DNA of 64,000 nucleotides from Mobula hypostoma (taxonomy: Eukaryota): assembly GCF_963921235.1 (NCBI RefSeq), contig NC_086097.1:144462001-144526000 (forward strand), given 5' to 3'. A model generated the notes under the pieces. It made no database searches and was not told the origin of the DNA. It saw only the letters and a program-made list of their open reading frames with translations. How positions within the stretch are numbered: the first letter of the stretch is position 1; each line of letters starts with the position of its first letter. The position numbers and the translations under genes are program-made. This document shows, in pieces, positions 1 through 64,000 of this stretch.

Positions 1-3000
1 GAAGGAACTACTTGATATTCAGCATAAGAACCCAGAAGGAGATTTTTAAAATAGTTATTGGTGTAGAAGTGGTATAAAATTAGTAGCCAATAAATTTTGA
101 TTTTTCCTTTTAACTGGTGCTTCATCTATGATGTCAGCTTTACACAAAATAAAAATCTACCGCTGAAAGTTGTTCCCGCCATTGAGACTGAATCCTCGTA
201 TGACTCTTCTATCATTGCCTTCCCTCGCAAATATTCCCTGCGTTAATGGAAAACTGAACTTCTCTCCCTGCTTTCCATGAAACAAAACATTAAGTAATTC
301 TATCAGTACACTTATTTGAATTGAATGATGAAGTGGTTTTGAAGACAGAGTTTTAACTTTGGGATGAGCCAGCACTGGTTTCTTCCAGTCGTTATGTTCC
401 TTTGTTTGCTTTTACTGTTTGGCTTGGAACTGAACCCAGGACTTGGACCTGAAAGGAAAATGGAGTAAATTTTTGTTTCTGCTGTGTTGGTATAGGGTTT
501 TGTGTACACTGCGAATTCAAAAACAACAAAAAAAACAAATTCTAATATGCATTTCCAGTGTATAAATCCTCCCAGTAAAAGAACATGTAGTCCACCATTC
601 TATCATACAACGGCTACAAAGTTCCTTTTCTGGGTCCAGGATCTTGCTTCAGCCAATTTAATTCAGACCATATTATGATTTATTTTCCAACCAAAGATGC
701 CCTTAGGTCAAAACTGGTAGAATGAAAACAAATGAGCAATCTGACTGGGATTGGCCAATCTAGGACAAGAGGTTAGTGTGGGCTGGCAGGGCAGAGTTGA
801 AATATACAGGTCAATAAACTTACATCTGCCTGTTTAACTAATTTTGGAGTATACGTAACCAGTACTAGATTTGGAACCAGATATGAATTTCATGTTTCCT
901 CAGACTAGCAATTCCCAGTTTAATGAGCAAATTCTTCTCTGCCACATTAAAAATTTGCTTTAGCACTCTTGGTAGAAAGAAAGTACTCATGTTTACGTAG
1001 TATCTTCCAGGTCCTCAGAATGTCACTGTGCATTCCACAAGCAATGATGTTTGTTCTACTGCATGGGAAAATGGCAGGCAATATGTGAATGTCAAAGAGC
1101 AAAGAGTGAGTACTGGATTGTTTGGTGCTACTTAGGGGCAGGATATCGATTCCACGACCCAGAGCTTCGAACAGGTCTTGACGGGAAAGTCGGGGCTTCA
1201 GCTAGAGTGCAGGATCAGACTTTTCATGGATTTCAACTGACTGACTGTCAGGCAAATCAACCCTGAGTCCTAAAGGGGTCCTGGAAGATCCTGATAACCT
1301 GGACGTTTATGGAAGCTAGAGGTTTAGATGCAGGGCTAGCATGAAAAGAGTTGTAATAAGTAAACCTGGATGCAGATGCATGCCAAGAGGAAAACAGCCA
1401 GTGTATAAAATTCATCTTTCAATGCAAGAATGTTCATTTTTCTTCAATGAGGACCTACTAACTGGTTGCAGTCCTTTTAAAGGAGATTGTTAACAATCAG
1501 GCGTTTTCCTGTTTTTCATTAAAATAGTATTCTACACCCCTCCCCTTTCCATCAGTTACGTGCTTACATTCAGCAACTTGGAGTGGGGCATTTCATGGAC
1601 CTGGGTTCTGGCAATTTTGGAGATCAGCCCATGTCCCACCTTTCTATATGTCCGCCAAGCCAGTTGACTTCCTTCCTCTTCCAAGGCACTAGCTCATTCT
1701 AACACCATTAGCTCAATCAGTATGCTTCCTTCACATGGGAACCCAGACAGTGAGGGTCAACAGGCTATTTTCTAATGGAAGACATCAGAGCCAACCCAAC
1801 CCTTCCCATTACATGTCCACACCTACTAGCAGGGGATACTGGATATTAATCAGAGAAAGGAAGCATGCTGTTTTTTTTTCCCTCTACAGACTGGAAGACT
1901 GGAGCCATTTATAAAATTCTGTCTGCTGCTTCTCAGCCAATTTAGCACAAGCTGAAAATTGAACCTGTCATCCTCTTGGTTCATACCCTTCTCTCTTGCT
2001 TTGGTTACCTTCAAATGCAACTGTTCTGATGTTCTCATGGCAGGCATATCATCTCTTGTTGCTAATAAACTTGAAATGGTGCAGAACTCTGTAACCCAAA
2101 TCCACATTCTATGAATTCCTAACCCGTTATCAAATCCTGTTCATCCACCTATCTTGATGAGCCTAATTACCTCCTGGCCAATCAACGCTTCAATTCTAAA
2201 ACACTAAGAACCCATTCAAATCACATTGACATCCTTTCTACCATTTACTGTGCCACCTCTGATTCCTCTCAACAATCAGAGATGCTTCTATTCTCCCCTT
2301 TTGTACTTTTATTGGTGGCCATGCCTTCAGTATCTAAACCACAAACTCCTAAGTTCTTTCTCAAACCTCTCCAGCTTTGTAAAAGTCATCTCCTTGACTA
2401 AGCACTTCCTTCCTTGGCTTGTGTGTTGTCTCTTATCCTGGTGTGAATCCTTCAGAATTTTTTTCTGTGCTTTTAAAAGCACCTTATAAATGCCAACAGC
2501 TGTTCAATGTTCATTGTATCATTCAATAAAAGAAGAACTCAGACCATATCGTCCTTTTACTTCATCATTACATATATAATTAGTGCATTGGTGAATCCTA
2601 TGGTCAGAACAGTGAGTGATGATATTATTCATAAACACTTTGCTTGATTCTCCATTAGCTTCCTTTGTCCACTACGTAAATGAATTCATCAGACTCTCTA
2701 TTTTAAATAATCTCTTCAAGAATGATGGGTAGTGAATATACAAGGTTATCCCTATTATTAATTCTGGACACTTGAATATCTTCTCTTGAATCTAATTATT
2801 CTGTCTAATCTCACTGGGAGATTAAATTCACTTCATTCAACCCATTCCCTGGCTTCAGTCAATGCCTTTCCTGTTCGTGTTAGTGTGATAATCGGAAGGT
2901 TAGAAGTTGCAGTCAGAAGGTCAGAGGTTCCAGTCCTACTGCAATTCCTTGAAACTACAATCTTAGCTGAGACTTCAACTGGCGACGGTGGGAGTGCTGC

Positions 3001-4434
3001 ACTGCCAGAAGTGCTTCAGAGTTCAGATGTTAAAATGAAAAGGTTAGTACCCATAACACTGGAGGAAACTCAACAGATCAGGCAGCATCTATGGATAGGA
3101 ATAAACAGTTGGTTTGCCTGCTTGTTCAATTCTTTGAAACACAGCGACTTGTTTCAATGTTACCAGTTCTGTTGTATAAGGTCCTTATGTCAAAGTGTTC
3201 TGTAATGTTCTTAAGTTGGGAAAGCAAGCTCTTTTTCTTTCACTTTATTTATTTATCTCATTGGCATCCGTGGGATTTTACTGCTTTGCTAACTCTTTGC
3301 TTTACAAAGTGCACACTCTTCCGAGATGTTTTAGTGGCCTTGAAGCATTTTGCCACAACCCAAGCTTCTAAGAGTTGCCTTAGAAATGCATTTTTATTTA
3401 TTAAGAAAAAAGATGAAGTGGAAACCATTTGTTTTATTTAATGCTAGACTTAACCAACTGCAGTATAGAATTCACTCAGGGAGTTAATTTCATCATAGAA
3501 GGCAGGGAAAGAAAGCCCACACCAAGCGGTTTAAAAGAGAATTCCACATGTTGAATTTTTGTTTGAGACAATTAATTATTCAGACACTCACCATCTGTTA
3601 AGGGGAAAACATTCCAGACCTATGTTACTTGTAGTAAAGTCACGATCTAAACATGCCAACATGCAAATTGTCCATTGTATACACCCTTCATCCAGACCAA
3701 TGCAATCTTGCTCAAGACATTACTCCTCATTCACAGATTAATAAACTGTGGAGTCATCTGTTAGCTGCCTAGACCCTATACTCCACCCAATGCAAATAGC
3801 CCTTTATGTGCTCACTTTATTTCCTTTATTACACATTAAAAAAACCTTTAATTTATATAGGCCACCCAAAGTATAACTTCATAGCCAGAAAAGTCATTTT
3901 CTGTAATGTCTTTGCTCTCCTAATGTAGGGAAAGTAGGTGCCAGGATTCAGAGCAAACTGAGATAAAATATATCTGTTTATCTGTTTAGCAATGTTCGTT
4001 GAGAGGTCGACATAGATTTTGTGTATTGTACTAACATTATTGACTGTAGCAACCCACAAAATGCTGGAAACTCAGCAGGTCCAGCAGCTTCTATGGAGGG
4101 AGATAGACAGTTGCTTTTTGTGTGTGTGTGTCAAGACCTTCTTCAGGACTGGAAAGAAATGGGGGAGATAGCCAATATAAAAGGGTGTGGGGAGGGGGTG
4201 GAGCAAGCGCTGGTAGGTGACAGGTGAATTCAAGTAAAAGGGGGAAAGTAGGCAAGTGTATCTCTATTATTGACTCTGTGCTGCCTGGATTAATGGAACA
4301 GTTAGCTAATTGAGATGGAAGTTACATAACTACATTTTCTGGTTTTATTTCCGTCCCCATATCCGATTTGATCCTCATTATTTCATAGTTCCTCTAGCTC
4401 ATTTGGTATTGAGTCATATTAACCAAAATTCTTT

Positions 4435-4920
4435 AGAGCTTTTATAAGACATTGGTTAGCTACAACTGGAATATTATGTTCAGATCTGTGTGTCACACTT
4501 CAGGAAAAAGTAAAGGCTCCAGGTACAGAAGAAAATTACCAAACGGATTCTAGTGAAGAAGTACTTATGTGGATAGAATGGTGAATCTGTTATCCAAGAT
4601 ACAGATAATTATGAGGCATTGTTAGATAGAAATGTTTAAAATCATGAATGGTAAACAGAGCTCCCATTGGTCAGGAACTAAGTGACGAAGATAATTGGCA
4701 AAAGAGCCAAAAGAAAAAGATAGATTTTGATATGGAGTCATTGCCAGGGGTAATGATGAAGCAGATTCATTTGTGTTGTTGGATAAGTATCTGAAAGGAA
4801 GGAATTTGTAGGGCAACAGAGAAAGGGTGGGGGAAATGGGACCAGCTGGATTGGTCTTATCCAGAGCTAGTATGGACTGTATGGGACAAATGATCTTCGT
4901 CAATGGTACAACCATTCTAT
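4435..4920 (+). mobile_element. Degraded CR1 3' fragment
   Basis: Resembles the CR1 3' ends elsewhere in the window (ctggaatattatgttcag...gataagtatctgaaag...gggaaatgggac). Confidence 0.6.
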
Positions 4921-5583
4921 GAAGATCCCAGGTTGGATGTCAGCCTCTGGCAAGTTAGCTGATCAATGCTACTTGGAAAAATCTTTGGGCTGATGATCTT
5001 GATCTTGGAAGTTGAATGCAGGTGAAGACATGATTTAGCTTACCTATAATCACCTCCACATTGGAAGAATTTGTTATATATTGCTATCCATACTTACAGG
5101 AAAAATGATGAAAAAGCCTCCAGTGTGACTTGGGATCTTCAGGTGTTCACGATAAATGGGGGGGGGGGCGGGGGCGGGAAGTATTCATTTATTTAAATAA
5201 TCATTTTTGCTTTGCAATGTGCCCATTTAAACCTAGTGCAACCTCAGGAAATGGACTAGCTTTTCTAGTACTGAAGGTACTACTCACCATTCTTGAACCT
5301 CAGACTGTAATTGCTATTACCTTCATATAGCTGGCAGTCCTTACATGCTACTTATTCTGCTGTTGTTAGCAGAGAAGCAGTTTAGAATAGTGGCCTATCA
5401 CCGGCCCAGGCTGGGCTGAAGCCCAGTCCAGGAGGAAGGGAATGAAAGTCATTCTCTCCAACTCTGTTATGTAGCTGTTGGGATATCATTAATGTTTGAA
5501 CTCTATTATTACAAATGCTTAAATTCATAATATAAATTTTCCCTGAACTCATGGTCTTTATTGTCACGTAGTCATTTTTTCAA

Positions 5584-6120
5584 TATAACCATATAACAAT
5601 TACTGCATGGAAACAGGCCATCTCGGCCCTTCTAGTCCGTGTCGAACTCTTACCCTATCCTATTCCCACTGACCTGCACTCAGTCCATAACCCTCCATTC
5701 CTTTCCTGTCCATATATCTATCCAATTTAACTTTAAACAACAACATCAAACCTGCCTCAACCACTTCTGCTGGAAGCTCGTTCCACACAGCTACCACTCT
5801 CTGAGTAAAGAAGTTCCCCCTCATGTTACCCCTAAACTTTTGTCCTCTAATTCTCAACCCTTGCCCTCTTGTTTGAATCTTCCCCACTCTCAATGGAAAA
5901 AGTCTAACCACGTCAACTCTATCAATCCCCCTCATAATTTTAAACACCTCTATCAAGTCTCCCCTCAACCTTCTGTGCTGCAAAGAATAAAGACCTAACT
6001 TGTTCAACCTTTCTCTGTAACTTAGGAGATGAAACCCAGGCAGCATTTTAGTAAACCTCCTCTGTACTCTCTCAATTTTATTGACATCCTTCCTATAATT
6101 CGGTGACCAGAACTGTAAAC
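5584..6120 (-). mobile_element. CR1 LINE 3' end
   Basis: ORF 5660-6046 contains RRLRGDLIEVFKIM...FFTQRVVAVWNELP; short tandem tail (atataacc) at ~5583-5597. Confidence 0.9.
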
Positions 6121-7084
6121 AATAAAACTGTTACACAACTTTACACAATGTAAAGCTTTTCCATTAGAAGTCATTGATGGAAAATTCTTAGTCTTAGTAA
6201 CCTCACATTTGTATTCCTAATGAGGTAGAATTGCATGACAGGTACGTGATTTGATGCTGGGGTAAATAGAAGCAAATGAAATACACAGCTTAGTATTAGA
6301 AGAAAACATTAAGTCACAGCTTGCTTATGTTCACTTATTTTATTCTTGCTGTTGTGTTGGTAACAATTCTACAGAATATCTGTAAATAAATGCTTTATTG
6401 TTGGTTGCATATAGAAATGTGAATGTGTTGGAAAACAGGAGAGTTGATATTCTTGTTTTGGAGAAATGCCCAAAGATTGCTGCAGTGTAGAGGTTTTGTT
6501 ACCCGGCTCGTAAACCAATGATCAAGAATAAAAATTCAGAAAATAAAATTTGAATCTTACCATGAAAATTTAGGATTTTGAATTACAACAAAATTAATTT
6601 TGAAAGATCATAAATTGAGAAATGTGGACATAGAGCAGTACAGCAAGACACAGCCGCTTTGGCACGTCCAATCCACACCAAATGATTATTCTGCCTAGTC
6701 CCTTTGACCTGCACCTGGACCATGGACCTCCATACCTATAGCATGTTCATGAAGATGGTTCACTGATGTTCTTATAGGAAGGAAACACAAGAGGTTATTA
6801 TATAAAGGACACTTGGTGTCTCATAATAACAAGTAACTTTTTTCAAAGTGCAGTAAAAGTATGCTAGAATAGTGGAATTTAATATATGTTTAATTATTTA
6901 TTTTTAAGATTTTGATTTGTAATTTGTTTCTCCTACTGCTGAGAAATGATGAATACTATGTGGACCAAATCAATTCAATCACCTGTTAGATGTCTTCTGA
7001 TTTTCACCATTTGATAGCTAAAGGGCTTTACAATGGACTTAACAAGTCCACATAGAACCATTTCAAAAGGAGAAGACAATTGTT

Positions 7085-7210
7085 CCAGAGTTCTAACCAG
7101 TATTCACTCTTAAGTTATCATCACTAAGACAAATATTTGACCATTATCTCATTGCCATTTTGAAGGTCCTTTTGTGTGTTGGCTTACTTTCTGCAGTACA
7201 ATACTATACT
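7085..7210 (+). mobile_element. Ancient Deu-domain SINE remnant (SacSINE1/AmnSINE1-like)
   Basis: catcactaagacaaatatttgaccattatctcattgc resembles the Deu-domain consensus as I recall it. Confidence 0.5.
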
Positions 7211-10200
7211 ACAAATGTACAAGGCATGCATAGTACTATATACTGTAAATAGATTTGTATTCACAAATGATATATGTATATCCCTGAGAAGAAATGGCTA
7301 TTTAAATTGTACATTTTATCACCACACACCTAACCCCTCCACTCTATTGCCTCATATGATATTACAGCCAATGAAGTCATGCTGACATCAGAGTAATTAG
7401 GACATGAAGAAGCTTCCACTGAGTATAGCAAGGTACAGCTCACATCACATAGATTTCTTTTTTATGACGTTTGTCTGGGAAAAAATACACTGGCTAGAAC
7501 AACAGGGAAAGCTCACCTGCTTCTTTTAGAAAAATATCATATATACATCTGAGACCGGGAATTTGTTTTTTCCATCTAAGTGAAAGTATTTTGGAGAGCC
7601 TTTCTAAAGCAAGATACTGCAGACAGGGGGAACTTGAAATGACATGAAATGGCCAAGTAATTGGATTACTTAGCACCAGAGTAATCCAATTGACGGTAGT
7701 GAGCCTATGCATCAGCTGATCCCTCAGGGAAGTCAATAGAAGACAGCATAATTATCCGCTGACACTCAGATTCTGCCTTCTGAGTGAAGCTGAACTATCT
7801 GTCAGATTTCTGGCTATGAGATCTTCTTTCATTCATCTCTTTGGAGTCTGTTAGAATTCTGCACATAAGGACGAGATAGATGACCTGCTGTAACGGACGT
7901 GGTGTGTGCACCCACATACTGTCTGGCGGCTGCTGTCATTTGCTTGTTCATGGTATTCCTCTGATCAAGGATATTATCTGCTGATGTGCTGAGAAGCCAG
8001 TTACTCATATACAGCATCCCTTTGCTGCTGGAGAAACACCTGCTCACAAATAGCATCTTGCTGTTCAACGTGAGCAGGAATGTACTCACGGGTGGTGTCT
8101 CTCTTCACTGTGTTTAAATTAAATTGCTGCCTGGAGGCTCCTGAATGGCTTCAGTCTTCTTCTGTGGCAGAGGGAGATCTCCAACTGGATCAGGAAACGA
8201 TGAGATAGAAGCAGAAACTCTGTGTAGCCTCCATGCGTACTGCCAACTCCACAGTCAACCAGCTCACGACTATGAGAGGTTAAAGGTGAACTCCTCCACT
8301 CTCCAAGATTCTTTTCTGCCTTCACCCAGGCAGACTCACAAACCATCTTGTTGTCCATTTGTACTGGTCTGCATAAAAGCATCCCAAATGTGCTTTTCAA
8401 TCTAGTTCTCTGGTGCAGTACAGATACATTGACCCTTCCCCAGCATTTTCCCCATAGAAGCGCTCTACGTCTAGAGCCAAAATGCACCCTTTTTAGTGTC
8501 CAGTGTATTTCCCAGCAGTGTACGTCCCTTGCATCTAACATTCTATGTAAACTGGTGTTGGTTTTAATGGCTATCATTGTCATAACCTCCTTCATCCTTC
8601 TTTCTCTTTAATGACTCCTGCACCCCTCTCATACAGTCCAACAATCCACAATGTCTATGCCAATCATCATGCACTTATCTATATTAATCCCATTTACCAG
8701 CACTACGTCCATTGTCAATATGCCTTGATGATTCAAATGCTCATCCAGATGCTTCTTAAACATTGTGATTTTACCATCTTTTCCAGATCAGAGCCATCCT
8801 TTAAGTGGGGAAAAAAGTTATTTTTTTAAGTCCCTTACTCCTCGCATTAAGGCTCTGTCAACTGGTCTTGACATTAGTTTAGTATCTTCACATGTACCAA
8901 GTACAGTGAAAAGCCTGACCTGTATACTGTTCCTACGGATCAAATCATTACACAGTCCAAGGTAAAGCAATAACAATGCAGAATAACGTGTAAAAGCTGC
9001 AGAGAATGTACAGTGCAGTTAAACAATAAAGTGCAAGATGATAATGAGGTCAGGAGTCCATCTTACTGGATCAGAGAATCTGATATCAGCAGGATAGAAA
9101 CTGTCCTTAAGCCTGATGGCACTTGCTTTTGGACATTTAAATCTTGCACCTGATGGGAGACCAAAGGATGTCTGGGTTGGGTGGGATTTTTGATTACTCT
9201 GGCTGCTTTACGGAGGTTTTACAGAGGTTTTAGACACCTCTGAAATGGGGAAAAGTATCCTGCTGTCTACCTTACCTATGCCCCTTATAATTCTGGGAGG
9301 GGAATAGGGGCCCTCCCCTAATGCCATACAAGGACAAAAGCAGCAATAGAGGCCAAATCAAAGTGGATGCAGTGGTCACAATTGAATATTGTTAGCATAC
9401 TTTACAGATTTTGTATAACCTTGCCTCCCAAGGTAATTTGGTCCTCTGTGGCCCCTCCGCCCATATTGAGAATGATTGTGTTCTGCAGCGTACTCAGGCT
9501 CCGTACTTGCACAACCCTCCCTTCCTGTGTGGACTTCACTGACTTGATCTAAATGGAGAAAATGTAGGACATTGGATGTCCTTTTTAATATCCCACATTT
9601 AAAAGCCTGACCTCTGTATGAGAGATGGAAAGTGTATAAATAACATCATCAGTGACATGAAGATGGAATTGGTCAAAACTAGTCTCTTCATTGTTCTGCA
9701 GCTAAACTTGCCTTTTCTTGTCAGATCACAACATTTCTTGCAATGATAGCTTCTGAGAGGAAAAAAAACATAGGCTTTCTACTTCCAGGTCCCATTCCTA
9801 CTGGTGGACAACACTTCCTATTGGCACAAATGTCACTAACCATGGTGTCTAAGCTCTCTGCAGAAAAATCCTTCCCCTCTCTCGCTCTCTCTTCCCCTCT
9901 ATTCCCCTCACTTTGCAATCAGCTGGAAGAATGCTACTTGTTTATGTCCCATCTAAGGGCTGTCTATTTGTGTCAGAGCTGCTAGATTAAATGCTAGCAT
10001 CTGCAATAACTGTTGATCAATCAACTTACTGTTGATCAAAACACCAGTAAGGGCTGAAGCTAACACAACATAGCATTAAACAGCCTTGCCGTGCTATGTC
10101 ACAATTAAAGATCGTACTGTTTATATGACCTTTTGTAGTGGCTTTGGGGGAAAGTCAGCACTATTTTAATGGCATTACAATGTAGTAAAGCTATTTTTAT

Positions 10201-12923
10201 ACCAACATTTCAGGTTGATAATCACTCATTAGCACTGAAGAAAGGCCACGGACACGAAACATTAACTTTCTTTCTTTCTCTGCCAATGTTGTCTGCCTTG
10301 TTGAGTATTTCCAGCATTTTCTGTTTTATTGCACAAGTACAGTACGAAGGAGTCAGCCTGGATTATTTGTTTAAATCTCTGGAGTAGGGCTTGAACCCAT
10401 GACCGTCTGATTTAAAGGCAGGTGTCTGAACCAGTCAGAAGTGATGAAAATGTAGAGCAATTTCATTATTTTTTGAATCCCACCTCAAGTATTTCAATTT
10501 TCCATCATCTCAGAAAATGATCAGCCAGTCTCCAGGGTAATCTATCCTTGCAGAATGGCAGAGCTGTCTTCCTCCAGTCTCCAATGCTCACTGCTTAAAT
10601 GATCATTTTTCAAAGAAGCTGGGCAGGTGTACTGTATATAATCAGGAAGTGAACTTTAATGTTGGAACTGCCAGCTGGATTTTTCTGCTTCCTTTTCTCT
10701 TCTGTCCCTTGTTCAATTTCCTTTTTTTCCATCTCTCTTCTCTATCTGTTCTTTCACTTTAATTTTTATTTTATTCATTCCCTTGTTTTGCTTTTCTCTT
10801 CCTCATTCCAACTTAAGTTGTTTTATTTCTCACTTGTTCCACATGTAAGCCCACTTGTATCCACTTCACCTCACAAAAGCTTCAGCTTTCCCTCTTCTGT
10901 CAGTTCTTCATCTGTTTCTCTTCACTACCACATTTCTTCACCTGCTTCCCTCCATCTGTCCATCCGAGTGCATGCTTTTCATTTTTGCTTTCTTTATTCT
11001 TCTTCATCTCAGCCTTTTTTTTCCAGTCTGCTTCTCATCAATCTGAATTTATTTTGTCTGTCATTTCTGTTTTCTCTCCTCACACTCATTAAATCTTTAC
11101 GTGTACAAAGACTGGCAAAAACCAGTAGTGTGTAGCACAGATGCTCTGGCTTGAAGGCCCAGAAGTATTTTCCAGCTCACTGTGACACAGGGCTTGTCTG
11201 GAGAGACGATGAGGTAATTAAGGATAACCTCTTCAGTCTTTTTTCTTGTTGTGCATTGAGGTTGAAGTCTTCCCCTCAATGAGTTGTTCATAAAACAGAT
11301 TTATTTTCTCTTCCTGAGTACACTGTCCCAAGGAAATAAAAGACAACTGCTGAAAAATATTTATCTCAATACAAATGAAAGTCAGTCTTAATTTGGGATT
11401 GAAGTTTTTGGCAGTCTGCATTGCAATTGCTTCCTCAAGTTTAGGCTGTAAGTTCTCCTAAGTGGGATGCCCAGTAATAACTTACCCAGTAATCCATGAT
11501 TTTGTTCCTATTTAAATATATTTTGTTTTTAGACTATTGCCCCCAAGCTGTGTTAATTTGCTGCTGCTTCAGACATGATCCCAGAGAGCAGTCTGTTTAT
11601 TCATGGCTGTTTCACTATGAACCAAACACACATCCATATTTCTGTGCAGAGGCTTCTGGAGATGGATTAAGGACATACCTGTACCTATTTAACGGAGGGT
11701 CACTGGGGTTAATTGCAGTATGTACACCACTCAGTGGAGAATCCAAGCTCTGGACAGACTCTGAACCAATCTGGGACTGTTGGTCTATATGTCTCTGATA
11801 GTTGTTCCCAAAATCAGCCGAAATCTATATCCACACTTGGCTTCTTTGTTTACGATTACTTGCTGAGCCCATCAGGATCTGAACTGTAGGGCTGGATTAC
11901 ACTGAATCCTCAGCTACCCCATGTTTTAGTCTGATAGTCGTAGGAACTTCTCGTGGCCACATGGCTAACATTGTAGAGCTGGCCTTACTACTACAATCGT
12001 CAGATCAGAACAGTTCCAAGATGCAAATAGTGGAAACTTTCCTTACCAGTCCTTCAGGACTGGGTATCGTTTACTTCCACTCTGGTTTTGTGGCTACAGC
12101 ATTCAGCAGAGTGAATCCAGTTTTCTGATGCTACACATCTAGAAGACAAAACTCCCACTAATTTGGTTGCTCTGAATATGGAACCGCAATGTGGATGGAT
12201 GGTTTGTGAAATGGTGCACGTCTTCTCCCGTATGCTTTGAATGCACGGACTTAAGATTTTCAGTGTTGATCCAAATGTTCTCCTGCACCCAGAGTGGTCA
12301 AGGGCCAGGGTTTCATTCTTAGGAGTAACTGGAACTTCTTCAGTTTCTCAAGGGGGCTTTGAGTACATTATTGATTCTTTACCTCTTTGTCTGGCAATAT
12401 CTTCCTGCACTAGAGCTTGGAACACTGTGCTGGTCCTCTCCATCTTATAAATGCTTGACTATGTCCAACCTGTGGATATGAATGAGCATTTGGGAAACCT
12501 GCAGGATGGTTGGTCTGCTGCTTGTTGTGGGGCTGCAGTATCTTCTGCCATGTAGGAACTCAGTTCATGGCCACATTTTCGACATGTGAATGGTGTGGGT
12601 TACAAACAGTTCACAGGAATCGATCAACCATGATGAAATAGCAGAGCAGGGTTGATGGACCAGATGTCCTAATTCTGCTTCGCCATCTTATGGTTTTATG
12701 GTCTTATACTTCCTGTAACCTGTGGAGGACTTCTATCTTCAATGGATCTTCTATGGGATTTGCTGTGGCACACTTAGACAATATGGCCTGTCTGGTGGAG
12801 CACTCCCAAATTGGTTTTGTGTTGTGGATATATGCCTTCAGGGCAGTTGATTAATATTGCTCAGCTCACCTCACAGTGAATAATGGAATCACTCTTTTAT
12901 CTCAACAGGCTGGGTTGAACTAA

Positions 12924-13392
12924 AGCCTGATTTATACTTCTGCGTCAAATCTATGCCATACCTACGCCGTACCCTACACCATAGGGTGACGTGAACCTCC
13001 CCAAAAATAGGTAACTCACACGTTGCGGCGACACAGACCGCAACAACTGCGATTGGTCCGCTTGGTAGCATCACATTTCCTCCTACGCATTTCCGGTTGC
13101 TTTTCTCTGCCATGTCTGTACACAGATGTGAAATAAATGGTTGGAGACGATGAACCAAATCGTCAAATCTATCTGCCGACATCCAAAAATATTTGAAATG
13201 CATTTCCTTGTCCATGTCTCTCACGAAGAAACTCAACACAGTGGCATAGAAACCCCACGGCCAACTAGCGTTTTGGCGGTGAATTGCAGAGCGACGCAGA
13301 CACAACAATGCATGCTCGCTACGGCGTAGGGCTACACAGAGATATAAATCAGGCATACGGTGTAGCCCGTACATAGAAGTATAAATCAGGCT
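12924..13392 (-). mobile_element. PIF/Harbinger non-autonomous deletion derivative
   Basis: 18-bp perfect TIR AGCCTGATTTATACTTCT / AGAAGTATAAATCAGGCT, flanked by TAA and TTA. The internal remnant [27 protein letters not shown] resembles a Harbinger transposase N-terminus. Confidence 0.8.
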
Positions 13393-16300
13393 TTAGACTG
13401 TGATTGTAGACTACTGCACCCTCACCTTCAATTTCCTTTGATTAATGTTGAACGCTGTGGATTAAAAGCATAGAATAGAAAAAAAACAGAAGGGATTTGG
13501 AAAAAAGTTTCCAGTGTAGATAAACACACATGTTTTTAGAATGATGTACTATAGATTGTTACCTGTTGGGTATAATTGTTCAATTGTCAACTCAATACCG
13601 CTTCAGGAGAGCATAGGTTGTCCAATAAAGGAAGAAAAAAGTACTTTTCCCTTCCAGATAAAATAGAAATATGAATGGTAATTTAGTAGAAATAATGACC
13701 TAGAGTCCTGGAGTAAGAACACAAAATGATATTTATTATGGTAACACCAAGGCAGTTTATGAATTGTTGGAGAATTTGGGAAAAAGTCTGGGAGTAAGCA
13801 TAAATAAATAAAAATGACTTTTGAAATTCACTTGTGAAATTGTGCCAATATTAATTTGGGAGGGAAGTCTGCTGTTTTTATGCCATCAGGCCATGAATAG
13901 CCCTAGGTTTTTAAAATTAGTGTGATTGACTCTAATCTTTCCTTTGAAATATCGGAGCAAGCCAGTCTGTCAAAGAATTGGGAATGATCAAAAAATGCTG
14001 ACCTTGCCAGCCATGCCCACATACCCAGAATAATTTTTTTAAAAATGGATTCCTTCCTGCTAATTTCCTTTTATGCTCTTGTCAAAGTCAGCCCCTGGCT
14101 GATGAGTGATCATTTCCTCTGCAAAATGCTCAGTGTCTCGGTAACACAGTACTACTTATTGGAGCAGCAGTGCATGGTATGCTGGCAGCAGGCAGACACC
14201 CACACAAACAGATTCCCATCTGACTTCTCGGTGATGCAATGCCAAACGAAGTACCGGTGTTTCCAGAGACTGAGAGAAAGAGGGGTATGTTCCACAAAAA
14301 GAGATTTCTGTTCCTCTCAGTTGACTACTATGGATATCTTCCCAGTGCTAATAGCTAACAGTGCAATATTAAAAGAATACAATAATCGGAAACTTAGCCT
14401 TTCATTTGAGAAATTAAACTATGGCCTATTCCAGTGGATGTAGTGAATGCTACTGATACACACAAAATGCTGGAGGAACTCAGCAAGTCAGACAGTTTCA
14501 ATTTGAGTCCTTATGAAGGCCCTGGGCCTGGAGCATGGACTGTTTTTCCCTCTCCATAGGTGCAGTCTGACCTGCTGAGCTCCCCCAGCATTTTGTTATT
14601 CTGGATTTCCAGCATCTGCATAATCTCTTGTGATTGACTTTTCTACAGTTGATCTTGGAGTAACTTGGCCTTCCATCTTTCCTAGACTAGCAAAAGCAGC
14701 GTAACTGCCTATTCATCACTTTTTACTTGTAGTGTTTTGCTGAAAGCTTTTGCTTGGCCTATTTAATAGCTGATGTGTACAGAGATCTGGTAAGAACTTA
14801 TTGATGGTAGGGGTAATTACGCAGACAGGAGCAGGAAGTTATTTTTGACCTCTTATGTCCTGACTTTAACAGCGAAGACAATCCTACCTCCTTGATCAGA
14901 GAGCTCTTGATTGCACAGTGCAAGAAATCTTTTGTGGTCGTGGTCTTGGAGTAGAGATTGTGATTGTGAGTCCTAACGCTTTCTGTATTTGGAAGCAGGG
15001 AGGTATAATGGGGCATGTGCAAGCAACACTCAGGCCGATGGAGTTCAACATGGGAAGTATGAGGTCATGAACTTTGGATGCGAGCAAAATAAATCAAAAT
15101 ATTTTCCTAACTGTGGTAGACTAGAAGTTGTGTAATAGAGCCATAAAATTGTAAAGCACAGAAATGGGCTTTTCTGACCTTCTCTTCTAGTAGACTTTTC
15201 TGCTCATCTACACCAACTTTATTTGCCCACATCAGGTCTGTATCCTTCAATACTTTGCCTATTAAATGCCTCTCCAAATGCCACTTATAGTGATTGTATG
15301 TGACTCCACCACTTCCTCTGGCAGTGAGTCTCACATTTCAATCACTTTCTATGCTATTAAGAACATCTCTCAAATCTCGAATTAAAAAGCAAGAAGACTG
15401 CAGATGCTGGAAATTTAAAATTAAAAGAGTAAATGCCTGGAACACTCAGCAGGAAGAGAAAACACTTTCCTTTAACCTTAAACCTGTGCCCTCTTGTTTT
15501 TTTTAAATATTCCTTTACTATGTGAAAAGGATTCTGACCATCTACCATATTTATGCTACCTATAATTCCACATATCTCTATCAAGGTCCTGCTCAGCCTC
15601 CATTTCTCAGGGGGAAGCAAACCCAGTCATTTTAATCTCAGCTCATTACTGAAGGGATACCCAATCAGTGAAGTTGAATGGTAATGGGATTCCACAATAT
15701 CAATACCGGAAAACTCTTCCATTGAGGAATCCAGGACAGGATCATGCAGCTTTAGAGCTGAGTATCCTACACCCATGTTTCTGATCGCCTGAGGAAAACA
15801 CGATAGACAACATTAGAAAGAGAATATTCCTCAGTTAATTAAGCATTCTAAATATCACACCTTAAATAGTGATGCCAAATGCTAGTCCCCTGTTTTTCAG
15901 GCAGACTTTTCCATAGATGATGTCATGGGGTTAACAGATAATGCACAGAGCATGGCAGAGATTCAACTCATGACATCACCAGTGGAGCAGTCCATTGGTA
16001 GCAAAGGGGTAGGGGGGAAATAATGTAAATTTTACAGCAAATAAACTGTGACTGTTCAAACATAGTATTAACTCTTTCAAGGTCACAAACTAATACAAAT
16101 TATAAAGGAATTACAGGTAGAATTAATACTGGGTTTATGCCAGAAATACCAGCTTTCACTTTGACGCACATACAAACGTTTGTAGCTGACTTTTATAGTT
16201 TTATAGTTTATATTTCATATCTCCCATTGGCTGTGAAAAGATCATAATTATCATAAAGAAATCTCTCCATTGAACTCTTTGCTTGCTAGTGACATGCCTA

Positions 16301-17124
16301 CCAGATCCATGGATCCCACATCAACCAGTTGTACATTTTTGCTTTGCCTTTGCAACCTGAGCAATATTGCAAAGCTACATTTTTATCACTTATGTTGTCT
16401 CTGTCTCTCCACTTTTCCTGAGCAAGGTGCTAAGGGGCTGACTCATTGCAACTGAGGGATGAGAGATGCATTTCAGGCTTAAGTATCTAATAGCTGCAGT
16501 ATCAACAATCAAATATATGGCCAAGGCTTCTTGAGTAATACATTCCAGACCTCTAAGAGCTATCATCTTGAACATGAGCAATCCATTATCTGAGTTGGTG
16601 CAACAAGGGAAGGGATCTGAATATACTGTGTATCACCATCTCTTCAATGTTACTCCGACTGCTCTCTGGATACATGAAGTACAGCGGTTCAAAGTGAAAG
16701 CTCACCATTATCTCGACTGATCAGTAGGGTGATATGGAATGTAGAGTAACTCTTTTCATTTTATTTCTACACTGAAATATTCATGGTAAGGTTTAATATG
16801 AACTTGAGGGTCAGTTGTTCTACTCGGAAGGTGATGGAATCAGCTACCAGAGGAAGTGGTTGAAGCAGATGCAATAATAACATTTAAAAGACAGTTGGAC
16901 ATGTACATAGATTGGAAAGGTTTTGAAGGCTATGGGCCAAGTGCAGGCAAATGAGACCAGCTTGGATGGGTATCTTATTCAGCATGTATCAGATGGGCCA
17001 AAAGGCCTGTATCCATGCTGTATTACTCTATTAGGTTTAAATATTGAGGGACACAAATAAGTAACAGACTTTTCAAGCAGTGTTATAAACCTGGCAGAAC
17101 TTCTCCCAATAATTGCAGGAAGAA

Positions 17125-17544
17125 CAACACACACGATGCTGGAGGAACTCAGCAGGACAGGCAATATATATGGAAAGGAAAAGAAACAATCATTGTTTTG
17201 GGGCGAGACCCTGCACCAGGACTGGAAAGGAAAAGAGAAGAAGTCAGTATAAGAGGCTGTCAGGAGGGGAAGGAGTATAAGCTAGAAGATGATAGATGAA
17301 GCCAGATGGTTGCGGGGGAGGGGAGGGGAGGGGGAATAAAGTGGGAAGCTGGGATGTGATAGGTGGAAAAAATAAAGCACTGAAGAAGAAGGATAGGAGA
17401 GGAGAGTGGGCATTGGGAGAAAGGGAAAGAGGAGGGGCACAAAGGGAAGTGATAGGCATATAGGGAGAAGAGAAAAGGTAATAAGGGAGTCAGAGTGGGG
17501 AATGGAAGAAGAGGGAAAGGAGAGAGGGGAACAATTACCGGAAA
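17125..17544 (-). mobile_element. Penelope 3' terminal fragment
   Basis: Same terminal repeat and purine-rich tract as 32908-33290. Confidence 0.75.
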
Positions 17545-18110
17545 TTGGAGAAATCAATGTACATGCCAATGTTTAAGACATTGGAGAGGCCTAATATGGA
17601 ATACTGTATGCAGTTTTGGTCACCTACCTACAGGGAAGGTATCAATCAGATTGAAAGAATGCAGAGAATATTTACAAGCATGTTGCCAGAATTTGAGGAC
17701 TTGAGTTATATGGAAAGGTTGAAAAGGCTAGGACTTTATTCTCTGAACAATAGGAAGATTTAGTAGAGGTATACAAGTTATGAGAGGTTGGGATAGGGTA
17801 AATGCAAGCAGGCTTTTTCCCTTGACGTTGGGTGCGACTAGAACTAGAGCTGTAAGGTTAAGGGTGAAAGGTGAACTATTTAAGCGAGACCCAAGGAGGA
17901 AATGTTTTAATTCACAGGTTTAAGCATGGAATGAGAAGCCGGCAGAGGTGGAGATTGTGGATTTGATTGAAGAGAAGTTTAGATAAGTACATGGATGCAG
18001 GGCTAAGGTCCAGGTGCAGGTCGATGGGACTAGGCAGAATAACAGTTCGCATGGACTGGAAGCCAAAGGGCCTGTTTCTGTGCTGTAGAGCTCAATGACC
18101 CTCTGACGCT
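17545..18110 (+). mobile_element. CR1 LINE 3' fragment
   Basis: MEYCMQFWSPTYREG...ERLKRLGLYSL followed by a CR1-type 3' UTR. Confidence 0.85.
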
Positions 18111-18122
18111 ATATCAACAAAT

Positions 18123-18660
18123 AAACACAAGAGAGACTGCAGATGCTGGAAATCTGGAGCAACATACTCAAAATGCTGGAGGAACTTGGCAGATCAGGTG
18201 GCACCTATGGAGGGAGATGAATAGATGACATTTCAGGCTAAGACCCTTCATCAGCACTGGAAAGGAACTGGACAGAAGCAAGGATAAAAGGGGAGGGGAA
18301 GGAGCACCAGCTACCAGTTGATAGGTGAATTGCGGTAAGAAGAGGGTAGGGAGGGTGTAAAGAAAAGGGAAAGATATGAGCAGCTGGGAGGTGTTAGGTG
18401 GATGAGGAAAAGGGTTGAAGAAGAAGGAATCTGAAAAGAGAAGACAGTAGGGAAGTAGGTGGGGAACCAGAGGGAAGAAGGAGGATGAAGGTGATGGACA
18501 TATCATAGGGGCAGAGCTTTACTCTTTCCCCTTCTCCCTATATCCTTTTGTTCTGGCTTCCTTCACCTTCTTTTCCAGTTCTGATGAAATGTTTTGGAAC
18601 AAAACATCTACAATGCATTCCCCTCCATAGATGCTGCCTGATCTTCTGAGTACCTCCAGT
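18123..18660. mobile_element. Inverted pair of Penelope terminal repeats
   Basis: aaaatgctggaggaact at 18170 and the complementary ctgagtacctccag at ~18646; hammerhead-like motifs on both strands. Confidence 0.75.
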
Positions 18661-19007
18661 AGAGAAAGTTTTGTCTTTGTTTAGTTGTTCTACATTTTGA
18701 AGCTGACAATTTCATTACTGGTGCCAAAGTCTTTCACCTTGAAGTTCAAAATGAGAAGACAGAATCTCAACAAACTTCCAGAAGCCCAGGAATACATGAA
18801 AAGGTCCTTGTAGATAAACATCTGCAAGGAACTTATGTTGAAGAGGTGCTGGAATCAAAAGAATAAGAATAGTAAATAGTCAACTTTGATACAATAGGAC
18901 AAGAAAATGTATGGTTACTCACCTCTTTCATATCTGGACTTCACTATTGATTTACCCTAAATAACTCTTTATGTTGACCTAGACCTGTCTTCCTGTTTTA
19001 TCTGCAG

Positions 19008-19490
19008 GTTATCAAATCTGGGGTGGAGACCACCTGCAAATGTCATGGGGTTTCTGGTTCCTGCACAGTTCGGACTTGCTGGAGGCAACTGGCACCTTTC
19101 CATGAGATTGGCAAGTTACTCAAGCTGAAGTATGAGACTTCGCTCAAGGTGGGCAGCACAACTAATGAAGCGACTGGCGAAGGGGAAATTACGCCACCGA
19201 AGAAAGCCATTCCAGCTACCTACCACCAGCAAAATCAGATCCCAAGGACTACTGACTTAGTCTATATCGATGACTCACCAAGCTTCTGCCGGCCAAGCAA
19301 GTACTCACCAGGTACTGCAACACGGAAATGCTATAAGGACAAGAATTGTGAAAGCATCTGCTGTGGCCGGGGACACAATACCCAGAGTCGAGTAGTGACA
19401 CGACCATGCCAGTGCCAAGTGCGCTGGTGCTGTTATGTGGAGTGTAAACAATGTACTCAAAGAGAAGAGATATACACCTGCAAAGACTAA
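19008..19490 (+). CDS. wnt9a: Wnt-9a, final coding exon (upstream exons not found in window)
   Basis: Polypyrimidine tract and acceptor (tcctgttttatctgcAG|GTT) at 19007/19008. Translation [36 protein letters not shown]...[18 protein letters not shown]...[48 protein letters not shown] carries the Wnt CKCHGxSGSC signature. VETTCK, STTNEA and [21 protein letters not shown] match WNT9A rather than WNT9B as I recall them. Stop TAA at 19488-19490. Confidence 0.95.
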
Positions 19491-22400
19491 CAGTTTCTAG
19501 AGGAAAACAAAACTATGGAAAACCAGGGTGAAGAGCATGATGGATCTACCCAAAGAAATAATGCAACAAATCCAAATGTTCCTAAAAGTAGTACAGAGAA
19601 ACTATTGGTTTCTAAGTAGAACTGATGTATAACCTGCAGATCTTTTGCATTCAACCAGCTAAAGTCTGAAGTCAGATAACACAGAGCTAAACAGATATTG
19701 AATGATGAAAGGTTGGGTTCTAAGTAAACTACTTTATTTGTGTCATATAATGAATTACTTTAAAGTTAATGCATCTCGAACAGAATTGAACATTACAACG
19801 ACAGCTTCACAGTTGAGATGGTTAAGAATTTGAGAACTTCAGTTTTAATTAATTAACACTGGGTTTGTTCAGGCCAACAGTTATAAGGTCTAAAACATAC
19901 TATTTGCTGCTCATTTAGTTAATAAATGAGTTTTAAAGATGTCTTCCAAATATAGAAACAGGATGAGAAGAGGCAGCAAGGCATGGCAGTTCCATTTGGG
20001 CTCAAGAGAAGAAGAATGAAGAAAAACTATTTTACAATTAATAACCAAAGCTCGTTGAAATTAGACTGCCAAAGTGCCCACAACCCTAATATTTAACATT
20101 CAGTGAGGGCTCAAACGAATAGGCTTCATTAAGAGCAGGAAATTATATTAAAGATGTTCCTTAATTTTTTTCATAGAAAATGTACTGTGTACTTTAGAAG
20201 TGAGCCTCATGGACAGGATTTGGTTCCCTCATTGATCTCCCTTGACATGGTGCTAGGGATGCTTCGGTTGGTTATGGAATGGGACCCTTATGTCTGTAGT
20301 GGCCTGACTCCTTAAGCCTGATTCTCCCGTAGGTGATCCGAGGCAAAAAGCTTTGTGGGATCACTGATTAAATTGAGTGGCTGAATAGATTTATTATTTG
20401 TGTACTTCAGACAGACTGTCCAGGTAGGCCACAGGCTTGATTGCTAGTGTTAACCCATCTGAGCAGAACAATTGATAGCAGGGTTTGGGATGACAGAGAG
20501 GAATCTAGCAGTACCTTTCTCTTCTAGTTATTACACTTTTTAGAAGTGCATGAGTGTAAAAAAGTCAAGTTGGATTTAAGTTGCAATGCTGTTTATATTT
20601 CCAAAGCCAACCTTCGTCACCCTAACCCTATCCTAATCTGGTCACAATGATTAAATACCCTCACACCCAGCTGTTCTCATGAGTCCTGTTTAGTAATCTG
20701 GCAGTGGATGACTGGTTCCCAGGATATTGCCCTCCAGTGAGGAATGTGCCTTTCAAGGAGTGAATGGGGGTGGGGGTGATAGTGTTGGCCGTGGTGAGGG
20801 GGTAGGGGCAGAGGAGGAGTAGAAGTTGATGAGAATCAAGATCCACGAGAAATTTCATGGTTTATTTACAGATCTTGCCAAGATCTTGGAACAGGGTTCC
20901 TTAACCCCAATGTGCCTTTTCTGTGGGGTTACTTGGTTTTCGTATTCTTTAGGGCTCGGGTTGGCTCCCCACAGCCCATTTGGAGTGAGGAACCAAAAAA
21001 AATGTTTGTACAAGTAAAACGTTCCAGGAAGCGTGATAATTTCTTGCGGTAATTTCATTCCTGGGATCTACATTTGAATTTAGAAGTGGTATCAGATAGA
21101 TTCTTCAGTTTGATAGCTTCCAGGAAGTGCTGGGTTCCTGGAAGATGAGCAGCAGGGTCCAGGCCAATTGATGTTAACATTCTACTTATTATGGGGCTGG
21201 AACTGTTGTCAACTTAGCCCCAAATGTTATGGAACAGCTCATTTAAGTGGTTACAAAATGTGAACCTTGGATCGTTATGTGTCCCCAGAGCATGTTTTTG
21301 AGTTCCTATATTTAAGCATTTAATGATTTCATTACCTTGTGGTATTCCTGACAAAACAAGGCCTATAGGCCATTTGAATGTTCACCACTAGATTGTGGTT
21401 CTCTGCAAATTGAAAATTTTGACAAGCAGTAATCATACAGAGAAATATCTTGTAGACAAGAGATGTGGCACATTGTCTTCCTTCAATCATTTACTTGCAG
21501 TCTGCCAGAAAAGAGACTAATTCATCCCATTGAGACCTTCAGCAACAGCACAGTGAAGATGTACTTGCAACTGAAGTCTCAGAATGCTTCAAATACCAAT
21601 TGCAGATCAGTATCTGCAATCCTCAATATGGCAGTTGCAGGCTAATTATATGTGATGATGAAAGCAATGGACAATAAGTCTGTGGAGCTCTTATGAGAAT
21701 CTGTGCAGGGCCAACTGTGGAGCACTGCCTACTTTCACTGAATGCAGTAAGGATGCAAATTTGTTTCCAAGACTCTGGTTTTTTAGGCCAAAGTCTAGCA
21801 GATACTTAAAGAAACATGGCAGAACCTGTTGATGTAAAGACTGGAGTCTGACGTGAACATATTGTACTTAAGTGGATTTAACTGCCTGGAGATCAGTAAG
21901 GATTAGCAGTAGTTGCATATCCCTCACTCTGTTATAACAATTTGACGAATCACCGAGCATGCTCACAAACTACTACTTAATCCTGACACCCCTCATTTCT
22001 ACAGGCTGAATTGAAACAATTCTACCCTCTTTCGGGTAATACTCTTAAAAGAAGTAAGAAGACTGCCAAAACGGGAGTATGCTGAAGACCAGCAGGATGT
22101 TCAGAGACCACCACTCTTCAGCTTCTGAAACTAAGATCGTTTTACTGCAAAATAGACGCAGCAATTTGCTTCCTGCTCCTAGGTGTCACTGGTATGCCTT
22201 GTAAATAGTATTGATTAAATATGCTGGTTACACCTAGTGGTAGAATTAAATGGTTATGTGATCCATTTTAGGCAGCTTGGAATGTAGCTTCAATGGTGAA
22301 TGATGATGTGTGCTGTTTCCAATTAAGAGTGGCCAGCTTTTATTCAACAAACCTATAAGAAATACTGTACAATGATGAAATATTGAAGATGACTTGGCTA

Positions 22401-23475
22401 GAAGATTGACCCAATCAGCAGAAAGCTCCATTATATACTTATAGTATACAGTATACCGCAATCAGAGTGGTGTCATTGAGACACTATCCCGCAGAATCGC
22501 AAGGAACATCAACTCAACTCATGTTGACAAGAACATGGATTATTACTTGTGGACTGCAATAAGATTTATTGCACCATTTGGGTCCTTATGTCAAGATATA
22601 CTTTAAATGACTTCATAGAAAGCACTTGGGTCACATTCATTCAGCGAGATAAGGCTGGAAAACTCCAAGACTGGTGTAACTAAGAATGTAATGCAAGAAC
22701 CAGTCAAAGGGCTACTTATATTGAGGGTGGAAATGAGGGTGGAGTGTTTAATATGCATGCAACTGTGGTGAATAACCTCATATTGTATAGAATTATCAAA
22801 AATGTCTTTTTTGTCTTGGTTACATGATGTATTAATGTGCTATATGCCCCACTTATAACACACCCTCGTATTATTCACTGTTGATCACAGTATGACAGAG
22901 AACTAAAGCTTCCTTCAGTGGGTTTCACAATACATGCACTGCGAAATCCATACCAGAGAGTTCTCAGGCTGAGTAAACTGATCACCACCAAGAGGAAGCT
23001 GGTATCGTCTAACTACACTTTAGCTCAAGGATGGAGTGGTACAAGGGTGGGGGAGATCAGAAGTTATGTCTGCTCCTGATTGCTCTCTAGTGAATCCAAC
23101 TGGCAGATGCATGTGCCTGTATGGGTGTGCGTATGTGCATCCACCCTTATGAGAGAGGGGTAGAGATTTGGATCTGGGAAAAATTAGCCAGTAAGATACC
23201 AAATTCTATCAATAAGTATTGCAACGTATGTTGGTGTGGATTATACAATCCAGCGCAATATTCTGAGATGAAACAAAAATAAAGGTGAAAACAAACCTCT
23301 ACGATTACAGGGTGTGTTATAAATGATTAGTGCAGTACAGAGTATATTGACCCTGGTAGCAGTATCTGAAGAGTTTTAGTTTAACTTTCTACCACAGTGC
23401 ACCACTGGCTGGTAAAATAGTGGCCATTGCTGTAACCTATATTATAACGGTCACAGAACGAGTCAGTTCTAATCA

Positions 23476-23520
23476 TAAATATATATAAATATATATATTA
23501 TATTTATATATATATATTAT
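23476..23520. repeat. (AT)-rich simple repeat
   Basis: Direct read. Confidence 0.85.
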
Positions 23521-26500
23521 TGTTAGTGGGTGGGATGGGGTGCAATGACTATATGTGTAAATGTGCTCAATTGCATGAGTGTAAAATTGGGTTTGAGAAT
23601 CCTCATAAAAACACAAGGCAATGGTTATTTCAGGTCACTTACTGTATGTTAATAAAATTGTAAATCTGGTAGGAAGATTTGCAGACACCTGCCATTTCTG
23701 GCAAAGCCACAGACATTGATATCACAGAAAATCTCCCCAGTAGCTTTAAAATATCTCTAACTCTCAAAGAACGAAGGAAATCTCTTTCCAACTCAACTGA
23801 ACAAATAACGATAAAGATTAAACAGACGCAAAAGCAAGGATTTTAAAGATCCATAGATCTATTTTGTTAAAAGCTTTGAAACAGCTTTTTTTATGCTTTC
23901 CTGATGTGATGAGACTGCCACTTCTGGCAGACATTATATACTTGTGTGCACCAAAAGAAGTATCATTATAAAATGAGTTTATGACTAACTAGTTGACGTA
24001 TGAACTAGAATACAGATTAGTACAGTGGGATCATTTACATTTAAAATTTAAGGAACAAGTCGTATCTTATTATTTAAAGATCAAATAACTACCTGGCTGT
24101 TGTTCATGGTAGAACATCTAAGAGACAGGAGACAATTGTGTTGATGTCATTATCGATCCAGTTTTGGAAGAGTTACTTTCAATCTGGATCAGTTCATTCA
24201 GTCCATAAAGGGAGAAAGAGCCTGCAGTACTGTTCAGTTTCTATATCTAACAGTACATTGCTGCATTTAAAATCCTCTGGAGTGGTTTTGCATATTTTAA
24301 ATGAGACACAGTGTTCACTTTGTGGAGGTTATCAGATTGCCAGAACCATATCACCTGTGATGGTGGGACCATTCAGTCAGTTATCATTGAAGAGTGTTGT
24401 TTAAAGTTTTGGCAAGCTCCTTATGGAACTCTTCTTTCTATTTTGTTTTCATTGGAGTAGTCTGCAGTTAAACCCAGCTCAGTGGAGTAGATTTTCCTGC
24501 AGTCCATCTTATCCTGGCATGGCCCTATCCTTCTGTCCTTTTGGTATCACTTTTGCCAATCATGCCAAACAACTGAACACTATCTCTTTACCAAATGAGA
24601 ATATCAATATACAAAGTCAGAGATTGATGTTGCCTCTTCTGTCACTCGAATGTAGCATTATGCAATTGAACCTAGGATTTTCCTGATCTGTATGGCATAG
24701 TAAATACAAAGTGCACATATTGCTCCGTATTTTGTCAGAAAATGCCCTGAATCACTTCACTGGAGTGTACTAAAATAAAATTAGGTTAAAAGGTATTAGA
24801 GAAGATGATCAAAACTTTGTTATATGAACAGTTTTAGCAATGGGAACTTGTGGAGCAAAAGGGGTCTTGAAAGGAGATTCAGCATTTAGGGCCCAGAATT
24901 TTTAAGCGAGCTGGAGATGGTTACAGCTAGGACGGTTGAGGCTATTGGAGGTTGAACAGGATGTGTTGTAATTGGAATCGAGGTTAGGTTAAGCTTAAAT
25001 TTATGGAAGTTGGAAGGCAAGCCAGGAAAGGTTTGGAACAATCAAAACTGGAGTTAACAATAGCATAGAAGCAGGGCAATGCATTTACCCACTGAGCCAG
25101 TTATGATTTTGTTTGTATATTAGGGAAAATTATGAAGAACGACAGGCAAAAAGTGTTTTTAAAAGATGTTATAAGAAAAGGATAAAATAGTTAAAGTGTA
25201 TAGCATAAAACTTTTTACACAAGATTATTTTAATCAGATTTGAATCACAGTTGGATAGAATGTTCATGTAAATATTAATTCTCAAATATGCATTACAGTT
25301 CAGATCCTTTCCTTTAGTATTGCTGAAGGGAAACCTCAACGTGTGAGGGTTAAAGTGTTTGTATAAAATGGCTTTGTTCTGCATTTCCAACACACTTATT
25401 CTCCCCATGCTTAACAGACTCTCATGCCTAAGTAAGCAGCATATAAATATTTGACTTGCTTTCAAAACTGTCCTGAGTCTCGCTCCCACTTATCCTAGTG
25501 ATATTCTTCTGCATTCAATTGGGCTTTATCTCCTTCTCTACGTATACATTCTCCTCCATCAGCCAAACTCCATTAGCCCTGCCACTCAAATCACTGTTTT
25601 ATAATAAAACTCCCTATGATTTTCTGATTATACCACAACTCTCCAAGGTCTTTTCACTTTCCCCCTCATCTTCAATGCCCATTGCTTTTTGACTTCCGAA
25701 TGTTGAGTGTGTTGAGATATTTCTACGCTGCAAGGATGTATTTGTGGGCTGCTAGATTAATTATTGTGCCACTTACCTGCAAAACAGCTCAGCTCAATTC
25801 CTTCACTGTAAAAGGAATTTCTTAAGGATAAGGCATTGATATGCTTACATGACATTATGTGGTTTCAGGAGGGAGCAGACGGAAACCCAGTTTTATTGTC
25901 TCTGTGTGATGTATTGATGAGGATGTACATGTATGAGTGAAGCTGTGTGTGTCTGAATGGAGATATGACTGTGATGCCCGTGAGGAAGAATGAGTGTTGC
26001 TGCCTGACTTAAAAGCAGTTTCTCGCACTGAACCTGGATGCTTTCTGTAATTATTTAAGTATATACTATTTAATGTGGATATATTTTGCTCTTGTAAATT
26101 GTAAATACTGATTTTTCCTCTGTTCTCCTGTGGTATTAATACGTCTCAGTTAGTGCGGCACATATACTTTATATTGACACTAATTAGGAATGCAATGGTG
26201 GCAGTCTTTCTCTTTCCAGGCCAGTTTCATGTTCCTTTGCCAACAAGCCACTAATTGCTTGATCCAAGTATCCCACCACCCACCCACTGAACCTCCACCA
26301 CCTCAAGCACCTTAACTTGGGGAGGCCATTAGATGACACCCCTAAATTGCTTTGGTCAAGAATTTGAGGCAAAACAAAAAGACCAGTGGCTGAAGAAAAT
26401 GTTAGTTATTAGGGACTAGTTCAGTAAAAGTGAAAGAGCTTAACATTCAGATAGTGGCTCAACTCGTTTTGGATTAGATTGCCATCAATGCTTTAACTGA

Positions 26501-29500
26501 GTCAAAGAGCTCCTGATATTATTGCTAATGATTCCAGCACCTGGAGTCTCCTGTGTAACCAGAATATTTAGATTTCTGTTGATAGAGGAAGGCCGTGGGA
26601 ATGAGCAGACTTTTAATTCCATTACACTCAATAGTCCCATGTTTCTTCTAACTCAAACTATATGATTTGATAGAAACGACAAACAGGAAGGCCACCATAC
26701 TTCTCAGGAGTTTATTCCATAATATTTGACAAAGTGAAATAAAATATTATCATTATTTTGAGTGCTGATGTTGCAATCATTGTAAAATTGTTAGTGAAGG
26801 AGAACTATTCAATGCAGTTTAATGAAATCACCCAATCCAATGAAGTATGAAGAACACATAAAATGGGGTATCTTAGGCCTGTGAAATTGCAAATCCCCAC
26901 CCCAATGTTTGTGAAGTGAGCAAGTTACTTTGGGAACACTTCGTTCTAACGGGTCATGCCAATGTGCATCAGAAAGCCAATTTCATCTGGATACCATTCT
27001 AGTATGGAGTGTTCCTCATCTCACTACACTGACAAGTAGAAGACTTCTTGAAATCACTGTTGCCGAGAAAATCATCTTCATTTGATAGCACTAAGCATAC
27101 CATGAGTAAGTAAGAGTGCATTGTACTCTGCTTTCAAAATTCAATTTGGGGTTTTGGAGGCAGAAGGCAATATTTTGCAATGACTAGTGTTAAATGCTAC
27201 TGACTAGTGATAAATTAATGTCTCCAACAGAACATCTCTAATTGCAAAAGGATTACAATACTTAAAAGTTCCTGAGATGTGAGCATAAATAGTAGTCCCT
27301 GGCCAGCTTGGAGAAGCTGATGATGAGTTGGCTTGAAGCACTCCAACTCATGAAGTGAAAGGACTCCCTTTATGTTTTCAGCAGGTGATCGAATGGTTAA
27401 TGATGTGCCAATGCAACTACTGACCCAGTTCTGGACTGTGGAGCTCATTGGTTTAGAGTGATGCAGTTGAAGCTTTGATGAATTAGTTATAGTTGTAATG
27501 AATTGCTTTGAATTAGTTACTGTTACTATGAGTCAGGCACAGCAGCCATTTTGAACAAATCTACTGCTTTTTGGAGAGCTCTGTAGTCTGCTTAAAATAG
27601 TGCAATGAAATCTTTCTGATATCCAGATGATGATCCCTGACAATGCAGTACTTCTTTGGTACTACAGCGTTAGTTGTGATATATAACTTAATCAGACAAG
27701 ATGGAGTGCTTATAACATCTGAGTAGGAGAGTAGGAGCCCTTTCCCAAATTAATCTAACTGAAAAGTGGAAAAAGAAAATTAAAATGTAGCCATTGCATT
27801 CCTGATACTAACATGCCCAGGTTATGTGTGTGTGTGTTTTATTTTCTCTCACAGAGTCTAATGGAGCCTAAATTATTTGTTTCTACCTCATGTGCATAGC
27901 TTGTAGGTAATGTACTGATTCTTCAGAGTGACTGTGGAGGATGTATTTAAATTATTTAACACCTTGGTATAACAAAAATAAGAGAATTTTGGAAATAAAT
28001 GAAGTGTGAATTATTTTTCAAATGTGTTTTGTCTTCATCCTTCTCATTTCAAATCTGTAAGGTGTAAAAATGGGAGAAAGTTTTGCATTCAACATGGCAA
28101 GGAAACTCATGGCAGTTAAAGATCAGGAGAAGGCTTCATAGATAGTTTGGGTGGGAGAGAGATGGCTGAATTTTGAATGATCTGAAGCTGAATAGGGGTC
28201 TTTGGGGGACTCCACAGTTTCAACTTTTCAGAGAGTACATGAGATGGATCTTCATCTTCTAGCTCTTTTTATGGTCGTCAATAATCTTCATCAGAGCTAA
28301 AATCATACTCATGACAGAGGGCTCAGCAAAACCAAGTTCACCAAGAAAGATTTTAAGGATAGCCTACAAAAGAAAACATAATTGAAGAGGAATGGGCCAA
28401 GAGACTTGAGGGTGATAGATAGAAGCAAATGAGGGGAGGGTGGTGACATTATGAGCATTTCCCTTAACCTGCAATATTGTGGCATCCATCCTGTCCTCTC
28501 TCAGTCCTTATAGAGAGTTTTAACCTTGAAATATAGCTTTTGCCTAATTGACTCATTGAGTTCTTCTAGCATTTTCTTTTCATTCCAGATTCCAGTATCT
28601 ACAGTCACTTTTCTCTTCAATGATATTGAGTCTGAGGCTTTGAACTTTCATTTTGGTGAAATAGTTCTACAGTTGGGGATAAAGGATATTGCAACACACG
28701 TGTGAGAGATCTAATGATGCCGCAGCAGTTTTTAGGAGGGAGGGACTGGGAGTGCACAGCAATCCAGGGAAGTAGTAAAATTGTTTTCCTCTAACTGAGG
28801 CATAGGTCTATACAGCTCTGAGCATTTCACATTGTGCTGCAACATTTAAATCAGTTTGGTTCCAAAAGTTTGCAAGTGACTCTTTGGCTTGCTTTAGAGT
28901 TTGAGGTTTCATGATAATAATGTAGCCCAACACCTTTGCACGTATTCTACTGTACCATCTCAATTTTACATGATTGTGAACTGTCAACATCTCACCGGCC
29001 CCAAGCTGCATATTAGATTTTGTATATTACACATGACCCATTGCATTCCTATCGTGTGCCAAATGGCACACCACACATCAGGTAGCACACCACATCATGT
29101 CAAATGTACCACACATCATACTCACACCACATAGCAGCCACACTCCACTTTGCAACCAAAAATTGTAACAAAATATTCTTCAAAATAGACTAAGAGGGAG
29201 AGTAAAACAATATTTTTAATGGATTTTCTAACTTTGGGATAACTCCCTGAGCAGTCACCAGTCAAGCAGTTTCTAGGAACAAAAATTCAAATGCAATTTA
29301 CATCTAATCAATGTATCAATTAAATCTTCCAGATAATTGATAAAATGATTAACAACTAAATATGCTGACTACAGTCCAATCCAGAGTAATAAGAAATTAC
29401 TTTGACCCAGTCTCATGTTTGGTGTTGATTAGTTCTTATCCAGAGAATTCATATTAGAGGGATCAGAAGTGGTGACTTCATGTGATCAGACATGATCTTC

Positions 29501-29843
29501 TTCACTGCCAGTTGAGGTGTGATCTCATTTAGGGGAATATCTAATTAAAGAATTGGGTTCAAGGTCAGCACACTCAATTTGAATTTTGCAGTCAAATATT
29601 ATATATTCAGATAACAGTGGAAAGTGTGGGCAACAATATTCCCAATACTTGTTGATGTACTTACCTCTCAATTTGTGCAGATGATTTAATGCCACAGCCA
29701 CAGATCTCAAAATTTCCTTAGTCTGCGTTTTAATAAAATGATGTCCAAGATTTGTTGGATTTATGGAAGAACAACAACTGTAAAAGTCATCTATAATTTT
29801 AGAGAAGGCCATCATCTCTACAATACTTGTGGCAAACTTCCCT

Positions 29844-31016
29844 TGTGATGTATTGGGTTTACTGACGGTGAGTTCTAAACTCAAACGGAGGGCTTAAACT
29901 CTATCAAATATAAATAGCCACGTGTACTCTCACTAAAGCGAGATTATACTGTAATTACCCAATCTTCAAAAACTAGTTTACCTCGCTGTTTATTCTGCAT
30001 GTCGAGTTTTAGTTGCCAACACCTACTAAGTGAGCAATGGGTCCCCCTCACTACCAAGGAAAAGATACTTCCAACTAAACAAAGTACTTTAAACACAGTT
30101 CAATTATTTTCAGTGATATGTGTTTAAATCCAAACAATGTTCTTAAAACATTTAAAATTCATAGAGGATTTCTAGCTTATAAAATATTTCCAAATTACAA
30201 ACCAGTTCTAAAACATAAAGGATTTCCAAAACACAGGTATAATTCCTTTAATCTAAATAGAGACACTAATAATGCAAAACGAATTGTCCACTGAACAAAC
30301 TGAAGCCAGAGGAAGGAATTCTAGTCACCCCATCTTCCTATCGTTCTTCTTGATGTTCTTTAGCCACAGCTGATAAGCTTGAACTGCTCTCTACATTCAT
30401 ACCCTTTTTCTATCACTTGCATGATTTCACACATATATGATATTTCCTCAGTTACCCCTTTAACACAAATTGTCTAAATACATTTTGGAGACATAGATCT
30501 CAGCTTAAAGCTCACAGTTCACAATTAATGCTATGAAGCTAACTTCCATGAGTATATAAATCTTCCAACTAAAAATACATCAGTTATTTGATATGCTAAA
30601 TAATATTATCCACCTGGTTCTGCAATTTTTCATGAACCAAGCAACTTAGAGTCAGCTTGTCTGTTTGAAACAAGCCAAATTAAACAACTCAATATCTTGT
30701 TCTGCATCTCAAGCAGCAATAAACCAGGTGTCGTGAGCTAAATCTTATTTCTCACAGACAGTGTATCTATCCTCAATGCAGTGTGTATGCAAAGCTGTTC
30801 TATACACAGTACTTGTTCTAACATCAAGCTGATTACTGCTTGCCATTTACATTTTAAGGACTGAAGACTGACTTCCATTTATGACTAGAAGTCAATTGTT
30901 AGTTGAAAGTTTAATTACAATTGTTTGTGATTTTACAAGTGGCTGCCACTGTGTTTAGAAAGCAAGATTAACAAACGACCAAAAGGCCTACTGGCCAGGA
31001 GTGAATATTCATCACA
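29844..31016 (-). repeat. 3' LTR of the foamy-like ERV (1173 bp)
   Basis: Bounded by a perfect 7-bp inverted repeat, TGTGATG (29844-29850) and CATCACA (31010-31016). Directly preceded on the minus strand by a polypurine tract. Minus-strand AATAAA at 29989-29994 and candidate TATAA at 30177-30181. Its U5 end is homologous to 43832-43935. Confidence 0.85.
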
Positions 31017-31026
31017 TCCCCCTTTT
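31017..31026 (-). promoter_or_regulatory. Polypurine tract (plus-strand primer site)
   Basis: Minus strand reads AAAAGGGGGA immediately followed by the LTR start TGTGATG. Confidence 0.8.
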
Positions 31027-32689
31027 GTTAAGCAAGATTTTTAGCCCAGCTTCTTCCAACACACATCAGCTTCAAGATCAAGACACCTCTCTGGAACAGA
31101 CTATCATTGTTCCATCTATTCCAGTAGGTTACCAATGCTAGAAAGGCTATCTTTGATCTGATACCAAAGAACTATTGAGTACTTCCAAATTTAGAGGTTT
31201 CTGTGTGATTTCTCTTCAGAATATTGACTTCCTCAATCTCAGCTGGACACATTTCCCAAACCCCAAAGGAATTACAACATTATAATTGTCCACAAGCATG
31301 CAACAATGATGCATCAACATCCATATTAGCCCATCTTTAAGATCTTCTTCCCCACAAACAGTTCTTGCCATTTCTTTGATGCAAGTTCAAATCACTGTCT
31401 CTGTGGCCATTAGTTCATCAGGTCATCTTTTCTCATAGGAGTGTTTGCATTGTGTTTGATGTGGTGCACAACTTTACTGAGGTTTCATGAAAGCAAGACT
31501 CATAAACAATTTACTGATTGTGTATTACTGTCTTCTTATGCCCAAGGGTTAATAAACACACATTTTAATTTTAGAAAATTATATCCATCAGTTACATGAT
31601 TTCACAATATAACAATATGCATAAAAAAGGAAACATTTACAAAAGTTATGAAGAGTACAGTTCTGTTGAGGATTCTGCCTAAACTCACAGAAAAAAAAGT
31701 GTCACAACGTACATTAGAGTTGGCTATGTCCCTCTTGTGGGAGTGAACACCAACTCGTATGATATAACTGAACATTCTGCTACCAACCAGACCATCCGCA
31801 TGTTTCTTCCCATCGTCATGATTCTGGACTCTATAATTGTTCAGGTCTCCCCCCTTTACTTTGTTAAGGACTGGGCCTGACTGAGAAGAATTTGATACAT
31901 CTTTCCAACTTTTGTGATTTCCCTGAAAACTCTAACTGAGCAAGGCAGTTCTGTCAGATCATGGGATTTTATCAACCAAATATACAAACTATTCTTATAG
32001 CATAAAGAGCAATTTTGGTAGGGTTAGTGGTTCTACTTGTTGCATTGTAGGAGTACCAGATATGCAATATATGCTTATACCCAAATAGTAAGTAAAACAC
32101 ATTCATATAGTTCTACCTTAAGACAATATAAAACTTTGTAGATCTTGGAGGCCCTAGGATTACATCTCTGTTTCCAAATAAATCACAATCAAATAGGTAA
32201 AAAGGTTGGCAGGAGTATAGCATTCCTCAGGGGCAGCTATTTTTCTCCTACTCATAAGTCTTTTACCATTGTATAAGATAACACACAAAATATAGTAAAA
32301 TAGATGGTTTGCATATAAAAGTAAAGATATAAATTATGATAATTTAATACTGTCCCTAGCAGTGAACAACAGATTTACAAAGTTTAATCTATTAAAATCT
32401 TAAGAACCATATATATAAAAAGTTACCCATGTTAGAAAGTAAATATGCAACATCCAAATAGGTAAGTAAAAATAATCTTTGTTGACTCATCTCTCTGTGG
32501 GATTGTGTTATTAGACCAATTATTCAGGACAGCAGATAGCAAAGCAGTCATACTAGAGATACATTATATTATATTACAGTGCAGGTCAGGCATGGGAGTT
32601 AAAGAGTCTTAGGAGTGGAGCCATTGTACAAAAAAAGGATAGGTCACCAAACTTGCATTCTTGCAGGCTTGAACATTTTAGAAAATGAG

Positions 32690-33640
32690 CACTACAAAAA
32701 CAGCTAATCCAATGACTAGGGGAATTGTCCATTGGAAAAATGCAAAGAGGAAATCTTCAAACAAATTCAAAGTAGTGCCAATCCACCCAGAAACTGTTCT
32801 TGCTGATGCAGAACCGAAATTTGCAACATCTGGAAAGGTTTTAGGTATTGTTTCAACTAGAACATACAGCCAGTCAGGGGCTTAGTATCAGTCTGAAAAA
32901 GAAGCTTATAAAAGAGAAAATCTGCAGATGCTGGAAGTCCGAACAACACACACACACAAAATGCTGGAGGAACTCAGCAGGTCAAGCAGCATCTATGGAA
33001 AAAAGTACAGTTGACGTTTCTGGCCGAAACCCTTCAGCAGGACTGGAGGAAAAAAGCTGAGGAGTAGATTTGAAATGTGGGGAGAAGGGAGAGAGAAACG
33101 GGAGGTGATAGGTAAAACTTGGAGATGAGGGATGAAGGAATGAGCTAGGAAGATGATTGGTGAAAGAAACAGAAGGCCATGGAAGAAAGAAGAAAGGTGG
33201 GAGGCGTAGTGGAGGCATTACTGGAAGTTTGAGAAATTGATTTTCATGCCATCAGGTTGGAGGCTACCCAAATGGAATATAAGGTGTTGTAAAAGGAGGG
33301 TGTCTCACTCATCTGATTGTGTCAGTTCAGTGACTTGGAATGTATAGAGAAATATTATTTTAATTTGACTGAGTTTCTTCCAGCCATTGTTGATGAATAT
33401 CAAGTCCTCCTAAAAATATTATCATAAGCACCATTTCTTCCTGGAGTTTGTGTCTGTGTTATTCTGAAGACAAAAACACCTTCTGGATGTATTATGCCCG
33501 GGCAATGGATCTATGAGATCATCCTGAAGTAAACAGGAATTTTTACATTTCTTTTTGGATCTTAACATGTATTTTATCTTTTCAATACAACTCACCCTGT
33601 CCTTCCCATTGGTGTGTAGAGGTTCCACGGTCTAACATAA
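32690..33640 (-). pseudogene. env: env remnant (mostly deleted; TM C-terminus retained; split by a Penelope insertion)
   Basis: 32690-32880 (-) translates APDWLYVLVETIPKTFPDVANFGSASARTVSGWIGTTLNLFEDFLFAFFQWTIPLVIGLAVFVVLIF*. This resembles the foamy Env TM end (TPAWIQQLAAATKDVWPAAA...GYLKPILIGVGVILLVILIF) and ends in a hydrophobic anchor. The assignment of 33290-33640 to env is positional and weaker. Confidence 0.7.
32908..33290 (-). mobile_element. Penelope 3' terminal fragment inserted in ERV env
   Basis: acacacaaaatgctggaggaactcagcagg terminal repeat, hammerhead-like motif at 33008-33045, and a purine-rich tract. Confidence 0.85.
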
Positions 33641-34977
33641 GGGTTCTACTCATTCTAGGGGCATAAATCCTGCTAGGGTAGGTTTGATGTTATTTGTGGA
33701 GACAGTTTTACTTACAGTCTTGTTTCCTCTCCTGGTCTTGATTACCACAGTCCTATTGTTGATAACTTAGGTAATGAGACAAGGATGTTTCCATCCAGGA
33801 TGGAAACTAGGGTCAGAATTATTTTTATGGAATTTCTTTTCTTGGAGCCAGTCTCCTTTTTGTTGTATCCAGACTTTCTTTTCAGGTTCTTTTGCTTTCT
33901 CTTGAATTTCCATAAAATCTCTCAATTACTTGAAGAGAGTTGTTTCAGGTATAGGCAATGATCGATGTGAGTTAGTGATCAGGATGTATTTAGGTAAACA
34001 TTGTACATCAAGAAATAAAGTGTAACATTCTTGTGTCCTCCTATTTTCATAATTGACAAGATGTTTATGGCCAATGAACTCCAGGGACAAGTAAAGCCCA
34101 CTTTTGGACTCTAGACCAGTTTTGCCAGACTTTGCTTAATCTTCTGATTTCTTTGCTCCACCCTACCACTCGATAGTGGATGGAATGGAGTGCTGTACTC
34201 CACTTGTATGACTGTTTATTCATACATGGAGATCCTGTATCAGCATGTATTCAGGTGGTGGGTGGGGGGGGGGTGCAAGGTGTGGGAGTGGCAGCATATG
34301 AGAATATGGAGTTTTGGAGTGCTGTGGTTGTTGCGGCCTCATCACAAGAAACTGTGAGGACTAACTGCATATATCCCATACAAAGTTCAACTATCATAAA
34401 AATATACCTATCAGTTTTCTGATGAAGTGGGTTAGTTGGAGATGCTGGATATAGGCCTATTGAATTAATTTGCTACATCTGCATTGGTGCAGTTGGCTTT
34501 GTTTGTCTAGTAGGAAGTGATCTTGTGACTGCTCCTTTATCATAGGCCAGACATTCTTCACAATTTGCAATTCATTGTTTACAATCACTCAACGTGTAAG
34601 GCCACCAGTATAACATAGCTAATTTTGCATGAGTGGCTTGTTCGCCACTATAATTGTGTTTGAATCCTCGGTGGTCTTCTTGAATTGGTGCTTCCCGCTT
34701 GTGGGCAGGATGTATTTGCTTCTTTTTTTATAATCTAGGCCAACATACCCAAACGTTGCCCTCACCTTTAGCTTCATATTTGTACCATGTTGGAAATTCT
34801 TTTGGATTGAGTTCAAAAGTATTGAGAAGAATTCTTAAAACATCAACCTGGTTATTTTTTACTTATTGCTTAGTTACTACCAAAACGGTCTCCCTTACCG
34901 TAGTAATATCCATCCCAAAAGAGGCCTACAGTATGTCCCAGGAAGTGTAACACCTGTACTAATGGTTTAAACAAAAA

Positions 34978-36625
34978 TAGAACATAGAACATAGAACATA
35001 GAAAACCTACAGCACGATACAGGCCCTTTGGCTCACAAGGTTGTGCCGAACATGTCCCTACCTTAGAAAGTACTAGGCTTACCTATAGCCCTCTATTTTT
35101 CTAAGCTCCATATACCTATACAAAAGTCTCTTAAAAGACCCTATCGTATCCGCCTCCACCACCATTGCCGGCAACCCATTCCACGCTCTCACCACTCTCT
35201 GAGTAAAATACTTACCCCTGACATCTTCTCTGTACTTACTCCCCAGCACCTTAAACCTGTGTCCTCTGCGGCAACCATTTCAGCCCTGGGAAAAAGCCTC
35301 TGACTATCCACACGATCAATGTCTCTCATCATCTTATACACCTCTATCAGGTCACCTCTCATCCTCCATTGCTCAAAGGAGAAAAGGCCGAGTTCGCTCA
35401 ACCTGTTCTCATAAGGCATGCCCCCCAATCCAGACAACATCCTTGTAAATCTCTTCTGCACCCTTTCTATGGCTTCCACATCCTTCCAGTAGTGAGGCGA
35501 CCAGGACTAAGCACAGTACTCCAGGTGGGGTCTGACCAGGGTTCTGTATAGCTGCAACATTACCTCTCAGCTCCTAAATTCAATTCCACGATTGATGAAG
35601 GCCAATACACCGTATGCCTTCTTAACCACAGAGTCAACCTGCACAGCTGCCTTGAGCATCCTATGGACTCGGACCCCAAGATCCCTCTGATCCTCCACAC
35701 TTCCAAGAGTCTTACCATTAATACTATATTCTGCTACCATAATTGACCTACCAAAATGAACCATTTCACACTTATCTAGGTTGAACTCCATCTGCCACTT
35801 CTCAACCCAGTTTTGCATCCTATCAATGTCCCGCTGTAATCTCTGACTGCCCTCCACACTATCTACAACACCACCAACCTTTGTGTCATCAGCAAACTTA
35901 CTAACGTATCTCTCCACTTCCTCATCCAGGTCACATAAAAATCACAAAGAGAAGAGGTCCCGGAACAGATCTCTGAGGCACTCCACTGGTGACTGACCTC
36001 CATGCAGAATATGACCCGTCTACAACCACTCTTTGTCTTCTGTTGGCAAGCCAATTCTTGATCCACAAAGCAATGTCCCCTTGGATCCCATGCCTCCTTA
36101 CTTTCTCAATAAGCCTTGCATGGGGTACCTTATCAAATGTCTTGCTGAAATCCATATACACTACATCTACTGCTCTTCTTTCATCACTGTGTTTTGTCAC
36201 ATCCTCAAAAAATTCAATCAGGCTTGTAAGGCATGACCTGCCCGTGACAAAGCCATGCTGACTAATCCTAATCATACCTCTCCAAATGTTCATAAATCCT
36301 GCCTCTCAGTATCTTCTCCATCAACTTACCAACCACTGAGGTAAGTGGGCTAGCTCTACTCCCTTTCTTGAATAAAGGAACAACATCCACAACCCTCCAA
36401 TCCTCCGGATCCTCTCCCGTCCCCATTGATGATGCAAAGATCATTGCCAGATGCTCAGCAATCTCCTCCCTCACCTCCCACAGTAGCCTGGGGTACATCT
36501 CATCCAGTCCCAGTGACTTGTCCAAATTGATGCTTTCCAAAAGCTCCAACACATCCTCTTTCTTAATATCTACATGCTTAAGCTTTTCAGTCTGCTGCAA
36601 GTCATCACTACAATCACCAAGATCC
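34978..36625 (-). mobile_element. CR1 LINE 3' fragment
   Basis: RT fragments (SQHGFVTGRSCLTSL, SKFADDTK, RGDLIEVYK) and a tandem (agaacat)n tail at 34979-35003. Inserted within the ERV RNase H region. Confidence 0.95.
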
Positions 36626-37224
36626 TTTACATAATAATTCATAAATATTCCTAACATAGTTAGAGTCAGTACATATCAATCAAGATCGGCTGTGTTGTAT
36701 TTACTTGTTTTGGACATAATTTTAGGGATTTAGCCTCTGCAATTTGAGTTGTATGATTCCCTAAAGGATGTGCTTACAACTTATGTGGTTCAAAGTCAGT
36801 TTCCGATATAAAGATAATTCCTTTTATAATCAGAAGCAGTGATTATAATTGAGTGGATCCAACTTTCTGGATTTTCATTGTTGATTCATTTCAGTAATAT
36901 ATTTGAGAATAGTGCTCTAAAGGATGTTGTGCTACATTGGGTCATAGAGAAAGTGGCTTTGCATTTTCCATGAAAGGTAAGGATTCTAAGTTAGAGCTTC
37001 CAAGAATGTTTTCTTACATTAAGATGTTGTCTTCTAAAAGTGTTTGCCATTTACCATGTCTAGTTATAGTAGCTCACTGTTCATTTGTTGATAATTTGCT
37101 TTCATTTTTCAAAGCTGCAAGCTCTGTTTGTATAATGATTGGTTTGCCCCTTGCAGTGTCTCACTGCACTGTGTTCAGGCATTGTTCTAGAGCAGTGTAT
37201 TTCTGTTCCACTGATGAGAAATTG

Positions 37225-39147
37225 CAGTGCCTTGTAAAAGTACTCAGCCCCCAACCCTTAGTTCACATGACTGGGTATTGCAACCAGGGATTTTGATCAA
37301 TTTAGCTGACAATTTTTATTTGTGAATCACACGCTTGTTTTTTCACAATAGAATCTTAAAAACTGAGGAAATTGTAAAGCATGAAAAACTAAAAATATAA
37401 AAATTGAAATGCTAGCAGATCAAAAGTATTCATCTCCCTTTGCTCAGTACTTAATTGAACCATCTTCTACAGCTATCACAGACAATAGTCTTTTCGGATA
37501 AGTCTCTTCTAGCTTTGCACAACATGGTGGAGCAAGATTTCCACATTCCTCCTTGTAAAACTGTGCCACATTTGTAGGGGAATGGCAGTGGACAGCAATC
37601 CTGAGGTCCCGCCAGAGATTTTTGATCGGGTTAAAGTCAGGACTCTGACCGGGCCATAGAAGGACATCAATTTTCATTATTTGAAGTCACTCCATGTTTG
37701 CTCTGGCGATGTACCTTGGGTCATTGTCCTGCTGAAAGATGAACTTCCTCCCCAGCTTAAGCTTTCTGACAGAGGCTAGCAGGTTTTTATCCAGGATCTC
37801 TCTGTATATAGCAGAATTTATCTTCCGTTCAATCCTGACCAGATTTCCAGTTCCTGCTGCTGAAAAGTATCCCCATAACATGATGTTGCCTCCACCATAC
37901 TTTACAGTGGTGATGGTGTTAACCGGCAGATGAGCAGTATTAGATTTATGCCCACGTACCGCTTGGTGTTGAAGCCAAAAATTTCCCCTTTTGTCTCAAC
38001 TGAACACAAGACCTTCTTCCACATCATTACAGCATCGTCTAAGTGACACTTTGCAAAGCCTTTGCTTTTCTTTTTAGCCAGCTCTTCTCCCTTGCCACTC
38101 TTCCATAAACACAACTTTATTCAAGGCCTTGGAGATTGTGGAGCCATGAACTTCATCTCCTGTTGCAGCCTCTGGCTTCTGCAGCTCACTCGGTGTGACT
38201 GTTGGCATCACAGTAGCCTCTCTTACAAGTGCCATTCTTCTTTGGCGACTAGGTTTAGAGAGGCGGCCTGACCTAAGCAGTATGGTTGTGGTTTCATATT
38301 TTTTCCACTTCTTCATGATCAGCTGCTCTGAGCTCCAAGGTGTGTTCAGTGCCTTTGAGATGGTCTTGTACCCTTCCCCAGCTTTGCCCTTCTCTAATAT
38401 CAATTCCTTAACTTGGCTTGAATGCTCTTTTGCATTCATTTTGGTTTGGTCTGTTGAAAATCTACCATATTGTTGGGCCTTACAGAGAGAGGGGTACTTA
38501 TTCAGGCGATCTTCAAATTTTCTACTTCAACAAATTGGGTGAGTTGGTAAGGTAATATACAGTATTGTAGCTGAGGAAAACTAGAGTAGTAATTACAAAG
38601 GGGGTGAATACTTTTTCAGCCTCACAATTTTGTTCTTTAATTTTTAATAAATTGTTGACTGATTTTGGAATTTGCCTTTTGATTTGACATGATGCACAAT
38701 GTTCAGAATCAGAATCAGGTTTATTATCACCATGTGATGTGAAATTTGTTAACTTAGCAGCAGCAGTTCAATGCAATACATAATCTAGCAGAGAGAGAGA
38801 AAAAATAACAAATAAAATAAAACAAAATAATAAATAAACAAGTAAATCAATTACGTATATTGAATAGATTTTAAAAATGTGCAAAAACAGAAATATGCAG
38901 AAACAGCAATATTTAAAAAAGTGAGGTAGTGTCTAAAGATTCAACGTCCGTTTAGGTATTAGATGGCAGAGAGGAAGAAGTTGTTCCTGAATCACTGAGT
39001 GTGTGCCTTCAGGCTTCTGTACCTCCTACATGATGGTAACAGGTTTAGATTAGCTCAAAAATCCACCTCAATATACTTTAAGTTTAGAAAATGAGACATT
39101 AAAATGTGAAAATAGTTGTGGGGGTGAAATACTTTTTCAAGGCAATG
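37225..39147 (-). mobile_element. Tc1-like DNA transposon (IR/DR type) with decayed transposase
   Basis: Termini CAGTGCCTTGTAAAAGTACTCAGCCCC and GGGGTGAAATACTTTTTCAAGGCAATG, with TA at 39148-39149 (TG on the left). Inner repeats at ~37423 and ~38597. ORF fragments on the minus strand: [40 protein letters not shown]. Confidence 0.92.
38705..39040 (-). mobile_element. Rex1-type LINE 3' tail inserted in the Tc1
   Basis: (agaatc)2 tail followed by aggtttattatcac, and gatggcagagaggaagaagttgttcctgaatc matching other Rex1 ends. Confidence 0.7.
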
Positions 39148-40089
39148 TATATGTAGCATTGTGTATTGGGGTTTGTGTTTCTTCTTCCTCATTATAGCAG
39201 ATAGCTACAGTGGGTTTTGGAGAAACATGAATTAGCAGAACAGGAGATTTGGTTAGGTCTCTTGTCCTGAGGTCTATAGCTTGCTGAACTGCATTCATCT
39301 ATTTCTCTAGTGTTTCATAATCTTCTGGGGTAAAAACATTAAGTGTTGCATTGTTGTAACGCCTGTTGCTGGGCCAGATTAGGAACTGAGTGTTTATTTA
39401 AAACAAGGTTGTCAATGACCAATCTCCATCATCCATCAGGCTTTGCCTTGGCAAAAATGGGTGAGTTAAATCAAAAAGGTTCTTTTATCAAAACACTTTG
39501 TTTACAGGGGGAATCTGTTGGAATTGCTTTCCTTTGTGTTTGGGAACGTGCCACTGTTTCTGGCATGGGAAAGGATGGTATTCCACTTCAGTTGGCTCAA
39601 TGTCAACCATCCCACAGTAGTTAGGATGTTGTTGTAGGTGGTCATAATATTTGTATACAACGTTTCCATTTTGCTCTGTTCGTTTTAACCTGATGACAGT
39701 TGAGCTGTCTCTGAATATGTATGTTTCTTTCATTTGGTGCAGTTGCATCAGTTGTTGGTTTAATTGTAGTACAAATCCAAAAAGAAACATCCAATGTTCC
39801 TATTTCATGTGATAGTTTACTTCCATCTGGGTGAACTGATGTAAAGACTTTACGGCTACTTCTATTGTTCATTTCATCCCGTATATCTATAGGGGAACTT
39901 TATCATTTGGGCACTCTACCTTGTTTCCATGTATGCCTACAATTTAAATTTTCCCTGTTGGCTCCCCTAGTCTATCGCCTTGACCAATATCGGAATTTAG
40001 CATTGAAACATCTACACCTGTATCAAAATGGTAAGGTCGAATTTTGCCAAATATATGAGCTTTGGCATATGAAAAGGCGAGACTAGATG

Positions 40090-40945
40090 TGCCTATGCCC
40101 TATTTGTCAGATGGAGCATTTTGAGTAGAGTTGTTGTTGAAATTCTCCTCTGCCATTTTTATTACATTAATGTTGGCCTTCCCCTGCTTTACATTTTGAT
40201 TTCTCTGAGCTGCAGGGGAGGGAGTGGACATTTAGGATGGGCCCTGTCCCCTTGTACGGTATATTAGAGGGTGAAGGATAAGGTGGGCCATGACGTGTCT
40301 ATCAGGAGTGTTTCATACTCTTCTCCATAATATCAGTGGGGCCTCAGAATGTTCCCTCTGTCCCGGAAGGAGTATCTCATTCTAAGACTTCCTTCCACAA
40401 AGAGAGGGGGATGGATCTATAGGTTGTAGCCTATACCTAGCGACTACCCATCCAGTTTATGGGGGAATATCTCTTCCGAAGGCAGGCGATCTTCAGGGAA
40501 CTTGTTTGGTTTGTTCATTATGTCTTCTCTGCTGAAGGTCTAATGTAGGAGGATGCTGTGAATGTGATCGACCCAAGGAATGAAGATGTTGTGATGACTT
40601 TGCTACTGTCCCTACTTCCCTGTATGGAAAAGATGAGAACCCTGTGCCAGCACCTGATTACCCTTGTGTGGGAACGAGTGGTAATCCTACTACCACCGAG
40701 TGGGATCACAAGATCACTTCAACAGCCTGAACTCATTCATGTGTTAGGTGTTGATTAAGGGCTGTTCCACGCATGATGCGGGGCTTTCACTGGGATAAAG
40801 GGGTAACATTACAGAATGAACTACAGTAGGTCCCAGTCTGCCCTTCCTATTTGTTCTCCGATCTTATAAACTGCTATTAAGCCCTGGCTTTCAATTATTT
40901 TACTCAGTACAATACTAACTCCTCAACATACATCTCCACCTAATA
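40090..40945 (-). pseudogene. gag: gag remnant (3' part)
   Basis: Lies between PBS and protease. The segment SIVLSKIIESQGLIAVYKIGEQIGRADWDLL (~40825-40917) loosely resembles the foamy Gag capsid-like region. I saw no Cys-His box. Heavily decayed. Confidence 0.5.
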
Positions 40946-40949
40946 TTAG

Positions 40950-43645
40950 CTGAATATCCAAGGATACACAGCGTATAGGAAAAATAGGAAGGTAGGTAAA
41001 GGGGGTGGCGTGGCCCTGATGGTAAGTAACGATATCAAATCAATAGAAACAAGGGACATAGGATCATAAGAGGTAGAATCCTTATAGGTAGAATTAAGAA
41101 ATGGCAAGGGTAAAAAGACACTAATAGCAGTTATATACAGGCCTCCAAACAGCAGCCGGGATGTGGACTACAAGTTGCAGCTGGAAATAGAAAAAGCGTG
41201 TCAGAAGAAAAATATCAAGATAATTATGGGGGATTTTAATATGAAAGTGGATTGGGAAAGTCAGGGAAGGTAATGGATCTCAGGAGAGGGAGTTTGTAGA
41301 ATGCCTACAGGATGGCTTTTTGGAGCAGCTTGTCCAGAAGCCCACCAGGGGACCGGCTGTTTTGGATTGGGTGCTGTGTAACGAACCTGGGGCGATTAGG
41401 GAGCTGGAGGTAAAGGAACCTCTTGTAAGTATAATATGATTGAGTTCAGTTTCAAATTTGAAAAGGAGAAGCTGGTATCAGGTGTATCGATATTTCAGTG
41501 GAACAGGGGAAATTACAGTGGTATGAGAGAGGAACTGGCCCGAGTCAATTGGAAAAGTAAACTAAATGGAGGGACGGCAGAGCAGAGTTGGATGAAATTC
41601 CTACAAGAAATAAGGAAAATGCAGGAAAAATATATTCCAAGAAAAAAGAAAATCATGAATGGAAAAATGCCACAAATATGGCTAACGAGAGAGGTTAAGG
41701 CAAAAATAAAAACAAAAGAAACGGCGTACAAGGAAGCAAAAATTAGTGGGAAAAATGAGGACTGGAAGACCTTTAAAAACTTACAGAAAGAAACTAAGGA
41801 AGTCATTAGGAAAGAAAAGATGAATTATGAAAGGAAGTTGGTGATTAACATAAAAAAGGATACTAAGAGCTTTTTTTAAATATATGAAGAGTAAAAGAGT
41901 GACAAGAGTAGATATGGGACCGATTGAAAATGATGCTGGAGTAACTATAATGGATAACAAAGAGATGGCGGAGGAACTGAATGAGTATTTTGCATCAGTC
42001 TTCACAGTGGAAGACATGAGCAATATACCTGATAGCCAGAGGATCAGGGAATAGAATTAGGTACAGTCAAGGTAACTAGAGAGAAAGTGCTTGAGAAGCT
42101 AAGTGGACTAAGAATAGATAAGTCTCCCAGCCCGGATGAGGTGCACCCACGGGTTCTGAAGGAGGTGGCTTTGGAGATTGTGGAAGCATTGGAAATGATC
42201 TTTCAGGAATCAATAGACTCTGGCATGGTTCCGGAGGACTGGAAGGTCGCAAATGTAGTTCCGCTATTTAAGAAAGGAAGGAGGCAGCAAAAAGAAAATT
42301 ACAGACCTATTAGTCTGACATCGGTGGTTGGAAAGATATTGGAGTCAATCCTCAAGGACGAGGTTATGAAATACCTCGAGGTGCATGACAAGATAGGCCG
42401 AAGCCAGCATGGTTTCATGAAGGGAAGATCCTGCCTTACCAACTTATTGGAATTTTTTGAGGTAATCTGAATAAGATTGACAAGGGAGAGGCTGTGGATG
42501 TTGTGTATTTGGATTTTCAAAAGGCCTTCAATAAGGTGCCGCATATGAGGTTGGTTAATAAGATGAGAGCCCATGGAATTATAGGAAAGTTATTGAAATG
42601 GGTGGAGCATTGGCTGATAGGCAAAAAGCAAAGGGTGGGAATAAAGGGATCTTATTCTGATTGGTTGCCGGTTACTAGTGGTGTTCTGCAGGGGTCGGTG
42701 TTGGGGCCGCTTCTTTTTACGATGAACATTGATGATTTGGATTATGGATTAAATGGTTTTGTGGCCAAGTTTGCGGATGACACCAAGATAGGTGGAGGAA
42801 CAGGAAATGTTGAGGAAACGAAAAGGTTGCAGAGAGACTTAGTCAGTGTAGGAGAGTGGGCAAAGAAATGGCAGATGAGATACAACGTTGACAAATGTAC
42901 AGTTGTACATTTCGGAAGAAGAAATAATCTGGTAGATTATTATTTAGATGGGGAGAAAATTCAAAAATCGGAAGTGCAAAGGGACTTGGGGGTCCTCATG
43001 CAGGATACCCTAAAGGTTAACCACCAAGTTGGATTGGCGGTAAGGAAAGCGAATGCTATGTTGGCATTCATTTCAAGAGGAATAGTGTATAAGAGTAAGG
43101 AGGTGTTAATGAGGCTCTATGGGGCATTAGTGAGACCTCATTTGGAATACTGTGTGCAGTTTTGGGCCTCCTATCTTAGAAAGGAGATACTGACGTTGGA
43201 GAGAGTTCAGAGAAGATTTACGAGGATGATTCCTGGAATGCAGGGGTTATCATATGAGGAGCGTCTGTCGGCTCTTGGATTGTATTCATTAGAGTATAGA
43301 AGAATGAGAGGGGATCTCATAGAAACGTTTCGAATGTTGAAAGGGTTGGACAGAACAGATGTGGAAAGGTTGTTTCCCTTGGTGGGTAAGTCCAGGACAA
43401 GAGGCCATAGTCTTAGAATTAGAGGGTACCCAGTTAAAACAGAGATGAGGAGAAATTTTTTTAGCCAGAGGGTTGTGGATTTGTGGAATTCGTTGCCACA
43501 TATGGCTGTGGAGGCCCGATCATTGAGGGTGTTTAAGGAGGAGATTGACAGGTATCTAATTAGTCAGGGTATCAAGGGATATGGGGAAAAAGCTGGAAAT
43601 TGGAACTAGATGGGTGAATAGTTTAGCTCATGGGGGAGCTGCGGA
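40950..43645 (+). mobile_element. CR1 LINE, 5'-truncated ORF2 (endonuclease end plus RT)
   Basis: AVIYRPP and IMGDFN endonuclease motifs; ORFs with ENYRPISLTS, QHGFMKGRSCLTNL, QGSVLGPLLF, KFADDTK, LEYCVQFW. The 371-aa C-terminal ORF is open. Confidence 0.95.
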
Positions 43646-43811
43646 TATATTATTAACACATTCATAATATTAGCTAGCATTTGCTCATACAATGACCGGA
43701 ACTAGGATGACAGCCATTTTATTGTACTTGGAGAGGTGTCGTAGCAGTTGTCGAGTGCACTCTGAGTTACTAAATAATAATACATTTTAAAGTAATACTG
43801 CAGGTATAATG

Positions 43812-43829
43812 GGGTCACTTTGGGCACCA
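43812..43829 (-). promoter_or_regulatory. Primer binding site, tRNA-Lys1,2-like
   Basis: Minus strand TGGTGCCCAAAGTGACCC lies 2 nt after the 5' LTR end and matches the Lys1,2 PBS TGGCGCCCAACGTGGGGC, used by foamy viruses, at 13/18 positions. Confidence 0.7.
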
Positions 43830-43831
43830 AC

Positions 43832-43960
43832 TATGATGGTATTGGGTTTGCTGACTGCCAAGTTCTAAGTTCAAATGAAGACCTTGATATTAGATATAGA
43901 AAGCCACGAGTACTCTCACTGAAGGGAGATTGATCTGGCAACTCTAGCATTTATACTCTG
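43832..43960 (-). repeat. 5' LTR remnant (U5 end only)
   Basis: tatgatggtattgggtttgctgac...agccacgagtactctcactgaagggagatt aligns with tgtgatgtattgggtttactgac...agccacgtgtactctcactaaagcgagatt at 29844-29945. Homology fades at about 43935-43960. Confidence 0.8.
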
Positions 43961-44929
43961 TGCATCTTCATCCCCACTCGCCTTTCAGCATTTCAAACAA
44001 TTCACTCCCTCCACAATGCTTTAGTCCTATCCTCTGCCACCCCAAGCAGATTACCCCCTTCCAAAGGATCTTCTCATCAAATGCAGCAGATGCATCACCT
44101 GCTCTTCACTCACCCCTTCCTTCAACAACTTCTTACTCTGCACTACTTTGTTGGTACTTCCTTCGATTTATAATAGTGTATTTGATTATTTTAGTTTAAT
44201 CCCTCCTATACTAGGTAGGGCATATGCAGAACCAGTTCTGATAAAGGGTTTCATATTTTGAAAACTTAACTCTGTTCCTCTTTCTGCCAGATGCTGCCAA
44301 AATACTGAATGATTTTGCATTTTCTATTTTCACTGCATTGGCATGACTCTGGGATTCTGATCCCTGCTCTCTTTATTTCTCACTTGCACTCTTTGATCTT
44401 GGCTTCATCCTCTATTACAAAAAAATCATAACATAAATTCGAGGAGTAGCAACTCATCTCTTACTTCTTCAAATTACAACCTTCTGTATTCAATACTGAG
44501 TTCAACAATTGCCAGTTATATTAACCCTGCACCAACTGTTTGTTTCCATGTGTATCTCATTGCCCCTCACCTTCCTCTACTGTGATCTTTGCTATTTAAT
44601 CTCCCCGAGCTATACCAGTCCTCTTTACTCTTTCTTCTCATCCTTTTCTCTTCATTACGTAAATCATATTATTGCTATATTTCTTATTCTAATTAGTGAG
44701 CTTTGTAAACTTTGCTTCATTCTCCTTCAATCCTGCCTGGTCTACTGTGTGTATTTTTTTAAGGATTAGCTTTATTTGTCACATGTACATTGAAACACCA
44801 AAACATGCAGTGAAATATGTCATTTTATATCAGCAGCTCAGTTGGAATATGTGCTGGGAGCAGCCACAAATGTTACCATGTTTATGGCACCAACACAGCA
44901 TGCCCACAACTTACTAATCCTAACTCACA

Positions 44930-45420
44930 CGTCTTCTGAAAGTGGGATGAAACCAGGACACCCGGAGGAAACCCACGTGATCCCAGGAAGAGTGTACAAA
45001 CTCCTTACAGACAATGGAAACTGAACACCAATCGCTGATTGCTGGTGCTGTGAAGCACCACAGTAACTGCTACACTACCGTACCACACTGTATCCGACCT
45101 CTATGTGTACCATGCTGATTTTTTTGCTTATTTGTTTTGAACTATATTGCATGAATATATCTTTGCAACGCAGCATGGCAGTTAGTATAATGCTCTTACA
45201 ATGCCAGTGCCGTGGATTTATTTCTACTGCGCTCTATAAGGAGTCTGTATGTTCTCCCCAAAATATATGGGTTTCCTATGGGTGGTCTGATTTTCTCCCA
45301 TATTCCAAAGACGTAGAGTTTAGAGGGCTAATTAGTCACATGTGTGTAAATGGGCAGAGCGGACTCATTGTGTTTGAGGGGCCTGTTAAACTGCTGTACC
45401 CCCAACTCAATAAGTAAAAG
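44930..45420. mobile_element. Two tRNA-derived SINE copies in head-to-head orientation
   Basis: The minus copy (ccggaggaaacccacg...gtacaaactccttacagac) and the plus copy (taaggagtctgtatgttctccc...tgggtttcc) are mutually complementary in their cores. Confidence 0.6.
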
Positions 45421-46518
45421 TTATGACCCAGTTTAAATTGGCGCACTGGAAAAGAACTGCCAGTTGCCATTTGTAAATTTTCTGCTTGGCTGTCAAAGAA
45501 CATTTCTGGGTATTGCAGTTCACAAGAACAAAAGTAAAAGATTATTACTCGCATGATTTTCTCTGCTGCACACACCCAGAATTCGCCTGCAGGCCGTGTG
45601 TGAAATTTCCACCTCTTGAGACTGAAAAAAAATCTCAAGCCTCAGGCTGTAGACAGATGGGCACGCCTTACACAGGGAACGTTTATTGCAACTTTTCCCA
45701 GAATTTTTCAATTTGCATTGGAAGCACAGTATATCGGCATCAGAAAACTATCCCTTAACCACTTTTATTGGTAAATGGGTGGTTAGTTTTTGTAGAATCC
45801 TGCTTTTCTTTTTTGTTTATCATTAATTTTGCCTTGGATCAAGTAAAATGGCAGCTGTGACAAAATTGATTAAATGGCTCAACTGATTCACTTTGATGCA
45901 ATTGCACAACTAAGCCACCTTGGTGAACATCGGACTGGATGCTTTGGTTCTGCTTGCCCTTGTTGATTTATCATAAAGTCATACCGTTGTAAAGCATAGA
46001 AACAGGCCCCTTAGCCCACTACATCAATGCCAACCCTCATGTCTATCCATACTAATGTTCATTTGCATTAATTCCCTTGTACCCAGCTCATTCAAGCCCT
46101 GCCTCCACCACCTCTTCTGGCAATTCCTTCCAGATTCCAACTACTGTTTGTGTGAAAAAACTACCCCACCAGATTCCCGCTAAACCTCCTCACCCTTGCC
46201 TTAAATTTTATTTTTCACATTTGCGGACTGCAGTCAGGTCCGATTGGTAACAACATCCCCTCCATGATTACCATCATACCAGGTGAACCACGAGGCTGTG
46301 TGCTTAGCCCCCTGCTCTACTTGCTTTAAGCTTATGACTGTGTGGCTAAGCACAGATACAATGCATATTCAACTTCTCTGACTAAACCACTGTTGTAGGC
46401 TGACCAAAGGTGGTGACGAATCAGCGTATAGGAGGTAGCTTGAAAATCTGGCTGAGTGGTGTCACAGCAACAACCTCTCACTCAATGTCAGCAAGATCAA
46501 GAAGCTGATTATTGACTT

Positions 46519-47238
46519 TATCACGTACCACGTGACGGGAATAAAGAACCAGCAGAGATGGAAAATACTTTGGAGTCCAGTGTTGCTATTAATTAATAAT
46601 ATTTATTAGTAACTATGCAATACAGTAATATAAATGTAGATAAATCAAAGAGGTTAGCAATGATTACATATATAAGTAAGTAAATCAGTAAGTGTGGAAA
46701 TATATATATTAAAAAATAAGCTTCTTTAAGTCTAGGGGTAAAAAGATACAGTCTTAAGATGATGAGTAAAGTTCAGTTCAGTTCAGTTCGTGGTATTGAG
46801 TTGAGTAGTGATGGAGGGAGAAAGAGGGAGAGATTTGAGTCTTCAGTTGAGCTGACCCCATCGTTCTTCTCGTTGTCCTCCGAAATCCTTTAAAAGTCAC
46901 CGACTGTGACCACAACAAAGGGGACCAGTTTTCTGTGGTGGAGCTATACCCCAGGCAAGGGTGGACACATGGACAACTCCCCACCGGTCAACCCCTTTTC
47001 TCACTGCAAGAGTGACTGATCGATCCGCCTGATCGATCCTCCAAAAAACCCAGTTTTTCTGTGGGTGCAACAAAGCTCATTCGGTGTCCAAAACATGTGC
47101 CTCCAGTCTATCATCTGACCTATTTTATCTTCCCGATCTGAGCACCAGCTGTCTCTCAAATAACTCTGCCCTTCTACGTCTGTGTAAGAATACAAACAGG
47201 CGGCGTCCTTGAAGAAAGTATAAACAACCTGTGAGCAG

Positions 47239-47292
<54 letters not shown>

Positions 47293-47355
47293 TCTCTTTC
47301 TCTCGCTCTCTTTTCAAAAGCACAGTTCATAGGGGTAATTCAGGACCCCATCACA
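46519..47355 (-). mobile_element. Solo LTR (~837 bp) inserted in a Rex1-type LINE
   Basis: Ends TATCAC... and ...TCACA, flanked by ACTT and ACCT (4-bp TSD with one mismatch). The host LINE sequence attgactt|caagagaaagaaaccagagg rejoins across it (compare the uninterrupted copy at 58123-58150). Contains a (CT)n tract. Strand is tentative. Confidence 0.75.
47243..47310. repeat. (CT)n microsatellite
   Basis: Direct read. Confidence 0.95.
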
Positions 47356-48420
47356 ACCTCAAGAGAAAGAAACCAGAGGTCCATGAGCCAGTCCTCATCA
47401 GTGGTTCAACTTTAAATTCCTCTGTGTTATTATTTCAGAGGACCTGTCCTGGGCCCGGCGTGTAAGTGCAATTATGAAGAAAGCATAACAGCGCATCTAC
47501 TTCCTCAGGAGATTGAAGAGATTTGGCATGACATCGAAAACTTTGACAATCTTCTATAGATGTGCAGTGCAGAGTATATTGACTGGTTGCATCACAGCCT
47601 AGTATGAAAACACCAATGCCCTTGAACAGACAATCCTACAAAAACATTCCATCACGGGTAAAGCCCTCGCCACCAATGAGCACATCTACATGAAACACTG
47701 TCACAGGAAAGCAGCATCCATCAGCAGGGGCACCCATCACTCAGGAAATATTCTCTTCTCGATGCTGCTATAAGAAAGAAGGTATGAGAGCCTCAGGACT
47801 CACACCAACAGATTCAGAAACAGTCACTACCCCTCAACCGTCAGGTTCTTGAACCAAATGAGATAATGTCACTCAACTTCACTGCTCCATCATTGAAATG
47901 TTCCCACAACCTGTCAAGGACTCTTCATCTCATGCTCTCAATATTTATTGCTTACTTATTTATCATTATTACTATTGCTTTCTTTTTGTATTTGCAGTTT
48001 GTTGTTCTCTGCATTCTGGTTGAATACCCAGGTTGGGTGGTCTTTCATTGATTCTGTTATGGTTATTTACTATTCTATATATTTATTGATTATGCCCACA
48101 TGACAATGATTCACAGGGTTGCAAATGGTGATATATCTGTACTTTGATAATAAATTTAGTTTGAACTTTGAACTTTGAAATAAAGGTCCTTTTAGTTCTG
48201 GACACTACCATCTTGGGAAATTGACATTAGCTAGCTTTCCTATTTACAGCGCTCATAATTTCAATGCTCTTGTTATGCCAGTTGTTAGTCTCCTTTGCTT
48301 CAGGAAAATGAAATCCAGCCTATCAGTCTTTCATAATATCTCCTGCCCTCTCTAGCTTAATCATGCCTTGAATGGAAGTGATTTCTAATTGTTTTGTGTT
48401 GCCCAGCCACTAACTCCATT

Positions 48421-51400
48421 GCAACACACACAAAATGCTGGAGTGTCTCGGCAAGTCAGGCAGTATCTATGGCAGTGAATAACCAGTCAATGTTTCAGGC
48501 CAAGACCATTCTTCAGGACTGAAATGGAAGGGGAAAGATGCCAGAATAAAAAGGTGGGAGGAGCAGAAGGAGGACTAGTGAGAAGGTGATAGGTGAAGCC
48601 AAGTGAGTGGGAAAGGTAAAGGGCCAGAGAAGAAGGAATATGACAGGAAAGGAGGCTGGACCACAGGAGAAAGGGACCCTGGAGGGATGCGTTAAGCAGG
48701 TGAGGAGAGGTAAAAGGACAGAATGGGGAATAGGGAAGGGTGAGGGGAAGGAAGGAGAAATTGACATTAATGCCATCAAGTTAGAGGCTACTCAGATGGA
48801 ATATAAGGTGTTGCTCCTCCAGAACAGGAATAAGAATCAAAATTAAAATGTTTGGCTACTGGGAGCAGAGGTGAAACAGACGGAACAGAGGTGTTCAACC
48901 AAGTGGTCCCCCAATTTATGCTGGGTCTCACCAGTGTAGAGGAGGCTACATTGGGAGCACCAAGCACAATCAATGACCCCGGCAGATTGGCAGGTAAAGT
49001 GTTGCCTCACCTGGAAGGACTGTTTGGGGTCCTGAATGGAGGTGAGGGGGGAGGTGAATGGGCAGGTGTAGCACTTGGGCTGCTTGCAGGGATATGTGCA
49101 AGGAGGGAGATAAGAGGAGACGGATGAATGGACAAGGGAATCGGGGAGGGTGTGATCACTGCAGAAAGGGAAGGGAGTGGGTAAAGATATAGACTAGATT
49201 TAGATTATGAGGACACGCAGTCCTCTTTTATTGTCATTTACTAATGCATGCATTTAGAAATGATACAATGATTCTCCAGTAAGATATCATAGAAACACAA
49301 GACAAACCAAGACTGAAAAAACTGAGAAAAACCACATAATTATAACATATAGTTACAACAGTACAAACCAATACCATAATTTGATAAAGAACAGACCATG
49401 GGCATGGTAAAAAAAAAAGTCTCAAAGTCTCTCAAAAGTCCCATCATCTCACTTTATACTTTAAACTTTATTGTCGCCAAACAATTGGTACTAGAACGTA
49501 CAATCATCACAGCGATATTTGATTCTGCGCTTTACACTCCCTGGATTACAAATATTAAATAATAAAGATATTAAAAATGGTTAAAATTAGTAAATATTAA
49601 AAATTTAAATTATAAATCATAGATAGAAAATAGAAAAATGGGAAGTAAGGTAGTTCAAAAAAACTGAGAGGCATGTCTGGATATTTGGAGGGTACGGCCC
49701 AGATCTGGGTCAGGATCTGTTCAGCAGTCTTATCACAGTTGGAAAGAAGCTGTTCCCAAGTCTGGCCGTACGAGTCTTCAAGCTCCTGAACCTTCTCCCA
49801 GAGGGAAGAGGGACGAAAAGTGTATTGGCTAGGTGGGTCGTGTCCTTGACGGTAGACGCAGATGGTAGAAGGAAGAAAAAAACTCTCCCTGCCATGAACC
49901 TCCAGCACCACAAACTTGCCAATGCAGCACGCTGGAAGCACCCAACCACACCCGACTCTTGAGTCCATCTGAAAACTTCGAGCCTCCGACCAGCCCTCCG
50001 ACACTGAGCACCGAGCACCATCTCTGCCCAGTGCTTCGACCCCGGCTCCGGCAACAGGCAATAGGCAAAGCCGAGGATTTGGAGCCTTCCCCTCCGAAGA
50101 TTCTCGATCGCACAGTAGCAGTGGCAGCGAAGCAAGCATTTCAGAAGTTTCTCCAGATATGGTTAGTTGTAGCATCCCTTTGGAGATGGAGGAAGTTGTG
50201 GAGAATGGGGTGTTGGATGCAGAGGCTCATGGGTGGTAGGTAAAAACAAGAGGAGCGCTATCACTGTTAGGAAGTGGGAAGATGGAGAGAGTGCAGGTGT
50301 TTAGGAAATAAGAGGAGTTGAGGGTGAGGGTAGCATCAATAGTGGAGGAAGGGAAACCCTATTCTTTGAAGAAGGAAAACATCTCTGATGTCCAGGAAAG
50401 GAAGGCCGCTTTCTGGGAACAGATGTGGCAGAGGCGAAGGGACTGAGAAAAAAGAGTAGCATTTTTACAGAAGATAGGGTGGGCAGAGGTAAAGTCGAGA
50501 TAACTGTGGGAATCGGTAGGGTTATAAAAGATGTTGATTGACAGTTTGCCTCCAGAGATGAAGACAGAGATCAAGAAAGTGGAAGGAGGTGTCAGAAATG
50601 GACCAAGTGAATTTAAGGACAGTGTGGAGGTTAGAGGCAAAGTTGATAAAATTGATGATCTCAGCATTCATGCATGAAACAACACCAATGCAGTTGTCAA
50701 TGTAGCGGAGGAAGATTTGGGGAGTATTACCAGGGAAGGCTTTGAACATTGACTGTTCTACATAGCCAACAAAAAGTCAGGAATAGCTGGATAGCTAGGA
50801 CCCATTCTGGTGCACTTGGCTACCCCTCGAATCTGGAGAAAGTGGGAGGAGCCAAAAAAAAAATAGTTGAGGGTGAGGTCCAGTTCTGCTAGATAAAGGA
50901 TGGTGGTGGTCGAGGGGAAATGTTTGGTTCTTTTGTGAAGAAAGAAGTAGAGAGCTTTGATGCCTTTGTGATGAGGCCTAGAAGTGTACACGGGCTGATC
51001 ATCCATGGTCAGTGACAAGGAATTGAATGTTCCTGAGGCGATCGAGAGAATGAGAAATGACACAGATGTAGGTGGGAAGGGATTGAACCAAATGGACAGA
51101 ATGGAATTGAGGTATGAGGACACAAGTTCAGTGGGGCAGGAGAAGGCAAAGACAACCAGCCTACCCAAAGAGTCCATTTTGAGGATCTTAGGTAGGAGGT
51201 AGAAGTGGGCAGTGTAGAGTAAGGGAACTATAAGTTTGGTGGCAGTGGATAGGAGCTCTCCAGAGTTGATGATGGTGTGGGAGACAGTTTTCTGATGGTC
51301 TGGAGTGGGGTCTTCTTGAAAGGGTAGGTATGAGGAGGTGTCTGAGCATTGCCAGCTGGCCTCAGCACGTTAGAGGTCAGTGTGCCACACTACAACATTA
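48421..51400 (-). mobile_element. Penelope-like element (RT and GIY-YIG remnants), interrupted at 49190-50160
   Basis: QIRGVAKCTRMGPSY, FLRYIDNCIG, FTWSISDTSFHFLDL and YNPTDSHSYLDFTSAHP are PLE RT motifs; terminal repeat with a hammerhead-like motif at 48484-48521. Confidence 0.85.
49190..50160 (-). mobile_element. Two nested Rex1-type LINE 3' ends inserted in a Penelope element
   Basis: Tails (agattt/agatta) at ~49191-49207 and (actttat) at ~49451-49470. The inner piece encodes LPSGRRFRSLKTRTARLGNSFFPTVIRLLN, a typical Rex1 C-terminus. Confidence 0.7.
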
Positions 51401-52604
51401 ACTCCATTGGCGTTTTAGCCTATGATCATTTTAGAATTGTACTCATAATGCAAATATAAGTACATTGCTCCAACACATATACACATTTGGTTATGCTCTG
51501 TTTGTTTTATGGATGATCTACTTACTAGCTATTTAAAACCAGCAACAACCACGTAAGTGAACTGATGAATTGAATTTGACCCTCATTTTTTTCTTTCACT
51601 GATGCTGTTACTGTGATACTGTTCTCATATGCTCGCTTTCCTTTAATACCAATGTCTCCTTCCTGGTTGCACTCTCCATTTCTTCTTGATCTCTGGAACT
51701 CCTTCCTTCTCTACTTGGCATAACTTTTTGAGATTCCTGTTTTCTGACCATGCTTCAAGATTCCCATTATTTCCTTTCCATTTGGATTAAAGGTATATTA
51801 ATAATATTACCATCGACAGATCAACCATAGACTCATTAAATGGCAGAATGGCAACCTCCTCATTCTTGTGTTTTGATATTTCCCCTTTCCAAAGTAAGGC
51901 TGAACAAAAGATAAAAGTAAGTAAAGAATAGATCAGGAAAATTCTAGTGGGTCAGAGTGATATTGTTAGACTGAACAACATTCTTTAGAACATGTGTTTT
52001 CAGTGAAGGTTAGGTTGTACCAGTTCCCTTCAGTGAGATTAAGAAGATTAGTGATTTTCATTTCTAATCATTCTTTATTTAACCCAATCTTTAACTTTAA
52101 TATTCTTTTTTTTTCATTTTCTGTTATTCAGAAGAAGGAATTTTGAAATGCATTTCAATGCTGTAGCCAAACTGCAATCCCAGGTCTTGGATACAGAACC
52201 ACATATAAATAGTTTTGGATGCCTATGGATTTGTTTACTGCTGACACCAAACAGATTTAAAGCCTATACCAGGGAACTATGTGAGGCAGAAAAAGACTGT
52301 GTTGGAATTATAGAATTTAGCCTAATGTTGCTTGACCAAAAGTGACTCCAATCATAAAGAAAGAAAACATTAATTTTGTATGTATTTCTGCCGATATTCC
52401 CTGACACACTGTGTGATTCCAACATTTTTGGTTTTTGTTTTGGATTTCTAACATCTGCATTTTAAAAAAATTATATGACTCAGGTTCCATGCCATTACCC
52501 TTTAACCCTCTCAGGTAAAATAGCTTGGACAATAGCTGCAATGTGTGCACAACCAAGGAGCACTCTAAAAAAGAAATGAGATTAAAACAAGTTGCTTTCT
52601 TACT

Positions 52605-53010
52605 TTCTGCCCGTAACACCATCGGCACTTAAGGCAGCAATGAAGGTCCTCCATCTCTTCCTGTCCTTGGCCACCTTCTCTACTGTGCCCCAGGTGTGAT
52701 TCAGAGTCCTCATCTCTCCCTCTACGGTACGGCACCAAGTTGTTTTTGGTTTTTGGTCTCCCGCGCTTCCTCTGCCCTTCAGGGGTCTGATGAAGTACTG
52801 TCCTGATGACAGAGTTGGTCTCTCTTCTCCTCACATGCCCAATCCATCTCCAGCATTTCCTCATGATGTTTGTGGCCACGTCATCACCGATAGTAAGATA
52901 ATCAGTGGTCCTGTCCTGAGTCTTTTGGCCGAGAGAGGACAAAGGATAAACATACAACCCTTGTGCAACCAGTATGAAGCAGAGTGAAAGGCATGATGTA
53001 GCAGATGGTT
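52605..53010 (-). mobile_element. RTE-clade LINE 3' fragment
   Basis: RKCWRWIGHVRRRETNSVIRTVLHQTPEGQRKRGRPKT is a characteristic RTE ORF C-terminus. Confidence 0.8.
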
Positions 53011-54639
53011 TCAGCAATCTTGAGATGAAAAGAATGGGGAAACTGCCAAGGCTTCTTACTGGAATTAAATGACCCTCTGCTGCTGTGTATGCCTCTGTGG
53101 TTGTTGGGGGAGTATGGGGTAAAGGGTGTGGTTGTGGGTCCCTCTGTGGTAGAATAGCTTGACAACATTCCCGTGGAGTGTGACCACTTTGGCGAAGTGT
53201 CAAAAGGTGGTTAACTCTGATGAAACCATGCTCCGGCAACAGTGAGTGTTTTAATTGCGACAGAGAACCAAAAGGGTACATGAGATAGATCAGAAAGAAA
53301 ATGTTAAGAATGGTCTGTGAAATTTATTTTCTGCTGTCAAACAGACTAGCTTCATTTCTGAAACAGACCAACAGCAGTCCAAAGAATGCATCAATAATCA
53401 AGTGCAGCCTCTCTAGCTGAGGTTGAAAACATCCCATTAACATTACTTATGAATTAGCTGGCATGAAGAAAGGAAATAAGAGAAAGTCTTCCACTGTACA
53501 GAGGATAGGTTCTGGGGCAGACAGAGATTAGTTGGCGAGATTTATAATAAGCTGTCTGAAAATTTATTGAGATCTTTCAGATTTCATTCTGAAGACCTAT
53601 AAAACATGAAAAAAAATAGTCTGAGTGTGCAGCTTTCTAAATAGAACACTCCCATTGTGGCTACGTGGGACATTGTTCCACATGGCATTGGGTCACACAA
53701 ATCAGTAAAATCAAAGGGTTGATCTCTGATCTATGACCTTTAAAACCTCTGTGATGTGTAGGATTATGTATCTTAAAAGAGACCGTATGGGGAAAGGATA
53801 GAGATAGAGGAGACAGGAAAGGGTTTACTGAACATTACACATAGAACAAAGAGTATTTGACTTGTCAAACCCATTATATTTTATGGGCTGATCTACCACT
53901 GAGTGTAGCCAATTTACGAATTCTGAGAAAAAATTGTCAAAAATCCAGGGATCCGGCACAGTGAGTTCAACAATATGGATTCAAACTGCAATTTAGAGAA
54001 GGCTATTCGACCACCAACCTTTCCGGCCTCCAGAAAGCTGGTGTTATGAACACTCTGAAGCATTGACTCAAACTCTGAAGCCTGTTATCCAAAACCCATG
54101 ATATTCCCACAGTTCTACAGCACCTGTTACCATGGCTGTGGAAGTCTGGAGTCACTTTCTTTGATCAAAATGAAGACCAAACATATCATTTGTCTGACTG
54201 AACAATCCACTTGGAAAGTAAATAAAGTATGATGAAGAACAAAAAAGTAATGCCATTATCCTGTACAGAGTTATTTTATGAATTGAAACCAATTTACCAC
54301 ATCAGAAAACTGAGATTAACTGGATTTTCATAAACCCAGGAGATTCGGCAGATGCTGGAAATTCAGAGTAACACACACAAAACGCAGGAGGAATTCAATA
54401 AGTCAGGCAGGTCTATGGAGAGGAATAAACATTCAGCGTTACTGGCTGAGTCCTGATGAAGCATCTCGGCCCACAACATTGACTGTTTATTCCAAGCCAA
54501 AGATACAGCCTAACCTGCTGAGTTCCTCCAGCATTTTATGTGTATTAACTGGTCTTTTTCGTTTATTCTCTTTTCCAAATATCTGTTTGGATTTGGTAAG
54601 TTTAGTACCCCAAGGGGACAAAATAATAACTACTCAAAG

Positions 54640-55640
54640 GGGTGACTTCAAGACTAATCTGTAGAAATAAAGGAAGGAACATCAGATCAGGTACATTGAG
54701 AGTTCCATCCAGAAGTCTTCTTGGACATTCAGACAGCCTTTGAGAAGGTGCCGCACATGAGGCTGCTGAACAAGATGAGAGATCATGGTATCAAAGTTCA
54801 AAGTTCAAAATGAATTTTGATAGGTCTTGATTAGTAAGTATGTCAAAGGTTAAGGGAAGAAGGGAGGAGAATGGTGTTGAGGAGAAAAATAAATTGGCTA
54901 TGATTGAATGGTGGAGCAGACTTGATGGGCTGAATGGCCTAATTCTGCTTCTGTCTTATGCTCTAAGTACAGAGGTAGTCATTTTGATGGGATTGTACTG
55001 AGGAGCTTCCAATAAGTAGATGGGAATTAGAAATGCAAACATGTATGGCGATTGTAGGAATAATAGGTTTGTAATAGTAGGTGATTTTATCTTACAGCAT
55101 TAAATGGGGCAGAATTTGTTAAGATTGTTGAGGAAGGTTTTCTCAGGCAATATGTGGGTAGTCCTATCGGAGAAGGGCAACATTCAACTTCCTCTTTGGC
55201 GATGATGTCAGACATGTGGCCGAACTGTCAGTAAGTTGAATACTTCTCATCTGTACTCCCTATAGACAAGATCATAGAAGCTAGGGAATTCAGGGAATAG
55301 AACAGCAATGTCTTGGAACAAATCAATATTATGAAAAGAGAGTTACAGTCTTAAGGTGCATAAAATTATATAAATCCCTGGGACCCAAGTGTAAACTAGG
55401 ACATGATGGAAAGTAAGGGAATCACTTGCTCGGGTCGTGGCATCGATATCAGGTATCATCCTTGGTCATAGGTGAGGTACTAGAGGGTGGCTGATGTGCC
55501 TTCAGTTGAGAAGGGATGCAAGAACTAGAGGGATATGGACCAAATGCAGGTAAGTGAGACTAGCACAAGAAGACAACTCAGTCATCGTTATAAGTTGTAT
55601 TAAAGGACATTTTTTTCCATACTGTTTATCACTCTGATAC
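54640..55640 (+). mobile_element. Patchy degraded CR1 fragments
   Basis: gcctttgagaaggtgccgcacatgaggctg matches the CR1 RT at ~42525; further CR1-like 3' UTR and endonuclease pieces follow. Confidence 0.55.
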
Positions 55641-56019
55641 TATGAATCTATTATTCCTCCTCGCACCAGAAACAGAGGGAATTGGCAGCCATGGAAAAGA
55701 AAATAAGCTACAAGTATATTATAGGGGAAATGGGATTGATTGAATTGCTCCAATAAAAAGCCAAATGGTCTCCTATAATTCATAAGAGAATTTGACAAAT
55801 AAATAGACACATGATGAGATGAAGCAGATGACTATAGATTTGTGATTTCCAATTGACAGAGGCTGATTAAAATGATTAATAAATAACCATTATCATTTTA
55901 TCATGTGACCACCAAGATGTCTATAAAGGCAAATTAAATGACATGCCTATTGTTCATAAAGCTGTTTTAGGACATTATCAAAAGCCACTTTATGAAGTTT
56001 ATGTGTTAAAACCTATCCA

Positions 56020-57265
56020 TCCCCATGGCTATGCTGACTATATACCTTTCCACACTGTCTCCTGGAAAAATGCTATTCCCTTTTCTCAGTTCCTTCATCT
56101 CCACTGCATCAGTTCCTAGAATGAGCTTTTCCTTTCCAGGACATCAGAGATGTCCTTCTTTAAAGAACAGGATTTCCCTTCCTCCACCATTGATACTGCC
56201 CTCACCCGCATCTCCTCCATTTTCTGGACATCTGCGCTCACCCTGCCTTCCCTTCGCCTTAACTGGGATAGAGTTCCTCTAGTCTTCAACTATCATCCCA
56301 TGAACCTTCACAAACAATATACCATTCACTGCAATTTTCACCATCTTCGATGAGATTCTACTACCAACCATACCTTTACATCCCCTCCAATCCCCTGCTT
56401 TCTGCAGAGATCACTCCCTCTGTGATCCCCTTGTCCATTCGCTCCTCCCCACTAACCTTCCTCCTGGTACATATCTCGGCAAACGAGAGAAATGCTACGT
56501 CTGCCCATTCACTCCCTCACTTCCATTCAGGATCCCTAAAATTCCTTTCAACTGAGGTAACAATTCACCTGCAAATCTGTTGGGGTTGTCTGTTGTATCT
56601 GATGCTCCCAATATGGCTCCTTTATATCAGTGAAACCTGACATAAACTGGGAGACCGCGTTGTCCAGCATTTCCGTTCCATCTGTTAAAGTGGAATTTCC
56701 TGGTGGACAACAATTTTAATTCTTATACCCATTCCTGTTCTGACATGCTGGTCCATGACCTCCTCTTCTGCCATGATGAGGCCACTCTCAGGGTGGAGGA
56801 GCAATATCTCATATTCTGTCGAGGTAGCCTCCAACTTGATGACATAAAGATCAATTTCTCCAACTTCCAGTATGTTTTCCTCGCTTTTACTTTTCTCTTC
56901 CTCTTCCCTCTTCTTCTATTTCCCACTCTGGCCTCTTAGCTCATCTCCTCACCTTCCTATTACTTGCCTCTGATGCCCCTCCTTCCCTTTCTCCTTTTGT
57001 TCACTCTCCTGTCCTATCGGATTCCTTCTTTTCTATCCCTTTAACATTCCCACCCACCTGGCTTCACCTATCACCATGTTACTTGTCCTCCTTCCCTCGC
57101 CCCACCATTTTATTCTGGCATCTTTTCCCTTCCTTTCCAATTCTGATGAAGAGCCTCAACCCACAAGGTCGACTGTTTATTCATTTTCATAGATGCTGCC
57201 TGATATGCTGAGATCCTCCAGCATTTTGTTTGTATTGCTCTGGATATCCGGCACCTGCAGAGTCT
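56020..57265 (+). mobile_element. Penelope-like element 3' part
   Basis: MSFFKEQDFPSSTID...RVPLVFNYHP, a GIY-YIG-like LLYISET, and a terminal repeat with a degenerate ctgatga motif at 57143. Confidence 0.8.
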
Positions 57266-57544
57266 CTTGTGTTTATTTTATGAAGTTATCTTTCTTCTCA
57301 AAAATGAAACACTCAAGCTAAAATGGAGCATTCAGCCTATTGTTCTTGTGCAACACCATAATCAAAGTATTCATCCAGCCTCCTCTTTCCACATATTTAT
57401 ATTGAGATCATTTTTGAAACTTGCCAATCTATTCCAACCATATTTTTGGCAGAAAATTCTAGATAATAATCCATGTTTTCAATCTTCCTCTAGACTTCCT
57501 TGATTTAAAATGAAAAGAATCTGTAATCTTTTTCCACTAGTACT

Positions 57545-58925
57545 TAACATCCACAGTGCTGAAGTGTTCTGAGAAGTTCGTGATGAATAAAATCAACTCC
57601 TGACTGAGAGGTGACTTGGATCTGTTCCAATTTGCCTACGGGAGCGACAGATCCACAGCAGATGCCATCTCATTGGCTTCTCTCTCGACCCTGGAACATT
57701 TGGACAGCAAATGTGCATATATCAGGATGCTCCTTATTGACTACAGCTCAGCATTCAATACCATTGTCTACTCAAAGCTAATCAGTGAGCTCCAAGACCT
57801 TGGCCTCAATACCTCCTCTACAATTGGATCTTGGATTTCCTCACACGTAGACCACAGTCACTTTGGATTGACAACAATACCTCCTCCCCAATCTCCATCA
57901 GCACAGGTGTACCACAAAGCTGTGTGCTTAGCCCCCTGCCCTGCTCGCTCTCCACTTAAGTCTGTGTGGCTAAGTACAGCTCCAATGCTTATGTTTAAGT
58001 TTGTTGATGACACCACTGTCGTAAGCCAAATCAAAAGTGATGATGAATCAGCATATAGGAGGGAGATTGAAAATCTGGCTGAGCAACCTCTTACTCAATA
58101 TCAGCAAGATCGAGGAGCTGATTATTGACTTCAGGAGGAGGAAGTCAGAGGTCCATGAACCAGTCCTCATTGGAGGATCAGAGGTGGAGAGGGCCAGCAG
58201 CTTCAAATTCATCAGTGCACATAAGTGCAATTAAAAAGAAAGCGTGACAATGCCTCTACTTCCTTTGGAGTTTGTGAAGGAAGATTCAGCATGACATCTA
58301 TAGCTGACAAAAATGTGTGGCGAAGAGTATATTGACTGGCTGCATCACAGGCTCGTATGGAAACACCAATGGTCTTGAACAGAAAATCCTATAAAAAGTA
58401 GTGGATATAGGAGTCCATCAGGAGTAAAGCCCTCTCCACTATTGAGCGCATATACATGAAACGTGGTGCGGGAAAGCAGCATCCATTATCAGGGACTTCT
58501 ATCACCCAGAACATGCTCTATTATCACTGCTTCCATCAGGAAGAAGGTAGAGGAGCCTCATCTCGCATCACCAGATTCAGGAACAGTTAGTACCCCAAAG
58601 GGGATAATGTCACTCAACTTCACAGTCCCATGATCCCACAACCTATGGCCACTCTGTCAAGGACTCTTCATCTCATGTTCTCAATATTTATTGCTTGTTC
58701 ACTTATTATTATCATTTCTTTCTTTTTGTATTTATACAATTTGTTGCCTTTTATACATTGGTTGAATGCCCAAGTTGGTGTGGTCTTATATTGATTCTAT
58801 TATGACTATTTCTCTGTTATGGATTTATTGAGTATGCCCACAAGAAAATGAATCTCGGGGTTGTATATTGTGACATACGGTATATGTACTTTGATAATAA
58901 ATTTACTTTGAATGTGGAACTTTGA
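57545..58925 (+). mobile_element. Rex1/Babar-type LINE 3' part
   Basis: DLFQFAYGSDRSTADAISL...YIRMLLIDYSSAFNTI...KFVDDTTVV RT fragments; 3' UTR shared with 47870-48180. Confidence 0.85.
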
Positions 58926-60684
58926 TTCTTTCCAGAAAACAATGTCAGATTCATCACTTTAACAAATCTCCACAGGGGTTTATCAGATATAGGTCCAATT
59001 TTTGTTCATTAATTTCTACTGGATATGGGCTTGATCATAATCGGCTTTGTTGTCCACCATATGCTCCACAATGAAGTCCATATATCTCATTTTAAATGCA
59101 AACATTAGGTGTATGATTTCTTCCCTAACACTCCAACATTTTCCATGGGGAGGTCAGCTAAGACAGAGTAGATAGATCCTGTATGACTTAGCCATTAGTA
59201 AATCTAGAAGTTCTGGTCCATCCCAAGCACTCGTATCATATATGTTTAACCCTTGGGTTGGGACATGCCTTTCATGCATTACCTGTTATTCCTGCAGGTG
59301 GTGCTACGATATGTGGTTTCAGTGTTGAAAGTGTCACACACACCTTGTAACATTGAGTAAAACACACCAATTACATTATTTTTATTGTAATTAGACTTCA
59401 CGATATAACTGCAAAGACCAGTCAATGAGCTCTGACAAATGACTCAGAATATCTTCAATATTGTTCCATATTCATCACTTATCCTCAATAATTGAAATTT
59501 TTGATGTCCAAAATGAGGATTTGACTTTTATAAATAAGCACAGACTCAATTGTATTTATCCACTGAATTATCCTTTTTGTTTTTAAATTACTTCATTAAA
59601 AATTTTACACAGCCAAAGTCACTTGATTTGAATAGCTTGCCTACAACTCGAATGCTAGCATCTAAGATTGGATAATGTAACTTGAATGGGTACAGTATGT
59701 TCTATTTGCAAGAAGAAAGAGTAAAATTCAGATTGTTGAAATAGTTTTCCTTAGCCTTTAATACTTATTCTCAATATTTTTTATATCAAATAATTTTCAA
59801 AATGGGGCATTTCAAAAAAAGTGGAACTAGGTTTTGTTTCAGAAGGAAAATCAGAGAGGCAAGTGTTAAATTGCTTGAACTTTGCAGGAAATAGATACCG
59901 TACCTCAGGGATGCTTTGTTCACTGAAGAAGTTAAAAGTACTTTTTACTCACACCATGGAGGTAGGAGAGAAAGGAGAGGTGGTTAGAGGAATTAGAATT
60001 TTGGTACTTAAAGTTGCAGACAACGAGGTGACCAAGAAGAGAAAATGTATAGAAAATTGGAAATCAAAGGAATAATCTTATTCTTCTTTTAATGTTGATC
60101 CACTTTAAACAAGTTATCATTTTGAGTCCATTATGATCAAAGGAGTACAGCAAACCTCTGATAAACTTGAAAAAGTCAATGTTAATTTTTACAGGAGCAA
60201 GATTGATATTTTACTTCCTATGCAACAAAATGCTGCATTTTAACACCAATTTATATCATTAATAAGTATTTCATGGCATCTCAGAAATGTACTGTACAAT
60301 CAAAATAATGGAAACCAAATTAAAGAAGGAGACAGTAGGCAAAAGGATTGGAAGTTCACTCAATCTTGGAGTCAGGCAGGATAGAAAGAGAGGTGGATTT
60401 CACACGGCCATTATGGAGGAGAAGATCTCAAGAGCAAGAGAAGAAATTTTGAAGAATAGATGAAAGGATTCTGAGATTGGAGAGCACAGATCAGGGCGAT
60501 TAGAAAGGACAGTGTAAATCATTAGGAAATTTGTAGTTTACCGTGGGCATGGTTTGAAGAGGTAAGGTGGGCTCGATCAGAAAGAAACAAATGCAGGGAT
60601 TGGAACTTGATTTTTGAACTGAAAGCAATGTACATCAGGAAAGACACTGAAGACAGGCTTATAGGGGGTTGGTGTGGAAGAATA

Positions 60685-60910
60685 ACACACAAAATGCTGG
60701 AGGAACTCAGCAGCTCAGGCAACATGTATGGAGGGGAATAAAATGAGCTGAGACCTATCATTAGGACTCATTTTCTAGTCCTGATGAAAGGTCCCAACCC
60801 ATAATGTCAACTGTTTATTTCCCTCCATAGATGCTGCCTGACCTGCTAAGTTCCTCCAGCATTTTGTGTGTTGCTCTGAATTTCCAGTACCTGCAGAATC
60901 TCTTGTGTTT
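60685..60910. repeat. Penelope-derived palindromic mini-element
   Basis: Arms at 60685-60741 and 60814-60871 are near-perfect reverse complements. Confidence 0.8.
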
Positions 60911-61004
60911 ATGATGTGGAAGAATATATGGGCAACTGCACCTAGTTTATGAGATAAAACTGGGATGTTGAATGGGATGTAGGTTGGAGAGCATTGTAGT
61001 CATT

Positions 61005-64000
61005 GTGTCATAGTCATAGAAAATTAGCACAGTAACAGGACCTATGGTTTACCTAGTCTGTGATTATTCCCATCAACCTGTATACCAGGACCATAGCCCT
61101 CTATACACCTAACATCCATGTACCTATCCAGACTTCTCTAAAACATTGAAATTGAGCTCGCATGCACCACTTGCACTGTAGCTCATTCCAGGTTCTCATG
61201 ACCCCCTGAGCGAAGATGTTTCCTCTCGTGTTCTCTTTAAACATTTTACCTTTCACCCTTAATCACGACCTCTAGTTGCAGTCCTGCCTGACCTCGGTGG
61301 AAAAAGCCTGCTTGCATTTACCCTATCTATACCCCTCATAATTTTGTATACCTCTTATCACATCTCTCTAGTCTTCCAGGTTCCGAGGGATAAGGTACAA
61401 CCTATTCAATCCTTTTAATAACTGAGGTCCCCCGGTCCCAGCAACATGCTGGTAAATTTTCTCTGTACTCTTTTAACCTTAGTTACATCTTTCCTGTAGG
61501 CAGGTGACCAAAAGTGCACACAATGCTCCAAATTAGGCTTCATCAATGTCTTATACAACCTCAACATAAAAATCTCATCTCCTGTACTCAATACTTTAAT
61601 TTATGAAGGCCAATGTACCAAAAGCTTTCCTTACAACCCTATCTACCTGTGCCGCCACTTTCAATGAATTATGGATCTATATTCCTAGATCTCTTTGTTC
61701 TACTGTACTCCTCTGTGCCCTGCTGTTCACTTTGTAAGACCTATCCTGGTTGGTCCTACCAAAATGCAAAACCTTGTACTTGTCTTCATTAAAATCCATC
61801 TGCCATTTTTCAGCCTATATTTCCAGCTGGTCCAGATCCCACTGCAAGCTTTGACTGCTCACTACACCGCCAGTCTTGGGGTCATCTGCAAATATGCTGA
61901 TCCAGTTAACCACATTATCATCCAGATCATTGATATTGATGACAAACAACAATGGGCTCAGCACTGATCCCTGTGGTACTCTGCAAGTCACAGGTCTCCA
62001 GTCGGAGAGGCAACCGTGCACTGCCACTCTCTGGATTCTCCCACAAAGCCAATGTCTAATACAATTTACTACCTCATCCTGAATGCCGAGCGATTGAACT
62101 TTCTTGACCCATCCTCCCTTGTGGGACCTTATCAAATGCCTTGCTGAAGTCAATGTGGACAACATCCACTATTGCCTTGCCTTCATCAACTTTCCTGGTA
62201 ACTTCTTCGAAAGACTATAAGATTGGTTAGACATGATTCACCACCCACAAAGCCATTCTGACTATCTCTAATCAGTCCATATCTATCCAAATACTCATAT
62301 ATCCAGTCCCTTAGAATACTTACCAATAACTTTCCCACCTCTGATGTCAGGCTCACTGGCTATAATTTCCTGGTTTATTTTTAGACCTTTTCTTAAACAT
62401 CAGAACAACATTAGCTATCCTCTAATCCTCCGATACCTCATCTGAAATTAAGGGTGATTTAAATATCTCTGCCAGGGCCTTGGCAATTTCTGCACTTACC
62501 TCCCACATGGTCTGAGGGAACACCCTGTCAGGCCCTGGAGATTAATCCACCCTAATTTGCCTCAAGATAGCAAACACCTCCTCTGCTGTAATCTGTATAG
62601 GGTCCATAACCTTGCTCCTGCTTTGCCTCACTTCTATAGTCTCTGTGTCTGTCTCCCAAGTAAATGCAGAAATAAATAATCAATTTAAGATCTCCCTTAA
62701 TTCAATTGGCTCTATGAATAGATTACCATTTTGATCTCCAGAGGACCAATTTTGTCCCTTACAAACATTTTGCTCTTAACATACTGTAGAATCCCTTTAC
62801 TCTGTACGCTAGAGCAACCTCTTGCCTTCTTTTAGCTCTCTTGTTTTCCTTCTTAAGTGTTCTCTTGCATTTCTTATACTCCATAAGTAACTCATTTGTT
62901 CCTACCTGCATATACCTGCTAAACATCTCCTATTTTGAAAGATCTTGAAAATAAAGGTTCTGTCACAATCCGGTCCATTGACTCCTCATTTTAGTTAATT
63001 TCCTTTTCCCCGTGTTCCACCGGGCTCCTTGATGAGGGCACCTGATCCTCATTCGAACCGGCAGCATAAAAACTCCAGCTTACATCTACTCGCTGCTGGT
63101 TTGTCACCTCAGCAGTGCGGCTATACTCGTTCCAGACCATCAAGAATGAGTTGAGTCGAGAGCCTGTCGTTCGCTCTTCCTGGGTCGGGTCGAGAGCCTG
63201 TCATCCAGCTGAGTTTTGCTGGCTGTTTGCCGCTTCGTGTGCTACTCAGAGTCGAGATACGAATGAACTGTCATTGTTTGTTTTTGTCGTCTTGTGTCCA
63301 GCTGAGCATTGCAGGCCATTTGCCGCTGCTCCGAGCCACGATACAAATTGTCTGTCGTTGTTTGGTTTTGTCATCTTGTGTCTGGTTGAGTATTGCAGGC
63401 CGTTTGCCGCTGCTCCAAGCCACGATACAAATTGTCTGTTGTTGTTTGGTTTTGTCACTCGGTGTCTAAGTTAAATCCAAGTCTAGGCTCGGTGTCCAAG
63501 TCAAGTCCAAGCCCAGGCTCCAAGTCTCAGTCAAGTCCAAGCCCAGGCTCTGAGTCCAAGTCAACGTACAAGTCCGTGTAAGAATCCTAACCTGCTCTCC
63601 GTGCCTGTGTCCTGCACTTGGGTCTGCTCCCAAATTCCCCTTGTAACAGGTTCCATAAACCTATTATCTTTACCTTTTATTCTAACAGGCACATACAAGC
63701 ATTGTACTCTCAAAACTTAACTTTTGAAGGCCTCCCATTTACCAACTATACCTTCGCTAGAAAACAGCCTGTCTCAATGTACACTTGCCAGATCTTCAGA
63801 TACAATCAAAATTGGCTCTTCTCCAATTTAGAATCTCAACCCACATTTACCCTGAAAGTAATGGTATTACGATCATTAGATGCAAAGTGTTCCCCTACAC
63901 AAACTTCTATCACCTGCCCTGTCTCATTCCCTCATACTAGATCGAGTATCACAGACTCTCTCATTGGGACTTCTACCTACTGATTAAGGAAACATCCCTG
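61005..64000 (-). mobile_element. CR1 LINE (degraded), interrupted by a solo LTR and running off the window end
   Basis: RVPQGSVLSPLLF...IFADDPK in ORF 61815-62165; (tagtca)n tail at ~61000-61020; CR1-like sequence resumes after 63648. Confidence 0.88.
62961..63648. mobile_element. Solo LTR (688 bp) with 5-bp TSD GGTTC
   Basis: Starts TGTCACA and ends TGTAACA. GGTTC lies on both sides (62956-62960 and 63649-63653). Internal ~87-bp tandem repeats and (ccaagt)-rich repeats. Confidence 0.85.

Follow-up and report, generated by a model that had tools for sequence, protein, structure and literature searches.

Sequence evidence for a decayed endogenous foamy virus, one of a large host family, near a wnt9-like gene

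Judged from its sequence, the element at 29843-43945 of the window (the whole 64,000-nucleotide stretch of DNA that was analysed) is a decayed endogenous foamy virus and a member of a large family in its host genome, probably that of a ray. Our overall reading, which we hold with a probability of about 0.85, is that it is the fossil of a dead provirus from the mammalian-type foamy clade, left by one old germline spread that proceeded in part through defective genomes. The foamy assignment of the original prediction is borne out by reverse transcriptase (RT), RNase H and integrase (IN), and weakly by Gag and Env. Features overlooked at first reading were the hundreds of copies, the lack of the RT core, the sharing with related species and the grouping with mammalian-type viruses. 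A provirus of ~7.5 kb without insertions had been proposed, and the viral stretches total ~7.47 kb; the family genome is estimated at ~12 kb. No target-site duplication was readable at the element. The features, in the order of the viral genome, are the following:

43832-43945, minus strand: 5′ LTR remnant, U5 end only (~110 bp), with unrelated sequence upstream; 76% identity to 29846-29945
43812-43829, minus strand: primer binding site (PBS), two bases past the LTR end; 13 of 18 letters as in the PBS of foamy genomes L029 and L030
43646-43717, minus strand: probable gag start, ATG at 43717, from the alignment of copies
40950-43645, plus strand: LINE fragment in place of ~720-790 nt of 5′ gag, sized from the gaps against L009, L018 and L022; RVT_1 E 7e-19
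40150-40949, minus strand: 3′ part of gag, decayed; the homologous stretch in L022 and L018 matches Pfam Gag_FV_central
39351-40150, minus strand: protease (DTG at 40024-40016) and RT N-terminus, decayed; from translation and tblastn to PFV Pol
39338-39351, minus strand: junction of a deletion of the RT catalytic core (~507-610 nt), which is present in L009, L010, L013, L014 and L025
39148-39338, minus strand: RT thumb/connection remnant, 78-86% identity to many copies
37225-39147, minus strand: Tc1-like DNA transposon with terminal inverted repeats, HTH_SB and DDE_3, and a SINE-like piece inside (~38703-39042)
36626-37224, minus strand: connection and N-terminal part of RNase H, one frame with stops; matches foamy Pol in PDB
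34978-36625, minus strand: 5′-truncated LINE, its insertion site lacking ~90 nt of pol; RVT_1 E 7e-13, missing from other copies
33677-34977, minus strand: end of RNase H and integrase (Zn finger, core, SH3 C-terminus), frameshifted; Pfam PF17921 and PF18103, PFV IN
33291-33700, minus strand: env remnants flanking a ~1.5 kb deletion, junction 33415/33413; env interior present in other copies
32908-33290, plus strand: SINE-like very high-copy repeat, ~8 nt overlap at the site; from window repeat families, missing from other copies
32640-32907, minus strand: end of env TM with membrane anchor; foamy Env residues 912-973
31027-32640, minus strand: env-to-LTR interval, ~1.6 kb here and ~1.8 kb in the family, with 458 candidates genome-wide
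31017-31026, minus strand: 3′ polypurine tract (PPT), immediately preceding the TG at 31016
29843-31016, minus strand: complete 3′ LTR, 1174 bp, TG...CA, AATAAA at 29994; ends set by genome-wide matches
18978-19490, plus strand: last coding exon of a Wnt (wnt9-like) gene, ~10.3 kb from the 3′ LTR; open reading frame, Pfam wnt E 2e-48

Both LTR ends had been claimed; the 3′ LTR is indeed whole, but the 5′ LTR survives just as the ~110 bp remnant, at 76% identity and a K2P of 0.276 to its own 3′ partner (over 101 nt). The PBS, which we take to be of tRNA-Lys1,2 type as first proposed, has the layout CA, two nucleotides, TGG seen in the two foamy genomes, and the PBS of sister copies is closer still to the foamy one, the differences being mainly CpG decay. 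The predicted PPT is in place against the 3′ LTR, and its site is purine-rich in all six copies aligned at a 3′ LTR start (L027 did not align); before the 5′ LTR of L013 it is absent. A second PPT-like purine tract at 31846-31862 is kept in most of nine copies. Foamy viruses carry a central PPT copy in integrase, and the purine run at the homologous place in IN does not reproduce the 3′ PPT. The four insertions described as nested are all real and absent from other family copies, but they are arranged serially; just the SINE-like piece within the Tc1 element looks truly nested. The Tc1-like terminal inverted repeats, 44 nt long, lie exactly at 37225-37268 and 39104-39147, and the LINEs at 40950-43645 and 34978-36625 are presumably CR1/L2-like and CR1-like, respectively.

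The order of the decayed gag, pol and env remnants is colinear, as had been stated, with the RT core, ~0.7 kb of gag and ~1.5 kb of env deleted. At the gag-start site, an ATG is found in the window and in five of seven aligned copies, with GTG in the other two. Gag_FV_central matched two of four copies below its cutoff (L022, E 7e-4; L018, E 0.023; 19.7 vs 30), and L010 matched foamy Gag at E 1e-4; a Pfam search of the window's 12 frames gave no Gag or Env match. Foamy Gag lacks a Cys-His box and an MHR, and Pfam found no zinc knuckle in 15 gag frames, where decay could mask one. The stretch 39351-40150 aligns with PFV Pol residues 92-233 (tblastn, E 8e-5), with the DTG present and residues 92-169 aligning weakly, and the A9 protease domain Spuma_A9PTase (PF03539) had no Pfam match in the window.

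Foamy-specific likeness of Pol, beyond what chance would give, was confirmed in RNase H/connection and in IN. The stretch 36630-37229 matched four foamy Pol structures in PDB (7o0g, 7o24, 7kse and 7ksf; E 3e-8 to 6e-6), and no non-foamy PDB entry matched it with E <0.25. In integrase, Pfam SH3_11 (27.6 bits, cutoff 25) and Integrase_H2C2 (27.8, cutoff 25.5) were both above cutoff in the window itself, and the IN C-terminus matched PFV integrase only (E 0.006). Translation recovered all of the originally quoted motifs on the minus strand at their sites: DTARGKPI..RHGKWQTLLED and PLGNHTTQIAE in a single frame of 36630-37229, and LYWWP..CEECL, STPFHPLSSGRVEQRN and VINNRTVV..TVSTNNIKPT within 33677-34650.

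The predicted Env TM end has a match in the window, and sister copies agree, but the window match is weak (E 0.025, the best shuffled control reaching 0.073), and neither Pfam nor PDB returned an Env match for the window. In sister copies, the TM gave z 5.0-6.7 in four of eight, and SU and TM anchors together gave summed z of 5.5-7.1 over eight copies; the Pfam foamy Env model (PF03408) matched one of four copies (E 2e-6, 26.4 bits vs cutoff 27). The dominant form of the family env is ~2.2-2.3 kb, ~270 codons shorter than foamy Env, and the absent codons belong to the part of Env where foamy viruses have their furin site (residue 567, L029 Env). In foamy viruses, the accessory genes tas/bel1 and bel2 lie downstream of env, ahead of the 3′ LTR, and are served by an internal promoter; Pol is expressed from its own spliced mRNA, and the virions contain DNA. 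No likeness to Bel1/Bel2 or to Pfam families was found in the env-to-LTR interval of the window or of sister copies.

The phylogenetic position is consistent across genes. In the IN tree, which includes the window copy, the family comes out as the sister of mammalian-type foamy viruses (100/100). RT trees, made with sister copies (the window copy being without the RT core), likewise place the family with foamy viruses (100/100). The sisters in both trees are the mammalian foamy viruses (PFV, simian, feline, equine and bovine; P0003-P0016) together with a Logan foamy Pol (P0002), and the shared stem measures 1.0 changes per column in RT and IN alike. Two other spuma-like families in the same genome, as well as frog and Latimeria proteins, fall outside this mammal-type clade, and the AU test rejects a grouping with the frog, coelacanth or other in-genome spuma-like lineages (p 0.0005). 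The reading frames of the tree rows were chosen with a foamy reference as guide, and this can pull the rows toward foamy viruses. In a PDB search, the RT of sister L025 scored 105 bits to foamy Pol, the retroelement RTs that came next reaching 46, 39 and 38, and unanchored tblastn placed foamy Pol as the top group in 17 of the 18 loci with matches (21 examined). The frameshift-tolerant tblastn and tree check that had been called for puts Pol with foamy viruses and not with Gypsy, gamma-like or beta-like elements (ERV-L and SnRV lying outside the reference set); these three placements were rejected by RT and IN trees, PDB and tblastn, the gamma-like and beta-like reference labels resting on the fetching motif and not on names.

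Two other assignments are weighed against this evidence. That the element is a non-spuma LTR element (Gypsy, epsilon/gamma or other) with chance motif likeness draws on the modest matches of the window itself (IN C-terminus, E 0.006; Env, E 0.025), but PDB, tblastn and both trees favour foamy by wide margins, and we find this barely credible. That it is instead a fish-type foamy-like ERV, of the grade of CmiFLERV, ERV-Spuma.0-Sca and ray-finned fish elements and not near mammalian-type viruses, would agree with published chondrichthyan foamy-like ERVs, which belong there according to two reports (PMC5512871, PMC10699275). No named member of that grade was among the tree references, which were also without CoeEFV, salamander/caecilian, reptile and shark foamy-like elements, ERV-L and SnRV. 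However, the long stem shared with mammalian foamy viruses at 100/100 in both RT and IN, and the outside position of the other in-genome families and of the frog and Latimeria proteins (AU p 0.0005), speak against it, as do Gag, Env and IN SH3, which are foamy-like here and not so in ray-finned fish elements, according to PMC5512871. Judged by these proxies instead of by named members, the family is neither basal to the mammal/salamander/coelacanth clade nor foamy-like in Pol alone, and a fish-type origin appears improbable.

A search for further copies had been proposed, and it returned hundreds of internal and thousands of LTR candidates: 338-503 internal and, at first look, 4137 LTR candidates in the 3.48 Gb genome, with 40 candidates scored per search and ~25 loci, picked by similarity to the window, examined. 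Pol deletions are common to separate loci, L018/L020/L021 and L022/L023 aligning straight across the junctions, which points to copying of defective genomes with Pol supplied in trans; together with the short env, this suggests env-defective, largely intracellular amplification of the family. It is possible, though we hold it only tentatively, that the short env was instead a native compact envelope and that a virus of the same foamy origin spread mainly by germline reinfection. The short env is colinear in many of the 40 copies scored, with no consistent extra piece, it retains the membrane anchor, and the annotated env of a newt element is also only ~1.4 kb (PMC5512871); against this, the ~270 lost codons cover the foamy furin-site interval and the shared pol deletions show mobilisation of defective genomes.

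In the preferred reading of a mammal-type foamy fossil spread partly by defective genomes, the virus was a spumaretrovirus whose PBS was of Lys type; its LTRs measured 1.17 kb, and gag-pro-pol-env was followed by a long env-to-LTR interval. It entered the germline of a host ancestor and left full-type insertions by the hundred and LTR copies by the thousand, part of this spread presumably by copying of defective genomes with Pol in trans. In the window copy, the RT core, most of env and the bulk of the 5′ LTR were already gone when the host separated from organisms 7-9% diverged; the copy also carries two LINEs, the Tc1 element and SINE-like insertions, and it probably now makes nothing and evolves neutrally. 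Gene conversion with a copy located at a distance of 0.5 Mb may later have homogenised ~600 nt.

Several lines bear on age. Among 12 copies (66 pairs) the median K2P is 0.27, and copies and paired LTRs span 0.23-0.31 overall; paired LTRs gave 0.29 (853 nt compared) and 0.23 (331 nt), one stretch was at just 0.149 over 105 nt, and another pair had no overlap to compare. As divergence among copies is of much the same size as that between paired LTRs, the examined copies arose in one old period and have decayed since; K2P of 0.23-0.31 would correspond to roughly 60-280 Myr, depending on the rate. The proposed search for the orthologous locus found the 3′ LTR/host junction in three other organisms, spanned by contigs of B, C and F (three of four runs), while contigs of B, C, F and H span the env deletion junction and those of B and F both the RT-core deletion junction and the 5′ LTR truncation. 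The Wnt gene noted ~10 kb away is there, its last exon at 18978-19490 being wnt9-like. The idea that the LTR or some other part has been co-opted to regulate this gene might draw on the ~10 kb distance, the whole 3′ LTR and the retention of the locus in related organisms, but orthologous element pieces differ by 6-10%, about like the host flank (~7%), the window LTR is as distant from sister LTRs as those are mutually, and there is no conserved ORF, so that such a role is very unlikely.

Compared with mammalian foamy viruses, the family is alike in PBS layout, IN SH3 domain, long LTR, ~12 kb estimated genome and weak Gag and Env likeness, and unlike them in its long own branch (0.8-0.9), its env of ~2.2-2.3 kb vs ~3 kb, its lack of Bel1/Bel2 and Spuma_A9PTase matches and of a 3′ PPT copy in IN, and its endogenous state at very high copy number. 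Foamy-like ERVs of cartilaginous fish likewise include ERV-Spuma.0-Sca of a catshark (PMC10699275) and CmiFLERV of a chimaera (PMC5512871), which are reported to group with ray-finned fish or frog elements. The catshark element was dated by LTR divergence to ~36 Myr at 0.5e-9 in a study that screened three batoids and listed elements for catshark alone among 12 chondrichthyans (PMC10699275); chimaera ERV LTR pairs are at 0.024-0.033, in passages that do not call those lineages foamy. By LTR divergence, both are much younger than the elements here, whose paired LTRs are at 0.23-0.29. The title of a 2023 paper by Wang, Chen and Cui (J Virol 97:e01816-22) on an endogenous foamy virus of cartilaginous fish, "rooting to vertebrate counterparts", fits the tree position of this family. 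CoeEFV and the amphibian and reptile endogenous foamy viruses, absent from our trees, are also non-mammalian members of the "true foamy" clade according to a preprint (bioRxiv 2020.12.18.423569), where CoeEFV, NviFLERV and ERV-Spuma-Rbi, -Ame and -Smu have Gag_spuma and Foamy_virus_ENV domains and the accessory genes of CoeEFV, amphibian and reptile foamy viruses resemble no known protein. The novelty first proposed for an elasmobranch lineage thus holds in part, as elasmobranch foamy-like ERVs are already in print for the catshark (PMC10699275); with shark and chimaera elements published, the element is a new member of an already known group.

A bolder version, which we consider doubtful, is that the family is an undescribed batoid lineage and the deepest branch of mammal-type foamy viruses, that its entry into the germline, >150 Myr ago, preceded the main ray radiation, and that it was an env-deleted "superspreader" to thousands of loci. 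If true, the wnt9-linked and like orthologous insertions would allow a minimum age for true foamy viruses in the sea to be set directly, calibrated by the hosts. The deep retroviral time scale is anchored on foamy viruses, and their Palaeozoic age comes mostly from assumed co-divergence. Going by its title, an existing paper already covers a foamy virus of cartilaginous fish placed similarly in the tree, and the window copy is non-functional. The family's copy number is high for a group described as rarely endogenised (PMC10581153). What the present element adds is a mammal-type foamy lineage in a cartilaginous-fish-like genome, with LTR divergence 7-10x that of the published chondrichthyan elements compared here, which are of a different grade. 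Because the locus lies beside a conserved gene and is shared across species, its age is directly testable by asking whether skates, sawfish and sharks carry this junction, and an old shared copy of this kind can help date foamy infection of cartilaginous fish.

The provirus on the minus strand of the window (C1:144.46-144.53 Mb of the 3.48-Gb assembly) is best read as a genuine endogenous foamy virus that belongs to the mammal-type clade and is dead and very old. We put the probability of this whole account at about 0.85; that the element is foamy is close to certain. The provirus and its neighbouring features are as follows.

29843..43945, minus strand, retroviral provirus in five stretches with four insertions between them
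29843..31016, minus strand, 3′ LTR
36630..37229, minus strand, pol stretch compared with known structures
37225..39147, Tc1-like insertion with terminal inverted repeats at these two positions
40950..43645, LINE insertion
18978..19490, last exon of a Wnt gene
63241..63564, short tandem-like repeats with periods of 84 nt and 30 nt

The original prediction described a colinear gag/pol/env provirus with both LTR ends, interrupted by four nested insertions and lying near a Wnt gene. The Wnt gene, putatively wnt9a, is indeed nearby, and all four insertions (two LINE RT fragments, presumably CR1, the Tc1-like element and a SINE-like repeat) are absent from other family copies at their predicted edges. 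The gag, pol and env stretches are present, but the RT core, a 5′ part of gag and about 1.5 kb of env are missing relative to other copies; similarly, the 3′ LTR has ends fixed by LTR matches, while the 5′ LTR survives only as about 110 nt at 76% identity. In pairwise comparisons of 20 fetched stretches with the window, the lost RT core measures 507-610 nt in five other copies. The gag segment absent from the window copy (716-790 nt) falls at the LINE at 40950-43645, and the figure for env discounts later insertions in other copies. Adding the missing lengths to the window copy would give a family genome of about 12 kb. The PBS layout is as in two foamy genomes, the PPT was located by alignment of copies, and no target-site duplication is readable at the window provirus. 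Most of nine copies also keep a second PPT-like purine tract (31846-31862 in the window), which lies not in integrase but some 830 nt upstream of the 3′ LTR.

The foamy-specific likeness claimed from short protein motifs held up: all of the quoted motifs were found on the minus strand by translation, and 36630-37229, translated in a single frame with X for each stop, matches foamy Pol structures only (E-values of 3e-8, 1.5e-7, 5e-6 and 6e-6 in a PDB search, the next match being at 0.25). For the integrase C-terminus, PFV integrase was the sole match (E 0.006). Two of 12 window frames passed Pfam cutoffs, for Integrase_H2C2 and SH3_11, and none of the 12 gave a Gag or Env match. In the rest of the family, Foamy_virus_ENV was detected in one of four copies (E 2e-6) and Gag_FV_central in two of four (E 7e-4 and 0.023), all below cutoff, so that Gag and Env look foamy-type, if faintly; the window's Env TM end had no foamy match in PDB. 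Neither Pfam nor comparison with foamy accessory proteins yielded a match in the env-to-LTR interval (1.6-1.8 kb), and a sense-versus-antisense stop-codon test, which did not pick out integrase itself, is uninformative on accessory ORFs. An AT-rich part of this interval (about 32000-32530) is 79-81% identical among copies versus about 73% elsewhere in it, which may reflect lower CpG content.

Placement was examined with the RT retained by sister copies. RT of copy L025 scored 105 bits against foamy Pol, the next retroelement RTs scoring 46, 39 and 38. In an unguided tblastn search, 18 of 21 loci matched at least one of 50 reference Pol proteins, and in 17 of these foamy Pol came out as the best group (the other three loci had no match). 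In an RT tree of 39 rows, which includes five of the six copies tried (L028 had no usable RT), the family is sister to nine mammalian-type foamy viruses (100/100). This position was unchanged when RT sequences of other retroviral families in the same genome were added (eight of the 20 loci fetched), and an integrase tree that includes the window copy gave the same placement (100/100). An AU test (p 0.0005) rejected a grouping of the family with the spuma-like rows from frog, Latimeria and elsewhere in this genome, a group named after the tree had been seen. Reading frames for the trees were chosen with a foamy reference as guide; redundant references were omitted, and CoeEFV, salamander, reptile, shark, ray-finned fish, ERV-L and SnRV sequences stand outside these trees. 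A metagenome scan for foamy-spaced RT motifs returned no matches; the one contig from a second scan was gypsy-like and was left out of the trees, so that no fish FLERV reference was gained. For the window RNase H stretch, none of 471 candidates from profile-free homology searches was useful, and the single match among 1.84 billion entries was a spurious repeat protein.

The genome holds at least four other, younger retroviral families on several contigs; in three of these the copies are 85-96% alike. Two (the L072 and L073 groups) are spuma-like but fall outside the mammal-type clade; L073 and L078 cluster (98/89) with proteins of frog and Latimeria that carry the annotation 'NYNRIN-like'. Four frog and coelacanth proteins annotated in this way (P0017, P0018, P0020 and P0021) are retroviral Pol polyproteins with RT, RNase H and IN, and one cluster comprises 24 members from two ranid frogs. 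A Logan contig of 10,295 nt carries an uninterrupted foamy Pol of 1156 aa (P0002), which shares 57-62% identity with named foamy viruses across residues 140-750 and lies outside all named mammalian ones in two of three trees.

Chimaera foamy-like ERVs are reported to be basal to a mammal/salamander/coelacanth clade and to group with a frog element (PMC5512871), and a catshark element to group with those of ray-finned fish, with three batoids screened and none listed from them (PMC10699275). No description of a foamy ERV in a ray was found in the literature searched (among it PMC6955096, PMC6001957, PMC4422223, PMC12386078, PMC10581153, PMC11468914, PMC10587355 and two bioRxiv papers), which excludes most subscription journals, and bioRxiv supplements may list ray sequences; the cartilaginous-fish lineage of Wang, Chen and Cui (2023) may be this family.

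DNA searches of the genome gave 4137 first-look candidates for the LTR; for internal regions the numbers were 503 (IN/env), 338 (gag-pro), 458 (env-to-LTR interval) and 405 (env). Forty per search were scored, mostly at 69-81% identity, and although candidates do not equal copy counts, these numbers suggest that internal copies run to hundreds and LTRs, most of them solo, to thousands. A deletion of about 640 nt in PR-RT, aligned straight across, is common to three copies on different contigs or loci (L018, L020 and L021), and another of about 1050 nt to L022 and L023; a supposed second shared pol deletion proved to be a 49-nt gap private to the reference copy and was dropped. Because such deletions recur at separate loci, RT-less genomes would have needed Pol supplied from elsewhere in order to be copied.

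The env region is short as well: the distance between the sites for foamy Env residues near 352 and 912 is 880 nt in L026 and 1680 nt in foamy viruses. The foamy furin site falls within this interval, and in many of the copies scored the short form aligns colinearly. Either an env-defective founder that spread inside cells or a natively compact Env fits this arrangement. Env-less ERVs spread more easily, according to a review, and we lean slightly towards deletion over a native compact form. L023, about 0.5 Mb from the window copy on the same strand (G000:C1:143.99 Mb), is 95-99% identical to it over 40140-40740 and 88-93% over 34560-34980, compared with 75-86% elsewhere; the pattern suggests that the two ancient proviruses later underwent ectopic gene conversion, with an assembly artefact as the alternative.

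K2P divergence among twelve copies has a median of 0.27 (66 pairs, range 0.19-0.31), or 0.24 without CpG sites. The window 5′ LTR remnant differs from its own 3′ LTR by 0.276 over 101 nt; of three other loci tried for paired LTRs, one gave 0.29 (853 nt compared), a second 0.23 (331 nt) and 0.149 (105 nt) in two stretches, and the third had no overlap to compare; unpaired LTRs have a median of 0.31. The corresponding age depends on the rate. A divergence of 0.28 equals about 280 Myr at the catshark rate of 0.5e-9 per site per year (PMC10699275), 140 Myr at 1e-9 and 64 Myr at the mammalian 2.2e-9. No host substitution rate was found in the literature searched; that used for chimaera (2.2e-10 per site per year) was rejected here, as it would put the age at more than 600 Myr, before the origin of jawed vertebrates.

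Part of the stretch occurs in 20 of the 24 sequencing runs listed, which carry eight organism labels; none of them is listed as RNA, which says nothing on expression. Four runs (organisms B, C, F and H) were compared with the window through 32 listed pieces of about 700,000; organisms D, E and G, with small word shares, were left out. The LTR/host junction at 29843 is spanned by contigs of B, C and F and by no listed piece of H. Contigs of B and F also run across the 5′ truncation and across the RT deletion, and the env deletion is spanned in all four organisms. With the listed pieces other than LINEs taken together, divergence from the window is 1.8% for B, 7.4% for C, 7.6% for F and 8.9% for H, far below the 17-25% seen between paralogues. 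Junction-spanning contigs and this low divergence together place the insertion and its deletions before the splits from B, C, F and H; relative to the split from C, F and H, the insertion has about three times the age. The value of the provirus is mainly that of a datable orthologous marker.

Follow-up and report, generated by a model that had tools for sequence, protein, structure and literature searches.

What did the stretch between env and the 3' LTR of a decayed provirus on the minus strand of this DNA originally contain? The question was raised by an earlier note on the window (the whole 64-kb stretch of DNA analysed here), which had placed about 1.66 kb without recognisable transposon between an env anchor stopping at 32690 and a polypurine tract (PPT) and LTR starting at about 31026, and had suggested that accessory ORFs once occupied it. 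The layout is confirmed with small corrections. The anchor frame ends with a stop at 32680-32678, within about 10 nt of the proposed position, the PPT AAAAGGGGGA, identified by sequence inspection, covers 31026-31017, and the LTR begins at 31016, where it is also visible as a roughly tenfold jump in contig depth. The gap between them (31027-32677, minus strand) thus measures 1651 nt up to the PPT, and it matches neither the rest of the 64-kb window (the best blastn alignment has E 0.025 and spans 29 nt), nor Rfam (a single row with E 0.32 lies in the LTR), nor, at gathering level, any Pfam family in any of its six frames. Because a basic stretch after the anchor stop continues in another frame to about 32645, the true end of env is uncertain by about 40 nt. 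Multicopy occurrence and low-stop coverage make the gap a candidate for decayed accessory genes.

Layout and foamy-like identity of the provirus

The provirus is read on the minus strand throughout. Its 3' LTR (31016 to 29844 or 29846) is long (~1.17 kb), starts with TG and ends with CA, is preceded by the PPT, and contains a TATA motif (TATAAG at 30181) and a poly(A) signal (AATAAA at 29994). Of the 5' LTR only about 100 nt are left, namely the U5 end at 43832-43931 (76% identity to 29945-29846, E 1.5e-14); its start is lost, and upstream of it no further LTR match was found at E 1 except for an 18-nt chance match. Directly behind this remnant lies the primer-binding-site-like sequence TGGTGCCCAA (43812-43829), which, read from 43829, may be a tRNA-Lys primer binding site. 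The pol gene is represented by a protease and partial RT remnant (39030-40140; DTG motif in the translation, low-stop coverage p 0.005), a connection/RNase H remnant (36650-37230) and an integrase remnant (33630-34980), while the RT core is largely lost. LINE insertions interrupt the gag and pol remnants at about 43600-40960 and 36640-34980, and a Tc1/Sleeping-Beauty-like transposon lies in pol at 37230-38620 (Pfam HTH_SB E 6.3e-13). The LINE insertion in gag includes a 382-codon open RT frame (42461-43609, plus strand) and looks younger than the provirus.

Two env-like remnants follow the integrase: a probable 5' env remnant at 33300-33600, assigned by its position after the integrase and without a database match, and a C-terminal remnant with a membrane anchor at 32678-32900, assigned by position and hydropathy. 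The anchor remnant has a KD value of +1.68 and a T frequency of 0.63 at codon position 2, and presumably resembles the end of foamy Env. Its env label, which draws on position, hydrophobicity and this resemblance, is unconfirmed: no database search returned a confirming match to the env-like remnants, and Atlas gave only sub-0.9 leads for the anchor. About 530 nt of env survive, compared with about 2.8 kb for the whole gene; the env of gecko foamy virus has 942-943 aa according to the accessible text of PMC6669660. The position of the missing four fifths or so of env is taken by a high-copy retroposon piece (32905-33290) with copies elsewhere in the window and a depth of 1e5-2e6. Contigs of two other organisms reach the edge of this piece, which may therefore be common to several species.

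Identification of the element comes from pol. In a PDB search the integrase remnant matched the integrase of prototype foamy virus with E 8.8e-9 and, in its C-terminus, 0.006, and all PDB matches were to foamy Pol (5/5 and, for the C-terminus, 5/5); Pfam adds Integrase_H2C2 and SH3_11. Foamy Pol likewise provided the top five of eight PDB matches of the connection/RNase H remnant (best E 2.4e-8, Pr125Pol, 7o0g), and the pro-RT frame was tried without a database match. On the sequence of these Pol remnants, which are closest to foamy-virus Pol, the element is identified as a foamy-like retrovirus. The motif GGGTG at the PPT-LTR border is given as a criterion for foamy and foamy-like viruses in the accessible part of PMC5210030; the border of this single copy, decayed by roughly a tenth, reads GGGGGA-TG and is one base off. 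No TATAAA internal promoter was found on the minus strand between 29700 and 34000 of this copy, from which most of env is deleted; TATAAAA is also missing from coelacanth and tuatara EFVs, as far as the accessible text of PMC6669660 goes.

The surroundings of the provirus mark the window as vertebrate DNA. They include the last exon of a wnt gene (18978-19490, plus strand; Pfam E 1.8e-48), some 10 kb away from the 3' LTR and presumably Wnt9-like. The window also carries LINE reverse-transcriptase remnants, an 84-nt tandem repeat near its end (63241-63408), and an abundant short repeat which we take to resemble the HE1/HER1 tail. HE1/HER1 are elements of sharks and rays (accessible part of PMC3747384), and on this likeness the host is probably one of them. 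The single-copy flank behind the LTR (28200-29893, minus strand) reaches p 0.01 for low-stop coverage, has no Pfam match and includes a 122-codon open frame at 29525-29893, which starts inside U5.

Traces of former coding in the gap

All three minus frames of the gap are riddled with stops (32, 36 and 33 in 557 codons). Stop triplets are depleted on the sense strand, with 101 found against 124 expected (z -3.3), and flank controls reach z -3.9 in the same measure. Low-stop coverage, measured in 100-codon windows with at most two stops, extends over 67% of the sense strand of the gap compared to 22% in shuffles (p 0.005). This signal is strand-specific (plus strand of the gap p 0.43), the coverage of the LTR is 0, and two of 16 strands of the flank controls reach p 0.01. 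Among the pol remnants, integrase and pro-RT pass as the gap does and RNase H fails. A frameshift-tolerant stop score gave z -1.5 for the gap and is powerless, as its RNase H control gave z +0.5.

Four low-stop stretches of the gap occupy two different frames. The one most likely to be a genuine relic of coding sequence is a stop-free frame of 109 codons at 31605-31931 (minus), hydrophilic at first and with a hydrophobic C-terminal stretch, whose codon-position bias (chi2 18.2, p 0.006), with G and A at position 1 and T at position 3, is like that of RNase H and integrase. Its length and bias together were matched by seven of 6000 shuffles; its bias value was reached by nine others among 88 frames of the window, seven of these nine coinciding with LINE or pol remnants or with the strand opposite them. 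The other three, all on the minus strand, show no periodicity: 32163-32486 (108 codons, two stops, T-rich and hydrophobic; p 0.63), 31859-32182 (108 codons, three stops, in another frame; p 0.90) and 31031-31414 (128 codons, three stops; p 0.54), the end of which adjoins the PPT, the position of bel2/acc2 in relatives. Altogether periodicity is present in one of seven stretches of the gap and absent in six. Frameshifts blur periodicity, and the integrase C-terminus is likewise not periodic (p 0.37). There is thus a modest coding signal on the sense strand of the gap, and we regard it as quite likely that the gap was formerly coding.

A viral but largely non-coding gap, i.e. a long 3' UTR, a promoter or an RNA-export element in which no more than a single short ORF, at about 31931-31605, would be embedded, would account for the T-rich composition, which in the upstream half of the gap is nearer to U3 than to pol, for the six stretches without periodicity and for the stop deficits of similar size in the flanks, and there is a precedent in the tuatara EFV, reported without accessory genes in the accessible text of PMC6669660. 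We nevertheless consider it unlikely, because low-stop coverage, at 0.67 for the gap, drops to 0 in U3 and the rest of the LTR and is confined to one strand, the missing periodicity may reflect frameshifts as in the integrase C-terminus, and a non-coding RNA of 1.65 kb at this position is not described in the accessible parts of the foamy and foamy-like ERV literature cited here.

The minus strand had also been described in the earlier note as stop-riddled and partly hydrophobic. Stops and the peptide in question, DYFYLPIWMLHIYFLTWVTFYIYG at 32477-32406 (minus) within the stretch 32163-32486, are indeed there, but hydrophobicity is at chance level, since the gap has three TM-like windows where 500 dinucleotide shuffles yield 2.4 +/- 1.5 (p 0.44), and the surrounding stretch lacks periodicity. 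T is high at all its codon positions (0.38/0.41/0.44), unlike in the env anchor, where it is high at position 2. With a TM count as in shuffles and a periodicity p of 0.63, the peptide is not supported as evidence of a gene. It is accordingly improbable that the virus carried a membrane-spanning, glycosylated accessory protein in the tas/bel2 slot, unrelated to known retroviral proteins. Such a protein, with several hydrophobic helices upstream and a C-terminal anchor at about 31665-31605, could for example have modulated host surface or immune molecules, a proposal of equally low probability. If true, it would define a class of accessory gene not seen before in spumaviruses, since teleost FLERV accessory ORFs are reported without TM motifs in the accessible part of PMC5210030.

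Searches for relatives of the gap gave no usable match. Similarity to Tas/Bel1 or Bel2/Bet was found neither in Pfam, using the three minus frames whole and in thirds, nor in PDB, these searches having little power on broken frames. Two plus-strand Pfam rows below the cut-off (PIN_TASOR E 0.012, DUF5615 E 0.14) were rejected. A PDB sequence search with three gap frames produced nothing beyond a chance E of 0.37 to a bacterial protease domain. A word-index search of 5.8 billion clustered proteins, which is weak and was run with two gap frames on shorter proteins, scored none of 361 and none of 245 candidates; as the integrase positive control was blank too (0/1297), absence of relatives is not established by it. 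The single match among 1.84 billion representatives (one frame), a 4132-aa tandem-repeat protein with 36 weak stretches summed, was discarded as an artefact, and seven loci considered as candidate relatives were rejected with only 17-24 nt in common. Atlas gave no usable match for the 109-codon frame, and nothing related to the gap appeared in viral, metagenome and prokaryote collections. Single-sequence models reached pLDDT 65 and pTM 0.36 for 32163-32486 and pLDDT 36 for 31031-31414; fold matches of the gap models numbered 0/17 viral and none in PDB at E 0.001.

Copies, age and decay of the family

The stretch or part of it is contained in 20 of 24 listed sequencing runs, under nine organism labels. 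Depth was compared in four runs of four organisms, using contigs on 29000-34980 at 80% likeness and leaving out the small shares in the organisms labelled E-I. Mean summed contig depth, which is not equivalent to copy number, rose from 11-18 in the flank to 236-366 in the gap and 284-391 in env/integrase, and reached 2500-3700 in the LTR. In all four runs the gap thus reaches 0.83-0.95 of the env/integrase depth and 21-30 times that of the flank, and even the lowest of its nine 200-nt bins is 9-15 times above the flank. Each run has 12-14 contigs at position 31091. Pieces that diverge from this copy by about 13-19% map to the gap in three of the runs, one of them the probable source sample, which also contains this copy itself with 0 differences. 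A paralogous contig bridging a junction was not among the 32 pieces listed of more than 523,000. Because gap depth parallels that of env/integrase in all four runs and divergent pieces are present, the gap is a trait of the family: it belongs to a multicopy proviral family and is not a one-off insertion. An unrelated insertion missing from other copies, which the earlier note had named as one finding that would speak against accessory genes, is largely refuted by the multicopy gap in all four runs. By depth the family has tens of internal copies. In the four runs the depth of the LTR exceeds that of the internal region about 10-fold and that of the flank more than 200-fold, which points to hundreds of solo LTRs.

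Contigs of all three other organisms span the flank-LTR junction, and those of two also span the LTR-gap and gap-env junctions; the insertion site is therefore common to four species. In putative orthologues, picked by single-copy depth and identity, the gap diverges by 2.3%, 6.6% and 9.0%, equal to flank, LTR and env/integrase (Fisher p 0.16, 1.0 and 0.96). Divergence at the rate of the flank indicates neutral decay, with no sign of host co-option. The U5 ends of the two LTRs differ at 19 of 98 sites (K2P 0.23), about twice the widest species distance, in a short alignment that carries no absolute date. The provirus family is old, its site here being common to four species up to 9% apart.

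Two further origins of the gap can be weighed against these data. Host DNA or another repeat, for example from a membrane-protein gene, could have been captured before amplification, which would fit a gap that is unrecognisable as foamy and whose translations show several stretches of hydrophobic residues along with N-glycosylation-like motifs; this is very improbable, however, since no Pfam, PDB or library match points to such a source, the TM count is at chance level, and the depth follows env/integrase and not a separate repeat. An insertion private to the locus or a sequence co-opted by the host, which retention in four species and a position about 10 kb behind the wnt exon might suggest, is already largely refuted by the multicopy gap in four of four runs, flank-like divergence in three of three comparisons and the breakage of all frames, and we give it hardly any credence.

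Proposed history and comparison with known foamy-like viruses

We consider it likely that the gap is where a foamy-like retrovirus family carried its accessory genes. The accessory ORFs proposed in the earlier note are supported by the modest coding signal, by membership of the gap in the family and by precedent at the same position in foamy and foamy-like ERVs, and not by the hydrophobic peptide. A foamy-like family would have become endogenous in a vertebrate host, probably a cartilaginous fish, prior to the split of the four related species. In its infectious ancestor the interval from env to the PPT would presumably have contained one to three ORFs for non-structural proteins. If foamy viruses are a guide, splicing or an internal promoter most likely supplied the transcripts for these products. 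To judge from position only, these products may have served viral transcription and counter-defence, with a transactivator-like one upstream and a Bel2/Bet-like one downstream; this pairing of Tas-like with Bet-like roles, suggested by analogy, is tentative and rather less likely to be right than wrong. After integration, this copy lost most of env, part of gag and RT and most of the 5' LTR, received LINE, SINE and Tc1 elements, and has been decaying neutrally; it encodes no intact protein. As far as the DNA indicates, the present copy is inert sequence. This single copy is too decayed to address function, while tens of internal copies and about 10 times more LTR open the accessory region to comparison between copies.

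In mammalian foamy viruses, tas/bel1 and bel2/bet sit behind env, up to the PPT. The gap has the same position, and the Pol remnants of its provirus are nearest to prototype foamy virus Pol; it differs in that it has no Pfam match, no TATAAAA was found and the border reads GGGGGA-TG instead of GGGTG. A cartilaginous-fish endogenous foamy virus was reportedly described by Wang, Chen and Cui in J Virol in 2023 (97:e0181622), probably from the same host and virus group, and may already cover this family. For foamy-like ERVs of elasmobranchs, a literature search covering accessible main texts brought up no description of an accessory region, and a prior description is quite possible. In their accessible parts, the shark ERV papers PMC4422223 and PMC10699275 do not treat accessory genes, and PMC8227577, bioRxiv 2021.11.23.469661 and PMC3747384 hold nothing on them.

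Ray-finned fish offer several comparisons in the accessible parts of PMC5512871 and PMC5210030, namely AciFLERV with acc1a, acc1b and acc2, AliFLERV with acc1 and acc2, and the ORFs of DrFV-2 and AcERV. The gap resembles these FLERVs, as far as they are described there, in its position between env and the 3' LTR, in coding room (ORFs of 234-253 aa) and in the lack of similarity to known proteins, and its length would accommodate a pair of ORFs of the size known from cichlid FLERV, about 250 codons each. It differs from the same descriptions in three respects. Fish FLERVs have extra ORFs between pol and env, whereas here an env-like remnant directly follows the integrase; acc1a and acc1b are internal paralogues there, but none were detected here (self tblastx best E 0.025); and teleost ORFs, reported under purifying selection in the accessible text of PMC5210030, have no TM motifs, whereas the gap, compared by description, has hydrophobic stretches at chance level.

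Position-defined accessory ORFs without homologues are also reported, in the accessible parts of the respective papers, from newt and cichlid FLERVs (PMC5512871), teleost elements (PMC5210030), amphibian EFVs (bioRxiv 2020.12.18.423569), stork and sea-snake EFVs (PMC6955096) and a chevrotain EFV (PMC10581153). In these partial sources, NviFLERV-1 (acc), ERV-Spuma-Rbi, -Smu and -Ame, and ERV-Spuma-Cbo and -Hha have one or two position-defined accessory genes without known homologue. The amphibian, bird and snake EFVs belong to other host classes, and the gap retains broken frames only. A layout with unidentifiable accessory ORFs behind env is thus already known from fish, amphibian, bird and snake relatives. 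To these the present locus adds a likely cartilaginous-fish example, which would be in line with foamy-like viruses of all jawed vertebrates keeping accessory genes behind env, and is relevant to the question of whether genome complexity is an ancestral trait of foamy-like viruses.
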